Assembly (NCBI GenBank): GCA_965238075.1
Contig: OZ250173.1
Coordinates: 2,560,001-2,624,000 of the forward strand
Reading direction: 5' to 3'
From: Candidatus Entotheonellaceae bacterium
Lineage (GTDB): Bacteria; Tectomicrobia; Entotheonellia; Entotheonellales; Entotheonellaceae
Length of the DNA stretch: 64,000 nt
In this document: positions 1 through 64,000 of the stretch, piece by piece
Position numbering within the stretch: position 1 is the first letter of the stretch
Layout: the number at the start of each line of letters is the position of its first letter
Made by a program: the position numbers and the translations under genes
The notes under the pieces: model-generated
What the model was told of the DNA's origin: nothing
Database searches by the model: none
What the model saw: only the letters and a program-made list of their open reading frames with translations

Positions 1-540
1 CGCCAGATCGGCCGAGCGTTGATACACCTGCAGATCGAGCCGCTCGTTGGCGACATAGAACTGCATCAACAGGTGGCACGGCGGCAGGGCCATGTCGGGC
101 AGATCGGCGACGTTCCAGGCGCTCACGACGATGCGGCGGGAGTACGGCTCGTTCTTGATGGTGTCAATCGCCTGGCGGATCTGATCGACGTGACTCTCCG
201 TGATCTCGCCCGTCTCCTCGTCGCGCGCATAGCGCGGCCACTTGCGCCACTGATACCCGTAGATGGGGCCCAATTCCCCGTCATCGTTCGCCCACGGGTT
301 CCAGATGGGCGTGTGGGCCGCCAGGCCGTCGTGGATGTTGGTCGAGCCGCGCAGGAACCACAAAAGCTCCCGCAGCACGGCGTCAAAAAGGACCTTCTTG
401 GTGGTGATGAGCGGGAAGCCCTGTCGCAGGTCGTGGCGCGCCTGTAGTCCGAACAGGGACAGCGCCTTCATCTCCGTGCGATTGGCCCGCTCCACGCCGT
501 TATCCAGGACATTGCGTACGAGTTCCAAATAGGCTTTCAC
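1..540 (-). CDS. thyA: Thymidylate synthase (5' part; runs off window edge)
   Basis: Not in ORF track. Manual translation from GTG at 540 gives [39 protein letters not shown] and later [23 protein letters not shown], the ThyA motifs. Confidence 0.95.
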
Positions 541-728
541 GCCATCTCTCCAGCCACCGTCAACACACCGCGAAACATGGTATACTCCCCGCCATTCACG
601 CGAGAGAACAGCACCGGCGCATTTTTCCACACCCCCTGTACCTCGTCAATGCGGGTTCCCTGCGTTCGCCTCACGTACTCAAAGTCGCCCACTCTTAACA
701 GCCCAATCGAAATACGGAGATTTTTGTC

Positions 729-1763
729 ATGACGTTACACCCGCTTGCCATCCCCGCCCGTTGGCTAACCTTGTTGCCCTGCGCCATGCTGCTCCTGCCG
801 TTTTGCCTCCCGGCATGGGCCGCTGACCTGCCCGAGGTGGTCGCGACGGTGCAAGACCAGTCCATTTCCGCCGAAGCGCTGCGCGACTCGATGCGCGGCC
901 AGCTCCTGCAGATGGACATGGAGCGTTACGAGGCCATGAAGACCCAACTCGATGCCCTCGTCGCCGAGCGTCTCATCGCTTTGGAAGCGGCGCAACGCGG
1001 CATGAGCGTCGAGGAATTCGAGCGTGTCGAAATCTTCGCCAAAATGGAACCCGTAACCCCCGAGCAAGTCAGGAGCTTCTACGACGCCAATAAGGAACGG
1101 CTGCCGCGTTCGTTCGAGGAGTTGGAGGGGCGTATCATGGTCCATCTGCAGCGGCAGTCGGAGGCTCGGCGCCGCGAAGCATTGGGGCGCGAATTGCGGC
1201 AACGATACCCGGTGCGCATCGCCCTGGCGCCGCCCCGTGCTGACGTCGGCGCCGATGACGACCCATTTTTGGGTCCGCAGGACGCACCCGTCACCCTCGT
1301 CGAATTCTCCGATTTTCAATGTCCCTACTGCCGCCGCGTACAGTCCGTGCTGAAACGGCTCATGACCGCCTACCACGGCAAGCTGAAACTCGTCTTCCGC
1401 GATTTTCCGCTGCGGCAGATTCACCCGGAGGCGCAAAAGGCCGCCGAAGCCGCGCAATGCGCCAACGAACAGGGGCAGTTCTGGCCGTATCACGACCGCC
1501 TGTTTGCCGCCACCGAGTTGGGGGTCGAGTACCTCAAGCAATACGCCGTGGAATTGGACCTCGACGCCGAGGGCTTCAACACCTGCCTGGATTCCGAAAA
1601 ATACAGCCAAGAAGTGCAGAAAGACATTGACGATGCGCGCGTCGCCGGGGTGAACGCCACGCCGGCGTTTTTCGTCAACGGCTTGCCGATCAACGGCGCC
1701 GTGCCCTTCGAACGCTTCGTGGAGATGGTCGAGCTGGCGTTGGAGCGCGCCAACGGCCAATAA
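729..1763 (+). CDS. Exported DsbA/thioredoxin-fold protein with N-terminal SurA-like helical region
   Basis: Signal peptide; EFSDFQCPYC; cis-Pro motif GVNATPAFFVNG. Confidence 0.88.
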   Translation: MTLHPLAIPARWLTLLPCAMLLLPFCLPAWAADLPEVVATVQDQSISAEALRDSMRGQLLQMDMERYEAMKTQLDALVAERLIALEAAQRGMSVEEFERVEIFAKMEPVTPEQVRSFYDANKERLPRSFEELEGRIMVHLQRQSEARRREALGRELRQRYPVRIALAPPRADVGADDDPFLGPQDAPVTLVEFSDFQCPYCRRVQSVLKRLMTAYHGKLKLVFRDFPLRQIHPEAQKAAEAAQCANEQGQFWPYHDRLFAATELGVEYLKQYAVELDLDAEGFNTCLDSEKYSQEVQKDIDDARVAGVNATPAFFVNGLPINGAVPFERFVEMVELALERANGQ

Positions 1764-1804
1764 AACGGTGGTGTCAGGGCAAAGAGAGGGGTTGAGGAGG
1801 TAGC

Positions 1805-2635
1805 ATGGAGGTCTCAGAGGCCCGGCGCCGTTTTGCGGCGTACATCGGGCGCCCGCCAGAGGACTTCCGTCTGGCCGAAGGCGCGCTTCTCGTTGCCCTG
1901 GAAGCCTATCCCGACCTCGACGTCGATTCCTATCGGCGACGCCTCGACGGCATGGCGGAAACGATCTCGGCCCGCCTTGGCTTGGAGCTCGAACCCCGCC
2001 GCATCGTGTCGCACATCAACGCCTGCCTCTTCAAAGAACAGGGCTTTCGCGGCAACCGCAGGGATTACTACGACACCCGCAACAGCTTCCTGAACGAGGT
2101 GCTGGACCGCAAGGTCGGCATCCCGATCACTCTCTCCATCATCTACCTCGACATCGGCCGCCGCGTTGGATTGCCGATCAACGGCGTCGGCCTGCCGGGA
2201 CACTTCGTCGTGCAATACGGCGCTCATCCCGAGCCGTTCTACATTGATCCGTTTCACGGCGGCAAACTTCTCTCCGAGCAGGACTGCGCCGCCCGCGTAG
2301 CGCAAATCCACGGCCAGGACCTGCCGTGGCAGGAGTCGTATCTCGACGCGGTCAGCGACCTGCACATCCTGGCGCGCGTGCTGAACAATCTGAAAGTCAT
2401 CTACGTGCGCAAGGGTGCCCACGAGCTGGCCCTCGGCGCCGTGGATCGCCTCATTCTCCTGAAACCGGATGTTCCCTCCGAAATACGTGATCGTGGCCTG
2501 TTGCGCGCTCAGCTTGGCCAACTGCGCAGAGCCCTGGAAGACCTGACCGCCTATCTGGAAGCTTGTCCCGAGGCGCCCGATGCCCCGGCTATGCGCCGCC
2601 ACGTCGCGGCGCTGCAGCGGGGCCTGCGCGGCTGA
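1805..2635 (+). CDS. SirB1/transglutaminase-like protein with C-terminal TPR
   Basis: GFRGNRRDYYD..NSFLNEVLDRKVGIPITLS, GLPGHF, IDPF motifs; RBS GAGGAGG. Confidence 0.88.
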   Translation: MEVSEARRRFAAYIGRPPEDFRLAEGALLVALEAYPDLDVDSYRRRLDGMAETISARLGLELEPRRIVSHINACLFKEQGFRGNRRDYYDTRNSFLNEVLDRKVGIPITLSIIYLDIGRRVGLPINGVGLPGHFVVQYGAHPEPFYIDPFHGGKLLSEQDCAARVAQIHGQDLPWQESYLDAVSDLHILARVLNNLKVIYVRKGAHELALGAVDRLILLKPDVPSEIRDRGLLRAQLGQLRRALEDLTAYLEACPEAPDAPAMRRHVAALQRGLRG

Positions 2636-2773
2636 ACAGGCCGACGCAAGCGGCTATTTTTCGCTGGTTTCGCGCCCTCGCGCAGATATAATGAACCGCG
2701 TTTGCACCGTACCGACGGCACCTCGCAGGAGGCCGACAAACACGCGCAGCAGCGCGCTGCAAAGGAGAGTTGC

Positions 2774-4219
2774 ATGGCGCTCAGAACGCCACAGGAATAC
2801 ATCGCCAGCCTGCAAGACGGGCGCGTGGTCTACTACAAAGGGGAGCGGGTGAAGGACGTGACCAGCCACCCCACCCTGAGCGTCGCCGTCAAGCACGCCT
2901 GCATCGACTACGAAATGGCCGAGGACCCGACACACCGCGATCTCGCCGTTATCGACGACGCCCATGTCGGTGAAACCATCAGCCGCTACTACCATCTGCC
3001 CCGCGACAGCGACGACCTGCTCAAGCGCAGCAAGCTCATCGAGACCGCTACGGGCCTGGGCCGCACCCTGGTGGTGCTCATCAAGGAAATCGGCACCGAC
3101 GCCCTCTTCGCTCTGCACATGGTGGCGCGGCACATGGACGACAACCTCAAGACCGACTACCTGCCGCGCGTGCAGGCGTTTTACCGCCACTGCGCCACCC
3201 AGGACCTGGCCGTTGCCGTGGCCCAAACCGACGTGAAGGGCGACCGCAGCCGGCCGCCTTCGCAGCAGATTCATCCCGATTACTACGTGCGCATCGTCGA
3301 CGAGAGGCCGGACGGCATCGTGGTGCGTGGCGCCAAAATCCACACCTCGGTGATGACCAATTCCAACGAAGTGATCGTGCTGCCGACGCGCAACATGTCC
3401 GAGGCCGACCGCGACTATGCCGTGGCCTTCGCCATCCCCGTCGACACCCCCGGTCTGAAGATGATCTGCAGCCCGTACGGCGCGCCGCGGCACGGCAACT
3501 TCGATCACCCCATCACCTCGCAGCACAAAATGACCGAAACGCTGACGGTGTTCGACGACGTGTTCGTGCCGCACGAGCGGGTCTTCCTGCAAAAGGAGTG
3601 GCAATACGCCGGCGCGCTGGCCAAGACGTTCGTCGAGTTTCACCGCTTCACCGCCATTTCCTACAAGCTGCCCCTCACCGACACCCTGGCGGGTGCCGCG
3701 CAACTGATCGCCGACTACAACGGCCTGCTGCGGGCCGGCCACATCCGCGAGAAGATCACCCGCCTCATCGCCTATACGCAAACCCTGCGCGCCCTCACCA
3801 CGCAGGCCGCTCTGGCCTGTCGCGTGGCCGAGGAGGGCATCGCGGTGCCCAGTCCGCTGCTGGTCAACATCGCCAAGCTGCACTTCGCCGAGAATTATCA
3901 CGAGATGATCGGCGCCCTGCAGGACATCAGCGGCGGCATTCTGGTCACGGCGCCCGGCGAGGAGGACCTGCTGAACCCGGAGACGCGCCCCCTCATCGAG
4001 AAGTACCTCGGGGGCCGGGAAGGGGTGTCGGCTGCGGACCGCCTGAGAGCGCTCAACATGATTTCGGAGTTGACGGCGGCGGATTTCGGCGGTTATCAGG
4101 CGGTGCTGGCGATTCACGCCGAGGGGTCCATCGAGGCGGAAAAGATGACCATTCACCGCGAATACGATTTTCAGGACAGTCTCAAGCTCGCCAAATACGT
4201 GGCCGGCCTCGACGCCTGA
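2774..4219 (+). CDS. HpaB / 4-hydroxybutyryl-CoA dehydratase family flavoprotein (probable oxygenase component)
   Basis: YIASLQDGR.VYYKGERV.DV..HP, QTDVKGDRS, GIVVRGAKIH, FDDVFVPHERVF; start moved to ATG 2774 after AGGAG. Confidence 0.85.
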   Translation: MALRTPQEYIASLQDGRVVYYKGERVKDVTSHPTLSVAVKHACIDYEMAEDPTHRDLAVIDDAHVGETISRYYHLPRDSDDLLKRSKLIETATGLGRTLVVLIKEIGTDALFALHMVARHMDDNLKTDYLPRVQAFYRHCATQDLAVAVAQTDVKGDRSRPPSQQIHPDYYVRIVDERPDGIVVRGAKIHTSVMTNSNEVIVLPTRNMSEADRDYAVAFAIPVDTPGLKMICSPYGAPRHGNFDHPITSQHKMTETLTVFDDVFVPHERVFLQKEWQYAGALAKTFVEFHRFTAISYKLPLTDTLAGAAQLIADYNGLLRAGHIREKITRLIAYTQTLRALTTQAALACRVAEEGIAVPSPLLVNIAKLHFAENYHEMIGALQDISGGILVTAPGEEDLLNPETRPLIEKYLGGREGVSAADRLRALNMISELTAADFGGYQAVLAIHAEGSIEAEKMTIHREYDFQDSLKLAKYVAGLDA

Positions 4220-4285
4220 GGTGCGCCGCGCACGAGCCCCGGCATCGCCCGGGCCAACTCGTCCTAAGCCCAGAAGGGAAACGCT

Positions 4286-4786
4286 ATGCCATTTGATCCA
4301 GCGCTGTTTCGTCAGGTGCTCGGCCGCTTCGCCACGGGTGTAACGGTGATTACCACCTGCATGGGAGATTCCAAGCACGGCATGACGGCGAACGCCTTCA
4401 CGTCCGTATCTCTTGACCCGCCGCTGATCCTCGTGAGCGTTGACAAGAAGGCCGACATGTACGACTGGCTGATAGACTCTGGCGTTTTTTGCGTCAACAT
4501 CCTGCCGGAGCACCGCCGCGCCTGGTCCGATTGGTGGGCCGGCAAAGCGCCAAAGGACGCCGATCAGTTCGCCGACGTGCCGCACAGCGTGAGGGAGACC
4601 GGTAGCCCGGTGCTGGACGAATGCCTCGGCTTCCTTGATTGCAAGGTCTGGGCGCGCTACGAGGGCGGCGACCACACCCTGTTCCTGGGCGAGGTGCAGG
4701 AGGCCGCGGTGAGCGAGGACGAGAGTCTGCCGCCGCTGCTCTTCTTCGCCAGCAAGTATCGCAAGTTACAGGCGGAAGAAGGGTAA
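4286..4786 (+). CDS. Flavin reductase (HpaC-like)
   Basis: FRQVLGRFATGVTVIT, GMTANAFTSVSLDPP, GGDHTLFLGEV. Confidence 0.92.
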   Translation: MPFDPALFRQVLGRFATGVTVITTCMGDSKHGMTANAFTSVSLDPPLILVSVDKKADMYDWLIDSGVFCVNILPEHRRAWSDWWAGKAPKDADQFADVPHSVRETGSPVLDECLGFLDCKVWARYEGGDHTLFLGEVQEAAVSEDESLPPLLFFASKYRKLQAEEG

Positions 4787-4822
4787 GGGCGCCGGCGCTG
4801 CGCCTGGCGGAATGGGCCGGGT

Positions 4823-5989
4823 ATGTTTGAGCTGACGGAAGCGCAACAAGGGGTGCGGAGTAGCATCGGCCGATTTGCCCGGCGCGAATTGCGCTGGCGG
4901 GCCGGCAAGCTGGACGCCGCACCGCCGGGCTCGGTGGACGTGGACCTGCTGGCGCTGTGTTGTGACGTCGGTCTGCTGTCGGCGCAATTACCCGCCGAAT
5001 ACGGCGGCACCATGGACGGCCTTAGCGCCGCCATCGCGGCTGAAGAGCTGGCCTGCTGGGATGCGGGTACCGCGGCACTGCTCATGGCCAACGGCCAGGC
5101 GCAAGCGGCGGTCTCGCTGTCGGGCAACCGCCGCCTCATGGACCTGATATTCCCCGAAATCGTGGCTGCCGAAACCGCTCGCCAGCCGGCGCTGTGTGCC
5201 CTGGCGTTGAGCGAGCGGCACATGGGCAGCGACCTGCAGCATCCCGACGCGCCGACCACTGGGCGCATGATGGTGGTCGCCAAACAACGCGGCGACGGCT
5301 ACGTGTTGTCGGGCCGCAAGTCCTACTGCGCCGCCGGCAACGCGGCCCGCTGGATTGCCGTTTTCGCCACCCTGAGCGAGGACCGCAGCCCCGCGGGGCT
5401 GACCGGTTTCCTTATTCCCACCGATGCCCCAGGTTTCCACGTTAGCGAGGTGTTGACGACCATGGGCCTGCGGGCCTGCCCGCTGGTGGAATTCTACGTG
5501 GAGAACGTCCGGGTGCCGCGCGAGCATCTGCTGACGGTCGAGGGCGGCGGGGCCGACCTGGTGCGGAAACTACTCGCTCATGGCCGCGCGCAGGCCGCTG
5601 CCATTGCGGTGGGAATCGCTCGCGGCGCTTACGAATTGGCGCACCGGCACGCGGCCGGGCGCGTGCAGGGCGGCGGGCCGATCCTGGGCCATCAGATGGT
5701 GCAGGGCACGCTGGCCGACATGGCCACACGGACCGAGGCGGCGCGTCTGCTGGCCTACAAGGCGGCGTCATGCAATCCGCCGCAATTGGCCTTGAGTTCC
5801 ATGGCCAAGGTGTTTGCCAGCGAAGTTGCCGTACAGGCGGCCGGCGACGCCGTGCAATTGCTCGGCGCTTACGGCACGACCCGCAAATCAGGGGCCGAGA
5901 AGATTTACCGGGACGCCAAAATGACGCAGATCCTCGCCGGCACCAACGATATCTGCCGCTTTGCGGTGACGGCGCCGCTGCGGCAATAG
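4823..5989 (+). CDS. Acyl-CoA dehydrogenase family protein
   Basis: PAEYGG, ALALSE..GSD, YVLSGRKSY, SMAKVFASE, YRDAKMTQI.GTNDI. Confidence 0.9.
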   Translation: MFELTEAQQGVRSSIGRFARRELRWRAGKLDAAPPGSVDVDLLALCCDVGLLSAQLPAEYGGTMDGLSAAIAAEELACWDAGTAALLMANGQAQAAVSLSGNRRLMDLIFPEIVAAETARQPALCALALSERHMGSDLQHPDAPTTGRMMVVAKQRGDGYVLSGRKSYCAAGNAARWIAVFATLSEDRSPAGLTGFLIPTDAPGFHVSEVLTTMGLRACPLVEFYVENVRVPREHLLTVEGGGADLVRKLLAHGRAQAAAIAVGIARGAYELAHRHAAGRVQGGGPILGHQMVQGTLADMATRTEAARLLAYKAASCNPPQLALSSMAKVFASEVAVQAAGDAVQLLGAYGTTRKSGAEKIYRDAKMTQILAGTNDICRFAVTAPLRQ

Positions 5990-6318
5990 GTAGGGGCGGG
6001 CCTTGTGCCTGCCCTGTAGGTGCCCGCCGGCACGTGACAGCGGGCACCTACAAGGGGTGCCCCTGCAACGGTTGGGGGCGCTTGGACGGGCTGTTTTCAT
6101 AGGAATCCCCCATGGCCTTTGCAAGGCCACATCAAGAGCCATGAAAATGAGTCCCGGAGCGGCCGCCGCCCCCCCTGACAAGGGGGGTTGGGGGGTTACA
6201 CGTTTGCCCTGGGCGGGCCTTGTGCCTGCCCTGTGGACGCCCGCCGGCAGGTGACAGCGGGCACCACAAGGGGTGCCCCTACGACGGTTGGGGGCATTTG
6301 GACGGGCTGTTTTCATAG
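5990..6318 (+). repeat. Two direct copies (~108 bp; 5994-6102 and 6211-6318) of a REP-like palindromic unit
   Basis: GGGCGGGCCTTGTGCCTGCCC...GGGCACC(T)ACAAGGGGTGCCCCT...TTGGACGGGCTGTTTTCATAG appears twice; the first copy is preceded by GTAG. Confidence 0.85.
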
Positions 6319-6334
6319 TAAGCCATCATGGTTC

Positions 6335-6437
6335 GTCGCCCCGGCCGGAGCTTGCCCCGGACTGGATCCGGGGCCGGGCTCCAGAAGGTTTTGCGGCGTC
6401 GAAGGTCGCTGGATTCCGGCGTGCGCCGGAATGACGC
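6335..6437. repeat. Palindromic intergenic repeat (GTCATTCC...GGAATGAC / CCCCGGACTTGATCCGGGG family)
   Basis: Related copies at ~35707-35815, 38813-38877, 48974-49052 and 55733-55805. Confidence 0.75.
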
Positions 6438-6497
6438 TATGTGGGCATCGGACGGTCTGTTTTGGCAATTGCCGAGGACCTTCCTTGATTCGGAGTG

Positions 6498-7262
6498 ATG
6501 CGCGTGGCAAAGACGGCCGGCATCGTGGTGATTGGCAACGAGATTCTCTCCGGCAAGGTGGTGGACGCCAATTCGCCCTATCTGTGTCAGGAACTGCGCC
6601 CGCTGGGGGTGGACGTGCGGCGCATCGTGGTGTTGCCGGACGACATCAAGGTGATAGCCGAGCACGTCGCAGCGTTCGCATCTGCCTTCGACTACGTGCT
6701 GACGACCGGCGGTGTCGGCCCGACGCACGATGACGTCACCATCGAGGCGGTGGCGCGGGGACTGGGCCGGCAAGTGGTCATTCAGCCCGAGTTGAGCGCC
6801 CTGTTGCAGGAACATTGGGCGGAGCGGCCCGCGGCGGTGCGGGACAAGATGGCGAGTGTGCCGGAGGGCACGCAGTTGCTGATGGAGCCCAGCCTGCCTA
6901 TCCCGGTTTTGCTGGTCGGCAACGTGTACGTTTTTCCGGGTATCCCGAAGTTGTTCCGGCGGCTGTTTGACGACATCAAGGAGCGCTTCCGCGAATCGCC
7001 GTATCACGTCCGCCACGTGTACGTGCGGGCCCGGGAGAGCACCTTTGCCCACCATCTGGAGGCCGTGATGGCGGCGTTTCCAGACCTGATGCTGGGCTCC
7101 TATCCCGAGGTCGACAACCCGGCGTACCGGGTCAAGCTCACGCTGGAATCCAAAGATCCGACCTACCTGAAACGGGCGCACGAACACTTGCTGGCGCTGC
7201 TGCCAGCGGATGTCGTGACCGACGTGGCGGCGCCCCAGTCGTGCGGAGGAAATGAGTCGTGA
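6498..7262 (+). CDS. CinA N-terminal / molybdopterin-binding domain protein
   Basis: IGNEILSGKVVDANS, TTGGVGPTHDDVT, FPGIP, GSYP. Confidence 0.88.
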   Translation: MRVAKTAGIVVIGNEILSGKVVDANSPYLCQELRPLGVDVRRIVVLPDDIKVIAEHVAAFASAFDYVLTTGGVGPTHDDVTIEAVARGLGRQVVIQPELSALLQEHWAERPAAVRDKMASVPEGTQLLMEPSLPIPVLLVGNVYVFPGIPKLFRRLFDDIKERFRESPYHVRHVYVRARESTFAHHLEAVMAAFPDLMLGSYPEVDNPAYRVKLTLESKDPTYLKRAHEHLLALLPADVVTDVAAPQSCGGNES

Positions 7263-7807
7263 AGATATACACCCGAACGGGTGACGCGGGCGAGACCGGG
7301 CTGTTCGACGGCACGCGGGTGCCCAAAGACGCCGCCCGGGTGGCGGCCTACGGGGATGTGGACGAGTTGAACGCCGTGTTGGGCCTCGCCCTGGCTTTCG
7401 TGCGCGAGGACGACGACTTGCGCCCGTGCCTGCTGACCATCCAGCGCGACCTGTTTACGGTCGGCGCCCAACTGGCCGATCCGAGCGCCAGGGTCGAAGC
7501 CAAGCGCGGCGCCAAGGCCAGCTTTACGGAAGACAAGGTGAGCCAGTTGGAGGAATGGATCGACCGCTTCGAGGCGCAGTTGCAACCGCTGCGGCAGTTC
7601 ATCCTGCCCGGCGGCTCGAAGGGCGGCGCCACCCTGCACCTCGCCCGCACCGTGGGGCGCCGGGCCGAGCGGCGCATCGTGGCGCTGTCGCATGAGGTGG
7701 AGATGGACCCCCTCATTGTGCGGTATATGAATCGGTTGTCGGATTTTCTGTTCGTCGCGGCACGACTGGAGAACCTGCACCGCCGTCACGAGGAAATTCC
7801 CTGGTAA
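7259..7807 (+). CDS. pduO: PduO-type cob(I)alamin adenosyltransferase
   Basis: KIYTRTGDAGET, AYGDVDELN, FILPGG, RRAERR, YMNRLSD. Confidence 0.93.
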   Translation: MKIYTRTGDAGETGLFDGTRVPKDAARVAAYGDVDELNAVLGLALAFVREDDDLRPCLLTIQRDLFTVGAQLADPSARVEAKRGAKASFTEDKVSQLEEWIDRFEAQLQPLRQFILPGGSKGGATLHLARTVGRRAERRIVALSHEVEMDPLIVRYMNRLSDFLFVAARLENLHRRHEEIPW

Positions 7808-7818
7808 AGGAGCGCACA

Positions 7819-8349
7819 TTGATTTTCAAGGTAGCTCGATTGGGGCACCCGGTGCTGCGGCAGGTCGCCGAGCCGGTGCCGCCGGATGAGATCACCTCGC
7901 CGGAGGTGCAGCAGTTCATCGACGACATGATCGAAACCATGTATGAGTACGACGGCGCCGGCCTGGCTGCCCCGCAGGTGCACGTGTCGCAGCAGATCGT
8001 GGTGATGGAGGTGGCACAAAACCCGCGCTATCCGAACGCCCCGGACATTCCGCTGACGATCTATATCAACCCGGAAATCACGCCGCTCACCGATGAGAAG
8101 GTGGAGGACTGGGAGGGCTGCCTGAGCGTGCCAGGGATGCGCGGACGGGTGCCGCGGCACACTCGGATTCGCCTGCAGGCATACGACCGCGAGGGGCGGC
8201 GGCTGGACTTCGTGGCGGAAGGATTCCACGCCCGCGTCATTCAACACGAGTGCGATCACGTGCAAGGCAAGGTGTATCTCGACCGCATGACGAGCATGGA
8301 GTCGCTGACCTTCACGGAAGAATTCATCAAGTACGGGATGGGTGAGTAG
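7819..8349 (+). CDS. def: Peptide deformylase
   Basis: GAGLAAPQ, EGCLS, QHECDH. Confidence 0.96.
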   Translation: MIFKVARLGHPVLRQVAEPVPPDEITSPEVQQFIDDMIETMYEYDGAGLAAPQVHVSQQIVVMEVAQNPRYPNAPDIPLTIYINPEITPLTDEKVEDWEGCLSVPGMRGRVPRHTRIRLQAYDREGRRLDFVAEGFHARVIQHECDHVQGKVYLDRMTSMESLTFTEEFIKYGMGE

Positions 8350-9439
8350 GGGTAATGGCCGACGGCCGGTTGGGGTCGTTGCGCAGTTGGGCGAGGGCCC
8401 AGGCGGCGTGTTCGCGGATCAGCGGTTCCTCGTCCTGCAGCAGGTCTTCCAGCACGGGGATGAAGGCGGGATTGCCGGAGTTGCCCATCGCCACGCAGAC
8501 GTTGCGCAGCAGGCCGCGCCGTTTGGGGCGTTCGAGGGCGGTGCCGCGGAAGCGCTGCTTGAAGGCTTCGGGGGTCAAACGGGCCAGTTCTTCGAGGTCC
8601 GGGTGCACGTGCTCCGGGCGGGGTTGCAGCCCGGGTTCGGCAGTGAAATGGCGTTTGCGGTTCCAGGGGCAGACGTCCTGGCAGATGTCGCAGCCCAGAA
8701 CGTGGTTGCCCATGGGCGCGCGCAGGGCTTCGGGAATCGCGCTCTTGAGCTCGATCGTCAGGTAGGAAATGCAGCGCCGGGCGTCGAGGACGTACGGTTC
8801 GGGGAACGCTTCGGTGGGGCAGGCGTCGAGGCAGCGGGTGCAGGTGCCGCAGTGGTCGGGCGTTGGGCTGTCGATGTCCAGCGGCACCGTCAGAACGAGG
8901 ACGCCGAGGAGCAGCCAGGAGCCGAGACGCTTGTCGAGCAGGCAGGTGTTCTTGCCGAACCAGCCGAGGCCGGCGTATTTCGCATACACCCGCTCGACCA
9001 CCGGCCCGGTATCCACATACAGCTTGCCGGCCGCCGCCGATGGTAGCAGGGTGGCCGCGAAGTCCCGCAGCCGTTCCAGCTTGTCCTGCAGCACCCCGTG
9101 GTAATCCTCGCCCCAGGCGTAACGCGCCACCCAGCCGCGTCCAGGATCAGCGTGCTTGGTGGAGTAAGGGTAGGGGGTGTCGTAGTTCAGCCCGCACACC
9201 ACGACCGACCGAGCGCCCGGCAGCACCTTCTGGAGATCGCTGCGGCGTTCCTGGGTGCGAGACAGATAGTGCATGTCTCCGGCATAGCCCGCGGCCAGCC
9301 ATTTTTCATAGAATTGCAGTTCCGGGCTATCCTGCGCCGGCGCGACGCCCACCAGATCGAAGCCCAACTCCAGGGCGTGTTGTTTGATGCGTCGGGTCAG
9401 TTCGCGACGGGAGGTCCGGGACGGGGAAGGAAGGGTCAT
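8327..9439 (-). CDS. queG: Epoxyqueuosine reductase
   Basis: ARYAWGEDYH, YVDTGPVVER, GLGWFGKN, CGTCTRCLDACPT, RCISYLTIE, GCDICQDVCPWN, C-terminal HEAT repeat. Confidence 0.95.
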   Translation of the reverse strand: MTLPSPSRTSRRELTRRIKQHALELGFDLVGVAPAQDSPELQFYEKWLAAGYAGDMHYLSRTQERRSDLQKVLPGARSVVVCGLNYDTPYPYSTKHADPGRGWVARYAWGEDYHGVLQDKLERLRDFAATLLPSAAAGKLYVDTGPVVERVYAKYAGLGWFGKNTCLLDKRLGSWLLLGVLVLTVPLDIDSPTPDHCGTCTRCLDACPTEAFPEPYVLDARRCISYLTIELKSAIPEALRAPMGNHVLGCDICQDVCPWNRKRHFTAEPGLQPRPEHVHPDLEELARLTPEAFKQRFRGTALERPKRRGLLRNVCVAMGNSGNPAFIPVLEDLLQDEEPLIREHAAWALAQLRNDPNRPSAITPTHPSRT

Positions 9440-9477
9440 CTGTCTTCTGCTCTCGCGTCATGGCGGCCCAATTTATT

Positions 9478-9506
9478 CTGGACGAATGGTCGAACGGCAG
9501 TATAAT
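9478..9506 (+). promoter_or_regulatory. Probable sigma70 promoter of tRNA-Asn
   Basis: Perfect TATAAT at 9501-9506, 13 nt before the tRNA; weak -35 (CTGGAC) 17 nt upstream. Confidence 0.6.
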
Positions 9507-9519
9507 ACACCCTGATCAT

Positions 9520-9595
9520 TCCCCGGTAGCTCAGTTGGCAGAGCGGTTGGCTGTTAACCAACTTGTCGCTGGTTCGAGTCCGGCCCGGGGAGCCA
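9520..9595 (+). tRNA. tRNA-Asn (GTT)
   Basis: 76 nt; TCCCCGG/CCGGGGA acceptor stem, TAGCTCAGTTGG D arm, anticodon loop CTGTTAA, GGTTCGAGTCC T arm, encoded CCA. Confidence 0.97.
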
Positions 9596-9630
9596 ACTTT
9601 TCGACCGTTAACGCTTGCGGCTTTATAGTC

Positions 9631-9672
9631 AACGCGAGACCCCGACAGGATCACCCGTCGGGGTCTCGCGTT
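9631..9672. terminator. 16-bp perfect hairpin downstream of tRNA
   Basis: AACGCGAGACCCCGAC-N10-GTCGGGGTCTCGCGTT; U-tract is weak. Confidence 0.55.
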
Positions 9673-10339
9673 GGTGGCGCATCTTCAGCCGTTTGCACTT
9701 CCCCCCACATTTTATGGCCCTTCGGTATGCACAGCTGCCCAACATGCTGGAATTTACAGCAGCTTGACACCCTCCAAGCGTGCCGCCTGCCGATCGAAGG
9801 TGTCCAGCGGATGGGCGCCAGATCGTTCGGCCGCTGCCAGGATCATCAGGTCGAAAAATCCGGCCCTCGCCGTCCGATAGCGAAACGCCCCACGGGTCAC
9901 ACTTCCAGGAGAGCAACGAGACCGTCGCCCGGGCGGCGTGAACGACCTGTCGCCGTGCTGCGGAGACGCCGGGGCGGGGGAGGAGAAGCTCCCGAGCCCT
10001 TGAATACGCGTGCAGCCTGTTGACAGCCCTGACGCGCAGCGTGCCGCCAGCACCCGGGTGAGCAGTGTCTGGAAAGACGATCCGGATAGCCTGGTACCAA
10101 CCTCGGAAAGGGGGACTTATCGAACGAGGGAGCGGAAGTGCGCTTGACAATAGCTTTCGCTTTTGTATTTTATGGGAGTAGGCGATGATTGAATGAAAGA
10201 ATTAGTCTTCATGGTGATTGCAGCAGGTTTAAAATCTTTGCGCTTTAGTCGAATAAATGGTCAGTTTAGCGCAGACTGACGCTTGTACATTTTGTCGCGC
10301 AGCTGGAGTGTAGCTACCAACTGTTGGAGAGGGGCACCG

Positions 10340-13300
10340 ATGACGCAGCTTCGGGCGCGACGCCATGCTGGAAGGGCGGGACTCTCAGGACTGCTGAACA
10401 GAAGCAGTTCACGGCTTGGAGATATTCTCGCAGGACTGACGGCTTTAATGCTGATATTGGCCATCGCGGTCGTGTCTATCGCGGTGCTGCCGGGGGTCGC
10501 CCTCGCTGCGGCGCCTGCGACGCCGTCGTGGGCTACCGACCCGGTAGTAAGCGGCGACGGAACGATGACGCTCGACTGGAAAAGCGCCACCGGCGCGACG
10601 GGCTACCAGTATCGCTACACCAACTCCGTAGTCGGGTTTTTTGAGTGTACCGTCACCTGCGTTAGGTCCGATTGGGCTGCCACTGACGGCGGCCTCGATC
10701 ATGTCATCTCAAAGGGCACTCTAACCGTCGGCACCACCTACTGGTTCCAGGTCCGAGCGGTCAACACCAACGACGATCCGGAGACCTACAGCGATCCATC
10801 CGAGACCAGAAGCGCCAGGCAGCGCGCGACGCCCCCGGCGGTAAAAAACTTATCCGCAACCGCCGGTGACGCACAGGTCACGCTGACCTGGACCGATCTC
10901 GCCGCTTACGACATCGTAAACTATCAGTACATCCAGTCCTCTGACGACGGCAGCAGCTGGACAGATTGGGAGGTCTTGACCCACAGCGTAAACGGCGCTA
11001 CCGCCACTGGCACGGTGTTAGGTCTGTCCAATGGGACCACCTATTCTTTCCAGGTGCGCGGCACCAACCACGTCGCGGGTTCTACCCGTGAAGGGCCTGG
11101 TAGCGAAACCGTTTCCGCCACACCGAGCGGCCCGCCGGCCGCGCCGGCTGACCTGAGAGCCACGGCCCAAAACGGGTCGGTCCGGTTGCGCTGGAATGAG
11201 CCTAATGACGACGATATTGACAAGTACCAAATACGTCAGAAGGAAAAGCCGGTCGGCGCCGAGTACGGCGATTTCTCCAATTGGGCGGATATCCCCTCCA
11301 GCGACGCCGATACCACAGACCACACGGTGTCCTCCCTGACCAACGGCACCGAATACACCTTTGAGGTGCGGGCCGTCGACTCCGATCGGGCCGGACCGGC
11401 GTCCTCAGCCATTGCCATGCCGACCGGCGCGGCCAGGGCACCGTCACAGATGTCCAACGTGCGGTACACGGTTACCGGGGTGACCGACGGCTCTGGCGGA
11501 ACGGTGACGTTTATCTGGGACGACCCGGGTGAGGGGTTCGCCAATAGGTACGAATACCGCCACAAGTGCCAAAACCCCCAGGTAAGCTGCGACAACACGT
11601 TCACCACCGAGAGTTGGATCAACGCCGCTGACAGGTCATCGTCGGTAGTGGCAGATGACAGCTTTTCGATGACCATCCCCGGCAACAACTCCGTGGTGTA
11701 CTTCCAGTTGCGGGCCGTGAACGCCACGCCGAATCCGGATCTACCGGGCCCGGTAACTGCCGTGACGGTCAGTCGCTCCAACACGCCGGGCACGTCGACG
11801 CCGCCACCGGATGCGCCCACGGGTTTCAGCGCAGCCGCGGAATGGGACGACACCAACACCCAGTGGGACATAGTCCTCAGTTGGACCGATCCCAGCGATA
11901 CCGATATCGACAAGTACCAGTACCGCCAAAGCACTGATGGCGGTGGCAACTGGAACCCGGACTGGACAGACATCGATCCGAGTGATGCCAGCACCGTAAG
12001 GCATAGAATCAATGGCGTCACCGCCAGCACCACATATACCTTCCAAATCCGCGCGGTCGATACCGATCTGGGTGACAGAGGCGCCGGAGCTTTATCGAGA
12101 TCGGAGGCTACTACCCCAGGCGCTCCCAACGCCCCCACCCTCGACTCTGCAACCGCGACGGACGACACCACCACCGTCGATGTCAACGAGGCCGAAACTG
12201 AGATTGTGTTGTCCTGGACAGCCGGTGCAGGCATCACCGGCGTAGTGGTCGATGATTACGAATACCGTCAGTTCGTAAGCGGCGACGCGTCCTGGAGCGC
12301 GTGGAATTCCATCTCCGGGGACGGCAGTGAAACTACATATACAGTAACCAAGTTGGTTGCCAGTACAACCTACGACTTCCAGTTGCGGGCCAAGGCCGGC
12401 AGTCTCGCCAGCGACCCCTCTGAAACCGTCAGCGCCAAGACTGCGGTCCCGGCGGAGGGAGTTCCGCAGCCCGAGCCGCCCACGGGCTTGCGTGCTACCG
12501 CCGGTAATGAGCAGGTAACGCTCGATTGGGGCCACCCGAATCCAGGCGAAGTCAAATGGTACCGCTATCGGTTTGCCGAAGGCAACGATGCGTCCTCGGG
12601 CGAGTGGCAGCAGATACCCGGCACTGGTGCCACGATGACTTACACGGTGACCGGTCTTGAAAACGGCACCACCTACAACTTCCAGGTGCAGGCTGCTGGC
12701 GGCGGTGATGACAACGTGAGTGCGGCATCCGAAACCGCCACCGCCACCGCCACGCCGAGGCGACCGCGGGGCGGCGGATCGCTGCCACAACCCCCATCCG
12801 CTCCAGCGGGACTGACCGTGACGCCTGGCAACGGTCAGGCAACGCTTGCTTGGAACGATCCGCAGGACCCGAGCATCACCGGTTACGTATACACGCAGAC
12901 CCCGGGCGACCCGTCGGGGCATCGCATTGCAGTCCCGGCAGTCGTGGACGGCCGGATGACCCACACGGTTACCGGGCTCACCAACGGCGTCGAGTACGCT
13001 TTCCAGCTTCGGGCCGAGACTGCCGCGGGCCTTGGTGCGGCATTGGCGAGCGTCGCGGTGATGCCGATGGCGCCGCTCACCGTGAATTTTGCGCAAGCGG
13101 AGTACACGGTTGGCGAAGGGGACGAGACCAGCGTGGAAGTCCGGATATCCCCGGCAGCGGACCGCCGGGTGGTGGTGCCGCTGACGGTGACACATCAAGG
13201 CGGCGCGACGAGCAGGGACTACGACGAGATTCCCGCCTCCATCGTGTTTGAGGTAGGCGCCACCGCGGCCGCGGTGGCGGTGGCGGCGCTGGCGGATCAG

Positions 13301-14857
13301 GCGGACGATCCCGATGAGAGCATCGTTATTGGATTTGGGTCGCTGCCGGGGGTGGTGAGCGCCGGCGAGCCGTCAACCACGACCGTCAGGTTCCTGAATC
13401 GGCGCAGGACAGCGCAGTTCGAGGATTCGCTGGAGGTGATTCTGGAGGCGATGGCGCGCTCGAGGGCCGCGAGCGCTCAGACGGCGGTGGAGTCGCGCTT
13501 CGAGCGCTATCGCCAGTTGGGGCGGCTGAGGTCGTTCGCCGCCACTGCTTCCGGGGACGGGCCGTTCTCTGGTGAGGCCGAAGCCCACGCCCTCGCCAGG
13601 GCTGACGCCACCGCGGCGCCGGACCGGGCGTGGTCAGAGAGCCCATTGGCCAAGGGGCTTGATTTGCCCGGGCTCTCACAGGTTTCTTTTGAACTGCTGG
13701 GGAACCATGGTGAGCAGGGCCAAGGCGGCAAGTCCTGGATGCCGACGGTTTGGGGCCAAGGCGACCTGCAACACTTCAGCGACACCGTCACGGCCAAGGG
13801 ACTGGACTACCAGGGCAGACTGAGTGCCGCCCATATGGGTCTGGACCTTTATACCGGGGAGCACGTGTTGTTGGGCGTCTCCTACATGCATAGCTGGGGC
13901 GATGTGGACTACACCGCCGACGGGACGGATGGCGTCTTGGAGGATAGCCTGGACACGATTCACCCGTATCTGTACTGGCAGCCCAGTGAGCGCTTCAGCG
14001 TATGGGGCATGGGCGGCTGGGGCAGCGGTCAAGTCGAGGTCACGGAGTCGCAAGGGACGTACGACTTCGATGCTGACTTCCGGATGCTCTCGGGCGGACT
14101 GCGCTCGGTGCTCATCAAGGGGAGCCGCACGCAGTTGGGTCTGCGCGCGGATGCGTTCACGGCGAGTCTTGAGACCCAGGCCGCCCAGGGTATCCGTCGG
14201 GTAACGGGCACCGCCAACCGCGGTCGCCTGATGCTGGAACTGGTCCACGACAGGCCCCTGGCGGCGGGAAGATCGCTCAGCTTGAAGGTGGAAGCCGGCG
14301 GCCGCTTCGACCGCGGCGAGGCCGATGAGGGCGCGGGAGCGGAAACCGGCTTGCGGCTCGCGTTCCTGGATGCGGTCAGCGGCCTGGACCTGGCCCTGCA
14401 TGGACGGGTGCTGCTGGTGCACGAGTGGCAAGACTACCGCGACTGGGGATGGGGCGTACAGGTGAGTTGGGACCCGGGGCGGAAGCACCGGGGTCTACAT
14501 CTGTCGATGATGTCCTCGCAGGGGCATCATGTCGGCGGCAAGACGACGCTGTGGGACAACTCGGCTGCCATCACTCGTTCGCTGGACACGAATTACTTGG
14601 CTGCCGCTTCTCAGACCCTCATGGACGGCGAGGTGGCCTACGGCTTCGACACGCGCGGCGGTGGGCTGCTGACGCCCTACAGCCGTATGCGGTGGGCTGG
14701 GCAGAGCCGCGAGTTGCGCTTGGGTACCCGGTATAGCCTGCCTAGCCGCTCGATTCTGGGCAGGTCCTTGGCGCTCGGTTTGGAAGGCATGAGGCGGGAA
14801 AACTTAACGGATCTAGACAATCCGGAGTTTGCGCTCCAATTGTATCTCTCCTTATGA
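10340..14857 (+). CDS. Large surface protein: signal peptide, ~8 fibronectin type III repeats, Calx-beta-like domain, autotransporter-like beta-barrel
   Basis: Repeated P..P..L.AT.G...VTL.W ... Y.FQVRA units; TVNFAQAEYTVGEG; C-terminal beta-strand region (VWGQGD, HPYLYW, LTPYSR). Confidence 0.85.
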   Translation: MTQLRARRHAGRAGLSGLLNRSSSRLGDILAGLTALMLILAIAVVSIAVLPGVALAAAPATPSWATDPVVSGDGTMTLDWKSATGATGYQYRYTNSVVGFFECTVTCVRSDWAATDGGLDHVISKGTLTVGTTYWFQVRAVNTNDDPETYSDPSETRSARQRATPPAVKNLSATAGDAQVTLTWTDLAAYDIVNYQYIQSSDDGSSWTDWEVLTHSVNGATATGTVLGLSNGTTYSFQVRGTNHVAGSTREGPGSETVSATPSGPPAAPADLRATAQNGSVRLRWNEPNDDDIDKYQIRQKEKPVGAEYGDFSNWADIPSSDADTTDHTVSSLTNGTEYTFEVRAVDSDRAGPASSAIAMPTGAARAPSQMSNVRYTVTGVTDGSGGTVTFIWDDPGEGFANRYEYRHKCQNPQVSCDNTFTTESWINAADRSSSVVADDSFSMTIPGNNSVVYFQLRAVNATPNPDLPGPVTAVTVSRSNTPGTSTPPPDAPTGFSAAAEWDDTNTQWDIVLSWTDPSDTDIDKYQYRQSTDGGGNWNPDWTDIDPSDASTVRHRINGVTASTTYTFQIRAVDTDLGDRGAGALSRSEATTPGAPNAPTLDSATATDDTTTVDVNEAETEIVLSWTAGAGITGVVVDDYEYRQFVSGDASWSAWNSISGDGSETTYTVTKLVASTTYDFQLRAKAGSLASDPSETVSAKTAVPAEGVPQPEPPTGLRATAGNEQVTLDWGHPNPGEVKWYRYRFAEGNDASSGEWQQIPGTGATMTYTVTGLENGTTYNFQVQAAGGGDDNVSAASETATATATPRRPRGGGSLPQPPSAPAGLTVTPGNGQATLAWNDPQDPSITGYVYTQTPGDPSGHRIAVPAVVDGRMTHTVTGLTNGVEYAFQLRAETAAGLGAALASVAVMPMAPLTVNFAQAEYTVGEGDETSVEVRISPAADRRVVVPLTVTHQGGATSRDYDEIPASIVFEVGATAAAVAVAALADQADDPDESIVIGFGSLPGVVSAGEPSTTTVRFLNRRRTAQFEDSLEVILEAMARSRAASAQTAVESRFERYRQLGRLRSFAATASGDGPFSGEAEAHALARADATAAPDRAWSESPLAKGLDLPGLSQVSFELLGNHGEQGQGGKSWMPTVWGQGDLQHFSDTVTAKGLDYQGRLSAAHMGLDLYTGEHVLLGVSYMHSWGDVDYTADGTDGVLEDSLDTIHPYLYWQPSERFSVWGMGGWGSGQVEVTESQGTYDFDADFRMLSGGLRSVLIKGSRTQLGLRADAFTASLETQAAQGIRRVTGTANRGRLMLELVHDRPLAAGRSLSLKVEAGGRFDRGEADEGAGAETGLRLAFLDAVSGLDLALHGRVLLVHEWQDYRDWGWGVQVSWDPGRKHRGLHLSMMSSQGHHVGGKTTLWDNSAAITRSLDTNYLAAASQTLMDGEVAYGFDTRGGGLLTPYSRMRWAGQSRELRLGTRYSLPSRSILGRSLALGLEGMRRENLTDLDNPEFALQLYLSL

Positions 14858-15166
14858 GGCCCTCGGCCTAGCCGGTCGCGCGCCGTTCCGTTGGCCGCGA
14901 CCGGCAGGCCGGAAGATTCAAGACGCTTCCTTCCTACGTCCCACCCCCAGAACCGCCGGTAGCCCGTTTCATCCGCTCCAATTGCCGTTAGGACTGGCAC
15001 GTTCTGAGTCTTGCCGTCCCACCGCGCCTGAGCGCCATGCCGTCCGGCTCCACGCATCCCCCTTGATCGCCTGGTTCCGCCCAGCCCGTGTTGATACCCG
15101 TCAACGCTCCAGCAACTCCGACAGTTTCACCTGTTCTGCATCGGCTCCCCGGTGCAGAACCACCCC

Positions 15167-15217
15167 GAAGGCGGGAAAGACGCCTTTGAGACGAGATATC
15201 TCAAGTACGGCTTCTGA
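15167..15217 (+). pseudogene. 3'-terminal remnant of the PHP-ATPase gene
   Basis: EGGKDAFETRYLKYGF* matches EGGKDAFETRRLKYGF* at 32267-32317. Confidence 0.85.
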
Positions 15218-15242
15218 GGGCAGCCCTGAAGGAGGAAGAACC

Positions 15243-15790
15243 ACGTGCGGTCGCTTTACCCGGCGACTGACCCAGGGCGAGACGCACACCCTGTACGGCC
15301 CGACGGAACCGGCGCTGCCGCGTCATGACCAGGCTGCGTTGGGGGGCTGGTGCCGTTTTGGGCGAAGGATGTCAGGATGGGTGCGCGGTTGATCAATGCG
15401 AGGGCGGAGACGGTGAGCGATAAGCCAGCGTACCGGGCGGGGCAAACAGCCCTGGTTTGTCGCCTTGGCGGACGGCGCACCGGTGTTGTTCGCGGCGTTG
15501 TGGGAACGCTGGGACAAGGACGGAGAATCTCTGGAGTCCTTAACCATCGTCAACGACGGCGGCCGCGCCGCAGCTTGCCGACATCCATGACCGGCAGCCG
15601 GCGATCATCGATCCCGACCGGCTTGACGACTGACTCGATCCGGACTCGCCGGTACCGCGACTCCTCAAGTTGGTGCGCGAGCCCCACCGCCGGCCCTTAC
15701 GAGACGCGGCCCGTCAGCACCAGGGAGAACAGTGTCCGGAACGACGATCCGGATATCCTGGTCCCGATGTCAGAGAGGAGGCTCTTTTGA
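15243..15790 (+). pseudogene. Degenerate SRAP (SOS response-associated peptidase) copy
   Basis: Colinear with 32333-33040, but ATG is mutated to ACG and there are internal deletions and frameshifts. Confidence 0.88.
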
Positions 15791-16027
15791 GCGAGGCGGC
15801 GGAAATGTGCTTGACGACGCTTCCGTCACGAAATCTCGCAGTGCCAATTCTCCGATTCTGCGTTTTATATCTCGCGTTGTTTAACAGCCCTTTTCGCCTT
15901 GGCCCCCGAAATCGACATTTCCCAACTCGCCTCGGTAGGTATCCACCCGAAGCCGGGCCACGGGGTCCGGCTGATCACCAGACAGCCGCAGCACGGAGCC
16001 CGTTGTGGATGCCTTTGTTACGAGTCG

Positions 16028-16612
16028 TCATAGCTTTCGAGCCTCTTCCCATAGACGTTCTTTACCCACGGATTGATACCATTTCTCAAAGTCCGAGCGG
16101 TACTGCTGCCAAGGCTCAGAGAGATTCTCCCTGGGATCTTGGCCCAGCGAGTACGCCATTCCTTCCTCAAACCAAGTGGGGCTGCGCCACTGCTTTAAAA
16201 CGCCCAGCCGTTCGGCCTGTAAATGATGGATCATCTCATGACGAATATAGTAGTTTTTCCACCCGTGTGGACCAATAACAATGCCAGATATGCCTACGGT
16301 GTTCGCGGCCGCTCTGCTAAATCCAAAAGATTGAAAACAGGCTTTCGAATCGCAGAAGATTATGCGAGGCTTCTTTTCGATGGCGTCAACCAATGAGTTC
16401 ACAAATCCATAAGCTTCGTCATACAACCTCGCTGCTTCCTCATAGCGCGACCCATTGTCCGTGCAAATAACTTCACTGACACACGACACGCCATTCAGTT
16501 CAGGTGCAAGAACTCGTGTCGGTTTGTAAAACGCCCAGGCAGCCACTGGGGCGCAGAATAAGCAGATAAGCAGAAGACGTTTCAGTATATGATGGTCTAG
16601 CCGCACAACCAT
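16028..16612 (-). CDS. Exported HExxH zinc-peptidase-like protein
   Basis: Hydrophobic N-terminus; IRHEMIH...WFEEGMAY gluzincin-like motif; lower GC than flanks. Confidence 0.7.
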   Translation of the reverse strand: MVVRLDHHILKRLLLICLFCAPVAAWAFYKPTRVLAPELNGVSCVSEVICTDNGSRYEEAARLYDEAYGFVNSLVDAIEKKPRIIFCDSKACFQSFGFSRAAANTVGISGIVIGPHGWKNYYIRHEMIHHLQAERLGVLKQWRSPTWFEEGMAYSLGQDPRENLSEPWQQYRSDFEKWYQSVGKERLWEEARKL

Positions 16613-16821
16613 TGGTTGTTCTTTTGGCCTAGTTGACCTAAGCCTGTCCTGTTCCTACCGAGACGCTGGAATCTAAATCACACCCCTGTCTTATCGGTCA
16701 TGCAAGTGACTCGATCACGCCTTTTCCGTCCTTGACGAACGGTCGGAATTCCCTTTATCTATCGGAAAAGAAGTTCGAATACAAGAATGCCGCTGCGCGC
16801 TGGTTTCTCAGGAGAGATGAC

Positions 16822-18006
16822 ATGAACGCCACCATGACGACATTATTGCAGCCAGCCGGCGCGGTGTTTCATCGTTGCGCCCTGCAAGTGAATCCGCACC
16901 CCGACGGCGATGCGCCGTCCCATGCCGCGGCGGTTGTAGCCAAGGCCGTCGAGCTTGGCGTGTCCGTGCTTGCCGTTAACGGACCCAGCGGTGTGGCGGT
17001 GTTCCGCACCGCGGCCGCGGGTCAGGGTATCATCCTATTTCCGGGATTTGAGTTGACGTCCGCCGAGGATATTCATGTCCTGTGCATCTACCCACCAGAC
17101 ACCGACGAGGGCCAACTCGAACAGTTCCTCGGCCAGCTCGGAGTTGACCGTTTCGCGTCTTCCGCCGACCCGTCGAGCGTATCGTTCGAGAACGTGCTGA
17201 CGAGGGTTCGCGTACAGGGCGGTGTCGCGATTGCCGCACATGCGGCGCCCGACGGCGGCCTGTTCGACGGCCTGTCGCCCCAGGCGTGGCGCACCGAGGA
17301 CCTGCTCGCCGTCCGCATTCCGGGACCCGTCGAGGAACTTCCTGAAGATGTGCGTCGCATCCTTGAGAACCGGAGCGCGGACTACCGGCGCGTTCATCCC
17401 GCGGGTGACAAGCAGGCGGTGGCCGTGATCAACGCAAAGGACGTTACGACCGCTGCGGACCTCGAACACCCCGCCGCCACCTGCCGCATCAAGATGTCCA
17501 CGGTGAGCATCGAGGGCTTGCGGCAGGCGTTTCTGGACCCGGACTCGCGCATCCGCCTCAATCGCCAGGACGGCGAATCGGAGGCCGAGGCGCACACCGA
17601 GTTGATGAGCCTTGCGTGGGAGGGGGGCTTTCTGGACGGCGCCAGCATCTCGCTGAACCCGAACCTCAACGTCCTGGTCGGCGGCCACGGCGCCGGCAAG
17701 TCAACGATTATCGAAAGCCTGCGCTACGTGCTGGCCTTGGACCCCGTCGGCGAAGAGGCGGGCAAGGCCCATCAAGGCATCGTGCGCCACGTGCTGCGCA
17801 GCGGCACCAAGGTCTCGCTGCGGGTGCGCTGCTATCGCCCGGCGACGCGCGAGTATTTGATCGAGCGCACCGTTCCCAACCCGCCCGTGATTCGCGATGA
17901 AAACGGCCTGGTCTCCAGCCTGCTGCCCAGGGACATCGACCGCATGACGAGCATGGAATCGCTGACCTTCACGGAAGAATTCATCAAGTACGGGATGGGC
18001 GAGTAG
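16822..18006 (+). pseudogene. Truncated PHP-ATPase 5' copy fused in frame to the last 22 codons of def
   Basis: ~16716-17937 nearly identical to ~29554-30790; after ..LLPRDI it continues DRMTSMESLTFTEEFIKYGMGE, the Def C-terminus. Confidence 0.88.
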
Positions 18007-18538
18007 GGACCCCGGCCGACGGCTGGGGCGGGTCGCCGCGCAGCCGGTCGAGGGCCCAGGCGGCGTGCTCGTGTATGAGCGGTTCGTCGTCCTGTAGCAG
18101 GTCTTCAAGCACCGGAATGAAGGCGCGATTGCCGGAATTGCCCATCGCCACGCAGATATTGCGCAGCAGGCCGCGCCGCTTGGGGCGTTCGAGAGCGGTG
18201 CCGCGGAAGCGTTGCCGGAAGGTTTCGGGGGTCAGGCGGGCCAGTTCTTCGAGGTCCGGATGGACGTGCTGCGGGCGGGGTTGCAGGCCGGGCTCGGCGC
18301 TGAAATGGCGTTTGCGGTTCCAGGGGCAGACGTCCTGGCAGCGGGTGCAGGTGCCGCAATGGTCGGGCATTGGGTGGTCGATGTCCAGCGGCACCGTCAG
18401 AACGAGGACGCCGAGGAGCAGCCAGCAGCCGAGCCGCTTGTTGAGCAGGCAGGCGTTCTTGCCGAACCAGCCGAGGCCGGCGTATTTTGCATACACCCGC
18501 TCGACCACCGGCCCGGTGTCCACGTACAACTTGCTGGC
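17984..18538 (-). pseudogene. queG: 5'-truncated, internally deleted second copy of queG
   Basis: Colinear with 8327-9030 with many substitutions and a 150-bp deletion. Confidence 0.9.
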
Positions 18539-18604
18539 TGCCCTGGTGACAGGTCAGGGGTTTCGTCCATTTGCCGACGCCTCGGAATCAATGAGGAATA
18601 AAAA

Positions 18605-21046
18605 ATGGCCCTCAAAAAGTCCCAACTGTACGCCTCGCTCTGGCAGAGTTGTGACGAGCTTCGCGGTGGCATGGATGCTTCGCAGTACAAGGATTACGTT
18701 CTGACCCTGCTGTTCATGAAGTACGTGTCGGACAAATACGCCGGCAGGCCGGACGCGCTCATCGACGTGCCCGATGGCGGCGGCTTTGCCGACATGGTGC
18801 GGCTCAAGGGCGACAAGGAGATTGGCGACAAGATCAACAAGATCATCGCTCGGCTCGCCGAGGCCAATGACCTCAAGGGTGTCATCGACCAAGCCGACTT
18901 CAACGACGCGGGCAAGCTCGGCGCCGGCAAGGAGATGCAGGACCGGCTCTCCAGGCTGGTGGCCATTTTCGACGGTCTTGACTTCCGTGCCAACCGTGCC
19001 GAGGGGGACGACCTGCTCGGCGACGCCTACGAATACCTGATGCGCCACTTCGCCACCGAGTCGGGCAAGAGCAAGGGACAGTTCTACACCCCGGCCGAAG
19101 TGTCGCGCATCATGGCCAAAGTGATCGGCATCGGCGTCGACACCCGCCAGGACCAGACGATCTACGACCCCACCTGCGGCTCCGGCTCGCTGCTCCTCAA
19201 GGCCGCCGACGAGGCGCCGCACGGCATTACCGTCTACGGGCAGGAGATGGACAACGCCACCTGGGCGCTGGCGCGGATGAACATGATCCTGCACGGTCAC
19301 CCGACCGCCGAGTTGTGGCGCAGCAACACGCTGGCCGACCCCTATTTCAAGAACCCTGACGGCGGTCTCAAGACCTTCGACTTCGCCGTTGCCAATCCCC
19401 CTTTCTCAGCCAAGGCGTGGTCCAGCGGTCTCGATCCGGCCCACGACGAATTCGGCCGTTTCGAGTTCGGCATCCCGCCGGTCAAGAACGGCGATTATGC
19501 CTTTCTCCTGCACCTCATCACGTCGCTCAAGAGCAAGGGCAAGGGTGCCATCATTCTGCCTCACGGCGTGCTGTTTCGCGGCAACAAAGAGGCTGATATC
19601 CGCCGGATGCTCATACGGCGCGGCCTGATCAAGGGCATCATCGGCCTGCCCGCCAATCTCTTCTATGGCACCGGCATCCCAGCCTGCATCCTGGTCGTCG
19701 ACAAAGAGTACGCCCACGCTCGCAGCGGTATCTTCATGATCGACGCGAGCAAGGGTTTCCTCAAGGACGGCAACAAGAATCGCCTGCGCGCCCAGGACAT
19801 CCACCGGATCGTCGACGTGTTTACCAAGCAGGCCGAGGTGCCGCGTTATTCCCGCATGGTGCCGCTGGCCGAGATCGCCAGCCCCGCCAACGACTACAAC
19901 CTCAACATCCCGCGCTACATCGACGCCAGCGAGCCGGAGGACCTGCACGACCTCGACGCCCACCTGAATGGCGGTATCCCCAACCGAGACATTGACGACT
20001 TAAGCCCTTACTGGTCCGTCTTTCCCTCCCTGCGCCAGGTGTTGTTCGCAGACAACGGGCGAACGGGTTACAGCGAGGCCCGGGTCGAGACGCAGCAGGT
20101 GAAAGCCGCCATCCTCGGCCACGACGAGTTCGAGCCCTACCGGGAGCAGGTCGCGGCCATCCTCGACGGCTGGCGTGAGAGTCATGAACCGCTTCTCAAG
20201 AGAATTGAGTCCGACGCGAACCCCAAGGACGTCATCCACACCCTGTCGGAAGACCTGCTCGCGCGTTTCGCTGCCCTGCCGCTGCTTGACCCTTATGACG
20301 TCTACCAGCGGCTGTTGGATTACTGGGACGAGACGATGCAGGATGACGTCTACCTCATCGTCGCCGATGGTTGGGTGGAGGCGGCCAAGCCGCGTGGCAT
20401 CATCGAGGATAAGGAAAGGAAACTCAAAGAGACGCCGGACCTGACCATCGGACGTAAGAAGTACAAGATGGATCTGATTCCCCCGGCCTTCGTTGTTGCG
20501 CGGTATTCTGCTGCCGAGCAGGCCACCCTTGAGCAATTCCAGGCCGAGCAGGACACAGCCGCCCGCGAGTTGGAGGCGTTCGTTGAGGAGTGCACCGGCG
20601 AGGAAGGTCTGCTGACGGACGCGGTCAACGATAAGGGCAAGGTGACCAGGGCGGGCGTGAAGGACCGGCTCAAGACCATTCAGCACGAGCCGGAGAGTGG
20701 CGAGGAACAGGCTGCTCTCCAGCGCTGCCTTGCCCTGATCGAGGCTGAATCCAGTACGGGCAAGGCCGTCAAGGACGTCCAGACCAAGCTGGATCAACGG
20801 GTGCTGGCCCGCTACGCGATGCTCACCGAGACCGAGATCAAGACGCTGGTAGTCGAGGACAAATGGCTCGCTACTATTCGGGAGGCTGTCGAAGGTGAAA
20901 TGCAGCGGTTGACCCAGCAGCTTGCCGGGCGCGTGAAAGAGTTGGAGGAGCGCTACGCACAGCCGTTGCCGGAGTTGGAGCAGGAGGTGGAAGCGTTCGG
21001 TGCCAAGGTCGAGGGGCACTTGAAGCGGATGGGATTGTCGTTATAA
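18605..21046 (+). CDS. hsdM: Type I RM methyltransferase subunit
   Basis: GQFYTP, YDPTCGSGSLL, NPPF (m6A), LPHGVLFRG. Confidence 0.96.
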   Translation: MALKKSQLYASLWQSCDELRGGMDASQYKDYVLTLLFMKYVSDKYAGRPDALIDVPDGGGFADMVRLKGDKEIGDKINKIIARLAEANDLKGVIDQADFNDAGKLGAGKEMQDRLSRLVAIFDGLDFRANRAEGDDLLGDAYEYLMRHFATESGKSKGQFYTPAEVSRIMAKVIGIGVDTRQDQTIYDPTCGSGSLLLKAADEAPHGITVYGQEMDNATWALARMNMILHGHPTAELWRSNTLADPYFKNPDGGLKTFDFAVANPPFSAKAWSSGLDPAHDEFGRFEFGIPPVKNGDYAFLLHLITSLKSKGKGAIILPHGVLFRGNKEADIRRMLIRRGLIKGIIGLPANLFYGTGIPACILVVDKEYAHARSGIFMIDASKGFLKDGNKNRLRAQDIHRIVDVFTKQAEVPRYSRMVPLAEIASPANDYNLNIPRYIDASEPEDLHDLDAHLNGGIPNRDIDDLSPYWSVFPSLRQVLFADNGRTGYSEARVETQQVKAAILGHDEFEPYREQVAAILDGWRESHEPLLKRIESDANPKDVIHTLSEDLLARFAALPLLDPYDVYQRLLDYWDETMQDDVYLIVADGWVEAAKPRGIIEDKERKLKETPDLTIGRKKYKMDLIPPAFVVARYSAAEQATLEQFQAEQDTAARELEAFVEECTGEEGLLTDAVNDKGKVTRAGVKDRLKTIQHEPESGEEQAALQRCLALIEAESSTGKAVKDVQTKLDQRVLARYAMLTETEIKTLVVEDKWLATIREAVEGEMQRLTQQLAGRVKELEERYAQPLPELEQEVEAFGAKVEGHLKRMGLSL

Positions 21047-21120
21047 GGCAGGTATTCGTACCACTGCATTGAGGATCCGGAAGCGTGGTTCTGGCCACCT
21101 TCAACCCAAGGAGAAGCATC

Positions 21121-21396
21121 ATGTCCGTATCAAAACCTCTGTACAGCAAAGAGGAGTTCGCTCGCCGCGGTGATGAGATTTACGACCGCGAGATAAGCCC
21201 TCATGTCGGCCCTGACGACGAAGGTAAATTCGTGGTCATCGACATTGAGACGGGAGCTTATGAGATTGATCAGGACGAACTGGCAGCATCCGACCGGCTT
21301 CTTGCCCGCAGACTCGATGCACAAATGTGGACAAGGCAGGTTGGATCCCGGTATGCCCGCCGCTTTGGCCCGCGCTACAGGGCGAGTGGTGCATGA
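21121..21396 (+). CDS. Small protein (DUF5678-like), partner of the downstream protease
   Basis: RRGDEIY...GKFVVIDIETGAYEID; RBS AAGGAG; ATGA overlap with the next gene. Confidence 0.7.
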   Translation: MSVSKPLYSKEEFARRGDEIYDREISPHVGPDDEGKFVVIDIETGAYEIDQDELAASDRLLARRLDAQMWTRQVGSRYARRFGPRYRASGA

Positions 21397-21764
21397 TAAC
21401 CGGCCACGTTACTGCGTACCGAGAGGCCGTCATACCTCTGAATGTGGATGGACCTAGAAACCGGGGGCGAGAGATCAATGCGGTTGTCGATACAGGTTTC
21501 AACGGTTTCCTGACGCTTCCTGCATCCCTCATTCAAGAGCTGGGCCTTGTCTGGCGTCGGCGAGGACGGGCTACGCTGGCCGACGGCAGTGACAGCGTCT
21601 TCGATATCTACGAGGCCACCGTCATATGGGATGGAAGACCGCGACGGATTGCTGTGGACGAGGCTGACTGTGATCCTCTTGTCGGCATGTCGTTGCTTTA
21701 CGGCTGTGAGTTGATCGTTCAAATCGTAGATGGAGGCCGTGTGTCCATATGTCCTCTGCCATAG
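21393..21764 (+). CDS. Clan AA (retropepsin-like) aspartic protease
   Basis: AVVDTGFNG catalytic motif, LADGS, PLVGMSLL. Confidence 0.88.
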   Translation: MITGHVTAYREAVIPLNVDGPRNRGREINAVVDTGFNGFLTLPASLIQELGLVWRRRGRATLADGSDSVFDIYEATVIWDGRPRRIAVDEADCDPLVGMSLLYGCELIVQIVDGGRVSICPLP

Positions 21765-21829
21765 CTAAAGTGTAGGAGGGAATTTGGAAATCGGGGAGGC
21801 GCAGACGGGTGAATAGCGGGCATGGGACA

Positions 21830-23068
21830 ATGGATAGCGTCCTTGGAGATGGACGCCGTGCGCTATCGGAAGAGGTGCCGGTGGGTTGCAAGCGGACTGA
21901 GGTGGGGGTGATTCCCGAGGAATGGAACACACATCCTCTTCGTGACGACATATCATTGCTCTCAGGTCATCATGTTCTAGCCCATAACTGCAATATCCGT
22001 GGGGACGGAACTCCTTACGTGACTGGACCAGCCGATTTTCCAGATGGTCGGATCAAGCAGACAAAATTTACGACTAAACCGACGACGATCTGTAGAGCAG
22101 GGGACATTCTTGTTACGGTGAAAGGATCAGGCTCCGGCACGTTAGTCGAGGCTGATACGGAATACTGCATCAGCCGGCAACTCATGGCTATTCGCACAAC
22201 TGCGTGGAATCCAACATTCCTGCTGTATTCGCTTCTTCAGAACGCCTCGCGCATCAAAGCGGCTTCTACAGGTTTGATTCCGGGGCTCTCTCGATCAGAC
22301 ATATTGGATCAGACGATCCCTCTGCCTAATGACACCGCCGAGCAACGCGCCATCACCGAGGCGTTGTCGGATGTGGATAAATTGCTCGGGTCGTTGGAGG
22401 CGCTGATCGCCAAGAAGCGGACTATCAAGCAGGCCGCGATGCAGCAACTCCTTACCGGCAAGACCCGTCTGCCGGGGTTCGGTGGGGCGTGGGAGACGAA
22501 ACAGCTTGAGCACCTTGTCGATTGTCTCGATCACGTTCGCATACCCTTGAACGAAGCACAGCGATCAAACATGCCGGGTCCCTATCCATATTGTGGCGCC
22601 AACGGAGTCCTTGATTACGTGAACAATTTTATTCTTGACGATGACGTGATTCTGATTGCTGAGGATGGTGGATACTTTGACGAATATGCTCACCGGCCAA
22701 TAGCGTATCGTATGTCAGGAAAGATATGGGTGAACAACCACGCACATATCCTCAAAGCCAAGCGTGGTTACAGTCAGGGATTCCTGTATTTCTCGCTAGC
22801 GCATAAGAACGTCCTTCCTTATCTGGCCAGCGGGACTCGTGCGAAACTTAACAAGTCTGAGTTGAACAGGATTGAGATCTACCTCCCACTCCAAAATGGT
22901 GAACAGCGCGCCATAGCCACCGTCCTCTCTGACATGGATTCCGAAATCGTCTCACTGGAGCGGCGCCGGGACAAGACTCGCGCCATCAAACAGGGCATGA
23001 TGCAGCAACTCCTCACCGGCCGGGTTCGGTTGGTGAGCGATCAGGAAGTAAATGACTATGGCCCATAA
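21830..23068 (+). CDS. hsdS: Type I RM specificity subunit
   Basis: TEVGVIPEEW, two TRDs, repeated EQRAI..LSD.D / KQ.MQQLLTG; start uncertain (21809 or 21830). Confidence 0.94.
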   Translation: MDSVLGDGRRALSEEVPVGCKRTEVGVIPEEWNTHPLRDDISLLSGHHVLAHNCNIRGDGTPYVTGPADFPDGRIKQTKFTTKPTTICRAGDILVTVKGSGSGTLVEADTEYCISRQLMAIRTTAWNPTFLLYSLLQNASRIKAASTGLIPGLSRSDILDQTIPLPNDTAEQRAITEALSDVDKLLGSLEALIAKKRTIKQAAMQQLLTGKTRLPGFGGAWETKQLEHLVDCLDHVRIPLNEAQRSNMPGPYPYCGANGVLDYVNNFILDDDVILIAEDGGYFDEYAHRPIAYRMSGKIWVNNHAHILKAKRGYSQGFLYFSLAHKNVLPYLASGTRAKLNKSELNRIEIYLPLQNGEQRAIATVLSDMDSEIVSLERRRDKTRAIKQGMMQQLLTGRVRLVSDQEVNDYGP

Positions 23069-24950
23069 TCGTTACCCAAAAGATATAGTGCTGACGGTGG
23101 AGGACTTTGCCGAATGTGGCTGGAAGGAGGTATTGGCGGGCACGGATCGTGAGGACTTTCTTGAAGACTATCCCTTTAGACAGCACGCTTTCTCTGATGC
23201 CGCGAAGCAAGCCCTCAGCGAAGGTCGTCAAGCGTACGGCAAGGCGCTGGAACTGCTAGCCGATGCCTGTTCGATGATGCTCTCGCCCGACAGTGTCAAC
23301 GAGCCTTTTAAGCCCGTTGCAGATTTTCGTCCTAGTGGCGGTGGGTGCTCAACTATCCCGGACAACTTCCCTGAAGCCGACATCGCCTTCTTCGCGCAGA
23401 TCGTCGATTTAATTGACGATCCGTGGCTGAAAGCTCGCCTGGCCGATGTTGTGTGGCTCAGGCAAAAACCGCGGAAAGTGAGCTTCGCGACTGAAGCAAT
23501 AGATGCTTATCGATTGGTCCCGCTGGACGAGAAAATTTGGAGACATGGTGCGAGGGATTGCTGGGAGCGCGCCATTAGGTTGGCGCGTACGCTGAGAGGA
23601 GGGGCCGGTGATCGTTTGAAGGACATGGAGACAAAAATCATTGAGTCCTTCCATGCCGCCACTCAAGAGGAGAAGATACTTGCTCTTGATTTGGCAGACT
23701 TGCTCAAGGACACCAAACTCGGGCAAAGTCATGCGATGGATCTGGCACAGGGACTTAAATCTATAGCCGCTGCAGTTGATGGCAAATGGCGGCCCTGCGA
23801 TGTGCGTGATTTATTTGAAGCCGCGTCTGATTGGTGCATGGCGGCCAACGTCCACACAGAATCAGCAGTAAGTAAGGTCAAATTGGCCGAAAGCTTGGAA
23901 AGAGAGGCTACCGTCAGAACTTCGCTTGGGCAACATATAGTGGCTGCGCGTCTTTATGAAGAAGCCATTCAGACCTACCGTACCATTCCACGGTCAGAGC
24001 GAGCAAAACATCGGAGAGACAAGCGAATTGACGAGCTACGGGTACGTCTCAACGAATCCAGAAAGAAATCGTTGGATGAGATGAACCTCATTGAGACTCC
24101 TAGGGTGAATATCGGTCAACTTGTCGAAGATGTTCGCAATACAGTAGGGAATAAAGAGCCAAGCGAGGCATTGAAGGAATTTGTCAACCTTTATTCTGGC
24201 GCAAACGCCAAAGAACTGCGTGAAAAGGCAACAGAGCTATTGCAAACGCACCCATTCCACGCCTTGTCTTCCGAAACGGTTATGAGCCGTGACGGGCGCG
24301 TCATCGCCAAACGGCCAGGAATGAGCCCCAGCGACACACCCTCTGAGGCCGAGGCCGATGAAATACGCATCCGCTCCGAGATGATCCGCAATTACAGCCT
24401 TCACGTCGATCTTGTCGTCCAAGGGCTCATCCTGCCCGCACAAGAGATTCTCCTTCTGGAACATCGCTTGCGGGAATCCGAATTCATTCATCTCGCCAAG
24501 CAGTCTCCTATCGTGCCTATAGGGCGGGAACTACTCTTCGGCAAAGCATTGTTCGCAGGTTATGACCGCGATTTTGTCACGGCTCTCCATATTCTGGTGC
24601 CGCAGATTGAGCACATGGTGCGCTTTCACCTGAAACAGGCGAAAGTGAAAACCACGAACCTGGACAGCAACGGGATAGAGACCGAGAATAGTCTGAATTC
24701 TCTTATGGACCTTCCAGAAACCGAAAAGATATTCGGCGAGAACCCCAGTTTCGAATTTAGAGCGCTCTTCTGCGACTCCTTTGGACCGAATCTCCGGAAT
24801 GAACTCGCACACGGTCTGCTTGATGATGAGGCGTGCCAGTCCGTCTACGCGATCTATGCGTGGTGGCTTGGGTTGAAGTTGGTCTTCAACACCTTCTGGA
24901 ATGCCGCGCGTCGGAACGCCGAAAAGAGTGGCCAAAGGGAAGAGACATGA
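23052..24950 (+). CDS. DUF4209-like protein with C-terminal HEPN-type RxxxxH motif
   Basis: LVPQIEHMVR...GPNLRNELAHGLL; overlaps hsdS and hsdR. Confidence 0.78.
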   Translation: MTMAHNRYPKDIVLTVEDFAECGWKEVLAGTDREDFLEDYPFRQHAFSDAAKQALSEGRQAYGKALELLADACSMMLSPDSVNEPFKPVADFRPSGGGCSTIPDNFPEADIAFFAQIVDLIDDPWLKARLADVVWLRQKPRKVSFATEAIDAYRLVPLDEKIWRHGARDCWERAIRLARTLRGGAGDRLKDMETKIIESFHAATQEEKILALDLADLLKDTKLGQSHAMDLAQGLKSIAAAVDGKWRPCDVRDLFEAASDWCMAANVHTESAVSKVKLAESLEREATVRTSLGQHIVAARLYEEAIQTYRTIPRSERAKHRRDKRIDELRVRLNESRKKSLDEMNLIETPRVNIGQLVEDVRNTVGNKEPSEALKEFVNLYSGANAKELREKATELLQTHPFHALSSETVMSRDGRVIAKRPGMSPSDTPSEAEADEIRIRSEMIRNYSLHVDLVVQGLILPAQEILLLEHRLRESEFIHLAKQSPIVPIGRELLFGKALFAGYDRDFVTALHILVPQIEHMVRFHLKQAKVKTTNLDSNGIETENSLNSLMDLPETEKIFGENPSFEFRALFCDSFGPNLRNELAHGLLDDEACQSVYAIYAWWLGLKLVFNTFWNAARRNAEKSGQREET

Positions 24951-27900
24951 GCACGGTCGGCGAATGGGAAATCCTCACCCAGCAACGTGTTGTTGCGTTC
25001 TTCCGCGAGGCACTCGGCTACGACTATCTCGGCCACTGGAAGGATCGCGAGGGCAACAGCAACATCGACAAAATGTTGCTGACCGGCTGGTTGTCCCGCC
25101 AGGGCTACAGCGACAAGATCATCACCAAGGTGCTGTTTGAACTCGGTAAGGCCGCGGCACCCGGCGGCAGCAAGACCCTCTACGACGCCAATCGCGAGGT
25201 CTATGGCCTGCTCCGCTACGGCGTGAAGGTGCAGCCGGACGTGGGCGATCAGAACGTGACTGTCTGGCTGATCGACTGGGCGAACCCCGACAATAACGAC
25301 TTCGCCCTTGCCGAAGAGGTGACGGTTGCCGAGCAGAATACCAAGCGGCCCGACCTCGTGCTCTACGTCAACGGCCTCGCCCTGGGCGTGCTGGAGTTGA
25401 AGCGTTCTACGGTATCGGTGAGCGAGGGTATCCGCCAGAATCTCGACAACCAGAAGAAGACGTTCATCGAGCCGTTCTTCACCACGGTGCAACTCGTGAT
25501 GGCGGGTAACGACACCGAGGGGCTGCGCTACGGCGTGATTGAAACGCCGGAGAAGTACTGGTTGCGTTGGAAGGAAGCCGAAGCCCACCCAGCCGCGGGG
25601 GACAATCCCCTGCTGCGGGAACTGGGCCAACTGTGCGGCAAGGAGCGGCTGCTGGAGATCGTGCACGATTTCGTCGTTTACGACGCCGGCGTCAAGAAGA
25701 TTTGCCGCCATAACCAGTACTTCGGCGTGCGGGCGGCACAAGCGTGTGTGCAGCGCCACGAAGGCGGCATCATCTGGCACACCCAGGGAAGCGGCAAGAG
25801 CCTGAGCATGGTCTGGCTGGCGAAGTGGGTTCGCGAGCACGTGGCCGACGGGCGGGTGCTGATCGTCACCGACCGGACCGAACTGGACGAGCAAATCGAA
25901 AAGGTCTTCAAGGGCGTCAGCGAGGATATCCACCGCACCGGCAGCGGCGCCGATCTGGTGCAAGCGTTGAACACCGGCGAGGAATGGCTGATCTGTTCGC
26001 TGATCCACAAATTCGATGCCTCGGAAGAGATAAGTGAAAAGGATATCGAAACCTACATCGAGGAAATCAGGAATGGCCTGCCCAAGGGGTTCTACGCCAA
26101 GGGCGAAGTCTTCGTCTTCGTGGACGAATGCCACCGCACGCAATCCGGCAAGCTCCATGATGCGATGAAAACGCTGTTGCCGCGGGCGACGCTGGTCGGT
26201 TTCACTGGAACGCCACTCCTCAAGGATGACAAGCGTCGGAGCATTGAGACCTTTGGGCCGTACATCCACACCTACAAGTACGACGAGGCGGTGGATGACG
26301 GGGTGGTGCTGGATCTGCGCTACGAGGCACGTGATATTGACCAGAACCTGACCTCACCGGCCAAGGTCGACCAGTGGTTCGAGCTCAAGACCCAAGGACT
26401 GACCGACGTAGCAAAGGCCCAACTCAAGCAACGGTGGGGCACGCTGCGCAGCGTGCTGAGTGCACGGGACCGGCTGGAAAAGATCGTCGCTGACATCATG
26501 ATGGACATGGCGAGGCGCGACCGCCTCAAGAGCGGCCACGGCAACGCGATGCTGGTTTCCGACAGCATCTACTCGGCGTGCCGCTTCTTCGAGATGTTTC
26601 AGCAGACTGATCTGGCGGGCAAATGCGCCATCGTGACTTCTTACAAGCCCTCCCCGGCGAGCATCAAGGGGGAAGGGGGAAGCGAGGGGCTGACCGAAAG
26701 GCTGCGCCAGTACGACATCTACCGAAGAATGCTTGCGGCGCACTTCGACGAGCCGGAAGAATCGGCCATGCACAAGGTGGAGCGGTTCGAGCGGGAGGTC
26801 AAGAAACGCTTCATTGACGAACCGGGACAGATGAAGCTTCTGATCGTCGTGGACAAACTGCTGACAGGCTTTGACGCGCCGCCGGCGAGCTATCTGTACA
26901 TTGACAAGCCGATGCAAGACCACGGCCTGTTCCAGGCCATCTGCCGGGTCAATCGCCTCGACGGCGAGGACAAGGAATATGGGTATGTCATCGACTACAA
27001 AGACCTGTTCCGATCGTTGGAGCAGTCTGTCAAGGACTACACTGGCGAGGCTTTCGATGGCTACGACAAAGAGGACGTGGAGGGTTTGCTGAAGGACCGG
27101 CTGGCGCAGGGCCGGGAGCGGTTGGAGGAAGCGCGCGAGGCGGTAAAGGCGCTGTGCGAGCCGGTTGAGCCGCCGCGCGATACCGCTGCCTACCTGCGTT
27201 TCTTCTGCGCCGCCGAGAGCGGCAATGCCAGGCAGCTAAAGGCCAACGAACCGAAGCGCGTGACCCTCTATCGGTTGGCCGCTGCCTTCCTGCGAGCTTA
27301 TGCCAATTTGGCGAACGAGATGCGCCAGGCTGGCTATTCTGACGCCGAAGCGCAGCAGATTAAGGCCGAGGTGGACCACTATGAAAAGGTGCGCCAGGAG
27401 GTCAAGCTCGCCAGCGGCGATTACATCGACTTGAAAATGTATGAACCGGCCATGCGGCATCTGCTCGACACATACATTCGGGCCGAAGAGAGCGAGCCAC
27501 TCTCTGCTTTTGACGATATGACGCTGATACAGCTGATCGTTGAGCGTGGCGAAGCAGCGATCGATGCACTACCCGAGGGCATCCGCAAGAACCCCGAAGC
27601 GGTGGCCGAGACGATTGAGAACAACGTCCGGCGGCTCATCATCGACGAGATGGCGGTCAACCCCAAGTACTACGAGAAAATGTCGGCATTGCTGGACGCG
27701 TTGATCCGCCAACGCAAGCAGGAAGCCATGGACTACAAGGCCTACCTGGCCAAGATCGTCGAGTTGACCGGGACGGTCAGTAGGCCGGAGACCCAAACAT
27801 CCTATCCTACGAGTATCCGCAACGGCGCCCTGCGAGCACTTTACGACAATCTGGACGAGCCGGAAGTTTCGGTCGTGCGCGACCCCATGACGCAATATGG

Positions 27901-28099
27901 CGACACGCCGACTTCCGACCCCAAGGAAGAGCGGGCTCTTGCCCTGGATTATGCTATCCGTAGTGTGAAGAAAGCGGACTGGAGAGGAAACAGATTCAAA
28001 GAACGCGAGGTTCGTAACGCCGTCAAGTCAGTGCTCGGCGACGACGAGGGCTTGGTGAGTACGACATTCGAAATCGTGAAGGCACAGCGTGACTATTGA
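24947..28099 (+). CDS. hsdR: Type I RM restriction subunit
   Basis: RPDLVLYVNG..LELK nuclease; HTQGSGKS; DECHR; FTGTP; LLTGFDAP; QAICRVNR. Confidence 0.96.
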   Translation: MSTVGEWEILTQQRVVAFFREALGYDYLGHWKDREGNSNIDKMLLTGWLSRQGYSDKIITKVLFELGKAAAPGGSKTLYDANREVYGLLRYGVKVQPDVGDQNVTVWLIDWANPDNNDFALAEEVTVAEQNTKRPDLVLYVNGLALGVLELKRSTVSVSEGIRQNLDNQKKTFIEPFFTTVQLVMAGNDTEGLRYGVIETPEKYWLRWKEAEAHPAAGDNPLLRELGQLCGKERLLEIVHDFVVYDAGVKKICRHNQYFGVRAAQACVQRHEGGIIWHTQGSGKSLSMVWLAKWVREHVADGRVLIVTDRTELDEQIEKVFKGVSEDIHRTGSGADLVQALNTGEEWLICSLIHKFDASEEISEKDIETYIEEIRNGLPKGFYAKGEVFVFVDECHRTQSGKLHDAMKTLLPRATLVGFTGTPLLKDDKRRSIETFGPYIHTYKYDEAVDDGVVLDLRYEARDIDQNLTSPAKVDQWFELKTQGLTDVAKAQLKQRWGTLRSVLSARDRLEKIVADIMMDMARRDRLKSGHGNAMLVSDSIYSACRFFEMFQQTDLAGKCAIVTSYKPSPASIKGEGGSEGLTERLRQYDIYRRMLAAHFDEPEESAMHKVERFEREVKKRFIDEPGQMKLLIVVDKLLTGFDAPPASYLYIDKPMQDHGLFQAICRVNRLDGEDKEYGYVIDYKDLFRSLEQSVKDYTGEAFDGYDKEDVEGLLKDRLAQGRERLEEAREAVKALCEPVEPPRDTAAYLRFFCAAESGNARQLKANEPKRVTLYRLAAAFLRAYANLANEMRQAGYSDAEAQQIKAEVDHYEKVRQEVKLASGDYIDLKMYEPAMRHLLDTYIRAEESEPLSAFDDMTLIQLIVERGEAAIDALPEGIRKNPEAVAETIENNVRRLIIDEMAVNPKYYEKMSALLDALIRQRKQEAMDYKAYLAKIVELTGTVSRPETQTSYPTSIRNGALRALYDNLDEPEVSVVRDPMTQYGDTPTSDPKEERALALDYAIRSVKKADWRGNRFKEREVRNAVKSVLGDDEGLVSTTFEIVKAQRDY

Positions 28100-28820
28100 G
28101 GATAGAGGCCGCCAAATCGACGTGCGAGGTACAACCGTGGAGGTCGTCCACAGGGACATCAAGAACCTCCACGTGGGTGTCTATCCGCCGAGCGGTCGGG
28201 TGCGGGTGGCCGCGCCGTGGCGCCTTGATGAAGATGCCGTGCGTCTGGCCGTTATTTCACGCCTCGGATGGATTCGTCGTAAACAGGCCGGATTCCAGCA
28301 GCAGGCTCGCCAGTCTCAGCGGGAGTTCGTCACCGGCGAGAGTCATTACGTTGAAGGCCGGCGCTACCGGCTTGGCGTAACCGAACACGATGGCCCGCCA
28401 ACTGTTCGTCTGCTTAACAATACGACGTTAGCGTTAACCGTTCGTCCTGATACCAACCGCGACAAGCGGGAGGCTGTGCTTTACCGATGGTATCGCCACC
28501 GGCTCCGAAGCCGTCTGCCTGCGCTTCTTGCAAAATGGGAACTGAGGGTTGGAACGCGGGGTACTGAGGTGCGCATCAAGAAGATGAAAACCCACTGGGG
28601 AACGTGCAGCACGGATGCCCGCCGTATCTGGCTAAATCTCGAATTGGCGAAGAAACCGGTGTTGTGCCTTGAGTACATCCTGGTGCATGAGATGGTCCAC
28701 CTGATTGAGCGTAATCATACCGATCTGTTTCGACAATTGATGGACAGACTCATGCCGCAGTGGCGCGTTTATCGAGATGAGTTGAATCAGAGCCCACTGG
28801 CACATGAAGCTTGGCGTTGA
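28089..28820 (+). CDS. M48-like / YgjP (DUF45) metalloprotein
   Basis: MKTHWGTC, LEYILVHEMVHL.ERNH; typical position after hsdR. Confidence 0.88.
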   Translation: MTIEDRGRQIDVRGTTVEVVHRDIKNLHVGVYPPSGRVRVAAPWRLDEDAVRLAVISRLGWIRRKQAGFQQQARQSQREFVTGESHYVEGRRYRLGVTEHDGPPTVRLLNNTTLALTVRPDTNRDKREAVLYRWYRHRLRSRLPALLAKWELRVGTRGTEVRIKKMKTHWGTCSTDARRIWLNLELAKKPVLCLEYILVHEMVHLIERNHTDLFRQLMDRLMPQWRVYRDELNQSPLAHEAWR

Positions 28821-28830
28821 CCGGGGAAAA

Positions 28831-29067
28831 TCACAGGCCCTTCAACAGCGCCTCGCCTCGCGTAATGACGACTTTCTCTTCATGGCAGTCGTCCCCCGCT
28901 GCAGCCCGGGCCTCGCGCCGATTGAATTCCAATGCCTCTGGAAGCGTTTCGACAAAGCTCTGCCGCAGCTCCGCATGGATACGCTCCTGGCAATTCACGC
29001 CGGGAACCTCCTCAATCCAGCCGATCCACCATTCGCCGCTGCGTTTTACGACAGCCGTGTATTCCAT
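28831..29067 (-). CDS. HicB-like antitoxin (orphan, possibly decaying)
   Basis: YTAVVKRSGEWWIGWIEEVPGVNCQ. Confidence 0.7.
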   Translation of the reverse strand: MEYTAVVKRSGEWWIGWIEEVPGVNCQERIHAELRQSFVETLPEALEFNRREARAAAGDDCHEEKVVITRGEALLKGL

Positions 29068-29085
29068 CGTTCAGCTTTTCCAGTG

Positions 29086-29316
29086 TCAGTTGGCACTTGT
29101 GCCTGCCAAGAACTCATCGACGGTCAAGCCGGAAGCCCGAATAAGGCTCCTCAGCGTTCCCTTGGCGACTTCTCTGTGATTGGGCACCGAGAGAGTGGCC
29201 ATTTCACCTGCCTTTTCCAGGATGATATGACTGCCCCGTCGGCGCGCTACCCTCCAGCTAAAGCCGCGGAAGATACGTACAACATCTTCTCCGCTCAAGG
29301 AAGGCAGTATCGGCAT
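29086..29316 (-). CDS. hicA: HicA toxin
   Basis: RRRGSHIIL...LSVPNHREVAKGTLRSLIR. Confidence 0.9.
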   Translation of the reverse strand: MPILPSLSGEDVVRIFRGFSWRVARRRGSHIILEKAGEMATLSVPNHREVAKGTLRSLIRASGLTVDEFLAGTSAN

Positions 29317-29522
29317 TAAATCGTGACCTCTACCTGTCGCGTCTCAACAGTCAGAGGAAGGCCTTTTTCTGCGCGTACCTCAAGGCAGAGTGTAATGGCT
29401 TCTTTTATGTTGTCCAACGCCCGGGCTTTGGTCGTTCCCTGACTGACGCAGCCCGGAATTGCGGGGCATTCCACAATCCACATACCATCTTCATCGCGGT
29501 CAACCGTCACATTGAATTTCAT
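29316..29522 (-). CDS. hicB: HicB antitoxin
   Basis: DEDG.WIVECPAIPGCVSQG.T...AL.NIKEAI; ATG 29522 after AAAGAG. Confidence 0.9.
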   Translation of the reverse strand: MKFNVTVDRDEDGMWIVECPAIPGCVSQGTTKARALDNIKEAITLCLEVRAEKGLPLTVETRQVEVTI

Positions 29523-29659
29523 CTCTTTCTTGAAACCTCCGTCGGTTTTGCACCACACCCTTTCCGTTCTTGACGAGCGGTTAGAATTCCCTTTATCTAT
29601 CGGAAAAGAACTCCGAATACAAGAATGCCGCGGCGCGCTGGTTTCTCAGGAGACATGAC

Positions 29660-32317
29660 ATGAACGCCACAAAGCCGATCACAATGACTACGTTGCAGCC
29701 AGCGGGCGCGGTGTTTCATCGCTGCGCCCTGCAAGTGAATCCGCACCCCGACGGCGATGCGCCGTCCCATGCCGCGGCGGTTGTAGCCAAGGCCGTCGAA
29801 CTTGGCGTGTCCGTGCTTGCCGTTAACGGACCCAGCGGTGTGGCGGTGTTCCGCAGCGCGGCCGCGGGTCAGGGTATCATCCTATTTCCGGGATTTGAGT
29901 TGACGTCCGCCGAGGATATTCATGTCCTTTGCATCTACCCACCAGACACCGACGAGGGCCAACTCGAACAGTACCTCGGCCAGCTCGGAGTTGACCGTTT
30001 CGCGTCTTCCGCCGACCCGTCGAGCGTATCGTTCGAGAACGTGCTGACGAGGGTTCGCATCCAGGGCGGCGTCGCGATTGCCGCACATGCGGCGCCCGAC
30101 GGCGGCCTGTTCGACGGCCTGTCGCCCCAGGCGTGGCGCAGCGAGGACCTGCTCGCCGTCCGCATTCCGGGACCCGTCGAGGAACTTCCTGAAGATGTGC
30201 GTCGCATCCTCGAAAACCGGAGCGCGGACTACCGGCGCGTCCATCTCGCGGGCGACAAGCAGGCGGTGGCCGTGATCAACGCAAAGGACGTTACGACCGC
30301 TGCGGACCTCGAACACCCCGCCGCCACCTGCCGGATCAAGATGTCCGAGGTCAGCATCGAGGGCTTGCGGCAGGCGTTTCTTGACCCGGACTCGCGTATC
30401 CGCCTCAGTCGCCAGGACGGCGAAGCGGAAGCCGAGGCCGAGGCGCACACCGCGCTGCTGGCCCTGGCGTGGGAAGGGGGCTTTCTGGACGGCGCCAGCA
30501 TCTCGCTGAACCCGAACCTCAACGTGCTGGTCGGCGGCCACGGCGCCGGCAAGTCAACGATCATCGAAAGCCTGCGCTACGTGCTGGCCCTGGAGCCCGT
30601 CGGCGAAGAGGCGGGCAAGGCCCATCAAGGCATCGTGCGCCACGTGCTGCGCAGCGGCACCAAGGTCTCGCTGCGGGTGCGCTGCTATCGCCCGGCGACG
30701 CGCGAGTATTTGATCGAGCGCACCGTTCCCAACCCGCCCGTGGTCCGTGACGAAAACGGCCTGGTCTCCAGCCTGCTGCCCAGGGACATCCTGCCGCGCG
30801 TCGAGGTGTACGGCCAGCATGAAATCTCGGAGCTCGCCCGCAGCGGCGAGAAGCTCACCCGGTTGCTCGACCGCTTTGCCCAGTTCGACCCGTCGATGCC
30901 CAGGCGCAAGGCGGACCTTCGCCGCGATCTCAGGAAGACACGCGAAGCCCTGTTGGACGTGCAGGCGGAACTGCGGCACATCGAAGAACGGCTGGCGACT
31001 CTGCCCAGCCTGGAAGAGACCCTCGAACGCTTTCGGGAGGTCGGGCTTGAAGACCGCTTGCGCGGGCGCAGCCTGCTGGTGCGCGGCGAGCAGGTGATGG
31101 ACTCCATTCCCGAGCGCCTGCGCACCTTCCGCGACGGCCTGGAAGCCATGCGGCAGGAACTTCCCCTCAATCGCGTGTTCCTGTCACCCGAAGCGCTTGA
31201 GGACCTGCCGGGGCGGGATATCCTCGGCGGTGCGGACCGCGTGCTGGAGCGTCTGAGCAGCGACCTCCAATCCATCGTGCGTCAATTGGACGAAGCCCTG
31301 GCGGGCGCCGACGACGGCATCGCTGAGGTGCGTTCCCGCTGGGACAGGCATCGGCTCGAGGTGCAGAACGCGTACGAAGAAATTCTGCGCGAACTTCAGC
31401 AGGCGGCGGTGGACGGTGAGGAGTTCATCCGCCTGCGGGGGGAGATTGAGGGGCTGCGCCCGCTGCAGGACCGCCAATCGCTGCTGCAGCAGCAGGAAAG
31501 CGAATACCTGAACCGCCGCCGCGCGCTGCTGGCCGAGTGGGAGGACGTCAAGGCCGCAGAGTTCCGCGCCCTCGACCGGGCCGCCCAGAACGTCAGCGGC
31601 AGGCTGACCGGCCGCGTTCAGGTGGAGGTCACGGCCGCGGGCAACCGGGAGCCGCTGGCCGCGCTGCTGCGCAACCGGGTTGGCGGCAACCTCAAGAACA
31701 CGATCGACAAACTGGCGGGTCTGGACACGATGTCTCTGGTCGATCTGGCCGCCGCCTGCCGCGAAGGCGCCGACGCCTTGATCGACGCCTATGGCCTGAC
31801 CCCGGGTCAGGCGCGCAACATCGCCGCGGCCGGGCCGGACATTGCCCTGCGCATCGAAGAACTGGAGTTGCCGCCCACGACCACCATCCGACTCAATACC
31901 GCGCCGCCCGGCGCACCGCCGTCGTGGCAGGCGCTCGACGCGCTCTCGATCGGTCAGAAGGCCACCGCGGTGCTGCTGGTCTTGTTGCTCGAATCCGATG
32001 CGCCGCTGATTCTGGATCAGCCCGAAGGCGACCTTGACAATCGGTCCATTACCGAGGGCATCGTGCCCCGGATGCGTGAGGAAAAACAGCGGCGGCAGTT
32101 CATCTTCTCGACCCACAACGCCAACATCCCGGTGCTCGGCGACGCCGAACTGATCCTCGGGCTGACCGCCTCGGGCGAGTCCGGCGGCGGACAGGGGCGC
32201 ATCGCGCCGGAGCACCTGGGTTCTATTGATACCCAACTGGTGCGCGCGTTGGTGGAGGACATTCTCGAGGGCGGCAAAGACGCCTTTGAGACGAGACGGC
32301 TGAAGTACGGCTTCTGA
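29660..32317 (+). CDS. PHP-like domain + ABC/SMC-type ATPase (TrlF/Ppl-like)
   Basis: N-terminal CALQVN..GFE..HVL..AH; Walker A GGHGAGKST; coiled coil; LSIGQK; LILDQPEGDLDN; STHNANIPVLGDAE. Confidence 0.85.
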   Translation: MNATKPITMTTLQPAGAVFHRCALQVNPHPDGDAPSHAAAVVAKAVELGVSVLAVNGPSGVAVFRSAAAGQGIILFPGFELTSAEDIHVLCIYPPDTDEGQLEQYLGQLGVDRFASSADPSSVSFENVLTRVRIQGGVAIAAHAAPDGGLFDGLSPQAWRSEDLLAVRIPGPVEELPEDVRRILENRSADYRRVHLAGDKQAVAVINAKDVTTAADLEHPAATCRIKMSEVSIEGLRQAFLDPDSRIRLSRQDGEAEAEAEAHTALLALAWEGGFLDGASISLNPNLNVLVGGHGAGKSTIIESLRYVLALEPVGEEAGKAHQGIVRHVLRSGTKVSLRVRCYRPATREYLIERTVPNPPVVRDENGLVSSLLPRDILPRVEVYGQHEISELARSGEKLTRLLDRFAQFDPSMPRRKADLRRDLRKTREALLDVQAELRHIEERLATLPSLEETLERFREVGLEDRLRGRSLLVRGEQVMDSIPERLRTFRDGLEAMRQELPLNRVFLSPEALEDLPGRDILGGADRVLERLSSDLQSIVRQLDEALAGADDGIAEVRSRWDRHRLEVQNAYEEILRELQQAAVDGEEFIRLRGEIEGLRPLQDRQSLLQQQESEYLNRRRALLAEWEDVKAAEFRALDRAAQNVSGRLTGRVQVEVTAAGNREPLAALLRNRVGGNLKNTIDKLAGLDTMSLVDLAAACREGADALIDAYGLTPGQARNIAAAGPDIALRIEELELPPTTTIRLNTAPPGAPPSWQALDALSIGQKATAVLLVLLLESDAPLILDQPEGDLDNRSITEGIVPRMREEKQRRQFIFSTHNANIPVLGDAELILGLTASGESGGGQGRIAPEHLGSIDTQLVRALVEDILEGGKDAFETRRLKYGF

Positions 32318-32332
32318 GAACAAGGAAGAACC

Positions 32333-33040
32333 ATGTGCGGTCGCTTCACCCAGCAACTGACCGGAGGCGAGATTCACGACCTGTACGGTGCGACGCAGCC
32401 AACGCTGCCGATGGAACTGCCACCGCGTTACAACGGTGCGCCGACGCAGGACTTCGCAGCCTGCCGGCTCGATGAGACGGGGCGCCGTGTCGTAACCAGG
32501 TTGCGTTGGGGACTGGTGCCGTTCTGGGCGAAGGATGTCGGGATCGGTGCGCGGTTGATCAACGCACGGGCGGAGACGGTGAGCGATAAGCCGGCGTACC
32601 GGGCGGCCTTTCGCGCCCGCCGGTGTCTGGTGCCGGCCAATGGCTGGTTCGAGTGGCAGCGCGCCGGGCGTAGCAAGCAGCCCTGGTTTGTCGCTTTGAC
32701 GGATGGCTCGCCGGTGTCGTTCGCGGCGCTGTGGGAATGCTGGGACAAGGCGGGCGACGGTCTGGAAACCTTCACCATCATCACCACGGAAGCCTGCGAG
32801 AGTCTGACGGATATTCATCACCGCCAGCCCGCGATCATCCACCCCGACCATGTTGCCGATTGGCTTGATCCGGCCTCGCGGCCCGATCAACTCCTTGATC
32901 TGGTGCGTGAACCTTGCGCCGGCCCCTTCGAGAAACGCCCCCTCAGTACCCGGGTGAACAGCGTTGCCAATAACGACGTAAGCATCCTGAGCCCCGCGCG
33001 GCTGCACCGCACTTCGGAGCCAGGGCTGTTTGACCGATAG
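32333..33040 (+). CDS. SRAP / YedK abasic-site protecting protein
   Basis: N-terminal MCGRF, RYN.APTQ, WGLVP.W, INARAET, RRCLVPA.GWFEW, IHHRQP. Confidence 0.93.
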   Translation: MCGRFTQQLTGGEIHDLYGATQPTLPMELPPRYNGAPTQDFAACRLDETGRRVVTRLRWGLVPFWAKDVGIGARLINARAETVSDKPAYRAAFRARRCLVPANGWFEWQRAGRSKQPWFVALTDGSPVSFAALWECWDKAGDGLETFTIITTEACESLTDIHHRQPAIIHPDHVADWLDPASRPDQLLDLVREPCAGPFEKRPLSTRVNSVANNDVSILSPARLHRTSEPGLFDR

Positions 33041-33055
33041 AGGGGAGCATTCGCT

Positions 33056-33352
33056 TTACTCGCCCGTGTTGGTCAGTTCAAGCCGCAAGCGCTTACCGCA
33101 TACAGTCGCTGCTTTTTGAAGGGTGTGAAGCGTAACAGAGGAATTGCTCGGATCTAACAAACGGTTCAGGGCCGCTCGGCTCGTTTGCATGCGGGCCGCC
33201 ATGGCCGTTCGAGTCAAGCCCTTCTCCTGCAGGGCACGCTTGATCTGCTCGGCCAGCAATTCTTTAATCGCCTGTTCTTCGCAGGCTTCGAGAAGGCCCT
33301 CCTTAGCTAAAAAGTCATCGAAGGAGGATCCGACACGGGGGTTCTGGCTCAT
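33056..33352 (-). CDS. XRE-type HTH antitoxin
   Basis: GSSFDDFL..EG...AMAARMQTSRAALNRLLDP.N.SVTLHTL. Confidence 0.88.
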   Translation of the reverse strand: MSQNPRVGSSFDDFLAKEGLLEACEEQAIKELLAEQIKRALQEKGLTRTAMAARMQTSRAALNRLLDPSNSSVTLHTLQKAATVCGKRLRLELTNTGE

Positions 33353-33699
33353 GGTCCAACTTCCTTCTGATCGCGTTCGATTTCCATTTTGCGCGCTCGG
33401 GCGAGATCGAGGTCCCGCTTTGGTGTCTTCTGGGTCTTCTTGATGAAGCCGTGCAGTAAGATCATTTGACCCTCAACGATGCAGAAGAATACCCGGGCGG
33501 TGCGCTGTGACGGTAATTCGCTACGAACTTCCCACAGACCTTGGCCGAGAGCGCGACAGACGGGCAATCCAAGCGGCCAACCGAACTCAACTTTTCGAAT
33601 ATCCTTGCCGATGACTTGGCGCTCGCTCTGGGCTAGGCGCTTCAGCCATTCGCGAACAGGTTCATGGCCGTTGGTGTTGCGATAAAACCGTGTAGGCAA
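33349..33699 (-). CDS. RelE/ParE (Gp49-like) toxin
   Basis: EPVREWL...GWPLGLPVCR.L..GLWEVRS...LLHGFIKKTQKTP; upstream GTATC-N6-GATAC palindrome. Confidence 0.88.
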   Translation of the reverse strand: MPTRFYRNTNGHEPVREWLKRLAQSERQVIGKDIRKVEFGWPLGLPVCRALGQGLWEVRSELPSQRTARVFFCIVEGQMILLHGFIKKTQKTPKRDLDLARARKMEIERDQKEVGP

Positions 33700-33825
33700 T
33701 TTCTTGATGAAGGACCCGAAGCAAGTGTATCTAAAATGATACGGTCAATCAATTGTGAAGTGTGACGATTGTTTCTGCTGGAAGGGCGCGACCCGTCCGG
33801 TGGGAACACCTGGGTAGAGAGAAGT

Positions 33826-34713
33826 TCACCGGCTCAGCATCGCGGCCATTGCCAGCACGCGCTGGGCGGATTCGACGATGGGGTAGTCGATGAACTGGCC
33901 GTCGAGCTGGATGGAGGCCAGGCCGTCGGCTTCGGCTTGGGTGAAGGCATCGACGACGCGGGTGGCGAAGTCGATTTCGGCGGCTGAAGGGGAGAAGACA
34001 GTATTGAGCGGCTCGACTTGGCTGGGGTGGATGGCCATTTTGCCCTGGAAGCCGAGTTGCTTGGCGGTACGGGCGCTGCGGGTAAGGCCGCGTTGATCGC
34101 GCAGGTCCACCCAGACGGTGTCGAGGGGCGATTCGAGGCCGGCGGCGCGGGAGGCGATAACCAGGGCGGAACGGGCGTGCTGGCTTTCGATTTCGCGCCG
34201 CGACCAGGCGACACCGATGTCGCGGGTGAAATCGCCGGCGCCGAAGGCGAGGCGTTTGACGCGCGTGCCGGAGGCGGCGATGTCGTAAGCGCGCTGCACG
34301 GCGAGGGCAGTCTCCACAATGGGAATGACGTCGACGCTGCCGGGCGCGAGGCCGTGCTGCGTTTCGAGCCCCTGCAGCAGCGTGTCGGTACGGCGCAGGT
34401 CGTCGGGCGATTCCACCTTGGGCAGGATGATACCCGCCAAGCCGGGCCGTACGATCGCGGCCATATCCGCCTCGCCGATGGGCTGCGAAAATCCCGTCGT
34501 CGCCACCAGCGGGTTGATGCGCACGTACACGGGGCACGTGTCGATAGCGCCGACCGCTTCGCGCACCGCTTGCCGGGTGGCTTCCTTCTCGCTGATCGGC
34601 ACCGCGTCTTCGAGGTCCAGAATCACGGCGTCGGCGCCGCACTGTCCCACCTTTTGTAGCATGCGCGGGCGATTGCCGGGGGCAAACAACAGGGTTCGCA
34701 ACGGGCTTGGCAT
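33826..34713 (-). CDS. CitE-like CoA-ester lyase
   Basis: RTLLFAPGN, DLEDAV, VRIN, LPKVE, GFQGKMAIHPSQ. Confidence 0.9.
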   Translation of the reverse strand: MPSPLRTLLFAPGNRPRMLQKVGQCGADAVILDLEDAVPISEKEATRQAVREAVGAIDTCPVYVRINPLVATTGFSQPIGEADMAAIVRPGLAGIILPKVESPDDLRRTDTLLQGLETQHGLAPGSVDVIPIVETALAVQRAYDIAASGTRVKRLAFGAGDFTRDIGVAWSRREIESQHARSALVIASRAAGLESPLDTVWVDLRDQRGLTRSARTAKQLGFQGKMAIHPSQVEPLNTVFSPSAAEIDFATRVVDAFTQAEADGLASIQLDGQFIDYPIVESAQRVLAMAAMLSR

Positions 34714-34893
34714 CTCTGGGTTCTCCAGCTACTGCTCCCTCTCCCCTTGGAGGGAGAGGGTTGGGGTGGGGGGGAAGTCTTGACGTCCCAACATCAAGGA
34801 AGCTTGTCCGGGGGCAGGCATTCTGCCACAATCGCCGCATCGCCTCCAGGTTTCGACACGCCAACGACATCAGGGAAATGAAGGAGACAGTTC

Positions 34894-35631
34894 ATGCGCG
34901 AAAACCGCATCAAGCGCCAATTGCAAGCGGGCCAGACGGCGATTGCCGTCTCCGGCCATCACAATGCGGACATGATCGATTTTCTCGGACAATTCGGCTT
35001 CGACGGCGTGTGGCTTGAGGGCGAGCACGGCCCCGTGGATTGGGACGCCATCGGCGACATGTCGCGCGCCTGCGACCTGTGGGGCATGGCATCGGTGACG
35101 CGCGTCAACAACAACGACCCCGGCACCATCATGCGTGCCCTCGACCGCGGCACCATGGGCGTCGTGGTGCCGCACGTCAACAGCCGCGAAGCCGCCGAGC
35201 AGGCCATGAAGTCGGCCAAATACGCTCCCGTCGGCTATCGCGGCATGTTCGGCGGCCGCCAGTCCTTCGGGGTGCCGGATTATTTCCAGCACGCCAATGA
35301 CCAAACCCTCATCGTCGTGCTGATCGAGGAAATCGAGGCCGTCAACAACCTCGCCGAGATACTCACCGTGGACGATATCGACGTGTTCTTCGTCGCCCCC
35401 GCCGACCTCGCCCAGACCATGGGCCACATCGGCAACCATACCCACCCGGACGTGCAAGCCACCATCGATAAAGCTCTGGCCCAGATCATTGCCGCCGGAA
35501 GAACGGCGGGCACGCTGGCGACGGACGACAACGTGGCGCGCTACCGCGACGCCGGGGTGCGCTTCTTCCTGACGGGCTGGACCAATTGGGTATCGCAGGG
35601 TGCCAAGGGTTTCCTGCAGCGGGTGCGGTGA
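34894..35631 (+). CDS. HpcH/HpaI aldolase family protein
   Basis: GFDGVWLEGEHG, RALD.G..GVVVPHV, YAP.GYRG, LIEE, APADL. Confidence 0.9.
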   Translation: MRENRIKRQLQAGQTAIAVSGHHNADMIDFLGQFGFDGVWLEGEHGPVDWDAIGDMSRACDLWGMASVTRVNNNDPGTIMRALDRGTMGVVVPHVNSREAAEQAMKSAKYAPVGYRGMFGGRQSFGVPDYFQHANDQTLIVVLIEEIEAVNNLAEILTVDDIDVFFVAPADLAQTMGHIGNHTHPDVQATIDKALAQIIAAGRTAGTLATDDNVARYRDAGVRFFLTGWTNWVSQGAKGFLQRVR

Positions 35632-35817
35632 TCAGCCTTCATGTCGGCGTTGTCGGTCTGTCGGATTACGCTGCGCTAGAGCACTTTCGGATCCCAACGG
35701 CTTATGGTCACCCCGGCGAAAGAACGTCACCCCGGACCCCGGATCAAGTCCGGGGCAGGCTTTGATCCGGGGCCGGAGTCCAGGAGTTCGCCTGGGATAA
35801 GAGCCTGCCCGGGACTA

Positions 35818-35932
35818 AAGTGCGTTCACGTTGATACCAAGAATTTTCGCGGAAGCTTGCCCAGTTGTAACCAAAGCGCCCTCACAGGGACCTCGACTCC
35901 GAAAAATTCTTCATCTCAAACGAAACGCACAT
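35818..35932 (+). mobile_element. 115-bp MITE, left copy
   Basis: TA|AAGTGCGTT...AACGCACAT|TA terminal inverted repeats; inverted homolog at 38695-38809. Confidence 0.85.
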
Positions 35933-37227
35933 TAAAAATCCAGGCACCCCTGCTTACCAAAGCCATAAAAGTCATGCAGATGGGTAACGCCGTATCTGCC
36001 GTGGATCGGCGGCTTTTCCTCGTACCAATTTGGGTCAGGCTGGCGCAGCCCGAGAACGCGCTCCACCTTTGGAAAGGTGACCTCGACGCCGCCGGTGCCC
36101 GTGCTCACCGCTGACACGATCTCCGGCACGGACATCAGCAACGGCGGCGCATTGCCATTTTCGTTGTCTTCCTCTTCGGTCATGAGGACCGTATCCACCC
36201 CCACCCGTTCGAGTGCCTGAACCGTGAGAACCGTTTCCACAAAGCGCTGACCGCGCTGATTGGTAGTCACAATGGCCCCGTTGGCGCCCAGGGCAGAGGC
36301 CATCTGCGCCGCCCGATTTGCCATGAGTTGTTTTTCGGCTTGGGCTTCCCAATTGCTGCGTACCACGATGCAACCGACAAAATTGAAGTCCTGGCCATGA
36401 CGCGAGCACAGGTAGGGCACGATCGTTTCCATGATGGGCCAGGTAAAATGTTCCATGTAGGTGCCGAAAACAGCGCCATCGATCATCTCCGTGGGTCGCA
36501 GAAGCCAGGGTTCGGTGAGGCGTCCGATACCGTACACGTTGGTGCCCAGGCTGGTACGTGGACCAAACCGGTACTCCGCCGAAGCCAAGGCCGGGACAAA
36601 CACGATATTGGGTAAGGCGTTGTCACGATAGTCAAGATCGTACGTGGTGATCTCGTGCGGTTCAAAGCCTCGTGTAGTCTCCGCCAGGCGGTCGTTGAGC
36701 TTCAGCATGGCGGCATTGCTCGCCCGGTTCCAGTCATCGGCATAGGATTCCTGGTGCGGTTCCATTTGCAAACAGAGGTTGATGGTGTGGGCAAAAGGGG
36801 TTACGGCACCCGGTCCCGACATATCGATAAAGGTGATGTCGCTGCGGCCCTCGACGGATGTGGCCCCCCACCAGTGCGCCCCGTCGGGGTTGAAACCGGG
36901 CATTTCGGAGCACGCGATGAGGGTCATACCGCCCAGGCGATGGGTGCGGCCTTGCCCCACTGTGGTCACGTCGCGCCCGGAGATACCGGGATAGGTGACC
37001 CCCGGACCGGATACTTTGACCTTTGGCTCAACGATGTCTCGGATCTGCACAATGCGCACCGAGTCCCCGGGGCGGGTCACGTCAATGTCTGCCCAGGCGA
37101 TATAGGGGTCTTCCATGACCAAGGCGAGAAGCTCGTCTTTGTTGACGCTCAGGACGCCGTCTTGCCAATGCGTCTGCGTTCCGAACACGATGTCACGGAC
37201 TGGAAACGTGCCGACTTCAAGTTTCAT
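35932..37227 (-). CDS. Glycine/sarcosine/betaine reductase component B proprotein-like (GrdE-like)
   Basis: MKLEVGTFPVRDIVFG, DIVEPKVK, G.GRTHRL.G, IDMSGPGA, P.EMIDGA, AVSTG; ATGA overlap with the upstream grdB stop. Confidence 0.85.
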   Translation of the reverse strand: MKLEVGTFPVRDIVFGTQTHWQDGVLSVNKDELLALVMEDPYIAWADIDVTRPGDSVRIVQIRDIVEPKVKVSGPGVTYPGISGRDVTTVGQGRTHRLGGMTLIACSEMPGFNPDGAHWWGATSVEGRSDITFIDMSGPGAVTPFAHTINLCLQMEPHQESYADDWNRASNAAMLKLNDRLAETTRGFEPHEITTYDLDYRDNALPNIVFVPALASAEYRFGPRTSLGTNVYGIGRLTEPWLLRPTEMIDGAVFGTYMEHFTWPIMETIVPYLCSRHGQDFNFVGCIVVRSNWEAQAEKQLMANRAAQMASALGANGAIVTTNQRGQRFVETVLTVQALERVGVDTVLMTEEEDNENGNAPPLLMSVPEIVSAVSTGTGGVEVTFPKVERVLGLRQPDPNWYEEKPPIHGRYGVTHLHDFYGFGKQGCLDF

Positions 37228-38567
37228 CGTGAGACGTCCTCCAGCACCGTCTGGTCGGGCTCGAAGAGAGTTGGTATGGATACGGGCGTGGTCAGGGCGT
37301 TTAGGGCAGTCGTGACGATGCGCGCTCTGAGTTCGTGGTCTCTGTCCTCGGATAAAGCCGGGTCCCCGCACACATGAGGCACACGCACGCCTCGAACGAC
37401 ACGGCTGGCGCCGACCGAGAGTGGAATGGCCGGCATAGCCGTCATCATACCCACAGGAATTCCTGCCCTCTCAATTTCCTTGGCTAACGTTGCACCGCAA
37501 CGGTTACAGCTGCCTCACGTGGCCACCAGCAAAACGCCATCCACGTGGTTCGCGGTCAGTTCTGCGGCAATCTCACCGCCCATGCGTCTGGCAGCGCTTA
37601 CCGCCGTAGCGTTGCCGGTGGTCGAGAAAAACTGTGGGTAGACATGCTTGATGTGCCCAGCATCTTCGAGATAACGCACGGTACTCAAGGGCATGGCGTA
37701 ATTGGGATCCTTGGTGTTGAGGATGAGGGTGCCGAAGCCACCGTGTACCGACTCCCATTCTTCCACAGTCAGGGAGCTGACTTGCTCGATGTCGTATTTG
37801 AAAAACTGTTCCGCCTTAGAACCCACCAAGCGGTCCCGGTTACCGCGAGGCACCAAGCCACCGCTGGAGACCAGCCCGATGACGGCATCTTTCAGGTCGC
37901 GTAACGGTGGAGCGGGTGTGACGTCGTCGTATCCGGTGAGGCACATTTCAGAGTTGTAAGGTTTTCCCGCCATGCGGGCCAGCAACATATCGGCTGCTCT
38001 TCCATAACCGTACTTCTCGTGCATCACCTCTTGGCGTCTGCCAGTAGGGACATAACCCGCAGCGACCGCCGGCCCCAACTCTGTACCGCGGACCCGTTTA
38101 AGGGCCAGCGTAGCCATCTGGCGCAATATCGCAACCATCTCGGTGCTGTCCGTGCCAGTAGATACGGCCAGTACATCGCTCCGGTACGTGAGTATTCCCG
38201 CGTTATCAGGATGCATGCCCGTAACGGCAGGGATGTTTCGAGCGGTGGCGATACGACACACCTCCGCGCAAGCCAGCCCGTATCGTCCGGCGTCAAAAGC
38301 CGGACCCGCGATGACCACGTCGGGCCTAAGTTCGTCAAGATACCTTTCCACCGCGGGTTTGGCAGCGTCCAACTCTTCAGTAAAATAGTTGTCACCCGCA
38401 ATGAGGGTCCCAACAATCGTCGCTTGGTCACCCAAGGCGCCCTGGAGCGCACGACCGGGTCCTACCGGTCCCGGTTTGACCTGGACCGGCTCGTACGCCT
38501 GTGCTTCGCCACCAATGCCGCCGAAAAACTGGTTCAAGTAGTGCACGACTCGGATTGCTTCTGCCAT
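37224..38567 (-). CDS. grdB: Glycine/betaine/sarcosine reductase selenoprotein B (Sec at UGA 37515-37517), 447 aa
   Basis: VVHYLNQFFGGIGGE, AGPAFDAGRYG..C; frame reads LLVAT-UGA-GSCNRCGA and stays open to 37224. Confidence 0.92.
37482..37514 (-). promoter_or_regulatory. Bacterial SECIS hairpin of grdB
   Basis: UGA GGCAGCUG UAA C CGUUGC GGU GCAACG UUA GCC: perfect 6-bp upper stem with a G-first loop. Confidence 0.75.
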
Positions 38568-38694
38568 CAGCCTCTCCTCCGTTCTACGGTAGGTGTTTAT
38601 GGTTGACGTCACGCCTGTACCGCGGATGCCTTGGCATCGCTTCAGCGCTATTTTAAGCCAGCGCCGAAAGGGATCAATCAAATCCACAACTCTA

Positions 38695-38809
38695 ACGTGC
38701 GTTTCGTTTGAGAGTAAGAATTTTTTGGTGTTGAGGGCCATGCGAGGGCGTTTTGGCTACAACTGGCCAAGCTTCTGCGAAAATTCCTGGTATCAAAGTG
38801 AACGCACTT
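38695..38809 (-). mobile_element. 115-bp MITE, right copy (inverted)
   Basis: TA|ACGTGCGTT...AACGCACTT|TA; colinear with 35818-35932. Confidence 0.85.
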
Positions 38810-38924
38810 TAGATCCGGGTTCACTGGATTCCGGGGCCTGCCCCGGACCTGATCCGGGGTCAAGCCCGGAATGACGCCTCTTGGATGGTTCATTCAGAAC
38901 CGAAAAAGCCCTAATTCTATCTGC

Positions 38925-40073
38925 TCAGCCCTTCTTCAACGCCGGAATGACGTCCCGCCCCAGCAGTTCCAGCGACCGCATGGTTGCCTTGTGCGGCATG
39001 GCGCCGGCCTGTGCCTCCAGCAGCAAGGAGCCAAAGCCGAGCTTGTCCCGCATGTGGCTGAGCTTTTCCAGCACGGTCTGCGGGCTGCCCACCACCAGGT
39101 GATAGGCGTCCTGCAATTCCTCGTAGCTGAGCAGGTGCAGCGGCTTGCGGTCGCCGCTCGGCGCGCCGCCGCGGTGCGGACGCAGCGGCCGTCGGCGCCC
39201 GAGGTAACCCGGTGGCGCCCAGTACTCCGCGGGACCGCGCAGCGGATGCCCCATGCGCCACATGTAATGTTTACCGATCTCTTGCGCCTCCTCATCCGTG
39301 TCCGCACAAACGCAGCACACCATGTAGGCGAAATTGTCCGAGGTGGCCTCGTAGCCGGCCTCGGCGGCGTGCTCGCGGTAGGCGTCGTACAGGCGCACCG
39401 TGGCGTCCATCGGCACCAGAAACGCGGCGTAGGTGTAGCCGTGCTTCGCCGCCCACACGATAGTCTCCGGGCTGCCCGTGCCCGGCACCCAGATCGGCGG
39501 GTGCGGCTTCTGCACCGGCAGCACCCAGGGATTGATGACCCGGAAGTGATAATGGGTGCCCTCCCAGCGAAACGGCCCGGGCCGCGTCCAGGCGGCCAGC
39601 ATGAGGTCGTGGCATTCCTCGAAGCGCTCGCGGTTGTGGTTCGGGATGGTGTTGTTGGCCCACGACTCGATGCCGATGCCGCGTACCACGCCGGCGATGA
39701 TGCGGCCGCCGGAAATCACGTCCGCCATGGCCACCTCTTCGGCGAGGCGCACCGGGTTGTCGGTCGTCGGCAGCATGTTGCCCAGCAGCAGAATTTTCGC
39801 CCGTTTGGTGACCCGCCCCAGCACCGCAGCGGACAGATTGACCGCCACGTCCATGCACGACGGCGTGTTGTGATGCTCATTGATCATCAGGCCGTCGAAC
39901 CCCACTTCTTCGGCCCACTGGTACTGGTCGAAATAGTCCCGGAACAAGCCGTGCGCGGTGTCGGCGTCGAAGTACGAGTTGGGGAAGGTGAGGCGCATGG
40001 AGGGGTAGCGCTCCGCTTCCGTTTCGTCGAAGGCGGCGTAGGGCATTTCGGTGAAGTAGTAGACATCGACCAT
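38925..40073 (-). CDS. LLM-class (luciferase-like) flavin-dependent monooxygenase
   Basis: AEEVGFDG...NEHH, PVRLAEE.AM.DVISGGR, P.QKPHPPIW. Confidence 0.92.
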   Translation of the reverse strand: MVDVYYFTEMPYAAFDETEAERYPSMRLTFPNSYFDADTAHGLFRDYFDQYQWAEEVGFDGLMINEHHNTPSCMDVAVNLSAAVLGRVTKRAKILLLGNMLPTTDNPVRLAEEVAMADVISGGRIIAGVVRGIGIESWANNTIPNHNRERFEECHDLMLAAWTRPGPFRWEGTHYHFRVINPWVLPVQKPHPPIWVPGTGSPETIVWAAKHGYTYAAFLVPMDATVRLYDAYREHAAEAGYEATSDNFAYMVCCVCADTDEEAQEIGKHYMWRMGHPLRGPAEYWAPPGYLGRRRPLRPHRGGAPSGDRKPLHLLSYEELQDAYHLVVGSPQTVLEKLSHMRDKLGFGSLLLEAQAGAMPHKATMRSLELLGRDVIPALKKG

Positions 40074-40095
40074 CGTCGTCTCCTTATGCCTCTTG

Positions 40096-40893
40096 CTAGC
40101 AGGCTTGGAACGTCAGGAAGGGTAGAGCGGCAGCGAGGAATGCGTCGGGCCTTTCGACTTGCGGCGAGTGGCCGCAGCGGTCGATCACGGTCAGCCCGGC
40201 AGCGGGAATGGCCTGCTGGTACAATTCGCCGCACTCGACCGGCACAATAGCGTCTTGCTTACCCCAGACGATCAGCGTCGGCAGCTTCACCTGGGCCATC
40301 AGGTGGGGCATCTTGGGGTTGTGCATGTAGGGTTTCCAGGTCAGCAGGGCGGCCATTTCACGGTCCCAGGCGGCGGTTTGGCGAGCCTCGGGGGTCGGCT
40401 CCTGGCCGAACAGGGCGTCGTAATCCGGCACCTGCGCGGCGTCATAGAACCGCAGCGCGTTCACTTCCTCAGAGGTCAGCAGGAAGATGTCGGCGATCTC
40501 GGCGTCGCGGGGTTTCATGCCGGCGGCGCCGACCAGCACCATGCGGCTGAGGAGTGCCGGGCACATGGCGGCCATTTCCGCCGCCAGCCAGCCGCCCATG
40601 GAGAAGCCGACCACCGGCAGCGGACCGAGCCCTTTTTCCTCCATGAACCAGCGGTAGAAATAGGCCAGATCGTGCACCCGCTCCATCCAGTCGGGCCGGT
40701 CCGAGGCGCCGAAACCGGGGTGCGACGGGGCGATGACGCGAAAATGCGCCGCCAGCGCCTCGCAGTACGGCATCCAACCCGGATTGCCGCCGGCCCCGTG
40801 CAGCACCAGCAGCGGCTCGCCGCTGCCGCCGCTGAAGACCTGGGTGTCAAGGCCCGCAACGCTTATCGTTTCTTCCTGCCAATTGCTCGCCAC
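40096..40893 (-). CDS. Alpha/beta hydrolase
   Basis: LHGAGG, GFSMGG nucleophile elbow, WGKQD, CGH.PQVE. Confidence 0.9.
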   Translation of the reverse strand: MASNWQEETISVAGLDTQVFSGGSGEPLLVLHGAGGNPGWMPYCEALAAHFRVIAPSHPGFGASDRPDWMERVHDLAYFYRWFMEEKGLGPLPVVGFSMGGWLAAEMAAMCPALLSRMVLVGAAGMKPRDAEIADIFLLTSEEVNALRFYDAAQVPDYDALFGQEPTPEARQTAAWDREMAALLTWKPYMHNPKMPHLMAQVKLPTLIVWGKQDAIVPVECGELYQQAIPAAGLTVIDRCGHSPQVERPDAFLAAALPFLTFQAC

Positions 40894-40980
40894 GCTGCTT
40901 CTCCTATCGCTCGCTGCGTTCGCGCTACTCGTTCCATACGCACGCCTACGCTTCGCTTTCGGCGTGCTGTGGACGCGCCG

Positions 40981-41430
40981 CTATGCCAATTCGCCGACGA
41001 CGCGCAGCATCTCCTGCGGGTCCGGCAGCACGCCCGGCGAATAGGTCTGCCGGTAGCGGATGAGGCCGCCTTTGTCGATGATAATCACCCCGCGCCGCGA
41101 GGTGCCCCGCTCCTCGTTCCACAGATCGTACGTCTGCGCCACCTGCCCCTTCGGGTGCCAATCCGACATCTCCGGGTACGGCAGGCCGCCCATGGTGGCG
41201 GCCCAGGCCCGATGCGCAGCGACGTGATCACAGCTAATCCCCAACACCTGGGTATCGAGCTCCTCCAGCCGGTCGTGAATACGCCGGAAGGAGACCGCCT
41301 GCTCGGTTCAGCCGCCGGTGAAATCGAAAATGTGGAAGGAGAGGATGACGTGCTTTTGCCCGCGGTACTGGCTCAGGGTGATGTCGCCGTCTGTCGATGG
41401 AAGGGTAAACTCAGGCGCCGTCTGACCCAC
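40981..41430 (-). CDS. Selenocysteine peroxiredoxin (AhpE/AhpC-TSA-like; Sec at UGA 41308-41310)
   Basis: Manual translation VGQTAPEFTLPSTDGDITLSQYRGQKHVILSFHIFDFTGG-UGA-TEQ...LGISCD; the RBS-linked ATG at 41441 is out of frame. Confidence 0.82.
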
Positions 41431-41649
41431 TGCCCTGCCATGGTGTGTCCTTTCCGTTAAGGATTTGCGTGAGGGTGTGCGGCTCCGGGTTCGGGAGCGG
41501 CGACAGTATAGCGTAATTCAGGTTGGCCGCATAAAGCGCCGTGGCCGTTAAGCAAAGCGTTGTTTTTGCTTGACTCACCTGGGGCAGAGGCATAGTGTGG
41601 CGACATCATACCGGTTCATGGTTCTTGGAATTGTGTAGGGAGGGTTAAG

Positions 41650-42900
41650 ATGGCAAAGCCAGTCAGTCACGTGGTAACACGACCGGGAAGGCGACAGGGT
41701 GATCCGGACGTCACGATCCCTGTTGCCGAAGAACTCGCCACCGTACCTGGAATTCCTCTCAAGGAAGAAGACCTCAGCTTTTACAGCCGGGTGTATCCTC
41801 AGGAAACGCAAAACATCGAGAAAGCCGCCGACCGCGAGTGGGTATGGACGGTCTACAGCGACGAGATGGCCGCCTACCGGCGCTATCACGATGAAGTCAG
41901 CGAGCCGCTCATCGACGCTGCCGCGGTTTCCGGCGATCTCGAGCCGACCGGTACGCCGGACCCGGAGCTGAACGTCACCGAGGCCATTCGCAGCAAAGCC
42001 CGTGAGCTGGGATTCAACGAGGCTGGGTTCACTAAGCACGACAAGCGCTTCACCTACACCCGCAAGAAACGCTGGATCAAATACCCGCACGCGATTTGCC
42101 TGGCCCTGGAACAGGATTACGTGCAGACGCAATCGATCCCCAGCATGGACGCGGAGTACGCCCACTTCGGCACCTACGAGATGGAAGGCGCGTTCCTGCT
42201 GGACCTGGCCGACTACATTCGCTCCCTGGGCTATCACGCCCAGGTGCACAGCCCCAATGACAACAGCGCTCCGTACATTCCCATGTTCGTCAGCGCGGGG
42301 CTGGGCCAACTCGGCGCCAATGGCCAGTTGCTGTCGCCGCACTTCGGGTCGCGCGCCCGTTTGGCGATGATCACCACCGACGCGCCGGTGACGCACGACG
42401 AGCCCGTCGATTACGGCATTCACGAATTCTGCCAGCGTTGCCAAGTGTGCGCCAACCGCTGCCCGGGCCGCGCCATCGTGCGCGACAAGGTGTGGTGGCG
42501 CGGTGTCGAAAAGAACAAGCTGATCTACGAACGCTGCCGTCCGGTGATGGCCCGCTACGAAGGCTGTGCCGTGTGCATGAAGACCTGCCCGATTCAGCGC
42601 TTCGGCATGCCCGCCGTCATGGAACACTTTGTCGAGACCGGTGAGGTGCTCGGCAAGGGCACGCACCTGCTTGAGGGCTATACCTTCAAGGAAAAGGGCT
42701 ATCACGGCCCCGGCGAGTTGCCGCAGTTTGACCGGCAGTTCTTCGAAATCCCGCACGGGCGCAAGGAAGACTGGCTGTTCGAGCAGTTCAAGGAACGCCT
42801 GATGAAGGAAGGGGTCCCCGAGGAGGGCGGCCTGCAAGAGTTCGCGCAGCAGGTCAAGGTCATCCTGGATCAGGGGAACTCGACCATCGGCGATGAGTAG
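41650..42900 (+). CDS. Reductive dehalogenase-like cobalamin/2x[4Fe-4S] protein without TAT signal
   Basis: LADYIRSLGYHA, AGLGQLGANG.L.SP.FGSR.RL..ITTD.P, CQRCQVCANRCP, C-x9-CAVCMKTCP. Confidence 0.8.
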   Translation: MAKPVSHVVTRPGRRQGDPDVTIPVAEELATVPGIPLKEEDLSFYSRVYPQETQNIEKAADREWVWTVYSDEMAAYRRYHDEVSEPLIDAAAVSGDLEPTGTPDPELNVTEAIRSKARELGFNEAGFTKHDKRFTYTRKKRWIKYPHAICLALEQDYVQTQSIPSMDAEYAHFGTYEMEGAFLLDLADYIRSLGYHAQVHSPNDNSAPYIPMFVSAGLGQLGANGQLLSPHFGSRARLAMITTDAPVTHDEPVDYGIHEFCQRCQVCANRCPGRAIVRDKVWWRGVEKNKLIYERCRPVMARYEGCAVCMKTCPIQRFGMPAVMEHFVETGEVLGKGTHLLEGYTFKEKGYHGPGELPQFDRQFFEIPHGRKEDWLFEQFKERLMKEGVPEEGGLQEFAQQVKVILDQGNSTIGDE

Positions 42901-42934
42901 GTTTCAACTGACGATTTGACGAATGAAGTAACGT

Positions 42935-42970
42935 ACGGGGCCAGCGCGGTTAGCTGGCCCCGTTGTGCTT
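42935..42970 (+). terminator. Probable intrinsic terminator
   Basis: ACGGGGCCAGC-N7-GCTGGCCCCGT followed by TGTGCTT. Confidence 0.5.
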
Positions 42971-42994
42971 CCGGCATCAGAAGGAGGGAAGGGG

Positions 42995-43180
42995 ATGTTT
43001 GAGAAGGACCATCTGGACGCCTTGTTTGCCGAACTGGACAGCGAATGGCGCGGCTCGGTCGATTTCGACCAACTAAGCCGCGATGCGCACCTCGGCATCG
43101 CCCTCAGCGACGCCGGCCGGCCCCTGGAGGACCGCATTGATTCCCGTGTGATCGCGCTTATCGACAAGCACAAGCCGTAA
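42995..43180 (+). CDS. Small hypothetical protein
   Basis: Strong RBS (GGAAGGGG), host-like codon usage. Confidence 0.65.
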   Translation: MFEKDHLDALFAELDSEWRGSVDFDQLSRDAHLGIALSDAGRPLEDRIDSRVIALIDKHKP

Positions 43181-43275
43181 TGCCACCGCGCAAGAGCGCT
43201 TCGAGGTTCAGTCTCTTCGTTCTATATCGTTAGGCGTAGAGAGGGCTGCAACTCGGACGTGTAAAAGGCGGGGGC

Positions 43276-43500
43276 ATGATGGACCTTCAGCCTGTAACCC
43301 TGGCTCAACTGCTGCAACCGGTCGTGACGGCTGGCATCGGCTTGGCACAATGTGTCCTGATATGGACTGGCCTGCGACAGATGCGAGCAGCCTCGGCAGC
43401 AAGGGACCGGCAACTGGATGCCACGGACCGAAAGACAGATGCCCAACTGGGAGCGCTATCGGTTCTCATTGAGCGGACCGGCGGCAGGGGAACGGTCTGA
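43276..43500 (+). CDS. Small membrane-anchored hypothetical protein
   Basis: One hydrophobic helix then a short coiled coil. Confidence 0.55.
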   Translation: MMDLQPVTLAQLLQPVVTAGIGLAQCVLIWTGLRQMRAASAARDRQLDATDRKTDAQLGALSVLIERTGGRGTV

Positions 43501-43619
43501 ATGGATTAAAGCCTTCTTTTCTCGACTTCGAAGCGGGTCGCCTCAGGCCGGAATTTCAACATCGTCCTTCTTACCCTTTCAACCGCGAATGGAGATGACA
43601 CCCTCTTAGCCTGTGGTCC

Positions 43620-44081
43620 TTACGTTTGGAGTTCCCCCAGACATGCCTGCCAGCGGCGCGACAACTCTTCGAGGCACTGCTGCGTCGAATCCGCCCGTCC
43701 GTCACCGTGCTGAAAGACCGACGCGCTGTGGTCGGTGAGGCCTCGTACTGCGGTACGCAGACGGGCCTGGGCCTGTTCCATCTGGTCGGCCAACTGGGCC
43801 ACGGTGCGTCCGGTCAGGCGGCCAACGGCGCGGGCGTCCATGTCGTCGGCTGAAGCATGGATGCGGACCGGCGCGCCGCCCGCGGCTACCGATTCCATGC
43901 CGTCGGCGGCCGTTGCGCTCCACCACACGAGCTGGCACAGTGTTTCGCGCGGCCCATACGTCCCCATTTTGATTCTGCCCTCGGTTTCCAACTGACGAAG
44001 CTGTGTCAGTCCCGTCTCAACCTGTTTATCCAACGCTGTAATCAGGTCGTCAATCGATAGCGTCTCTGTCATGTGAAGCAT
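43620..44081 (-). CDS. DinB/YfiT-like helical protein
   Basis: YGPRETLCQLVWW pattern; RBS GGAGGGG; metal His residues not evident. Confidence 0.55.
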   Translation of the reverse strand: MLHMTETLSIDDLITALDKQVETGLTQLRQLETEGRIKMGTYGPRETLCQLVWWSATAADGMESVAAGGAPVRIHASADDMDARAVGRLTGRTVAQLADQMEQAQARLRTAVRGLTDHSASVFQHGDGRADSTQQCLEELSRRWQACLGELQT

Positions 44082-44327
44082 CCCCTCCTAAGGTCCCGTC
44101 ATTGATCGTTTACCAGCATGCGGAAAGCCTGATAGTGCGTTGTTATAGACGCGGCATGGGCGGGTGTCAACAAAGCCGGACGTGTGAAAAGGTGGCAATA
44201 TGTGTAGACATTCACAAACGGATGGGCTATAGAAAACGCGTGTTTCTGACATGAATTCAGGCGCTGATTCGCCCGCCGGAATGGGGGTCGACAGGCCGCC
44301 ACGCCGGACACTAGAGGAGGCAAAACT

Positions 44328-44684
44328 GTGGAAGAGCGAACGATACTGACGGCACTGGGGAATATCGTGGATTCTCTTGGGACGTTGTCGCTCGTTGCGA
44401 CAGCGCCGGACGATCCCTTGGCGCTGCCGGAGCCTCCAGGCCCGGAGCAGATCGCGGCGTATGAGACGCACGTCAGCGCGGTCAAAGACCAAGTGGATGC
44501 GAGCTACCACTCCCTGCTGGCCATGTCGGTGCGGGATTACCAGGCGGGCTACGCCGACCGCGCGGGGCTGTACCTGCTGGAGTTTCTGGGCAAACTCAAG
44601 GAAGAGCCCGACTATGACCGGACCTTCTCCGCCGAGGGCCAGCGCACCCTGGCCACGTGTGTCGCCGACCTGCGCGAGCTTTAA
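44328..44684 (+). CDS. Hypothetical protein
   Basis: RBS GAGGAGG, GC-rich third positions. Confidence 0.7.
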   Translation: MEERTILTALGNIVDSLGTLSLVATAPDDPLALPEPPGPEQIAAYETHVSAVKDQVDASYHSLLAMSVRDYQAGYADRAGLYLLEFLGKLKEEPDYDRTFSAEGQRTLATCVADLREL

Positions 44685-44750
44685 GGGTGTCCACCAACAT
44701 CGAACAAGACAACGTTTGACAAACCTGCCATCAATCAACACGTTGCGGCT

Positions 44751-44804
44751 ATGATCAAGAGCATCAAGCACAAGGCGCTCCGCAACTACTGGAGATGTCC
44801 CTGA
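44751..44804 (+). pseudogene. N-terminal remnant of a HigB (RelE-family) toxin
   Basis: MIKSIKHKALRNYW then unrelated sequence and stop; upstream TTGACA within an imperfect palindrome. Confidence 0.65.
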
Positions 44805-44914
44805 ACGCATACGGATGTCTTAGAGCGGTTTTCGCGCCTATATGGGGATATCCGCAGCGGTGTAAGGCGTCGGACAAAGACGTGCACCCGAGCGGCCCTG
44901 CGCCTGCGTTGGCG

Positions 44915-45016
44915 TAACCCCCCAACCCCCCCTTGTCAGGGGGGCTTTGGAGGTGTTGTCCTTGTGCCCTTGCGGTCTTCAGAAATTCCCCCCTGATAAG
45001 GGGGGCAAGGGGGTTC
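44915..45016. repeat. CCCCCCTT-N-AGGGGGG palindromic repeat pair
   Basis: TAACCCCCCAACCCCCCTTGTCAGGGGGG is the reverse complement of ~6171-6199. Confidence 0.75.
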
Positions 45017-45218
45017 TATCCCCGACAACAAATCCCTGGCCGAAAAGGCGCGTTAGAGCCGCAAAAACCCAACCCCCGCAGAGCCCATGTGCTGGACGAG
45101 GTCCTGCAAAACAAACGCCGCGGTCACGAACGATCTCGATGCGGCGCATCACAACATGACGCGTAGATGGGCCAGACATACGAACGCAAACCGCTCTATG
45201 GCCTGGGAGGTGAGATCA

Positions 45219-45660
45219 TGCTTTCCAAATCCGCCGCACGGGCGTTCTTTCTGATCGGCACCGTCGGGTTTTCGGTCATTTTCCTGCTGCTGACGCTCGA
45301 CACCATCCGTCGCGTGCCGGATCAGACCAACGCCGCTAACCTGACGCCGTAGGCGATTGCGGGCAAGCACCTGTGGGACAAGAACAACTGCATGGGCTGC
45401 CACACCATCCTGGGCGAGGGCGCCTATTACGCGCCGGAGCTGACCAAGGTATACGAACGGCGCGGGCCGGCGTTCATCAAGGCGATGTTGCGCGACCCGG
45501 AGGCCATGTATCCCGGGCAGCGGCGCATGGTGAAGTACGACTTCACGGACGAGGAAATGGAGGCCATGGTCGCCTTCCTCAAGTGGATCGGCGAGATGGA
45601 CCTCAACGGCTTTCCGCCCGAGCCCACCTTGCTGCCATGGCGGTGCAGACGCCGGTGGCC
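45219..45660 (+). pseudogene. norC: Nitric oxide reductase cytochrome c subunit, disrupted
   Basis: MLSKSAARAFF...LTP-TAG(45350-52)-AIAGKHLWDKNNCMGCHTILGEGAYYAPELTKV..RRM. Confidence 0.85.
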
Positions 45661-46456
45661 AAGGATGCGGTGGCCGCTATTCTGCGCAAGCACGCCCGTG
45701 TGATGTGCGAGGTGCGCCTGCTGCTCGACAAGCTGCGGCATCAACGCCGGTTGCGGAACCGGCAAACCGAGGGGACGGACATTGACGTTGACGCGGTCGT
45801 GGACCGCTACGCCACGGTGCGCGGCGGTCAGCGGCCCGACGACCGGCTGTACCTGGCGCAGCGGCGGCAGCGGCGTGATCTGGTGACCCTGCTGCTGATC
45901 GACATGAGCGCTTCGACCGACGCCTGGATTGAGGGCTCACGGGTACTCGACATCGCCACGGAATCGGCGCTGGTGCTGGGGGAGGTGTTGTCGCAGTGGG
46001 GGGATCGGGTCGGCATGGCCGGGTTCTACAGCAATACCCGGCGTGACTGCCGATTCGTCATGCTGAAGCCGTTTGACGCCGACTGGCACCGCAGCCGAGC
46101 CGCTGCTCACGGGTCTCGAACCGACGGGCTACACCCGCATCGGCCCCGCCGTGCGCCATGGCACCGCGCTGCTGCAGGGCCAGCGGTCCGCCAGGAAGCT
46201 GTTGCTGTTGCTGTTGCTCAGCGACGGCAAGCCGATCGATTACGACCGCTATGAGGGGCGCTACGGCATCGCCGACATTCGCCAGGCCATTCGGGAAGCG
46301 CACCACAGCCGCATCCACACCTACGCCCTGGCCATCGACGTGCAGGCGAAGCTTTACCTGCCGCAGATGTTCGGCAGCGGTTCGTTCCGCATCCTGCCGC
46401 ACCCGACGCATCTGGTGCGCGGCTTGTCCGAGGTGTACGGTCAATTGGCGCGTTGA
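45660..46456 (+). pseudogene. norD: NorD VWA C-terminal fragment, frameshifted near 46095
   Basis: GTDIDVDAVV, DRLY, LLIDMSAST, YTRIGPAVRH, SDGKPIDYDRYEGRYGIAD across two frames. Confidence 0.82.
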
Positions 46457-46498
46457 GACGGCGGCGCGATGGCCGCCGTCAAAAGCAAAGGCAGGGAG

Positions 46499-48894
<2,396 letters not shown>

Positions 48895-49104
48895 ACTTCC
48901 TCCCATTCTGAATTCAGATAAACGAGAGCAGCGCTCTCAATAGGTTTCACATGAATAGCCGAGCCTTCCGTTGGTCATTCCGGCGGGAAGCCGGAACCCA
49001 GCGGCCTGGGCCACCAGAAAATTCCTGAACTCCGGCATTTGCCGGAGTGACGTGGATTTGCCAGCGAAAGGTAGGCATCGGGGACTTACTTACGCAGGTA
49101 ATTC

Positions 49105-50103
49105 CTAACCCTGGGGAAACAGATCGTGCATTTCGGGAATGACCCACAGCGGCGGCTCGCCGGCGGCAACGCGCCGGATGTTGGCGTAGCCGTTGTGGAA
49201 ACGCTTGCGGAAGCTGTCCACGGTAGGTCCGGCGCTGTGCGGCGTCAGCGTCACGTTGGGCAAGGTGAGCAACGGGTTGGACGGGTCCGTCGGTTCCTGC
49301 GCCAGGGTGTCGAGCCCGGCGGCCAGGATACGGCCTTGCTGCAGGGCGTCGAACAGCGCCGCCTCGTCCACCACCTCGCCGCGGCAGGTGTTGATCAGGA
49401 CCGCCTTGGTCTTCATGCGGGCCAGCGCCCCGGCGTTCATCATGTCCCGGGTGTCGTGGTTGAGGGGCACGTGCAGGCTCACCACGTCGGCAGTTTCCAG
49501 CAAGGTTTCCAACGACACGTAGCGCACGCCGAGGCGTTCTTCCTCCTCGGCGCTGCGCCGGAAGGCGTCGTGATAGATGACGCTAGCGTCGAACGCCCTG
49601 ATCCGCTGGGCCACCTGCTGGCCGATGTTGCCCAGGCCGACGAGGCCGACCGTCTTCCCGGCCAACTCGTACATGTCGACCGTGCGTGGGACGCCGCTGT
49701 GCCACTTACCGGCGGCCACGTTTTGATGCAAGACGACAAGCTTGCGGTACACGGCCAGCATAAGCATGATGGCGTGCTCGGCCACCGCCACCGAATTGGC
49801 GCCGCCGTTTGAGCACACCGGCACCCGCGCCGCTCGCGCCCCGGCGATGTTGACCTGGTCGTACCCAGCGCTCAGTACCTGCACCAGCTTGAGCCGCGTC
49901 GCCGCCGCAAACGCCTCGTCCGGCAGATGCCGCACAAAGCCCAGCAGGTACTCCGCCTCACGCATGGCGGCCGCGATTTCGCCGTCCGGCGTGCCAACCG
50001 GCAGATGCTGCAGGCTGAACCCCTCGGGCGCCATGTCACCTGCCAGAGCCACGATATCGGGCGGCATCTCAATACCCTGCGTGAAAACAATCGTTTCCTG
50101 CAC
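49105..50103 (-). CDS. D-2-hydroxyacid dehydrogenase
   Basis: SVAVAEHA, GLGNIG, INTCRG, LTPHSAG. Confidence 0.92.
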   Translation of the reverse strand: MQETIVFTQGIEMPPDIVALAGDMAPEGFSLQHLPVGTPDGEIAAAMREAEYLLGFVRHLPDEAFAAATRLKLVQVLSAGYDQVNIAGARAARVPVCSNGGANSVAVAEHAIMLMLAVYRKLVVLHQNVAAGKWHSGVPRTVDMYELAGKTVGLVGLGNIGQQVAQRIRAFDASVIYHDAFRRSAEEEERLGVRYVSLETLLETADVVSLHVPLNHDTRDMMNAGALARMKTKAVLINTCRGEVVDEAALFDALQQGRILAAGLDTLAQEPTDPSNPLLTLPNVTLTPHSAGPTVDSFRKRFHNGYANIRRVAAGEPPLWVIPEMHDLFPQG

Positions 50104-50363
50104 CCCGTCCTCCGAAACAATCGGTCGGATTCGCGACTCGTAATCCGACTTGTCGCTTGATCGGTTGCCGCTTAAAGCTAAGTACCCTACCTTAGCCCAT
50201 TGTCTGACTGCAAGTTTTTTTCCGTGCGTTCAGGGGTGTGGAAAGTGAACAGGGTAGAGTCGGTGGATGGTTGACCTCGCCGGGTGGGAGCAGGGATGGC
50301 ATCGGTTGACGACATGACATTGTGTAGCTACGATCTTGTCGTTATGAAATTGAAGCTAAGCCA

Positions 50364-50654
50364 TTGCGCTGGACGTGGGACGACGCCAAGAACCGCGTCA
50401 ATAAACGGAAGCATCGCCTCAGCTTCGAGACGGCGCAATTCGTATTCGATGACCCGCTGTCGGCGCACCGCCCGGATCTGGGTTCGGACGAAGAACGATG
50501 GCACACCATCGGTATGATCAGCGGCGTGGTCGTGATCGTGGCGCATACATGGCCCGAACCGCAACCTGGAAGCCATGTCGAAGTGGGTCGTATCATCAGT
50601 GCTCGGAAAGCCACGACGCATGAAAGGAGAGCCTATGAAGAAGGGAGTTACTAA
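50364..50654 (+). CDS. brnT: BrnT toxin
   Basis: WDDAKNRVNKRKHRLSFE.A..VF.DP, EERW, RIISARKAT.HER. Confidence 0.9.
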   Translation: MRWTWDDAKNRVNKRKHRLSFETAQFVFDDPLSAHRPDLGSDEERWHTIGMISGVVVIVAHTWPEPQPGSHVEVGRIISARKATTHERRAYEEGSY

Positions 50655-50925
50655 AAAACTCACTCAGGAACAAAAGGCGGAGGTCCGGACGCTTGCGAAC
50701 CTTCCCGACGAGGCGATCGATACCAGCGACGTGCCTGAGATTCTGGATTGGTCCGGTGCTAGGCGCGGTCTCCTGTACCGGCCGGTCAAGCAACAGATCA
50801 CCCTGCGGCTGGATGCCGACGTGGTGTCATGGTTCAAAGCAAACGTTCCGAACGGCCGGGGCTACCAGACCGAGATCAACCGCGTGCTTCGCGAGCATGC
50901 TCGACGAGCTTTGAGTCAGGCGTAG
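50635..50925 (+). CDS. brnA: BrnA antitoxin
   Basis: IDTSDVPE, KQQITLRLDADVV.WFK, GYQTEINRVLR. Confidence 0.9.
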   Translation: MKKGVTKKLTQEQKAEVRTLANLPDEAIDTSDVPEILDWSGARRGLLYRPVKQQITLRLDADVVSWFKANVPNGRGYQTEINRVLREHARRALSQA

Positions 50926-51066
50926 GGGCACCCGCCCGCCGTTGCCCCATCACAAATTTGCTTTTGCCTTCAAGCCGCAAGGTGTGCTACGGTTGCCGGA
51001 TTCTGCAGGTTGTTCCGATCTCCTCAACACGATCAATCGTTGCAAGACAATAAGCGGGACTCGTCT

Positions 51067-52989
51067 ATGGATGTTTTGACAGGATTAGCCCAGATACGGG
51101 CGGGAATGGATCAGTACGTTGTCGGCCATGACGATGTGAAAGAAGGCATTCTACTTGGTGTCATTGCGCGCGAGCATATCTATCTCGAAGGCCCGCCAGG
51201 GACGGCGAAAACGATGCTGGCCGAGGTGACCTCGGACGCTGCGGAGTTGAAGTTCTTCTTCTATCAGTTGCACCGCGACACCCGTCTGGCGGAATTGGTC
51301 GGCGATACGGTGATTTTCCGTGAGAAGGACGAGTCGGGCGGCGAGGTGATCCGGCAGGTGAACCGCAAGGGCGGCATTCTGACCTCGGAAATCTGCGTGC
51401 TCGACGATATCTCCCGTGCGCCCGGTGAGGCCCTGAACGTCCTGCTTCGCGTGCTCAATGAGCGCAAGTTCGGCGACGACCGCATTCCCCTGCTGACCGC
51501 CATCGCCACCGGGAATCCCACCAAGGAAGACTATTACAACGAGCCCCTGGATCCGGCCAACCTGGACCGCTTCACCATCCAGATGCGCACCCTCGGTCTG
51601 CTGCAGCGCAACATGTGGCAGGCGGCCGCGGCGGTCATTGACCGCTATGCCGACGGCCATCTGAGTCCCGAAGCCTCGCCGCGCGTCACGCGGGCGGTGC
51701 TGGACGGCGCCACCGAACTGCTCCCCAAGGTGGATCTGACGGCGGCGGTGAAGGAACTGTTGCTGGAATTCCTCAACGTGCTGCTGAACGACTACGGCTG
51801 CAATGACAGCAACTCGCTGCTGACGGACCGCACCTTCCTCGTCAAGGCGGTGAAAATCCTCAAGGCCAAGGCCGTGCTCGAGGGCCGCGACCACTGCGTG
51901 CCCGAAGACTTGCACGTCCTCAAATACCTCACGGCGTTCCGCATTCCCGAGGAACTGCACAACCGCCTCGATGAGATCATCGACCAGCTGCTGCGAAAAA
52001 AAAAAGTTGAGCCAGAAGACGACGACACCGTCGAGCAACTGAGCGAGGCGCAGTCCGAGGAGCGTTCGGACGGGCAGCCGCGCACCGATTACACCGCTCA
52101 GGAAGCGAACGTCGATCACCGCAAGCAGGAACTCGAGCTCGGCGACATGGTGCAGCAGTCCCTCAGCCCGAACGCCGACGATGACGGTGAGAAAGCCGAG
52201 CTGAACCTCGATAACGAGTCGATCGACAACATCGAGGTGCTGCTCAAGGTCCTGAAGGGCCGCATCGAAAAGAACCTCGCCGAAAAGGTGCCGCACCGCG
52301 GCGGCCAGCCGCGCAAGTGGCGCCGCATGACGTCGTTCGACGACCTCCTCGACACCGATCCCGTCGAAAGCACCATCTGGTACGAGAATGTCACTCCCCA
52401 ACTGCCCCGCATGCTGTTGCGCGAGCGCCACGACCGCGGCGGCGAGCTCGCCATCCTGCGTGACATCAGTTCGTCCATGGCCGGCATCTACTCCAAGTGG
52501 GCGTCGTCCGTCATCCTGCGCCTGGTGGAGATGGTCCGCAAAAAGCGCATGCGGGTGGGCTATATCGAGTTCAATCACCTGTCCACCAAGTACCAGGTGG
52601 ACGGCAAGTTCTTCATGCGCGACTACGAAAAGATGACGCGCCGCGCCCTGCACCTGCACTGTTCCGGCTGCACCAACTACCAGAATTCCCTGGAGGACGC
52701 GCTGCACGAATTCAAGCGTCTGGGACGCGGCAACCAGCACATCCTCTTCCTGACCGACGGCGTGCCCACCCAGGGCGACTGGGAAGTGAAAGCCGAGCGC
52801 GCCCTGGCGCAGGAGTTGAACGTTTCCATTCACACCATTTTCATCGGCAAGAACAAGTGCCCGCGCATCCTGGAAATCCTCTCCGAGGAGACCAACGGCG
52901 CGCAGTTTCAGGCCTCGACGGATCGCTACGGCGTCATTCGTATTGAAGAGCGCCATTCGCAGCAGGCCCCTGAACTGGTTGCGCACTAA
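51067..52989 (+). CDS. MoxR/RavA-type AAA+ ATPase fused to a VWA domain via an acidic linker
   Basis: GPPGTAKT, VLDDISRA, ANLDRF; MIDAS DISSS..T..TDG. Confidence 0.88.
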   Translation: MDVLTGLAQIRAGMDQYVVGHDDVKEGILLGVIAREHIYLEGPPGTAKTMLAEVTSDAAELKFFFYQLHRDTRLAELVGDTVIFREKDESGGEVIRQVNRKGGILTSEICVLDDISRAPGEALNVLLRVLNERKFGDDRIPLLTAIATGNPTKEDYYNEPLDPANLDRFTIQMRTLGLLQRNMWQAAAAVIDRYADGHLSPEASPRVTRAVLDGATELLPKVDLTAAVKELLLEFLNVLLNDYGCNDSNSLLTDRTFLVKAVKILKAKAVLEGRDHCVPEDLHVLKYLTAFRIPEELHNRLDEIIDQLLRKKKVEPEDDDTVEQLSEAQSEERSDGQPRTDYTAQEANVDHRKQELELGDMVQQSLSPNADDDGEKAELNLDNESIDNIEVLLKVLKGRIEKNLAEKVPHRGGQPRKWRRMTSFDDLLDTDPVESTIWYENVTPQLPRMLLRERHDRGGELAILRDISSSMAGIYSKWASSVILRLVEMVRKKRMRVGYIEFNHLSTKYQVDGKFFMRDYEKMTRRALHLHCSGCTNYQNSLEDALHEFKRLGRGNQHILFLTDGVPTQGDWEVKAERALAQELNVSIHTIFIGKNKCPRILEILSEETNGAQFQASTDRYGVIRIEERHSQQAPELVAH

Positions 52990-53076
52990 GGGCATGTTGT
53001 CGGAATACGCTTTGCTAATCCGACCTACGTGTTGTGAAGGTTTGTCTTTACTAAACACTGTTTTAAGGAGAATGAC

Positions 53077-53976
53077 ATGCTGTTGGAGGGCAAGGTCGCC
53101 GTGGTCACGGGCGGTGGCAACGGCATCGGGCGTGAGATCAGCAAGCTGATGGGCGCCGAGGGCGCCAAGGTGGTCGTGAACGACCTGGGGACGGCTGTTG
53201 ACGGGGCAGGCGAATCGAGTTCCGCGGCCGATCAGACCGTGCAGATGATCAAGGACGCCGGCGGCGAGGCGACGCCGAATTACGAGAGTGTGGCGACCCC
53301 GGAGGGCGGCGAGAGCATCATCCAGACTGCGGTGGATACGTACGGCAAGCTGGATATTCTGGTGCACGTGGCCGGCATTTTGCGCGACCGCATGATTTTC
53401 AACATGAGCGTCGAGGAATGGGACGCGGTGATCAACGTGCACCTGCGCGGCGCCTATTGCGTCAATAAGCCGGCCTGCGTCCTGATGCGGCAGCAGAAGA
53501 GCGGCTGCATCATCAACTTCTCGTCGATTTCCGGTGCCGGCAACTCCGGGCAGGCCAACTACGCGGCGGCCAAGGCGGGCATTCTCGGCTTGACGCGCAC
53601 CATTGCGCGCGACATGGCGAAATACGGCGTGCGCGCCAATGCCATCTGGCCGGGTGCGGACACCCGCATGACCGCCACCGTGCCTGAATCGGCACGCCAG
53701 ATTCGCTCCGAGCGCGGCCTGGGCGAGATGCGCATGTCGGCCATTCGCCGACCCGAAAGCGTCGCCTCGGTGGTGGCCTTCCTGGCTTCGGACATGGCCG
53801 AGAACATTACCGGCTGGACGGTCGGCATCATCGGCGACCGCCTGTCGCTGATCGACGACCCGGTGCCCGTGAAGACGGTATTTTGCGAGGGCGGCTGGAC
53901 GCTGGACCAGGTTGCCGAATGGTGGCCGGAGACCTTCGGGACCGACTTGCGCCACCTGGATCAGCCGCAGCAGTAA
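53077..53976 (+). CDS. SDR oxidoreductase (copy 1)
   Basis: TGGGNGIG, VNDLG, YAAAK. Confidence 0.93.
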   Translation: MLLEGKVAVVTGGGNGIGREISKLMGAEGAKVVVNDLGTAVDGAGESSSAADQTVQMIKDAGGEATPNYESVATPEGGESIIQTAVDTYGKLDILVHVAGILRDRMIFNMSVEEWDAVINVHLRGAYCVNKPACVLMRQQKSGCIINFSSISGAGNSGQANYAAAKAGILGLTRTIARDMAKYGVRANAIWPGADTRMTATVPESARQIRSERGLGEMRMSAIRRPESVASVVAFLASDMAENITGWTVGIIGDRLSLIDDPVPVKTVFCEGGWTLDQVAEWWPETFGTDLRHLDQPQQ

Positions 53977-54008
53977 TCGGCAACAACCCATTCCTGAGGG
54001 AAAACGAC

Positions 54009-54911
54009 ATGCGATTGGAAGGTAAGGTCGCCGTGGTCACGGGCGGTGGCAACGGCATTGGGCGTGAGATCAGCAAGCTGATGGGCGCCGAGGGCGCCAA
54101 GGTGGTTGTGAACGACCTGGGGACGGCGGTTGACGGGGCAGGCGAATCGAGTTCCGCGGCCGATCAGACGGTGCAGATGATCAAGGATGCCGGGGGCGAA
54201 GCGACGCCGAACTACGAGAGCGTGGCGACCCCGGAGGGCGGCCAGAGCATCATTCAGACCGCGGTGGATACGTACGGCAAGCTGGATATTCTGGTGCACG
54301 TGGCCGGCATTCTGCGCGACCGCATGATTTTCAACATGTCCATCGAAGAATGGGATGCCGTCATCAACGTGCACCTGCGCGGCGCCTACTGCGTCAATAA
54401 GCCGGCCTGCGTCCTGATGCGTCAGCAAAAAAGCGGTTGCATCATCAACTTCTCGTCGATTTCCGGCGCCGGCAACTCCGGGCAGGCCAACTACGCGGCG
54501 GCCAAGGCCGGGATTCTCGGCCTGACGCGCACCGTCGCGCGTGACATGGCGAAATACGGCGTGCGCGCCAACGCCATCTGGCCGGGTGCCGACACCCGCA
54601 TGACGGCCACGGTTCCCGAGGCGGCGCGCCAGATTCGCGCCGAACGCGGTATCGGACAGGTCATCGCGGCCACCGCCGAGCGCCGGCCGGAGAACGTCGC
54701 CGCGGTGGTGGCTTACTTGGCCAGCGATGCGGCGGCAGACATTACGGGCTGGACGGTTGGCATTTCGGGTGACCGGCTATCCCTGATCGAAGACCCGCGT
54801 CCGGTGAAAACGGTCTTCTGCCCCGGCGGCTGGACGCTCGACAAGGTCGTTGAGTTGTGGCCCGGCTCTTTCGGGCTCGACCTGCGCCACCTGCAACGCG
54901 CCGGTCAATAA
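54009..54911 (+). CDS. SDR oxidoreductase (copy 2)
   Basis: Near-identical to copy 1 over the first ~210 aa; start ATG 54009. Confidence 0.93.
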   Translation: MRLEGKVAVVTGGGNGIGREISKLMGAEGAKVVVNDLGTAVDGAGESSSAADQTVQMIKDAGGEATPNYESVATPEGGQSIIQTAVDTYGKLDILVHVAGILRDRMIFNMSIEEWDAVINVHLRGAYCVNKPACVLMRQQKSGCIINFSSISGAGNSGQANYAAAKAGILGLTRTVARDMAKYGVRANAIWPGADTRMTATVPEAARQIRAERGIGQVIAATAERRPENVAAVVAYLASDAAADITGWTVGISGDRLSLIEDPRPVKTVFCPGGWTLDKVVELWPGSFGLDLRHLQRAGQ

Positions 54912-55013
54912 CCCCATTGGCACCGCGCCCGCCACTTGCGGCGTGCGGTGCCTTCCCTCCGCCTCAGAATACTTTGTCCGGGTGTCTCCCTCCGGTCAGG
55001 AGAAGTAAGGCCC

Positions 55014-55685
55014 GTGATTCTCGACATGCACGCGCATACCGCGGCCTCCGATGACAGCACCGCCACGATCGAAGGCTATATCGAACTGATTCAAGCCTAC
55101 CGCCAATTTCATCCCTTTGACGGCTTTGTCCTCACCGAGCACCGCACCTACACTCCCGGATTGAACCTGCAGCATTACTGGGACACTCACGGCGTCCGCA
55201 TTTTCCAGGGCATCGAGATGGACACCAACCTGGGCCATCTGCTGGTCTACGGCGTCAACCAGCGGGTTCTGGAACGCTTCGACGTGACCAAGCGCATGCA
55301 CGACGGCCGCCGTATTATCCCGCAGCTGACCAGCCTGGGTGCATTCGCTGCTCCGTCTCACCCCTTTCGGGAATCGGTGTTCGGGCCCATCATGGAGCGC
55401 GACCCCGAGGAAATCGCGGGCATGCACACCATCGAGGCGCACAACGGCCAGAATCGCCCGGAGCAGAACAGCCGCGCGTCGGACCTGTGCGAGCGTTATG
55501 ACCTGCGCGCGCTGTGCGGCAGCGACGCGCATTACGTCAGTCCCCTGTGGTTCCTCACCTGCGCCACGGCCTTCGAGGACACCATCACCTCGGAGGCAGA
55601 ACTGGTAGAGGCGCTGCACGACGGTGCGTATCGCCCGATGTGTCTGCCGCGGATGCATGCCGTGAGCGGTGAGAAGAAAGGGTGA
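55014..55685 (+). CDS. PHP-domain metallohydrolase
   Basis: DMHAHT..SDD, LTEH, GIE, GHLL, SHPFR, E.HNG, GSDAH. Confidence 0.88.
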   Translation: MILDMHAHTAASDDSTATIEGYIELIQAYRQFHPFDGFVLTEHRTYTPGLNLQHYWDTHGVRIFQGIEMDTNLGHLLVYGVNQRVLERFDVTKRMHDGRRIIPQLTSLGAFAAPSHPFRESVFGPIMERDPEEIAGMHTIEAHNGQNRPEQNSRASDLCERYDLRALCGSDAHYVSPLWFLTCATAFEDTITSEAELVEALHDGAYRPMCLPRMHAVSGEKKG

Positions 55686-55851
55686 CAGGGAGGGTGTGAA
55701 CGAGTCGCTGAGGCGCGAATAGCCTTCTGGTGGTCATTCCGGGCTTGACCTGGAATCCACTGACCTCGGATCCAGTCCGGGATGGCGTTCTTTCGCCGGA
55801 GTGACAACATCCTCCGACATTTCCCCACTCACTCACCAGAGGAACTCCGAT

Positions 55852-56937
55852 ATGCCAGCGAGCCCGCTGTTCAACAAGCATCTCGAACAACAAGCCTGCT
55901 TCACCACCGTTAACGACTGGCAAATGCCGCAGCACTACGGTAATCCGCAAGCCGAATACCGGGCGCTGCGACGCGGTTTCGGGTTGATCGATCTGTCGAA
56001 CCGGGGTCTGATCCGCGTCGAGGGCCACGACCGGCAACGCTTCCTGAACGCCATGTTGTCCAATAACACCGAAGATCTGGAGCCGGGCCAGGGATGTTAC
56101 GCCACGTTTCTGAACGCCAAGGGGCACATGGTGACGGACCTGGTGGTGTACGCTGAAGAGGCGTCGTATCTCCTGGAAGTCGAGCCCCACATGGTGTCTA
56201 CCTTTCTGGAGGCCATCGATTATTTCGTCATCTCCGAGGACGTCACGTTTACGGTCGAGACCGAAACGTGGGCCGTGCTCGGTGTGCAGGGTCCCAAAGC
56301 CCCTGACGTGCTGATTGCCGTGAGCGGCCAGGAACGGCTTCGAGACTTGGCGCCGTACGGCAGTCAGCCATGCCGGGTTGAGGACCATGACGTATGGGTC
56401 GCCCGGCGCAGCTATACCCGAGAGCCGGGCTACCTGGTTCTCGCTGCCCCCGCGGTTGCGGAGGACGCCTGGACGACGATGTGGCAGCAGGGTGAGGTGT
56501 TCGAGGGGTGTGCGGTCGGCCTCGAGGCGTTGGACACCCTGCGCATTGAATCGGGTACGCCGCGTTTCGGGGTCGACATGACGGCAGCGACGATCCCGAT
56601 CGAGGCCAACCTGCAGGACGCCATCAGCTACACCAAGGGCTGCTACATCGGGCAGGAGGTTATTGCGCGCATCGACGCGCGCGGACACGTCAATCGCCAG
56701 CTTACCGGCCTGCTGCTCGGCGACGCCGAATTGCCCGAAGCGGGGACCAAAATTTTTTCCCCGGAGCGGGAAGTCGGCTGGATTACCAGTGCGACGCAAT
56801 CGCCGGCCATGAAACAGACCATAGCCTTGGGCTACGTACGCTGGGAGGCGTTGGAGCCGGGCACGGCTTTGCAGGTGCGGACGGATGCTGGCGACATCCC
56901 GGCGATGGTGAGCGCATTGCCGTTCGATGACCGGTGA
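55852..56937 (+). CDS. YgfZ/GcvT-like folate-binding protein
   Basis: KGCYIGQE signature, LRIE.G.P.FG.DM. Confidence 0.9.
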   Translation: MPASPLFNKHLEQQACFTTVNDWQMPQHYGNPQAEYRALRRGFGLIDLSNRGLIRVEGHDRQRFLNAMLSNNTEDLEPGQGCYATFLNAKGHMVTDLVVYAEEASYLLEVEPHMVSTFLEAIDYFVISEDVTFTVETETWAVLGVQGPKAPDVLIAVSGQERLRDLAPYGSQPCRVEDHDVWVARRSYTREPGYLVLAAPAVAEDAWTTMWQQGEVFEGCAVGLEALDTLRIESGTPRFGVDMTAATIPIEANLQDAISYTKGCYIGQEVIARIDARGHVNRQLTGLLLGDAELPEAGTKIFSPEREVGWITSATQSPAMKQTIALGYVRWEALEPGTALQVRTDAGDIPAMVSALPFDDR

Positions 56938-56975
56938 CCCCTGACTACCTTTTACCAGCCCTGTGGAGATGAATC

Positions 56976-59105
56976 ATGAGTTACGATCAAGCCGCGGTAC
57001 GAGTCGTTCTCGATCAGGTGCGGGCGGATGGGCGCAGCGCCTTGACGGCCCCGGAGGGGAAGCGGCTTTGCGAGGCGTACGGCATCGCGGCGCCTCAGGA
57101 AGGCATGGCGGCTTCGGCTGCCGAAGCGGTGGCTCTGGCGCGGCAGATCGGCTTTCCCGTGGTGCTCAAGATCGCCTCCCCCGACATTCTCCACAAGACG
57201 GACGCTGGCGGCGTTCTCACCGGGCTCAACTCGGCTGCCGAGGTCGAGCAAGGCTACGCGACGGTCATGGCCAACGCCGCTGCGCATCAACCCGGCGCGG
57301 CCATCGACGGCGTGCAGGTGCAACGCATGCTGGGTGCCGCCCATGAGGTCATTATCGGCGCTGTCACGGACCCCAGTTTCGGCAAGCTGGTCGCCTTCGG
57401 CATGGGCGGTGTGATGGTCGAGGTCATGAAGGATATTGCCTTCCGCCTGGCGCCGGCGTCGCACCAGGAAGCCGTCGGCATGCTCGACGACATCGCCGGC
57501 GCCGCCGTGCTGCGCGGCGTGCGGGGCGCTGCGGGGGTGAATCGTGACGCCCTGGGCGCGGTAATCGAGAATGTCTCGCATTTGGTGCATGATTTTCCCG
57601 AAATCAGCGAGCTGGACCTCAATCCGGTATTCGCCGACAGCGCCGGCGCCACGGCCGTCGACGTGCGCATTCTGGTGGATTTTGCCGCCGCCCCGGCGCG
57701 CCCTCGGCCGTCGCAGGACGACATCCTGCGGGCCATGCGCCGGATCATGCAGCCCGAGTCAGTGGCGGTCATCGGGGCGTCGCCGGAGGAGGGGAAGATT
57801 GGCAATTCGGTGATGCAGAACCTCATCAACGGCGGCTACCAGGGGCAGATTTACCCGATTCATCCGCGCGCCGAGGAGATTCTGGGGCGACGGTGTTATC
57901 AGCGTGTCACCGACGTGCCCGCCGAGATCGACATCGCCATCTTCTGCATCCCGGCGCGCTTTGTGGCCGGCGTGCTGGCGGAAGTGGGCAAAAAGGGCAT
58001 CCCCGGGGCGATTCTGATTCCTTCCGGCTTCGCCGAGGTGGGTGAGGACGCCTTGCAGCAGGAGGTCGTCAGGGTGGCGCGCGAGCACAACGTGCGCCTC
58101 ATGGGGCCTAACATTTACGGCTTCTACTACACCCACAGGAACCTGTGCGCGACCTTTTGCACGCCGTACGACGAAAAGGGCGCCGTGGCTCTAACCTCGC
58201 AGAGCGGCGGGGTTGGCATGGCAATCATCGGTTTCAGCCGTTCGGCGAAGATGGGGGTGTCGGCGATTGTCGGGCTGGGGAACAAGGCGGATATCGACGA
58301 GGACGACCTGCTGACCTTTTTCGAGCAGGACCCGAACACGCAGGTCGTGGCCATGCACGTTGAGGATCTGAAGGACGGGCGGGCGTTTGCCGAAGTCGCC
58401 CAGCGGGTGTCCAAGCACAAGCCGGTGGTGGTGCTGAAGGCCGGCCGCACGGCGATGGGGGCGCGGGCGGCAAGGTCGCACACCGGCGCCCTGGCGGGCA
58501 ACGACGCCATTTACGACGCGGTGCTGCGGCAGAGCGGCGTCATTCGCGCCCGCAACCTCAACGACATGCTGGAATTTGCCCGCGGGCTGCAAATCCTGCC
58601 GACGCCGCAGGGCGAGAACGTCGTCATCGTCACCGGCGCCGGCGGCTCCGGCGTGCTGCTCTCCGACGCCTGTGTAGACCACGGCCTCAACCTGATGGCC
58701 ATGCCGTCCGACCTCGACGCTGCCTTCAAAGCGTACATCCCGCCGTTCGGCGCATCCGGCAATCCCATCGACATCACCGGCGGCGAGCCCCCCTCCACCT
58801 ATCGCAACACCATCAAGCTCGCCCTCGACGACGCCCGCATCCACGCCCTCATCCTCGGCTATTGGCATACCATCATCACGCCGCCCATGGTGTTCGCCAC
58901 CCTCCTGCAGGAAGTGGTGACGGAGGCCAGGGAACGCGGCATCCACAAGCCCGTCGTGGCCTCGCTGGTTGGCGACGTCGAGGTCGAAGACGCCTGCCGC
59001 TATCTCGTCGATCACAGCATCCTGGCCTACCCGTATGCCACCGAAAAACCCGTTGCCGTTCTGGGCGCCAAGTATCGCTGGGCGCGGATTGCAGGGCTGT
59101 TGTAG
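56976..59105 (+). CDS. ADP-forming acyl-CoA synthetase (ATP-grasp first, then CoA-binding domains)
   Basis: PVVLKIASPDILHKTD.GGV, ELDLNP, VAVIGAS, GPN, SQSGG, SHTGALAG. Confidence 0.92.
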   Translation: MSYDQAAVRVVLDQVRADGRSALTAPEGKRLCEAYGIAAPQEGMAASAAEAVALARQIGFPVVLKIASPDILHKTDAGGVLTGLNSAAEVEQGYATVMANAAAHQPGAAIDGVQVQRMLGAAHEVIIGAVTDPSFGKLVAFGMGGVMVEVMKDIAFRLAPASHQEAVGMLDDIAGAAVLRGVRGAAGVNRDALGAVIENVSHLVHDFPEISELDLNPVFADSAGATAVDVRILVDFAAAPARPRPSQDDILRAMRRIMQPESVAVIGASPEEGKIGNSVMQNLINGGYQGQIYPIHPRAEEILGRRCYQRVTDVPAEIDIAIFCIPARFVAGVLAEVGKKGIPGAILIPSGFAEVGEDALQQEVVRVAREHNVRLMGPNIYGFYYTHRNLCATFCTPYDEKGAVALTSQSGGVGMAIIGFSRSAKMGVSAIVGLGNKADIDEDDLLTFFEQDPNTQVVAMHVEDLKDGRAFAEVAQRVSKHKPVVVLKAGRTAMGARAARSHTGALAGNDAIYDAVLRQSGVIRARNLNDMLEFARGLQILPTPQGENVVIVTGAGGSGVLLSDACVDHGLNLMAMPSDLDAAFKAYIPPFGASGNPIDITGGEPPSTYRNTIKLALDDARIHALILGYWHTIITPPMVFATLLQEVVTEARERGIHKPVVASLVGDVEVEDACRYLVDHSILAYPYATEKPVAVLGAKYRWARIAGLL

Positions 59106-59267
59106 CCGGTGGATTCGGCGTTCTGTGAAGAGCTTGGCAATGGCTTTCGGGCCAATGTGCCTGAGTTATTCTCCACTACCGAGTTATCAGAACGAACATG
59201 CCTGATATTTGATGGTTAGGTGACACTATGGGATACCAAGCGTTAGAAGTCACAGGAGCGAGACAGT

Positions 59268-60179
59268 ATGGAATCAGAAAGACCTCGGTTCCGGAATGCC
59301 GAGTACTACAGCTCGTTTACTCTTGAAGAGTTGGGAAACGCAAACCGGGAAACCCAGAAGGAGGTGATGCGTAACTGGTTTTTTGATAACTACGAAGATC
59401 CAGTGGAGCGTACGCCTTATGAATCGAGAGAAGGGGGGTATATTTACATCTGGGGTGGCCCGTACAAAGCCGATTGGGAGATCAGTGGGGTTTTCGAAGG
59501 ATACATCCCTGATGACGTCATTCAGGAACTCGTCGATGAGTTGGAATACTATTGTTCTGACTGGACAAGCGCGCCTCGGGATGACGATTATGATGACTAT
59601 TATTCGTCGGTCCTACTATCGAACCCTGAGTTCCACAAGGACCTGGTAGAAAGCCTGGAGAGAGTTAACACGCTCCTCGACGTCGAAGTAGTTGAACAAC
59701 TGCGGCAGCATTACCTACGTCTGCTTTACATAAACGTCATAACGGCTCTAGAAAGTTTTCTGTCTGATGGCTTCATCAATACGGTGATGTCAGACCCCGC
59801 ACTGGTCCGAAAATTCGTTGAGACAAACCCAGACTTTGCAAGAAAGAAATTCGCACTCAGCGAGCTATTCGAGCAGGCGGACGTAATCGAGGACAAGGTA
59901 AAGCGCTACCTCAGCTCACTCATGTGGCACAATCTTGAGAAAATCAAACCCATGTATAAAGAAACACTCGATATTGAGTTCCCGAAAGACCTTGCACATC
60001 TATTTCGGGCAATACTCATGCGACACGACTTGGTCCACCGCAACGGAAAGACCAAAGACGGCGGAGAGATTTTGCTAAACCGGAACGACGTTTCTGACCT
60101 CATAGAGCAAGTCCGAACTTTTGGCGAACATGTGGACGGCCAATTTGGATCTAATCTGCCCGATGATTTGGGGTTCTAG
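59268..60179 (+). CDS. HEPN-like protein (RxxxxH) carried as a gene cassette
   Basis: ITALESFLSD and RHDLVHRNGK; clearly lower GC than flanks. Confidence 0.75.
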   Translation: MESERPRFRNAEYYSSFTLEELGNANRETQKEVMRNWFFDNYEDPVERTPYESREGGYIYIWGGPYKADWEISGVFEGYIPDDVIQELVDELEYYCSDWTSAPRDDDYDDYYSSVLLSNPEFHKDLVESLERVNTLLDVEVVEQLRQHYLRLLYINVITALESFLSDGFINTVMSDPALVRKFVETNPDFARKKFALSELFEQADVIEDKVKRYLSSLMWHNLEKIKPMYKETLDIEFPKDLAHLFRAILMRHDLVHRNGKTKDGGEILLNRNDVSDLIEQVRTFGEHVDGQFGSNLPDDLGF

Positions 60180-60200
60180 AAGACGAGTTGGCGATTAGCC

Positions 60201-60285
60201 ACTTCTAACAATGTCTTCTAGCCGACCGCCTACAGCCTACGTTCCTTCGTCGCTTCGGCTTCCGGCAGCGGCTGAAGGCTAGTAG
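60201..60285 (+). mobile_element. attC-like integron recombination site, 3' end degenerate
   Basis: ACTTCTAAC is the exact complement of GTTAGAAGT at 59242-59250; followed by an imperfect palindrome CTTCTAGCCGACCGCC...GGCAGCGGCTGAAG. Confidence 0.72.
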
Positions 60286-60303
60286 GTGTAAGGGGGAAGA
60301 TTG

Positions 60304-60548
60304 TGGGAGCCGTATCAGGGTTTGAGCGCATTACCTTTGATCCACACGTGATGGGCGGACGAGCATGCCTGCGAAGCATGCGGGTCACGGTATCGCTACT
60401 GATGAACCTGGTGGCTAATGGCATGACCATACCCGAGATTATCGCAGCCTACCCATATCTCGAACCGGAGGATGTCCGCCAAGCCCTGCAATACGCGGCA
60501 TGGCTTGCGGAGGAAACGGTCCATCCGTTGGAACCAGCCCGCCTGTGA
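60304..60548 (+). CDS. DUF433 antitoxin-like protein
   Basis: RITFDPHVMGGRACLR.MRVTVS...EII..YP.LE.EDV.QAL.YAA. Confidence 0.88.
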
Positions 60549-60767
60549 AATTCCTGGCAGACATGGGCATCTCTCCCCAGACAATTGATTTCTTACAAAC
60601 CCTGGGACACGATGCCGTCCATTCGCCTCCGCAATATGCATCCTGATCAAGTCGATGCCGCGCTACAGCTCATTATTCCTCAGCATTGGGAAGCCCTTGA
60701 GCATGGGGCTATTCTCAGTGTGACCGAGGGGCGGGTGCGGGTGCGTTCTTTGCCGATTGGAACCTGA
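60545..60767 (+). pseudogene. DUF5615 PIN-like toxin with central deletion and frameshift
   Basis: VKFLADMGISP...LGHDAVH joined out of frame to IRLRNMHP...RVRVRSLPI. Confidence 0.75.
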
Positions 60768-60954
60768 AGAGATGCGAATTGCCGGATTTCCCTTGTCTCA
60801 AGCCAGAAGCCCATTGAAATCGCATTACTTGCATAAAGCAGCACCCGAATAGCAAAGCACTACAGGCGGTTACGAGAGGCGGAAACACCGGACAACCTGT
60901 AAGGGCGCACGACGGGAAGCACCGCAGCCCTGGCCGCGGTGCCGGTTACAGGGA

Positions 60955-62568
<1,614 letters not shown>

Positions 62569-62659
62569 TTATAAGGTGAGATGATGTCGTAAGGGCGCTT
62601 ATCCTAACCAAAAACAGGACCCCTTGACAACTAGGGCGGGCACCCGAGGGTGGACCGCT

Positions 62660-64000
62660 TCAGTAGCCGATGGCCTGCCCGTCCCGGCGAGGGTCGGCGG
62701 CGCCGGTGAATGTACCCGTATGCGGGTCGATGCGGATGGCGTGCACGCCGCCGAAATAGCGGTTCTTGCCGCGGTAACGTTTGACGGTGTGGCCTCTCTG
62801 CTGCAGTTGCGCGGTCACCCGCGGCTCGATGCCGGCTTCCAGGTGCAGGACGCCGTCCTGCCAGTGCACGCGCGGCGCGGCCACGGCAGTGGCCAGATCC
62901 ATGCCGTGGTCGATGACGTTGGAAAGGGTCTGCAACACCGCGGAGGGGATGCGGTGACTGGCAGGGGAACCCAGAATCATGCAGGCCCGGTCGTCCTTGA
63001 GCACAATGGTCGGGCACATGTGACTGCGCGGGATTTTGCCGGGCGCCACGGCGTTGAGATGGGTGCGGCCTTCGGAAAAGTCGTTCATTTCATTATTCAG
63101 CAGCAGGCCGGTGCCGTCCAATACCATGCCGGAACCCCAGAAGAGGCCGATGGTCTGGGTAGCGGAGACGATGCTTCCCCAGCGATCGATGATCGAATAG
63201 TGGGTCGTACAGCCCTGACCGTCGTCGGTCGAACTGTCGCGTGAGAACGACGGGTTGGCGCGGTTGAACGACAGGCTGTGGCTGAAGTCGGCGGCCCACG
63301 ATTTGTCGAGCAGCGCGCCCATTGGAATGGCCGCCAGGGTGTCGGGGTCGGCGATGTAACGTTCCCCGGCGACGAACGACGGCTTGAGCGCCTCGGCGAT
63401 CAGGTGGATGGTGTCGACGGCGTGGGGGCCCCAGTCGCGCACAGGGTAGCGTTCCATGATGTTGAGTACCTGGAGCAGCCGCATGCCGCCGGTGCTGGGG
63501 GGCGGGGTGGTCAACAACGTGTAGCCGCGGTAGGTGCCGCGGAGAACCGGGCGTTCGTGCGGCCGGTAGCCGATCAGGTCGTCGGCAGTGATCAGGCCGC
63601 CGTTGGCCGCCATGAACCGGCCAAGCCGGTGGGCAAATGTATCCTGGCTGAAGGCTTCCAGCCCGATTTCCGAGATGCGTGTTAAGGTTTGCGCCAGTTC
63701 AGGCTGCCGTAGCGACTCGCCGGCGGCAATGGGGCCTTTGGGCCGGGTGAAAATGCGTGCTGTTGAGGGATAGCGAGACAGGAAGTCGTGGTATGAAGCG
63801 AAGTGTCTGGCCATTTTGGAGGTCACGGTGACGCCGCGTTCCGCGTGTCGGATGGCCGGCGCAAGCATGGGTTCCAGTGTCCGACGCGACAACAGGCCGA
63901 AACGGGCGGCGGCGTAGGCCAGCCCGCCTGGCATACTCGGCACTGCAACCGCCAGCGGGCCGTGCAGGGTAAGATCATGCAAGGATTGGCCCGTGCCGTA
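62660..64000 (-). CDS. ggt: Gamma-glutamyltransferase (5' end outside window)
   Basis: PPPSTGG, TTHYSIID, LNNEMNDF, APGKIPRS, GAADPRRDG. Confidence 0.93.
   Translation of the reverse strand, partial: YGTGQSLHDLTLHGPLAVAVPSMPGGLAYAAARFGLLSRRTLEPMLAPAIRHAERGVTVTSKMARHFASYHDFLSRYPSTARIFTRPKGPIAAGESLRQPELAQTLTRISEIGLEAFSQDTFAHRLGRFMAANGGLITADDLIGYRPHERPVLRGTYRGYTLLTTPPPSTGGMRLLQVLNIMERYPVRDWGPHAVDTIHLIAEALKPSFVAGERYIADPDTLAAIPMGALLDKSWAADFSHSLSFNRANPSFSRDSSTDDGQGCTTHYSIIDRWGSIVSATQTIGLFWGSGMVLDGTGLLLNNEMNDFSEGRTHLNAVAPGKIPRSHMCPTIVLKDDRACMILGSPASHRIPSAVLQTLSNVIDHGMDLATAVAAPRVHWQDGVLHLEAGIEPRVTAQLQQRGHTVKRYRGKNRYFGGVHAIRIDPHTGTFTGAADPRRDGQAIGY

Follow-up and report, generated by a model that had tools for sequence, protein, structure and literature searches.

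Pairs of MITEs are a known means of gene movement in bacteria, and in the portions of the literature available those that move genes are described mainly with antibiotic-resistance cargo and from clinical Proteobacteria. In Acinetobacter, integrons are mobilised by a pair of 439-bp MITEs, according to the extracts of the report concerned (PMC3934969). Tn6645, from the paper on MITEAba12, was considered as a further MITE-bounded precedent and set aside, as it is bounded by copies of ISAba3 in the available passages of that paper (PMC6382973). The excerpts of a MITE review (PMC10969869) did not touch on composites bounded by MITEs or of IS630 type. Among the matches listed from the open-access literature there was likewise no IS630-type MITE composite in the titles and abstract beginnings. 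An IS630 composite transposon was reportedly the subject of a 1991 paper, its title giving the target as TA in 5'-CTAG-3'. Elements of the IS630 family insert into TA, which is duplicated in the process, as stated in an extract of PMC2170065. The original prediction for the present locus had taken such TA duplication as established, in agreement with that source.

The Grd protein B modules GrdBE, GrdFG and GrdHI are substrate-specific subunits. Amino-acid-fermenting Clostridia have Grd reductases with such substrate-specific protein B modules, as described in the available part of PMC4056300.

The stretch of DNA analysed here (referred to as the window) is 64 kb in length, and within it positions 35818-38809 probably constitute a 2,992-bp, non-autonomous composite transposon lying between duplicated TA dinucleotides (Table 1). 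The unit is flanked by genes for an HpcH-type aldolase and a luciferase-like monooxygenase, and its cargo is a minus-strand grdB(Sec)-grdE pair enclosed by two MITE copies in opposite orientation. That the unit ends on either side in a complete, MITE-like copy, the two forming an inverted pair, as originally predicted, was confirmed by both repeat search and blastn. The former identified inverted arms (35808-35934 and 38693-38819) of 127 nt with 87% complementarity and a spacer of 2758 nt, while the latter aligned the left and right MITEs over 115 nt with 87.8% identity (E-value 3e-29). Each copy has the form TA, 115 bp, TA (35816-35934; 38693-38811), and a single TA duplication encloses the whole unit. 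The MITEs had been said to bracket the two genes exactly. This holds at the grdE end, where the stop codon TAA (35934-35932) takes its T and first A from the inner TA of the left MITE, a sharing also foreseen, and its last A from the terminal base of the MITE itself, but not at the grdB end, where the 125-nt leader precedes the right MITE.

Table 1. Features of the composite unit and its insertion site (positions in the window)
Feature	Position	Strand	Basis
Intact REP-like copy, same intergenic cluster	35737..35760	-	pattern match, 0 mismatches
Left half of split REP-like palindrome (GCCTGCCCGGGAC)	35803..35815	+	sequence; rejoining with 2/22 mismatches; intact relatives
Outer TA, left target-site duplication of whole unit	35816..35817		sequence, flank comparison, rejoining
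Left MITE, 115 bp, ~30-nt terminal inverted repeats, no ORF	35818..35932	+	
Inner TA of left MITE; first two bases of grdE stop codon (minus strand)	35933..35934		sequence
grdE-like gene, 431 aa + stop, component B alpha/beta-type subunit	35932..37227	-	PF09338
grdB-like selenoprotein B gene, 447 aa + stop	37224..38567	-	PF07355, TIGR01918
Sec codon TGA of grdB-like gene, residue U351, UxxCxxC	37517-37515	-	in-frame TGA
125-nt leader inside cargo	38568..38692	-	sequence
Inner TA of right MITE	38693..38694		sequence, flank comparison
Right MITE, 115 bp, opposite in orientation to left copy, 87% identical	38695..38809	-	
Outer TA, right target-site duplication	38810..38811		sequence, flank comparison, rejoining
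Right half of split REP-like palindrome (GATCCGGGTTC)	38812..38822	+	sequence; rejoining
Intact REP-like copy, same intergenic cluster	38836..38859	+	pattern match, 0 mismatches

Both MITE copies possess their own imperfect terminal inverted repeat, with 32-nt arms matching at 75%. The pattern GTGCGTTNNNNTTGANANNANGAATTTT is matched without mismatch by all four MITE ends in the window (shuffle expectation 0.00), which have 20 fixed bases in common. There is no ORF of at least 60 aa confined within the 115 bp, and as single-stranded DNA the element forms a long hairpin (z -3.77 for the left copy, -4.22 for the right). A third copy was not found in the window by blastn, nor did a six-copy nhmmer profile detect any further copy there at E<=1 except for a noise match of 5.5 bits. 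In its small size, absence of coding capacity, terminal inverted repeats, TA duplication and dispersed copies, the element has the features of a bacterial MITE.

The insertion target was the TA within CTAG. This tetranucleotide occupies the loop of a REP-like palindrome, intact copies of which occur in the window at 6350 (+), 35737 (-) and 38836 (+) (shuffle expectation 0.00). In silico excision of 35818-38811 rebuilds this palindrome with exact spacing and mismatches at just 2 of the 22 specified positions of GCCTGCCCCGGACNNGATCCGGGG. Three or fewer mismatches were obtained solely when the boundaries were shifted with the length unchanged, and random joins gave a spanning palindrome match in 85 of 200000 trials. 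The original prediction that removal of the unit rejoins the repeat, and that the unit was inserted in one piece with TA duplication at CTAG, is therefore upheld, with the palindrome halves lying outside the unit and one TA pair around it. The inner flanks of the MITEs carry no REP halves, which excludes two separate insertions into two REPs.

The distribution of the MITE was investigated with a scan for its end pattern on both strands of 185,579 species genomes (596 Gb), in which exact matches only were retained, so that diverged ends would be missed. The scan gave eight loci in five genomes, none with the REP-like pattern. The 115-bp MITE is a real family: contrary to the possibility, raised with the original prediction, that it has no other copies, seven homologous copies were identified at six loci of three other genomes (nhmmer E-values 1e-19 to 7e-40), all of which are Ca. 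Tectimicrobiota or Ca. Entotheonella. Two loci were rejected as family members. The Gastranaerophilales locus L004 is a pattern match alone, approximately one chance match to 20 bases being expected in 596 Gb, and the Caldilineaceae locus L003 has just a 31-37-nt end-like stretch with no partner end. TA is present on all 12 flanks of the six full-length copies (both window copies, L001, L002, L007 and L008), and the complete targets are CTAG in three of five cases (the window composite, L001 and L002), CTAA in L008 and TTAG in L007. The left MITE shares 92% identity with L001 and L002, both of a Ca. Tectimicrobiota MAG, versus 87% with the right MITE, and the two flanking MITEs are by this comparison not each other's nearest relatives.

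The original prediction had looked to other MITE copies and to an IS630-family transposase; the former were found as described, the latter was not. No transposase of any family is present among the 80 ORF translations of the window compared with Pfam, and none adjoins the homologous MITE copies (26 ORFs compared with Pfam, 19 of them from the six MITE loci). The only transposase-type match among those 26 ORFs is an IS3-type rve integrase neighbouring the rejected end-like stretch of L003. Nor did the exact-match scan of the 185,579 genomes reveal an element with two matching ends approximately 1 kb apart. The TA duplication, seen on 12/12 flanks, and the CTAG/NTAN preference (CTAG in 3/5) are target traits of IS630/Tc1-mariner elements, and they are the only two from which the MITE and the composite are suggested to be of this type (Stowaway-like). 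The unit may be mobilised in trans, and it may be active at the present day.

The grdB product matches PF07355 (379.5 bits) and TIGR01918 (408.6 bits, cut-off 65.45), the latter over the full profile (1-431/431) and spanning the TGA, around which the motif VATUGSCNRCG is found. By this profile and the in-frame UGA motif it is a Grd-family selenoprotein B of the TIGR01918 subfamily. No NCBIfam equivalog or exception cut-off was reached, the scores being 427.6 against 800 for GrdF, 368.3 against 602.2 for GrdB and 360.9 against 775 for GrdH. The grdE product matches PF09338 (252.8 bits), and scored 192.4 bits with NCBIfam GrdG, below the cut-off of 780. The two genes overlap by ATGA. In the leader a ribosome-binding site, GGAGGAG, precedes the grdB ATG, and there is also a candidate sigma-70-like match (TTGATC-16-TAAAAT, 38677-38650) from a consensus scan only. 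The cargo is probably the "protein B" component, which sets the substrate specificity, of a glycine/sarcosine/betaine-type reductase.

The native C-terminus of the grdE product (...QGCLDF) is retained; 26 of the 28 GrdE homologues shown end in ...[LV]D[FY], the other two (P0027, P0030) having 2-3 extra residues. Relatives of GrdE include proteins at 99%, 97%, 81% and 71% identity, while those of GrdB are 343-357 aa long in 114 of 120 cases among the matches listed. All 17 homologues of this 350-aa class with ends shown stop at ...LLVAT. The nearest named relatives of the cargo proteins are from Chloroflexota (SAR202, Dehalococcoidia) and Acidobacteriota MAGs. No relative of GrdB was found by PDB sequence search, and the weak matches of GrdE there, to SH3 domains (E-values 2e-4 to 2e-3), were taken as spurious.

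A hairpin begins 3 nt past the UGA with a stability like that of shuffled sequences (z +0.54 and -0.13), and no SECIS match was found in Rfam; at the gathering threshold, comparison of the whole window with Rfam gave tRNA-Asn only. Genes for grdA, grdC, grdD, trx and selABCD are absent from the 80 ORF translations of the window (Pfam). The cargo would work only where the host supplies selenocysteine insertion, GrdA, GrdCD and thioredoxin. Sec genes have been reported in Entotheonella, according to an extract of PMC11703216. The open-access literature gave nothing linking Entotheonella to glycine reductase and nothing relevant on sponge symbionts and glycine reductase, and among the matches listed on Grd-type reductases the titles and extracts available made no mention of SAR202.

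A check for the same cassette at other loci had also been proposed, and part of it was found at one. Positions 1-2068 of locus L006, from the chromosome-level assembly of Ca. Entotheonella sp. OZ244252.1, correspond to window positions 37930-35863 with 95.3% DNA identity and no gaps, and include the same grdE-stop/MITE junction. However, the MITE of L006 is truncated, with sequence beyond it unrelated to the flank in the window, and no end-pattern match lies where its second MITE should be (exact-match scan), the other end of the cassette falling beyond the retrieved stretch of L006. No second intact copy of the composite occurs among the loci found by the MITE-end scan. The grdE products of the two loci are 95.6% identical in amino acids. 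The Sec codon is conserved, the TGA of grdB being kept in L006. The differences between the window and L006 fall at first, second and third codon positions as 6/2/29 in the shared part of grdB, 10/10/38 in grdE and 2/1/17 after the grdB TGA. The cargo is under selection, and the frame downstream of the TGA is under purifying selection.

The cargo is of foreign composition, being more AT-rich at third codon positions than its neighbours, as had been predicted: GC3 is 0.65 for grdB and 0.71 for grdE, the lowest among the local genes, compared with 0.84 and 0.87 in the two flanking genes and 0.81-0.87 in four window genes. Two genes of OZ244252.1 have values of 0.56 and 0.69. As to the host lineage, the best named matches of a 710-aa acetate-CoA ligase of the window are to Ca. 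Tectimicrobiota, Tectomicrobia and Entotheonella proteins at 81-83%. A blastn search of a plasmid collection with 35700-38920 found neither the MITE nor the cassette, the sole match being one of 64 nt to grdH in Enterococcus gilvus.

The unit probably formed by the independent insertion of two members of the 115-bp MITE family either side of grdB(Sec)-grdE in a donor whose genome was lower in GC. The grdE stop codon would have provided the TA for one MITE, its terminal A regenerating TAA, and the other would have inserted 125 nt ahead of grdB. Acting in trans, a transposase would then have used the two outermost inverted repeats to transfer MITE, cargo and MITE together to the CTAG of the palindrome loop, at its TA, in a Tectomicrobia (Entotheonella-related) chromosome. 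An IS630 transposase, this order of events and such a donor genome are each presumed. That the operon was instead always resident, with two unrelated MITE insertions and no movement as a unit, is almost certainly not the case. Members of the family do insert intergenically by housekeeping genes (between tuf and nusG in L005, beside rpoC in L007), but here a single REP is split, one half on each outer side, with precisely the unit plus one TA in between; inward of the MITEs are the grdE stop codon at one end and the leader, free of REP sequence, at the other, and the GC3 of the cargo is the lowest locally.

Insertion by transposition has also to be weighed against homologous recombination or gene conversion, by which a MITE resident in the REP loop would have been replaced by MITE-grdBE-MITE. 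Copies of the MITE shared at 80-92% identity among Tectomicrobia genomes mean that homology for such an exchange exists, it would leave identical outer junctions, and no transposase was found in the window or at the MITE loci. Nevertheless, we consider it unlikely, as the inverted orientation of the MITEs limits a single crossover to terminal repeats of ~32 nt matching at just 75%, and the right and left copies both have an outer end of the AAGTGCGTTCAC type. This fits a composite, and is not what one resident element whose two ends differ would give. An assembly chimera, in which 3 kb of a co-occurring, lower-GC Entotheonella-like genome was stitched in at shared repeats, is very improbable. 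The relatives are all metagenome-assembled genomes and the GC3 of the cargo is nearer to that of Entotheonella loci (0.56-0.73) than to that of the window genes, but each join coincides exactly with the outer end of a complete element and has its TA, and the flanks rebuild one palindrome to the base. A repeat-induced misjoin would cross within the repeat and so need a resident copy with differing ends. In addition, the grdE/MITE junction recurs in the independent assembly of L006.

The composite transposon stays the preferred reading, and as such the locus is a new example of gene movement by a MITE pair, now in an uncultivated, natural-product-rich symbiont lineage (Tectomicrobia of the sponge-symbiont type). 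The cargo is distinctive in being metabolic and functional only in hosts able to read UGA as selenocysteine. The event can be followed to the base from the TA duplication, CTAG target, restored palindrome and rebuilt stop codon, and the unit provides a concrete substrate (ends, target and size) for finding the cognate transposase. The analysis also flags a clade of Grd-like protein B in marine Chloroflexota and Tectomicrobia. A more speculative and rather doubtful reading is that of an active "plug-in" transposon, in which pairs of TA-duplicating MITEs would shuttle Grd protein B modules among co-resident lineages of sponge symbionts, the modules docking scarlessly, as the TAA stop is rebuilt by the element's terminal A. 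If true, hosts already equipped with Sec machinery, GrdA and GrdCD would gain new reductive substrates through one transposition. The lineages concerned would be Tectomicrobia and possibly SAR202 Chloroflexota.

Like the clostridial Grd modules, the cargo pairs a UxxCxxC selenoprotein B with a PF09338 partner. It differs from them in its NCBIfam scores below cut-off, its order of B then E with ATGA coupling, and the absence of grdA, grdC, grdD and trx nearby in the 64-kb window. As with IS630-family elements, TA is duplicated, and CTAG is the target of the window composite and of two of the four solo copies whose flanks could be read; IS630 elements carry their own DDE transposase, whereas here both ends are 115-bp non-coding derivatives. 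Miniature elements derived from Tn3 provide a further parallel, with paired non-autonomous elements mobilising the intervening DNA by means of a transposase acting in trans. Derivation from Tn3 entails replicative transposition and 5-bp duplications. Unlike in those elements, the TA duplication and CTAG target point here to a cut-and-paste transposase of the IS630/Tc1-mariner type. Closest in design is the MITE-integron of Acinetobacter, in which, as far as the extracts of that report go, a MITE pair also surrounds cargo lacking a transposase and insertion of the whole unit was likewise deduced from the flanks. Its MITE belongs to a different, longer family, and what it carries is a resistance integron, located on a plasmid in a clinical/sewage strain, while the cargo of the present unit is a metabolic selenoenzyme operon, carried between 115-bp TA-duplicating MITEs on the chromosome of an uncultivated host of Tectomicrobia type.

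The unit, which together with its outer TA dinucleotides spans 35816-38811 of the window, carries a grdB-like and a grdE-like gene between two 115-bp MITEs. To its left stands GCCTGCCCGGGAC-TA and to its right TA-GATCCGGGTTC; in silico excision of the unit with one TA gives a REP-like palindrome, GCCTGCCCCGGACNNGATCCGGGG, with two mismatches in 22 specified positions. Matches with three mismatches or fewer were obtained only for boundary shifts preserving the exact length, while random joins of window positions produced a spanning palindrome match in 85 of 200000 trials. Three intact members of the palindrome were identified, all intergenic, with none expected from shuffles; two of these (35737 and 38836) are situated in the intergenic cluster of the insertion. 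The palindrome family was absent from eight fetched loci (Tectomicrobia and others). The target of the unit is the TA within CTAG. As excision restores the palindrome with exact spacing, the original prediction that the unit was inserted as one piece is upheld.

Features of the window and MITE copies in loci of other genomes (L001-L008, matched by MITE end pattern)
Feature	Position	Strand	Remarks
Left MITE	35818-35932		115 bp; TA either side
Right MITE	38695-38809		115 bp; TA either side; inverted relative to left copy
grdB-like gene	38567 to 37224	minus	447 aa; in-frame TGA 37517-37515 within VAT-U-GSCNRCG
grdE-like gene	37227 to 35932	minus	431 aa
Leader	38568-38692		125 nt between grdB and right MITE; GGAGGAG ribosome-binding site
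REP-like palindrome	6350-6373	plus	intact
REP-like palindrome	35737-35760	minus	intact
REP-like palindrome	38836-38859	plus	intact
tRNA-Asn	9520-9595		followed by ~23 kb of accessory-looking genes
Fn3/Calx-beta protein	10280-14857		1,525 aa
hsdM	18602-21046		type I restriction-modification
hsdS	21776-23065		type I restriction-modification
DUF7380/DUF4209 protein	23052-24947
hsdR	24830-28099		type I restriction-modification
YgjP-like peptidase	28080-28817
HicB-like antitoxin	29319-29645		small toxin-antitoxin-type gene
Gp49-like/HTH pair	33059-33744		small toxin-antitoxin-type genes
BrnA-like antitoxin	50536-50925		directly upstream of MoxR-VWA ATPase gene
MoxR-VWA ATPase gene	50926-52989
L001, L002 MITEs			Ca. 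Tectimicrobiota MAG; full-length
L007 MITE	1997-2114		Ca. Tectimicrobiota MAG; full-length; beside rpoC, upstream of rpsG
L008 MITE			Ca. Entotheonella sp. OZ244252.1; full-length
L006 MITE			Ca. Entotheonella sp. OZ244252.1; truncated
L005 MITEs	1929-2032, 2282-2397		second Ca. Entotheonella MAG; degenerate; between tuf and nusG

The two window MITEs are 87-88% identical (127-nt inverted arms at 87% by repeat search; 115 nt at 87.8%, E-value 3e-29, by blastn), and the repeat search also revealed an imperfect terminal inverted repeat within each. Twenty fixed bases, GTGCGTTNNNNTTGANANNANGAATTTT, are common to all four MITE ends, against 0.00 matches expected from window shuffles. As single-stranded DNA both elements fold into a long hairpin (z -3.77 and -4.22). 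No third copy was found in the 64-kb window with either blastn or nhmmer using a six-copy profile.

The original prediction depended on further copies of the MITE, and seven homologues were identified in six loci of three other genomes (blastn; nhmmer E-values 1e-19 to 7e-40). The end-pattern scan of genome contigs, which returns exact matches only, had yielded eight loci in five genomes. Outside the window, each of the four full-length copies is flanked by TA at either end, the targets being C-TA-G in L001 and L002, C-TA-A in L008 and T-TA-G in L007. The left window MITE is 92% identical to the L001 and L002 copies and only 87% to its partner, indicating that the flanking MITEs are independent family members and not a local duplication. 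Some copies, those of L005 and L007, reside in core gene neighbourhoods. The two remaining loci were rejected as family members: L004 is a pattern match alone, and L003, from a Caldilineaceae MAG, has a solo end-like stretch of 31-37 nt (1991-2034) with no partner end within 4 kb. An IS3-type (rve) integrase gene is found some 700 nt from this stretch.

The 2,758-bp cargo holds two genes that overlap by ATGA. Their products match the Pfam families PF07355 (GrdB-like, 379.5 bits) and PF09338 (GrdE-like, 252.8 bits), and NCBIfam assigns the GrdB-like protein to the selenoprotein B subfamily TIGR01918 (408.6 bits; cut-off 65.45), the match extending through the TGA. Both proteins score far under the cut-offs of the NCBIfam models for GrdB, GrdF, GrdH and GrdG. 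The MITEs had been described as bracketing the two genes exactly. This holds at the grdE end, where, as was also claimed, the inner TA of the left MITE is part of the stop codon (TAA, 35934-35932), the element's terminal A completing it; it fails at the grdB end because the leader separates that gene from the right MITE. One sigma-70-like consensus is present in this leader (pattern match only). The GrdE-like protein keeps its native C-terminus despite the junction, its ending ...[LV]D[FY] being shared by 26 of 28 homologues compared, with two to three additional residues in the other two. Its named relatives are from Dehalococcoidia and SAR202 (67-71%), Chloroflexota (61%) and, as one partial protein, Acidobacteriota (82%); relatives without a taxon name reach 99% and 97%. 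In classical GrdE the pyruvoyl group arises through cleavage at a cysteine. Among 21 aligned members of the GrdE-like clade, no cysteine is invariant or at least 90% conserved; if classical cleavage at cysteine holds, this clade may rely on another residue or, like GrdI, go unprocessed.

Relative to L006, which holds part of the same cassette, substitutions at codon positions one, two and three number 6/2/29 in grdB and 10/10/38 in grdE, mostly third positions. The bias persists over the 294 nt that begin with the TGA (2/1/17), supporting in-frame translation past this codon. Among the matches listed, 114 of 120 GrdB relatives are 343-357 aa long, and members of the 350-aa class end directly before the selenocysteine position in all 17 cases whose ends were compared. 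A hairpin is present 3′ of the UGA with stability no greater than that of shuffles, so the selenocysteine call rests on comparative evidence and not on the fold. No grdA, grdC, grdD, trx or sel genes were found in the 64-kb window, whose only tRNA is tRNA-Asn, and the module would need genes located in other parts of the genome. SelA and SelB homologues are described in one gene cluster (PMC12858407).

L006 positions 1-2068 correspond to window positions 37930-35863 with 95.3% identity and no gaps, covering part of grdB with its TGA, the whole of grdE, the stop-codon/MITE junction (TGA instead of TAA) and 68 nt on the inner side of the MITE. This MITE is truncated at about its position 47, and the sequence beyond is unrelated to the window flank, encoding a MoxR-like ATPase 38-67% identical (tblastx segments) to the window copy 12 kb away. 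Since both cassettes have the same junction, it appears to be older than their split, with differing outer contexts. The other end of the L006 cassette lies beyond the fetched DNA, and the genome-contig scan reported no end-pattern match at the expected position of a second MITE.

The cargo had also been noted as more AT-rich at third positions than its neighbours, and its GC3 values (0.65 for grdB, 0.71 for grdE) are indeed lower than those of the two flanking genes (0.84, 0.87) and of two other window genes (0.81, 0.84). They are near those of OZ244252.1 (0.73 for the L006 cassette; 0.56 and 0.69 for two other genes), so the cargo seems to fit an Entotheonella-type genome of lower GC and to be a recent arrival here. 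The window lineage is Tectomicrobia-like, judging by its sequence; a 710-aa acetate-CoA ligase encoded here has its best named matches in Ca. Tectimicrobiota, Tectomicrobia and Entotheonella (81-83%), and matches without a taxon name reach 93%.

Elsewhere in the window, region 9520-33040 resembles a tRNA-associated genomic or defence island. An AAA-ATPase/SRAP gene pair (15151-17874, 29554-32783) is partly duplicated there (16716-17874 and 29554-30727, 90-98%; 15151-15552 and 32251-32783, 80-92%). The type I restriction-modification block is flanked by the near-identical 1.2-kb direct repeats, as if inserted or swapped through recombination. ORFs at 41596-46456 have coding-like GC3 (0.72-0.89) and either no Pfam family or sub-threshold Fer4_7, DUF58 and VWA matches only.

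The best reading of the unit is a composite non-autonomous transposon, in which a TA-duplicating transposase would act on the two outermost ends. Two unrelated MITE insertions around a native operon are a weaker explanation, excluded by the restored palindrome; separate insertions into two REPs are likewise ruled out, as the MITEs are bordered on their inner sides by a stop codon and a leader and not by REP halves. Recombination with a resident solo MITE is also weaker, given that the MITEs are inverted and both outer ends are of the same type, as is an assembly chimera, against which stand the base-exact ends and the recurrence of the inner junction in an independent assembly.

IS630/Tc1-mariner elements as a rule insert into TA and duplicate it (PMC2170065), and the title of a paper cited therein reports a preference of an IS630 composite transposon for TA within CTAG. 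No transposase was detected in the window or in loci with MITE copies, nor, in the end-pattern scan of genome contigs, any autonomous element with these exact ends, so the family assignment of the composite transposon and its present-day mobility are what we infer.

Mobilisation of cargo by MITE pairs is already known, as described for a 439-bp pair around an Acinetobacter integron (PMC3934969) and for TIME-COMPs (PMC4133298, PMC13367494). Tn6645, considered as a further MITE-bounded precedent, is instead described as bounded by IS copies (PMC6382973). Given these precedents the window unit would add another case of a known kind, differing from the Acinetobacter pair and TIME-COMPs, as those sources present them, in element family (TA-duplicating), cargo (a Sec-dependent metabolic module) and host.

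Follow-up and report, generated by a model that had tools for sequence, protein, structure and literature searches.

Can a run of ten adenines at the junction of two protein domains let one bacterial gene encode two subunits? The question is raised by a gene in the window, the 64,000-nucleotide stretch of DNA analyzed here, coding for a 640-aa protein with a MoxR-type AAA+ module, an acidic linker and a VWA domain (Table 1). The initial annotation had drawn attention to an A10 run followed at once by a stop in the −1 frame, and had suggested recoding in a RavA-like system. Reading the sequence bears out the observation: the codons are CGA AAA AAA AAA GTT GAG, in frame with the ATG at 51067, and homologs begin at the same Met. 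Frame 0 continues to 640 aa. With one additional A or a −1 shift, the reading becomes AAA AAA AAA AGT TGA, as annotated, and ends at 314 aa, while loss of one A leads to 324 aa. The gene very probably makes two proteins, a motor alone and a motor with its adaptor, by slippage of either polymerase or ribosome. We further think it probable that the A10 run is a programmed recoding site working mainly by transcriptional slippage, with AAA-only and AAA-VWA subunits coming from one gene.

Table 1 Features of the gene and its predicted products (positions in the window)
Feature	Position	Strand	Basis
Whole gene, 640-aa MoxR-type AAA+ / acidic linker / VWA protein	51067..52989	+	frame-0 ORF, stop included
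Complete AAA+ module (aa 1-310), shared by the short and the long predicted product	51067..51995	+	alignment to 2r44/RavA, Foldseek, model helices
Walker A, GPPGTAKT	51190..51213	+	read from sequence; G42-T49 invariant in 15/15
Walker B, ICVLDD (DD; usual, DE)	51391..51408	+	alignment to 2r44 and RavA
A10 slippery run, codons CGA AAA AAA AAA (Arg-Lys-Lys-Lys), proposed recoding site	51996..52005	+	
TGA in −1 frame, ends predicted 314-aa AAA-only product (...KKKS)	52008..52010	+	gene nt 942
TGA in +1 frame, ends predicted 324-aa AAA-only product	52040..52042	+	gene nt 974
Acidic, predicted disordered linker (aa 315-378), long product only	52009..52200	+	pLDDT, alignment
VWA domain (aa ~456-628), long product only	52432..52950	+	Pfam VWA families, alignment, model

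The 640-aa protein matches PF20030 bpMoxR (8e-21, 74 bits), PF07728 (65 bits) and PF07726 (42 bits), all above their cut-offs, which places it among MoxR-type AAA+ proteins; the PF17868 lid and the VWA families PF00092 and PF13768 are matched as well. Full-length homologs in the same genus are 96-98% identical to it. In a sequence search of solved structures, aa 15-288 align to MoxR 2r44 (5e-15) and RavA (1e-9). The same two are the best Foldseek matches of the predicted model, and 2r44 comes first both by sequence and by fold. The MIDAS residues D466, S468, S470, T536 and D564 are invariant in 15/15 family members aligned. The canonical Walker B pattern hhhhDE is absent, as LDD stands in place of ADE in 2r44 and LDE in RavA. 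Both D113 and D114 are invariant in the same 15/15, so the atypical DD noticed in the initial annotation is confirmed, as far as the alignment reaches, as a family-wide trait.

The run sits at the domain boundary between the AAA lid and the acidic linker, where the annotation had put it. The Pfam lid match stops at aa 288, and the final helix of the model spans 301-314, with the Lys triplet at 311-313. Residues 315-378 have pLDDT below 50 (27-37 and no secondary structure over most of the stretch) and are poorly conserved in the alignment of 15 sequences, and strands and helices alternate over residues 460-628. With a mean pLDDT of 65 and a pTM of 0.44, the AlphaFold model is of moderate quality at best, and it served solely to place the domain boundary. 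A run-less paralog is located 13 kb away in the same genome.

Such a run is exceptional in this genome. Stretches of A8 or longer occur in the window only as the A10 run itself (three overlapping matches, all inside the run; 0.74 expected). Across all 3,352,321 bases of the genome (62% GC), no other homopolymer of A or T reaches 9; the next longest are A8 (10 times) and T8 (11 times). The gene prefers AAG, and the run is anomalous in it, as had been claimed: 24 Lys codons are AAG and 10 are AAA, three of which lie in the run. The CGA that gives the first A is the sole CGA among the 49 Arg codons of the gene. Genome-wide, AAA makes up 31% of Lys codons (AAG 69%) and CGA 7.6% of Arg codons. Within this gene, a −1-frame stop lies a median of 31 codons away.

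The annotation had looked to homologs for a conserved poly-A and for split or fused frames, and both are there. In each of the 38 homologous loci where a single gene covers the junction, an A9-A12 run is present there, namely A9 (3), A10 (26), A11 (6) and A12 (3); together with the window gene they make 39 genes. None of the runs is shorter than 9 or interrupted by AAG, and every Lys codon in them is AAA (39/39). The run-bearing loci belong to Tectimicrobiota, Nitrospinota and Dadabacteria as well as to unnamed metagenome lineages, with protein identities of 36-98% (best segment); in the most distant clade, identity is about 49-60% for the AAA part and 47-49% for the full-length protein. Many of the counted loci are kin, hence not independent. 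Seven family loci in which the junction is not reached (L029, L030, L041, L042, L044, L046 and L048) were dropped from the counts, and 45 loci matching in the AAA part only (L050-L094; 25-39% identity, other MoxR ATPases) were left out together with L014 (23%).

Three frame states are found in the 39 genes: 22 are in frame, 15 need one more A, and 2 need one A less. In every case a single indel in the run opens a tail of 285-400 codons. Both other frames are closed 3-19 codons from the run start in 39/39 genes. The sequences flanking the run fall into 29 different contexts, and whether its first A occupies codon position 1, 2 or 3 depends on the clade. These varied contexts and phases indicate a constraint on the A's, not on the peptide. 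An A run of at least 9 in a coding region, nucleotide conservation with mixed frames, and nearby stops in both other frames, three of the marks of slippage-type genes, are present.

The run could instead be a by-product of a Lys-Lys-Lys patch conserved at the last lid helix, with no recoding at all, and the split loci would then be two genes or decaying genes. Of the 120 database proteins most similar to this one, the majority do retain the Lys triplet in their sequence, and a separate VWA partner is normal for MoxR ATPases, according to the accessible part of PMC7159879. Among the 17 split loci, GTG directly follows the run in four (L010, L011, L012 and L028) and a start occurs at codon +11 or +12 in three more, so that separate initiation of a VWA-only protein is possible in those seven. 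In the other 10, however, the first possible start codon in the VWA frame comes 38-109 codons past the run, even though that frame is open all the way from the run. The peptide also fails to account for the exclusive use of AAA in the run against 69% AAG in this genome, for the lengthening of the run by A's from neighboring codons that specify different residues, in a codon phase that varies by clade, or for genuine two-gene loci that have no run. In split loci, the out-of-frame VWA parts have dN/dS of 0.014-0.051 at dS of 0.5-1.0 (4 of 11 pairs; dS is saturated in the other 7); by these ratios, they are under strong purifying selection. We hold an origin without recoding to be quite improbable.

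Sequencing or assembly errors in homopolymers, which are error-prone in long-read data, could also produce different run lengths and frames, and the three A12 contigs and one in-frame A11 could include such errors. The same split states recur, however, across independent assemblies and technologies (L010/L012; L013/L038/L040/L049; L031/L033/L043/L045), and the run itself is present in 38/38 loci whatever its exact length. The contigs of another public, DNA-like run (X1) agree on a single A10 at a depth of 108, although minor variants are hidden in contigs and X1 may itself be the source sample. Errors as the general cause are hardly credible.

Alternatively, the tract could be a DNA contingency locus, in which slipped-strand mispairing during replication toggles between the fused AAA-VWA and a truncated AAA-only protein as phase variation. 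DNA polymerase, too, can slip on poly-A tracts (PMC3711429, accessible text), and homopolymer length does differ between related lineages (A9-A12 overall, and A10, A11 and A12 within one sub-clade). But the variation is found between more distant lineages only, and none among very close strains: A10 is kept in 6/6 genomes of the window's genus (96-100% identity) and in in-frame relatives at 80-84% identity, which amounts to stability over long divergence. The recurrent split states in independent assemblies and the single A10 contig of X1, with its above-mentioned limits, also speak against toggling, as does the product, a cytoplasmic ATPase and no surface antigen. Phase variation would leave unexplained why both wrong frames are always closed and why the VWA frame is under selection in 'off' genomes. 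We rate it as very improbable.

If recoding takes place, then, is it the polymerase or the ribosome that slips? Sequence alone cannot separate the two, and we favor a transcriptional shift over a ribosomal one. Close relatives that share the downstream sequence have A10 (−1), A11 (in frame) or A12 (+1), and all three can be served only by a process able to insert as well as delete bases. In addition, a run length of always at least 9 fits the RNA:DNA hybrid, which is 9-10 bp long, and the slippage reported at 9 or more A/T (PMC5009743, PMC1088944; accessible parts of both).

A purely translational shift on a uniform A10 mRNA would proceed either by −1 frameshifting on A_AAA_AAA, as in E. coli dnaX, or by ribosome sliding over AAA codons, which has been reported for poly-A (PMC4363877, in the part available). 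The in-phase heptamer is present in frame 0 (cgA AAA AAA), 15 of the 17 split loci need exactly a −1 shift, and the chelatase cases are described as ribosomal frameshifting at A_AAA_AAR (PMC9227772, and PMC5009743 in its accessible part). On the other hand, 7 A's would suffice for ribosomal frameshifting and the runs are never shorter than 9. Two A12 loci need a +1 shift, and the close relatives with A10, A11 and A12 would require different ribosomal events.

The conserved stimulators of E. coli dnaX-type −1 frameshifting, an SD-like element and a stem-loop, are not seen at these loci. No Shine-Dalgarno-like motif was found in the 15 nt upstream of the run in the printed locus contexts (by eye, unscored), and no conserved downstream RNA structure was found by fold z-scores in the window and 13 loci. 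The 100 nt downstream in the window fold somewhat better than shuffles (z = −2.35), which speaks for a translational shift, but the z-scores of the 13 loci range from −2.18 to +1.33, being above −1 in 10 of them, and only three of the 14 are at or below −1.9. The 90 nt upstream of the run give z = −0.8.

One RNA-derived contig carries an extra A. This metatranscriptome contig (run X15; 1022 nt, depth 12.5) has A11 along with five other differences over 708 nt, and a strain with genomic A11, reverse-transcription stutter or PCR stutter are alternatives to slippage, as the contig has no matched DNA. Another RNA run (X17) gave a contig with A10. In the third (X16) the contigs break at the run, for which a strain mixture is an alternative cause, and neither break nor coverage was used as evidence. 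The three data sets consist of assembled Logan contigs, from which minor variants are lost, and come with no matched DNA. The A11 contig is a hint against a translational shift on uniform mRNA, and taking both sides together we regard a purely translational mechanism as unlikely.

A different encoding of the same pair of proteins is found in three loci (L036, L037 and L039) that have no A/T run of 8 or more. There, a long AAA-VWA gene is directly followed by an AAA-only gene for 317-322 aa, ending at the run position. Together with the conserved run, these adjacent short and long genes support the recoding suggested at the outset for a MoxR/RavA-like system. In L036, a relative of the run-less paralog adjoins the stand-alone short gene. 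In the window's genome, the short product may also serve the run-less paralog 13 kb away. In an all-against-all comparison of flanking ORFs from 49 loci and the window, no conserved third partner was found. Shared neighbors are clade-specific housekeeping genes only, an SDR downstream in 17 loci and YceG with a glutamate-5-kinase-like gene, both encoded on the opposite strand, in 13-15 loci.

Database entries include AAA-only proteins of ~320 aa and VWA-only proteins of 340-400 aa alongside the 640-aa ones. Remoter fused members of the family are mostly without a Lys run at the junction, so not every member needs a short form. P0074, which belongs to the run clade, seems to have lost the run, as judged from the protein only. 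For the database proteins, run labels were guessed from the peptide motif, and at least P0097, P0116 (QKKN) and P0105 (EKKT) are wrongly labeled run-less; the family tree comes from a rapid LG+G4 search, and its branch support is limited to SH-aLRT values.

The initial annotation had compared the gene with chelatase chlD genes. The analogy is real, as frameshifted chlD genes with poly-A runs are documented (PMC9227772, and the accessible part of PMC3711429); in E. coli reporters, runs of 7, 9 and 11 gave 10, 40 and 63% shifted product (PMC3711429, same part). The gene itself is not a chelatase subunit. PF01078 scores 17.1 bits against a cut-off of 20.3, and no stretch passes alone. No NCBIfam ChlD/BchD or CobT model matches, RavA alone appearing, far below its cut-off. 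Among solved-structure sequence matches at E up to 0.01, which include MoxR 2r44 and RavA, BchI is absent, and it ranks 47 by fold (Foldseek). CobN/ChlH (PF02514) has no match in the genome, which is 93% complete, while 5 of 14 control genomes are positive.

In the frameshifted chlD genes (Antonov et al. 2013; Kuznetsov et al. 2022), as in this gene, AAA+, an acidic linker and VWA follow one another, and an A-rich shift site, proposed in our case, lies between AAA and VWA. One chlD gene gives a small I-like and a medium D-like subunit at poly-A runs of 7-11 (PMC9227772; PMC3711429, in part), the logic that we propose here, and fused, split and two-gene (chlI + chlD) encodings occur by lineage. 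The present family differs in being MoxR-type and not chelatase I/D, and in that 22 of 39 genes are in frame, whereas the 2013 cluster was identified through split genes, fused relatives being mentioned as well (PMC3711429, accessible part).

Likeness to dnaX of T. thermophilus is also close. According to the accessible parts of PMC1088944 and PMC5009743, tau and gamma arise there by transcriptional slippage on A9, and stops close both other frames. In both cases an AAA+ gene has a run of at least 9 A's at the end of the ATPase module, and each non-zero frame soon meets a stop. The form read in frame is the full-length one, and the shorter form, predicted in our case, lacks a C-terminal interaction domain; dnaX, too, has relatives whose long form needs the shift (PMC1088944, PMC5009743 and PMC3711429, each in part). 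DnaX belongs to the clamp-loader AAA+ clade and not to MoxR, and the domain dropped in our case is a VWA/MIDAS adaptor. For dnaX, mRNA heterogeneity and two proteins have been demonstrated; the present case is known from sequence.

Known MoxR-VWA pairs (RavA-ViaA, CoxD-CoxE and the bpMoxR ternary system) likewise combine a MoxR-clade AAA+ (PF20030, PF07726, PF07728) with a MIDAS-bearing VWA protein (PMC7159879, in part). In those systems the ATPase and the VWA protein come from two genes, whereas here a single reading frame holds both domains, with a slippery run at the joint. In addition, Walker B has DD and not DE, and no third component or conserved neighbor was found. The words 'frameshift' and 'slippage' are absent from the main text of PMC7159879. 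Our search for transcriptional slippage in MoxR or AAA/von Willebrand genes returned no relevant literature; the supplements of PMC9227772 and Table S2 of PMC3711429, outside that search, could list a MoxR-type cluster.

We propose that on the T10 template the all-A:T hybrid would realign under RNA polymerase, giving an mRNA pool of A10 with A11, A12 and A9. Messages with A10 would be translated into the 640-aa AAA-linker-VWA protein. Those with one or two more A's or one less would meet a stop 1-12 codons past the run, yielding a protein of 313-325 aa that is predicted to be the complete AAA+ module alone; if counting begins at the codon containing the run's first A, the out-of-frame tails are 4-16 codons long. 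A −1 slip of the ribosome on A_AAA_AAA might contribute as well. By analogy with hexameric RavA, BchI/BchD and the tau and gamma forms of DnaX, the short and long forms would assemble into rings with fewer VWA arms than ATPase subunits, and slippage would thereby set the ring-to-adaptor stoichiometry. In some lineages the genomic frame would give the short form and slippage would supply the long one, and in others gene duplication would have replaced the run by two genes.

Extended to the clade, this amounts to a group of MoxR-type AAA+-VWA machines across several phyla in which polymerase stuttering on A9-A12 sets the ratio of bare to adaptor-bearing ATPase per ring, with four interchangeable encodings (in frame, −1, +1 and two genes). 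We advance this wider reading tentatively, as a serious possibility that falls a little short of probable.

To our knowledge, recoding sites conserved across phyla are rare, and few are in cellular genes outside mobile elements, dnaX, prfB and chlD. If our interpretation holds, a MoxR-type chaperone family would be added to the cellular recoded genes, and slippage-based loss of a C-terminal adaptor at a domain boundary would have arisen or persisted in a third AAA+ lineage. Because 17 of the 39 genes are split in the genomic frame, gene callers would give two genes or a pseudogene, and the full-length product would be missed. The range of run lengths and frame states found naturally in the family would also allow one to ask how slippage efficiency tunes complex stoichiometry. 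If the clade-wide reading is true, the design of small and medium (I/D) subunits would be a general property of MoxR-VWA systems rather than a peculiarity of chelatases.

The window gene crosses its AAA/VWA junction as CGA AAA AAA AAA GTT GAG, with ten A's inside a single open frame from ATG 51067, the Met at which homologues also start, to 52989 (640 aa). With one more A, or a -1 shift, the junction reads AAA AAA AAA AGT TGA and the product ends at 314 aa; with one A lost, it ends at 324 aa. In the gene as a whole, the next -1-frame stop is a median of 31 codons away. The A10 run is real, and it is the only stretch of at least eight A's in the 64-kb window and the only A or T run of at least nine in the whole 3.35-Mb, 62%-GC genome, where ten A8 and eleven T8 come next. 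Lys codons of the gene are 24 AAG vs 10 AAA, three of these AAA within the run, and the CGA giving the first A is the sole CGA of 49 Arg codons; genome-wide, AAA accounts for 31% of the codons for Lys and CGA for 7.6% of those for Arg. Thus the run, its codons, the -1 stop, the two frames and the AAG preference described in the initial annotation are all confirmed from the sequence. Elsewhere in the genome, G/C homopolymers include one G11, three G9, one C10 and four C9.

Positions of the run, its alternative stops, neighbouring genes and two-gene loci
Feature	Position	Strand	Remark
A10 run	window 51996-52005	+	CGA AAA AAA AAA
-1-frame TGA	window 52008-52010	+	ends 314-aa product
TGA reached with one A fewer	window 52040-52042	+	ends 324-aa product
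BrnT-like ribonuclease toxin (PF04365, 1e-22) and BrnA-like antitoxin (PF14384, 4e-15)	window 50364-50925		overlapping ORFs, directly upstream
Two tandem short-chain dehydrogenase (SDR) genes	window 53077-53976 and about 54006-54911		near-identical
L036	1311-2279		two-gene metagenome locus, no A-run
L037	167-2032 and 2029-2991		two-gene metagenome locus; stop/start overlap or abut
L039	1559-2512		two-gene metagenome locus; stop/start overlap or abut

A scan of species-representative genomes yielded 13 homologous loci (57-98% identity) from Candidatus Entotheonella and other Tectimicrobiota, one Nitrospinota MAG and one Dadabacteria MAG, and a metagenome scan with the family alignment yielded 35 further family loci (L015-L049). 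Seven of the 48 end short of the junction and three are of a two-gene type, leaving 38 for run counts. All 38 have the run at the same point, as A9 (3), A10 (26), A11 (6) or A12 (3). Because its flanks form 29 distinct contexts, the codon position where it begins varies by clade (3, 1 or 2), and AAG is found within no run, the alignments indicate that constraint acts on the nucleotides rather than on a Lys-Lys-Lys peptide.

Among 39 genes including that of the window, the VWA part is in frame in 22; in 15 it is in the -1 frame and would need one A more, and in 2 it is in the +1 frame and would need one A fewer. In every one, the tail opened by one indel in the run measures 285-400 codons, and stops in both other frames lie 3-19 codons from the run start. 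One sub-clade has A10 (-1), A11 (in frame) and A12 (+1) before the same downstream sequence, and split states were seen again in independent assemblies. The gene is present in 12 of 17 species genomes of the phylum, including all six high-quality ones, and is intact with A10 in all six genomes of the genus, the window's counted. Homologues therefore have both the poly-A and the split and fused frames that the initial annotation had suggested looking for.

Substitution patterns indicate that the split genes are not decaying and that their out-of-frame VWA part is under strong purifying selection. Its dN/dS was 0.014, 0.022, 0.018 and 0.051 in the 4 of 11 pairs with unsaturated dS (0.5-1.0); in the other seven, dN was 0.04-0.30 with dS saturated. 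Of the 17 split loci, ten have no ATG, GTG or TTG in this frame until 38-109 codons beyond the run, the frame being open from the run on. GTG directly follows the run in four, and three more have a start at codon +11 or +12; in these seven, separate initiation of the VWA part is possible.

Pfam finds in the window gene a MoxR-type AAA+ domain (PF20030 bpMoxR, 8e-21; PF07728; PF07726), an AAA lid (aa 233-288) and VWA families (aa 450-615), and the only NCBIfam match, to RavA, is sub-threshold. The closest solved structures by sequence are MoxR-like protein 2r44 (5e-15) and RavA (1e-9), likewise the closest by fold; BchI of Mg-chelatase ranks 47th by fold and is not among the sequence matches to solved structures. 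Chelatase D subunit identity was ruled out, because no CobN or ChlH was found in the gene's own genome (93% complete). Walker A (GPPGTAKT) and the MIDAS residues D466, S468, S470, T536 and D564 are invariant across 15 aligned family members. So is Walker B (LDD; ADE in 2r44, LDE in RavA), whose DD had been remarked on as atypical. At this site (window 51391-51408) DD occurs in every member examined, including both genes of two-gene loci, with the catalytic Glu of other MoxR ATPases replaced in all of them.

AlphaFold gives a model of moderate confidence (mean pLDDT 65). In it the final ATPase-module helix stops at residue 314, just past the three run-encoded Lys (311-313); a disordered stretch follows from 315 to 378, and the VWA fold spans about 456-628. 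With these boundaries the run would lie precisely where the folded ATPase module ends, in agreement with its initial placing between ATPase and linker.

A/T runs of eight or more are absent from three metagenome loci, L036, L037 and L039. Each has a long AAA-linker-VWA gene, then directly a 317-322-aa AAA-only gene that is 56-57% identical to the window ATPase part and ends at the run position. The long gene of L037 has 621 aa and 36% identity to the query. This is a chlD/chlI-like arrangement in a MoxR-type family: as with chlI and chlD, loci without a slippery site encode the short and long subunits as separate genes, the ATPase part of the long one being more diverged. A quickly built tree of the ATPase modules, with 95 rows and SH-aLRT as its only support measure, places all run-bearing rows in one group of 30 (SH-aLRT 95). 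To this group also belong the L036 short gene and P0074, a database protein in which the run has apparently been lost; adjoining it are the L037 and L039 short genes. The L037 long gene is in a remote group (SH-aLRT 100) of 24 proteins, about 600 aa long, that have no run. Fused relatives further out mostly have no run of Lys where the two parts join, so the device is restricted to one clade rather than general to MoxR-VWA fusions.

No neighbour genes common across clades were found. The window gene lies between the BrnT/BrnA pair and the tandem SDR genes, whose translations are almost alike over the first ~200 residues; 17 loci of the Entotheonella-like clade have an SDR downstream of the family gene. 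About 2 kb past the window end, just downstream of pgi, is a paralogous fused AAA-VWA gene without an A-run (G000:C1:2626118-2628019, or L095:4118-6019; 633 aa, sharing 48% identity with the window gene). The L036 long gene has 54% identity to this paralogue vs 47% to the window gene. It is possible that this paralogue, too, is served by the short product of the window gene. Incidentally, a related genome (G006) has two copies of the split form about 2.4 kb apart (C1:6690-8578 and 10940-12834).

We consider transcriptional slippage likelier than a ribosomal shift alone, because runs never have fewer than nine A's, +1 A and -1 A states both occur among close relatives, and neither a conserved structure downstream nor an SD-like element upstream was found beside the run. 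Nine is the RNA:DNA hybrid length and the threshold reported for efficient slippage in passages of PMC5009743 and PMC1088944. A ribosomal contribution on A_AAA_AAA is possible. Chelatase-gene poly-A tracts of 7, 9 and 11 gave 10, 40 and 63% shifted product in E. coli reporters, according to excerpts of PMC3711429, and by analogy the A10 run could well give comparable amounts of short and long form. Public reads give only a hint of RNA heterogeneity. In assembled, RNA-only contigs of three metatranscriptome runs, one run gives a contig with A11 (99.3% identical to the window), another a contig with A10, and in the third the contigs break at the run; a DNA-like run, possibly the source sample itself, gives an assembled A10 contig at depth 108.

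The two closest systems are Thermus thermophilus dnaX and frameshifted chlD. In dnaX, as a section of PMC1088944 describes, there is an A9 run with the long form in frame and stops in both other frames, as in the window gene. In frameshifted chlD, the small and medium chelatase subunits arise through an A-rich site where the AAA part meets the VWA part (portions of PMC9227772, PMC5009743 and PMC3711429). The chlD analogy drawn initially holds for this site, but not for chelatase function, as the window family is MoxR-type by sequence and fold and its own genome is without the chelatase large subunit. The family would thus work like dnaX and frameshifted chlD, yet it is a member of neither. No link of slippage with MoxR was found in the literature searched, and the main text of the MoxR-vWA survey PMC7159879 makes no mention of frameshifts; a prior listing of the family in supplementary cluster lists of frameshift surveys is possible. 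The reading proposed in the initial annotation, recoding that yields two products from one gene, is supported by comparative evidence, namely run conservation, frame states, selection on the out-of-frame VWA part and the two-gene loci. If true, the MoxR-type AAA-VWA family adds to a known kind of recoding, that of dnaX and frameshifted chlD.
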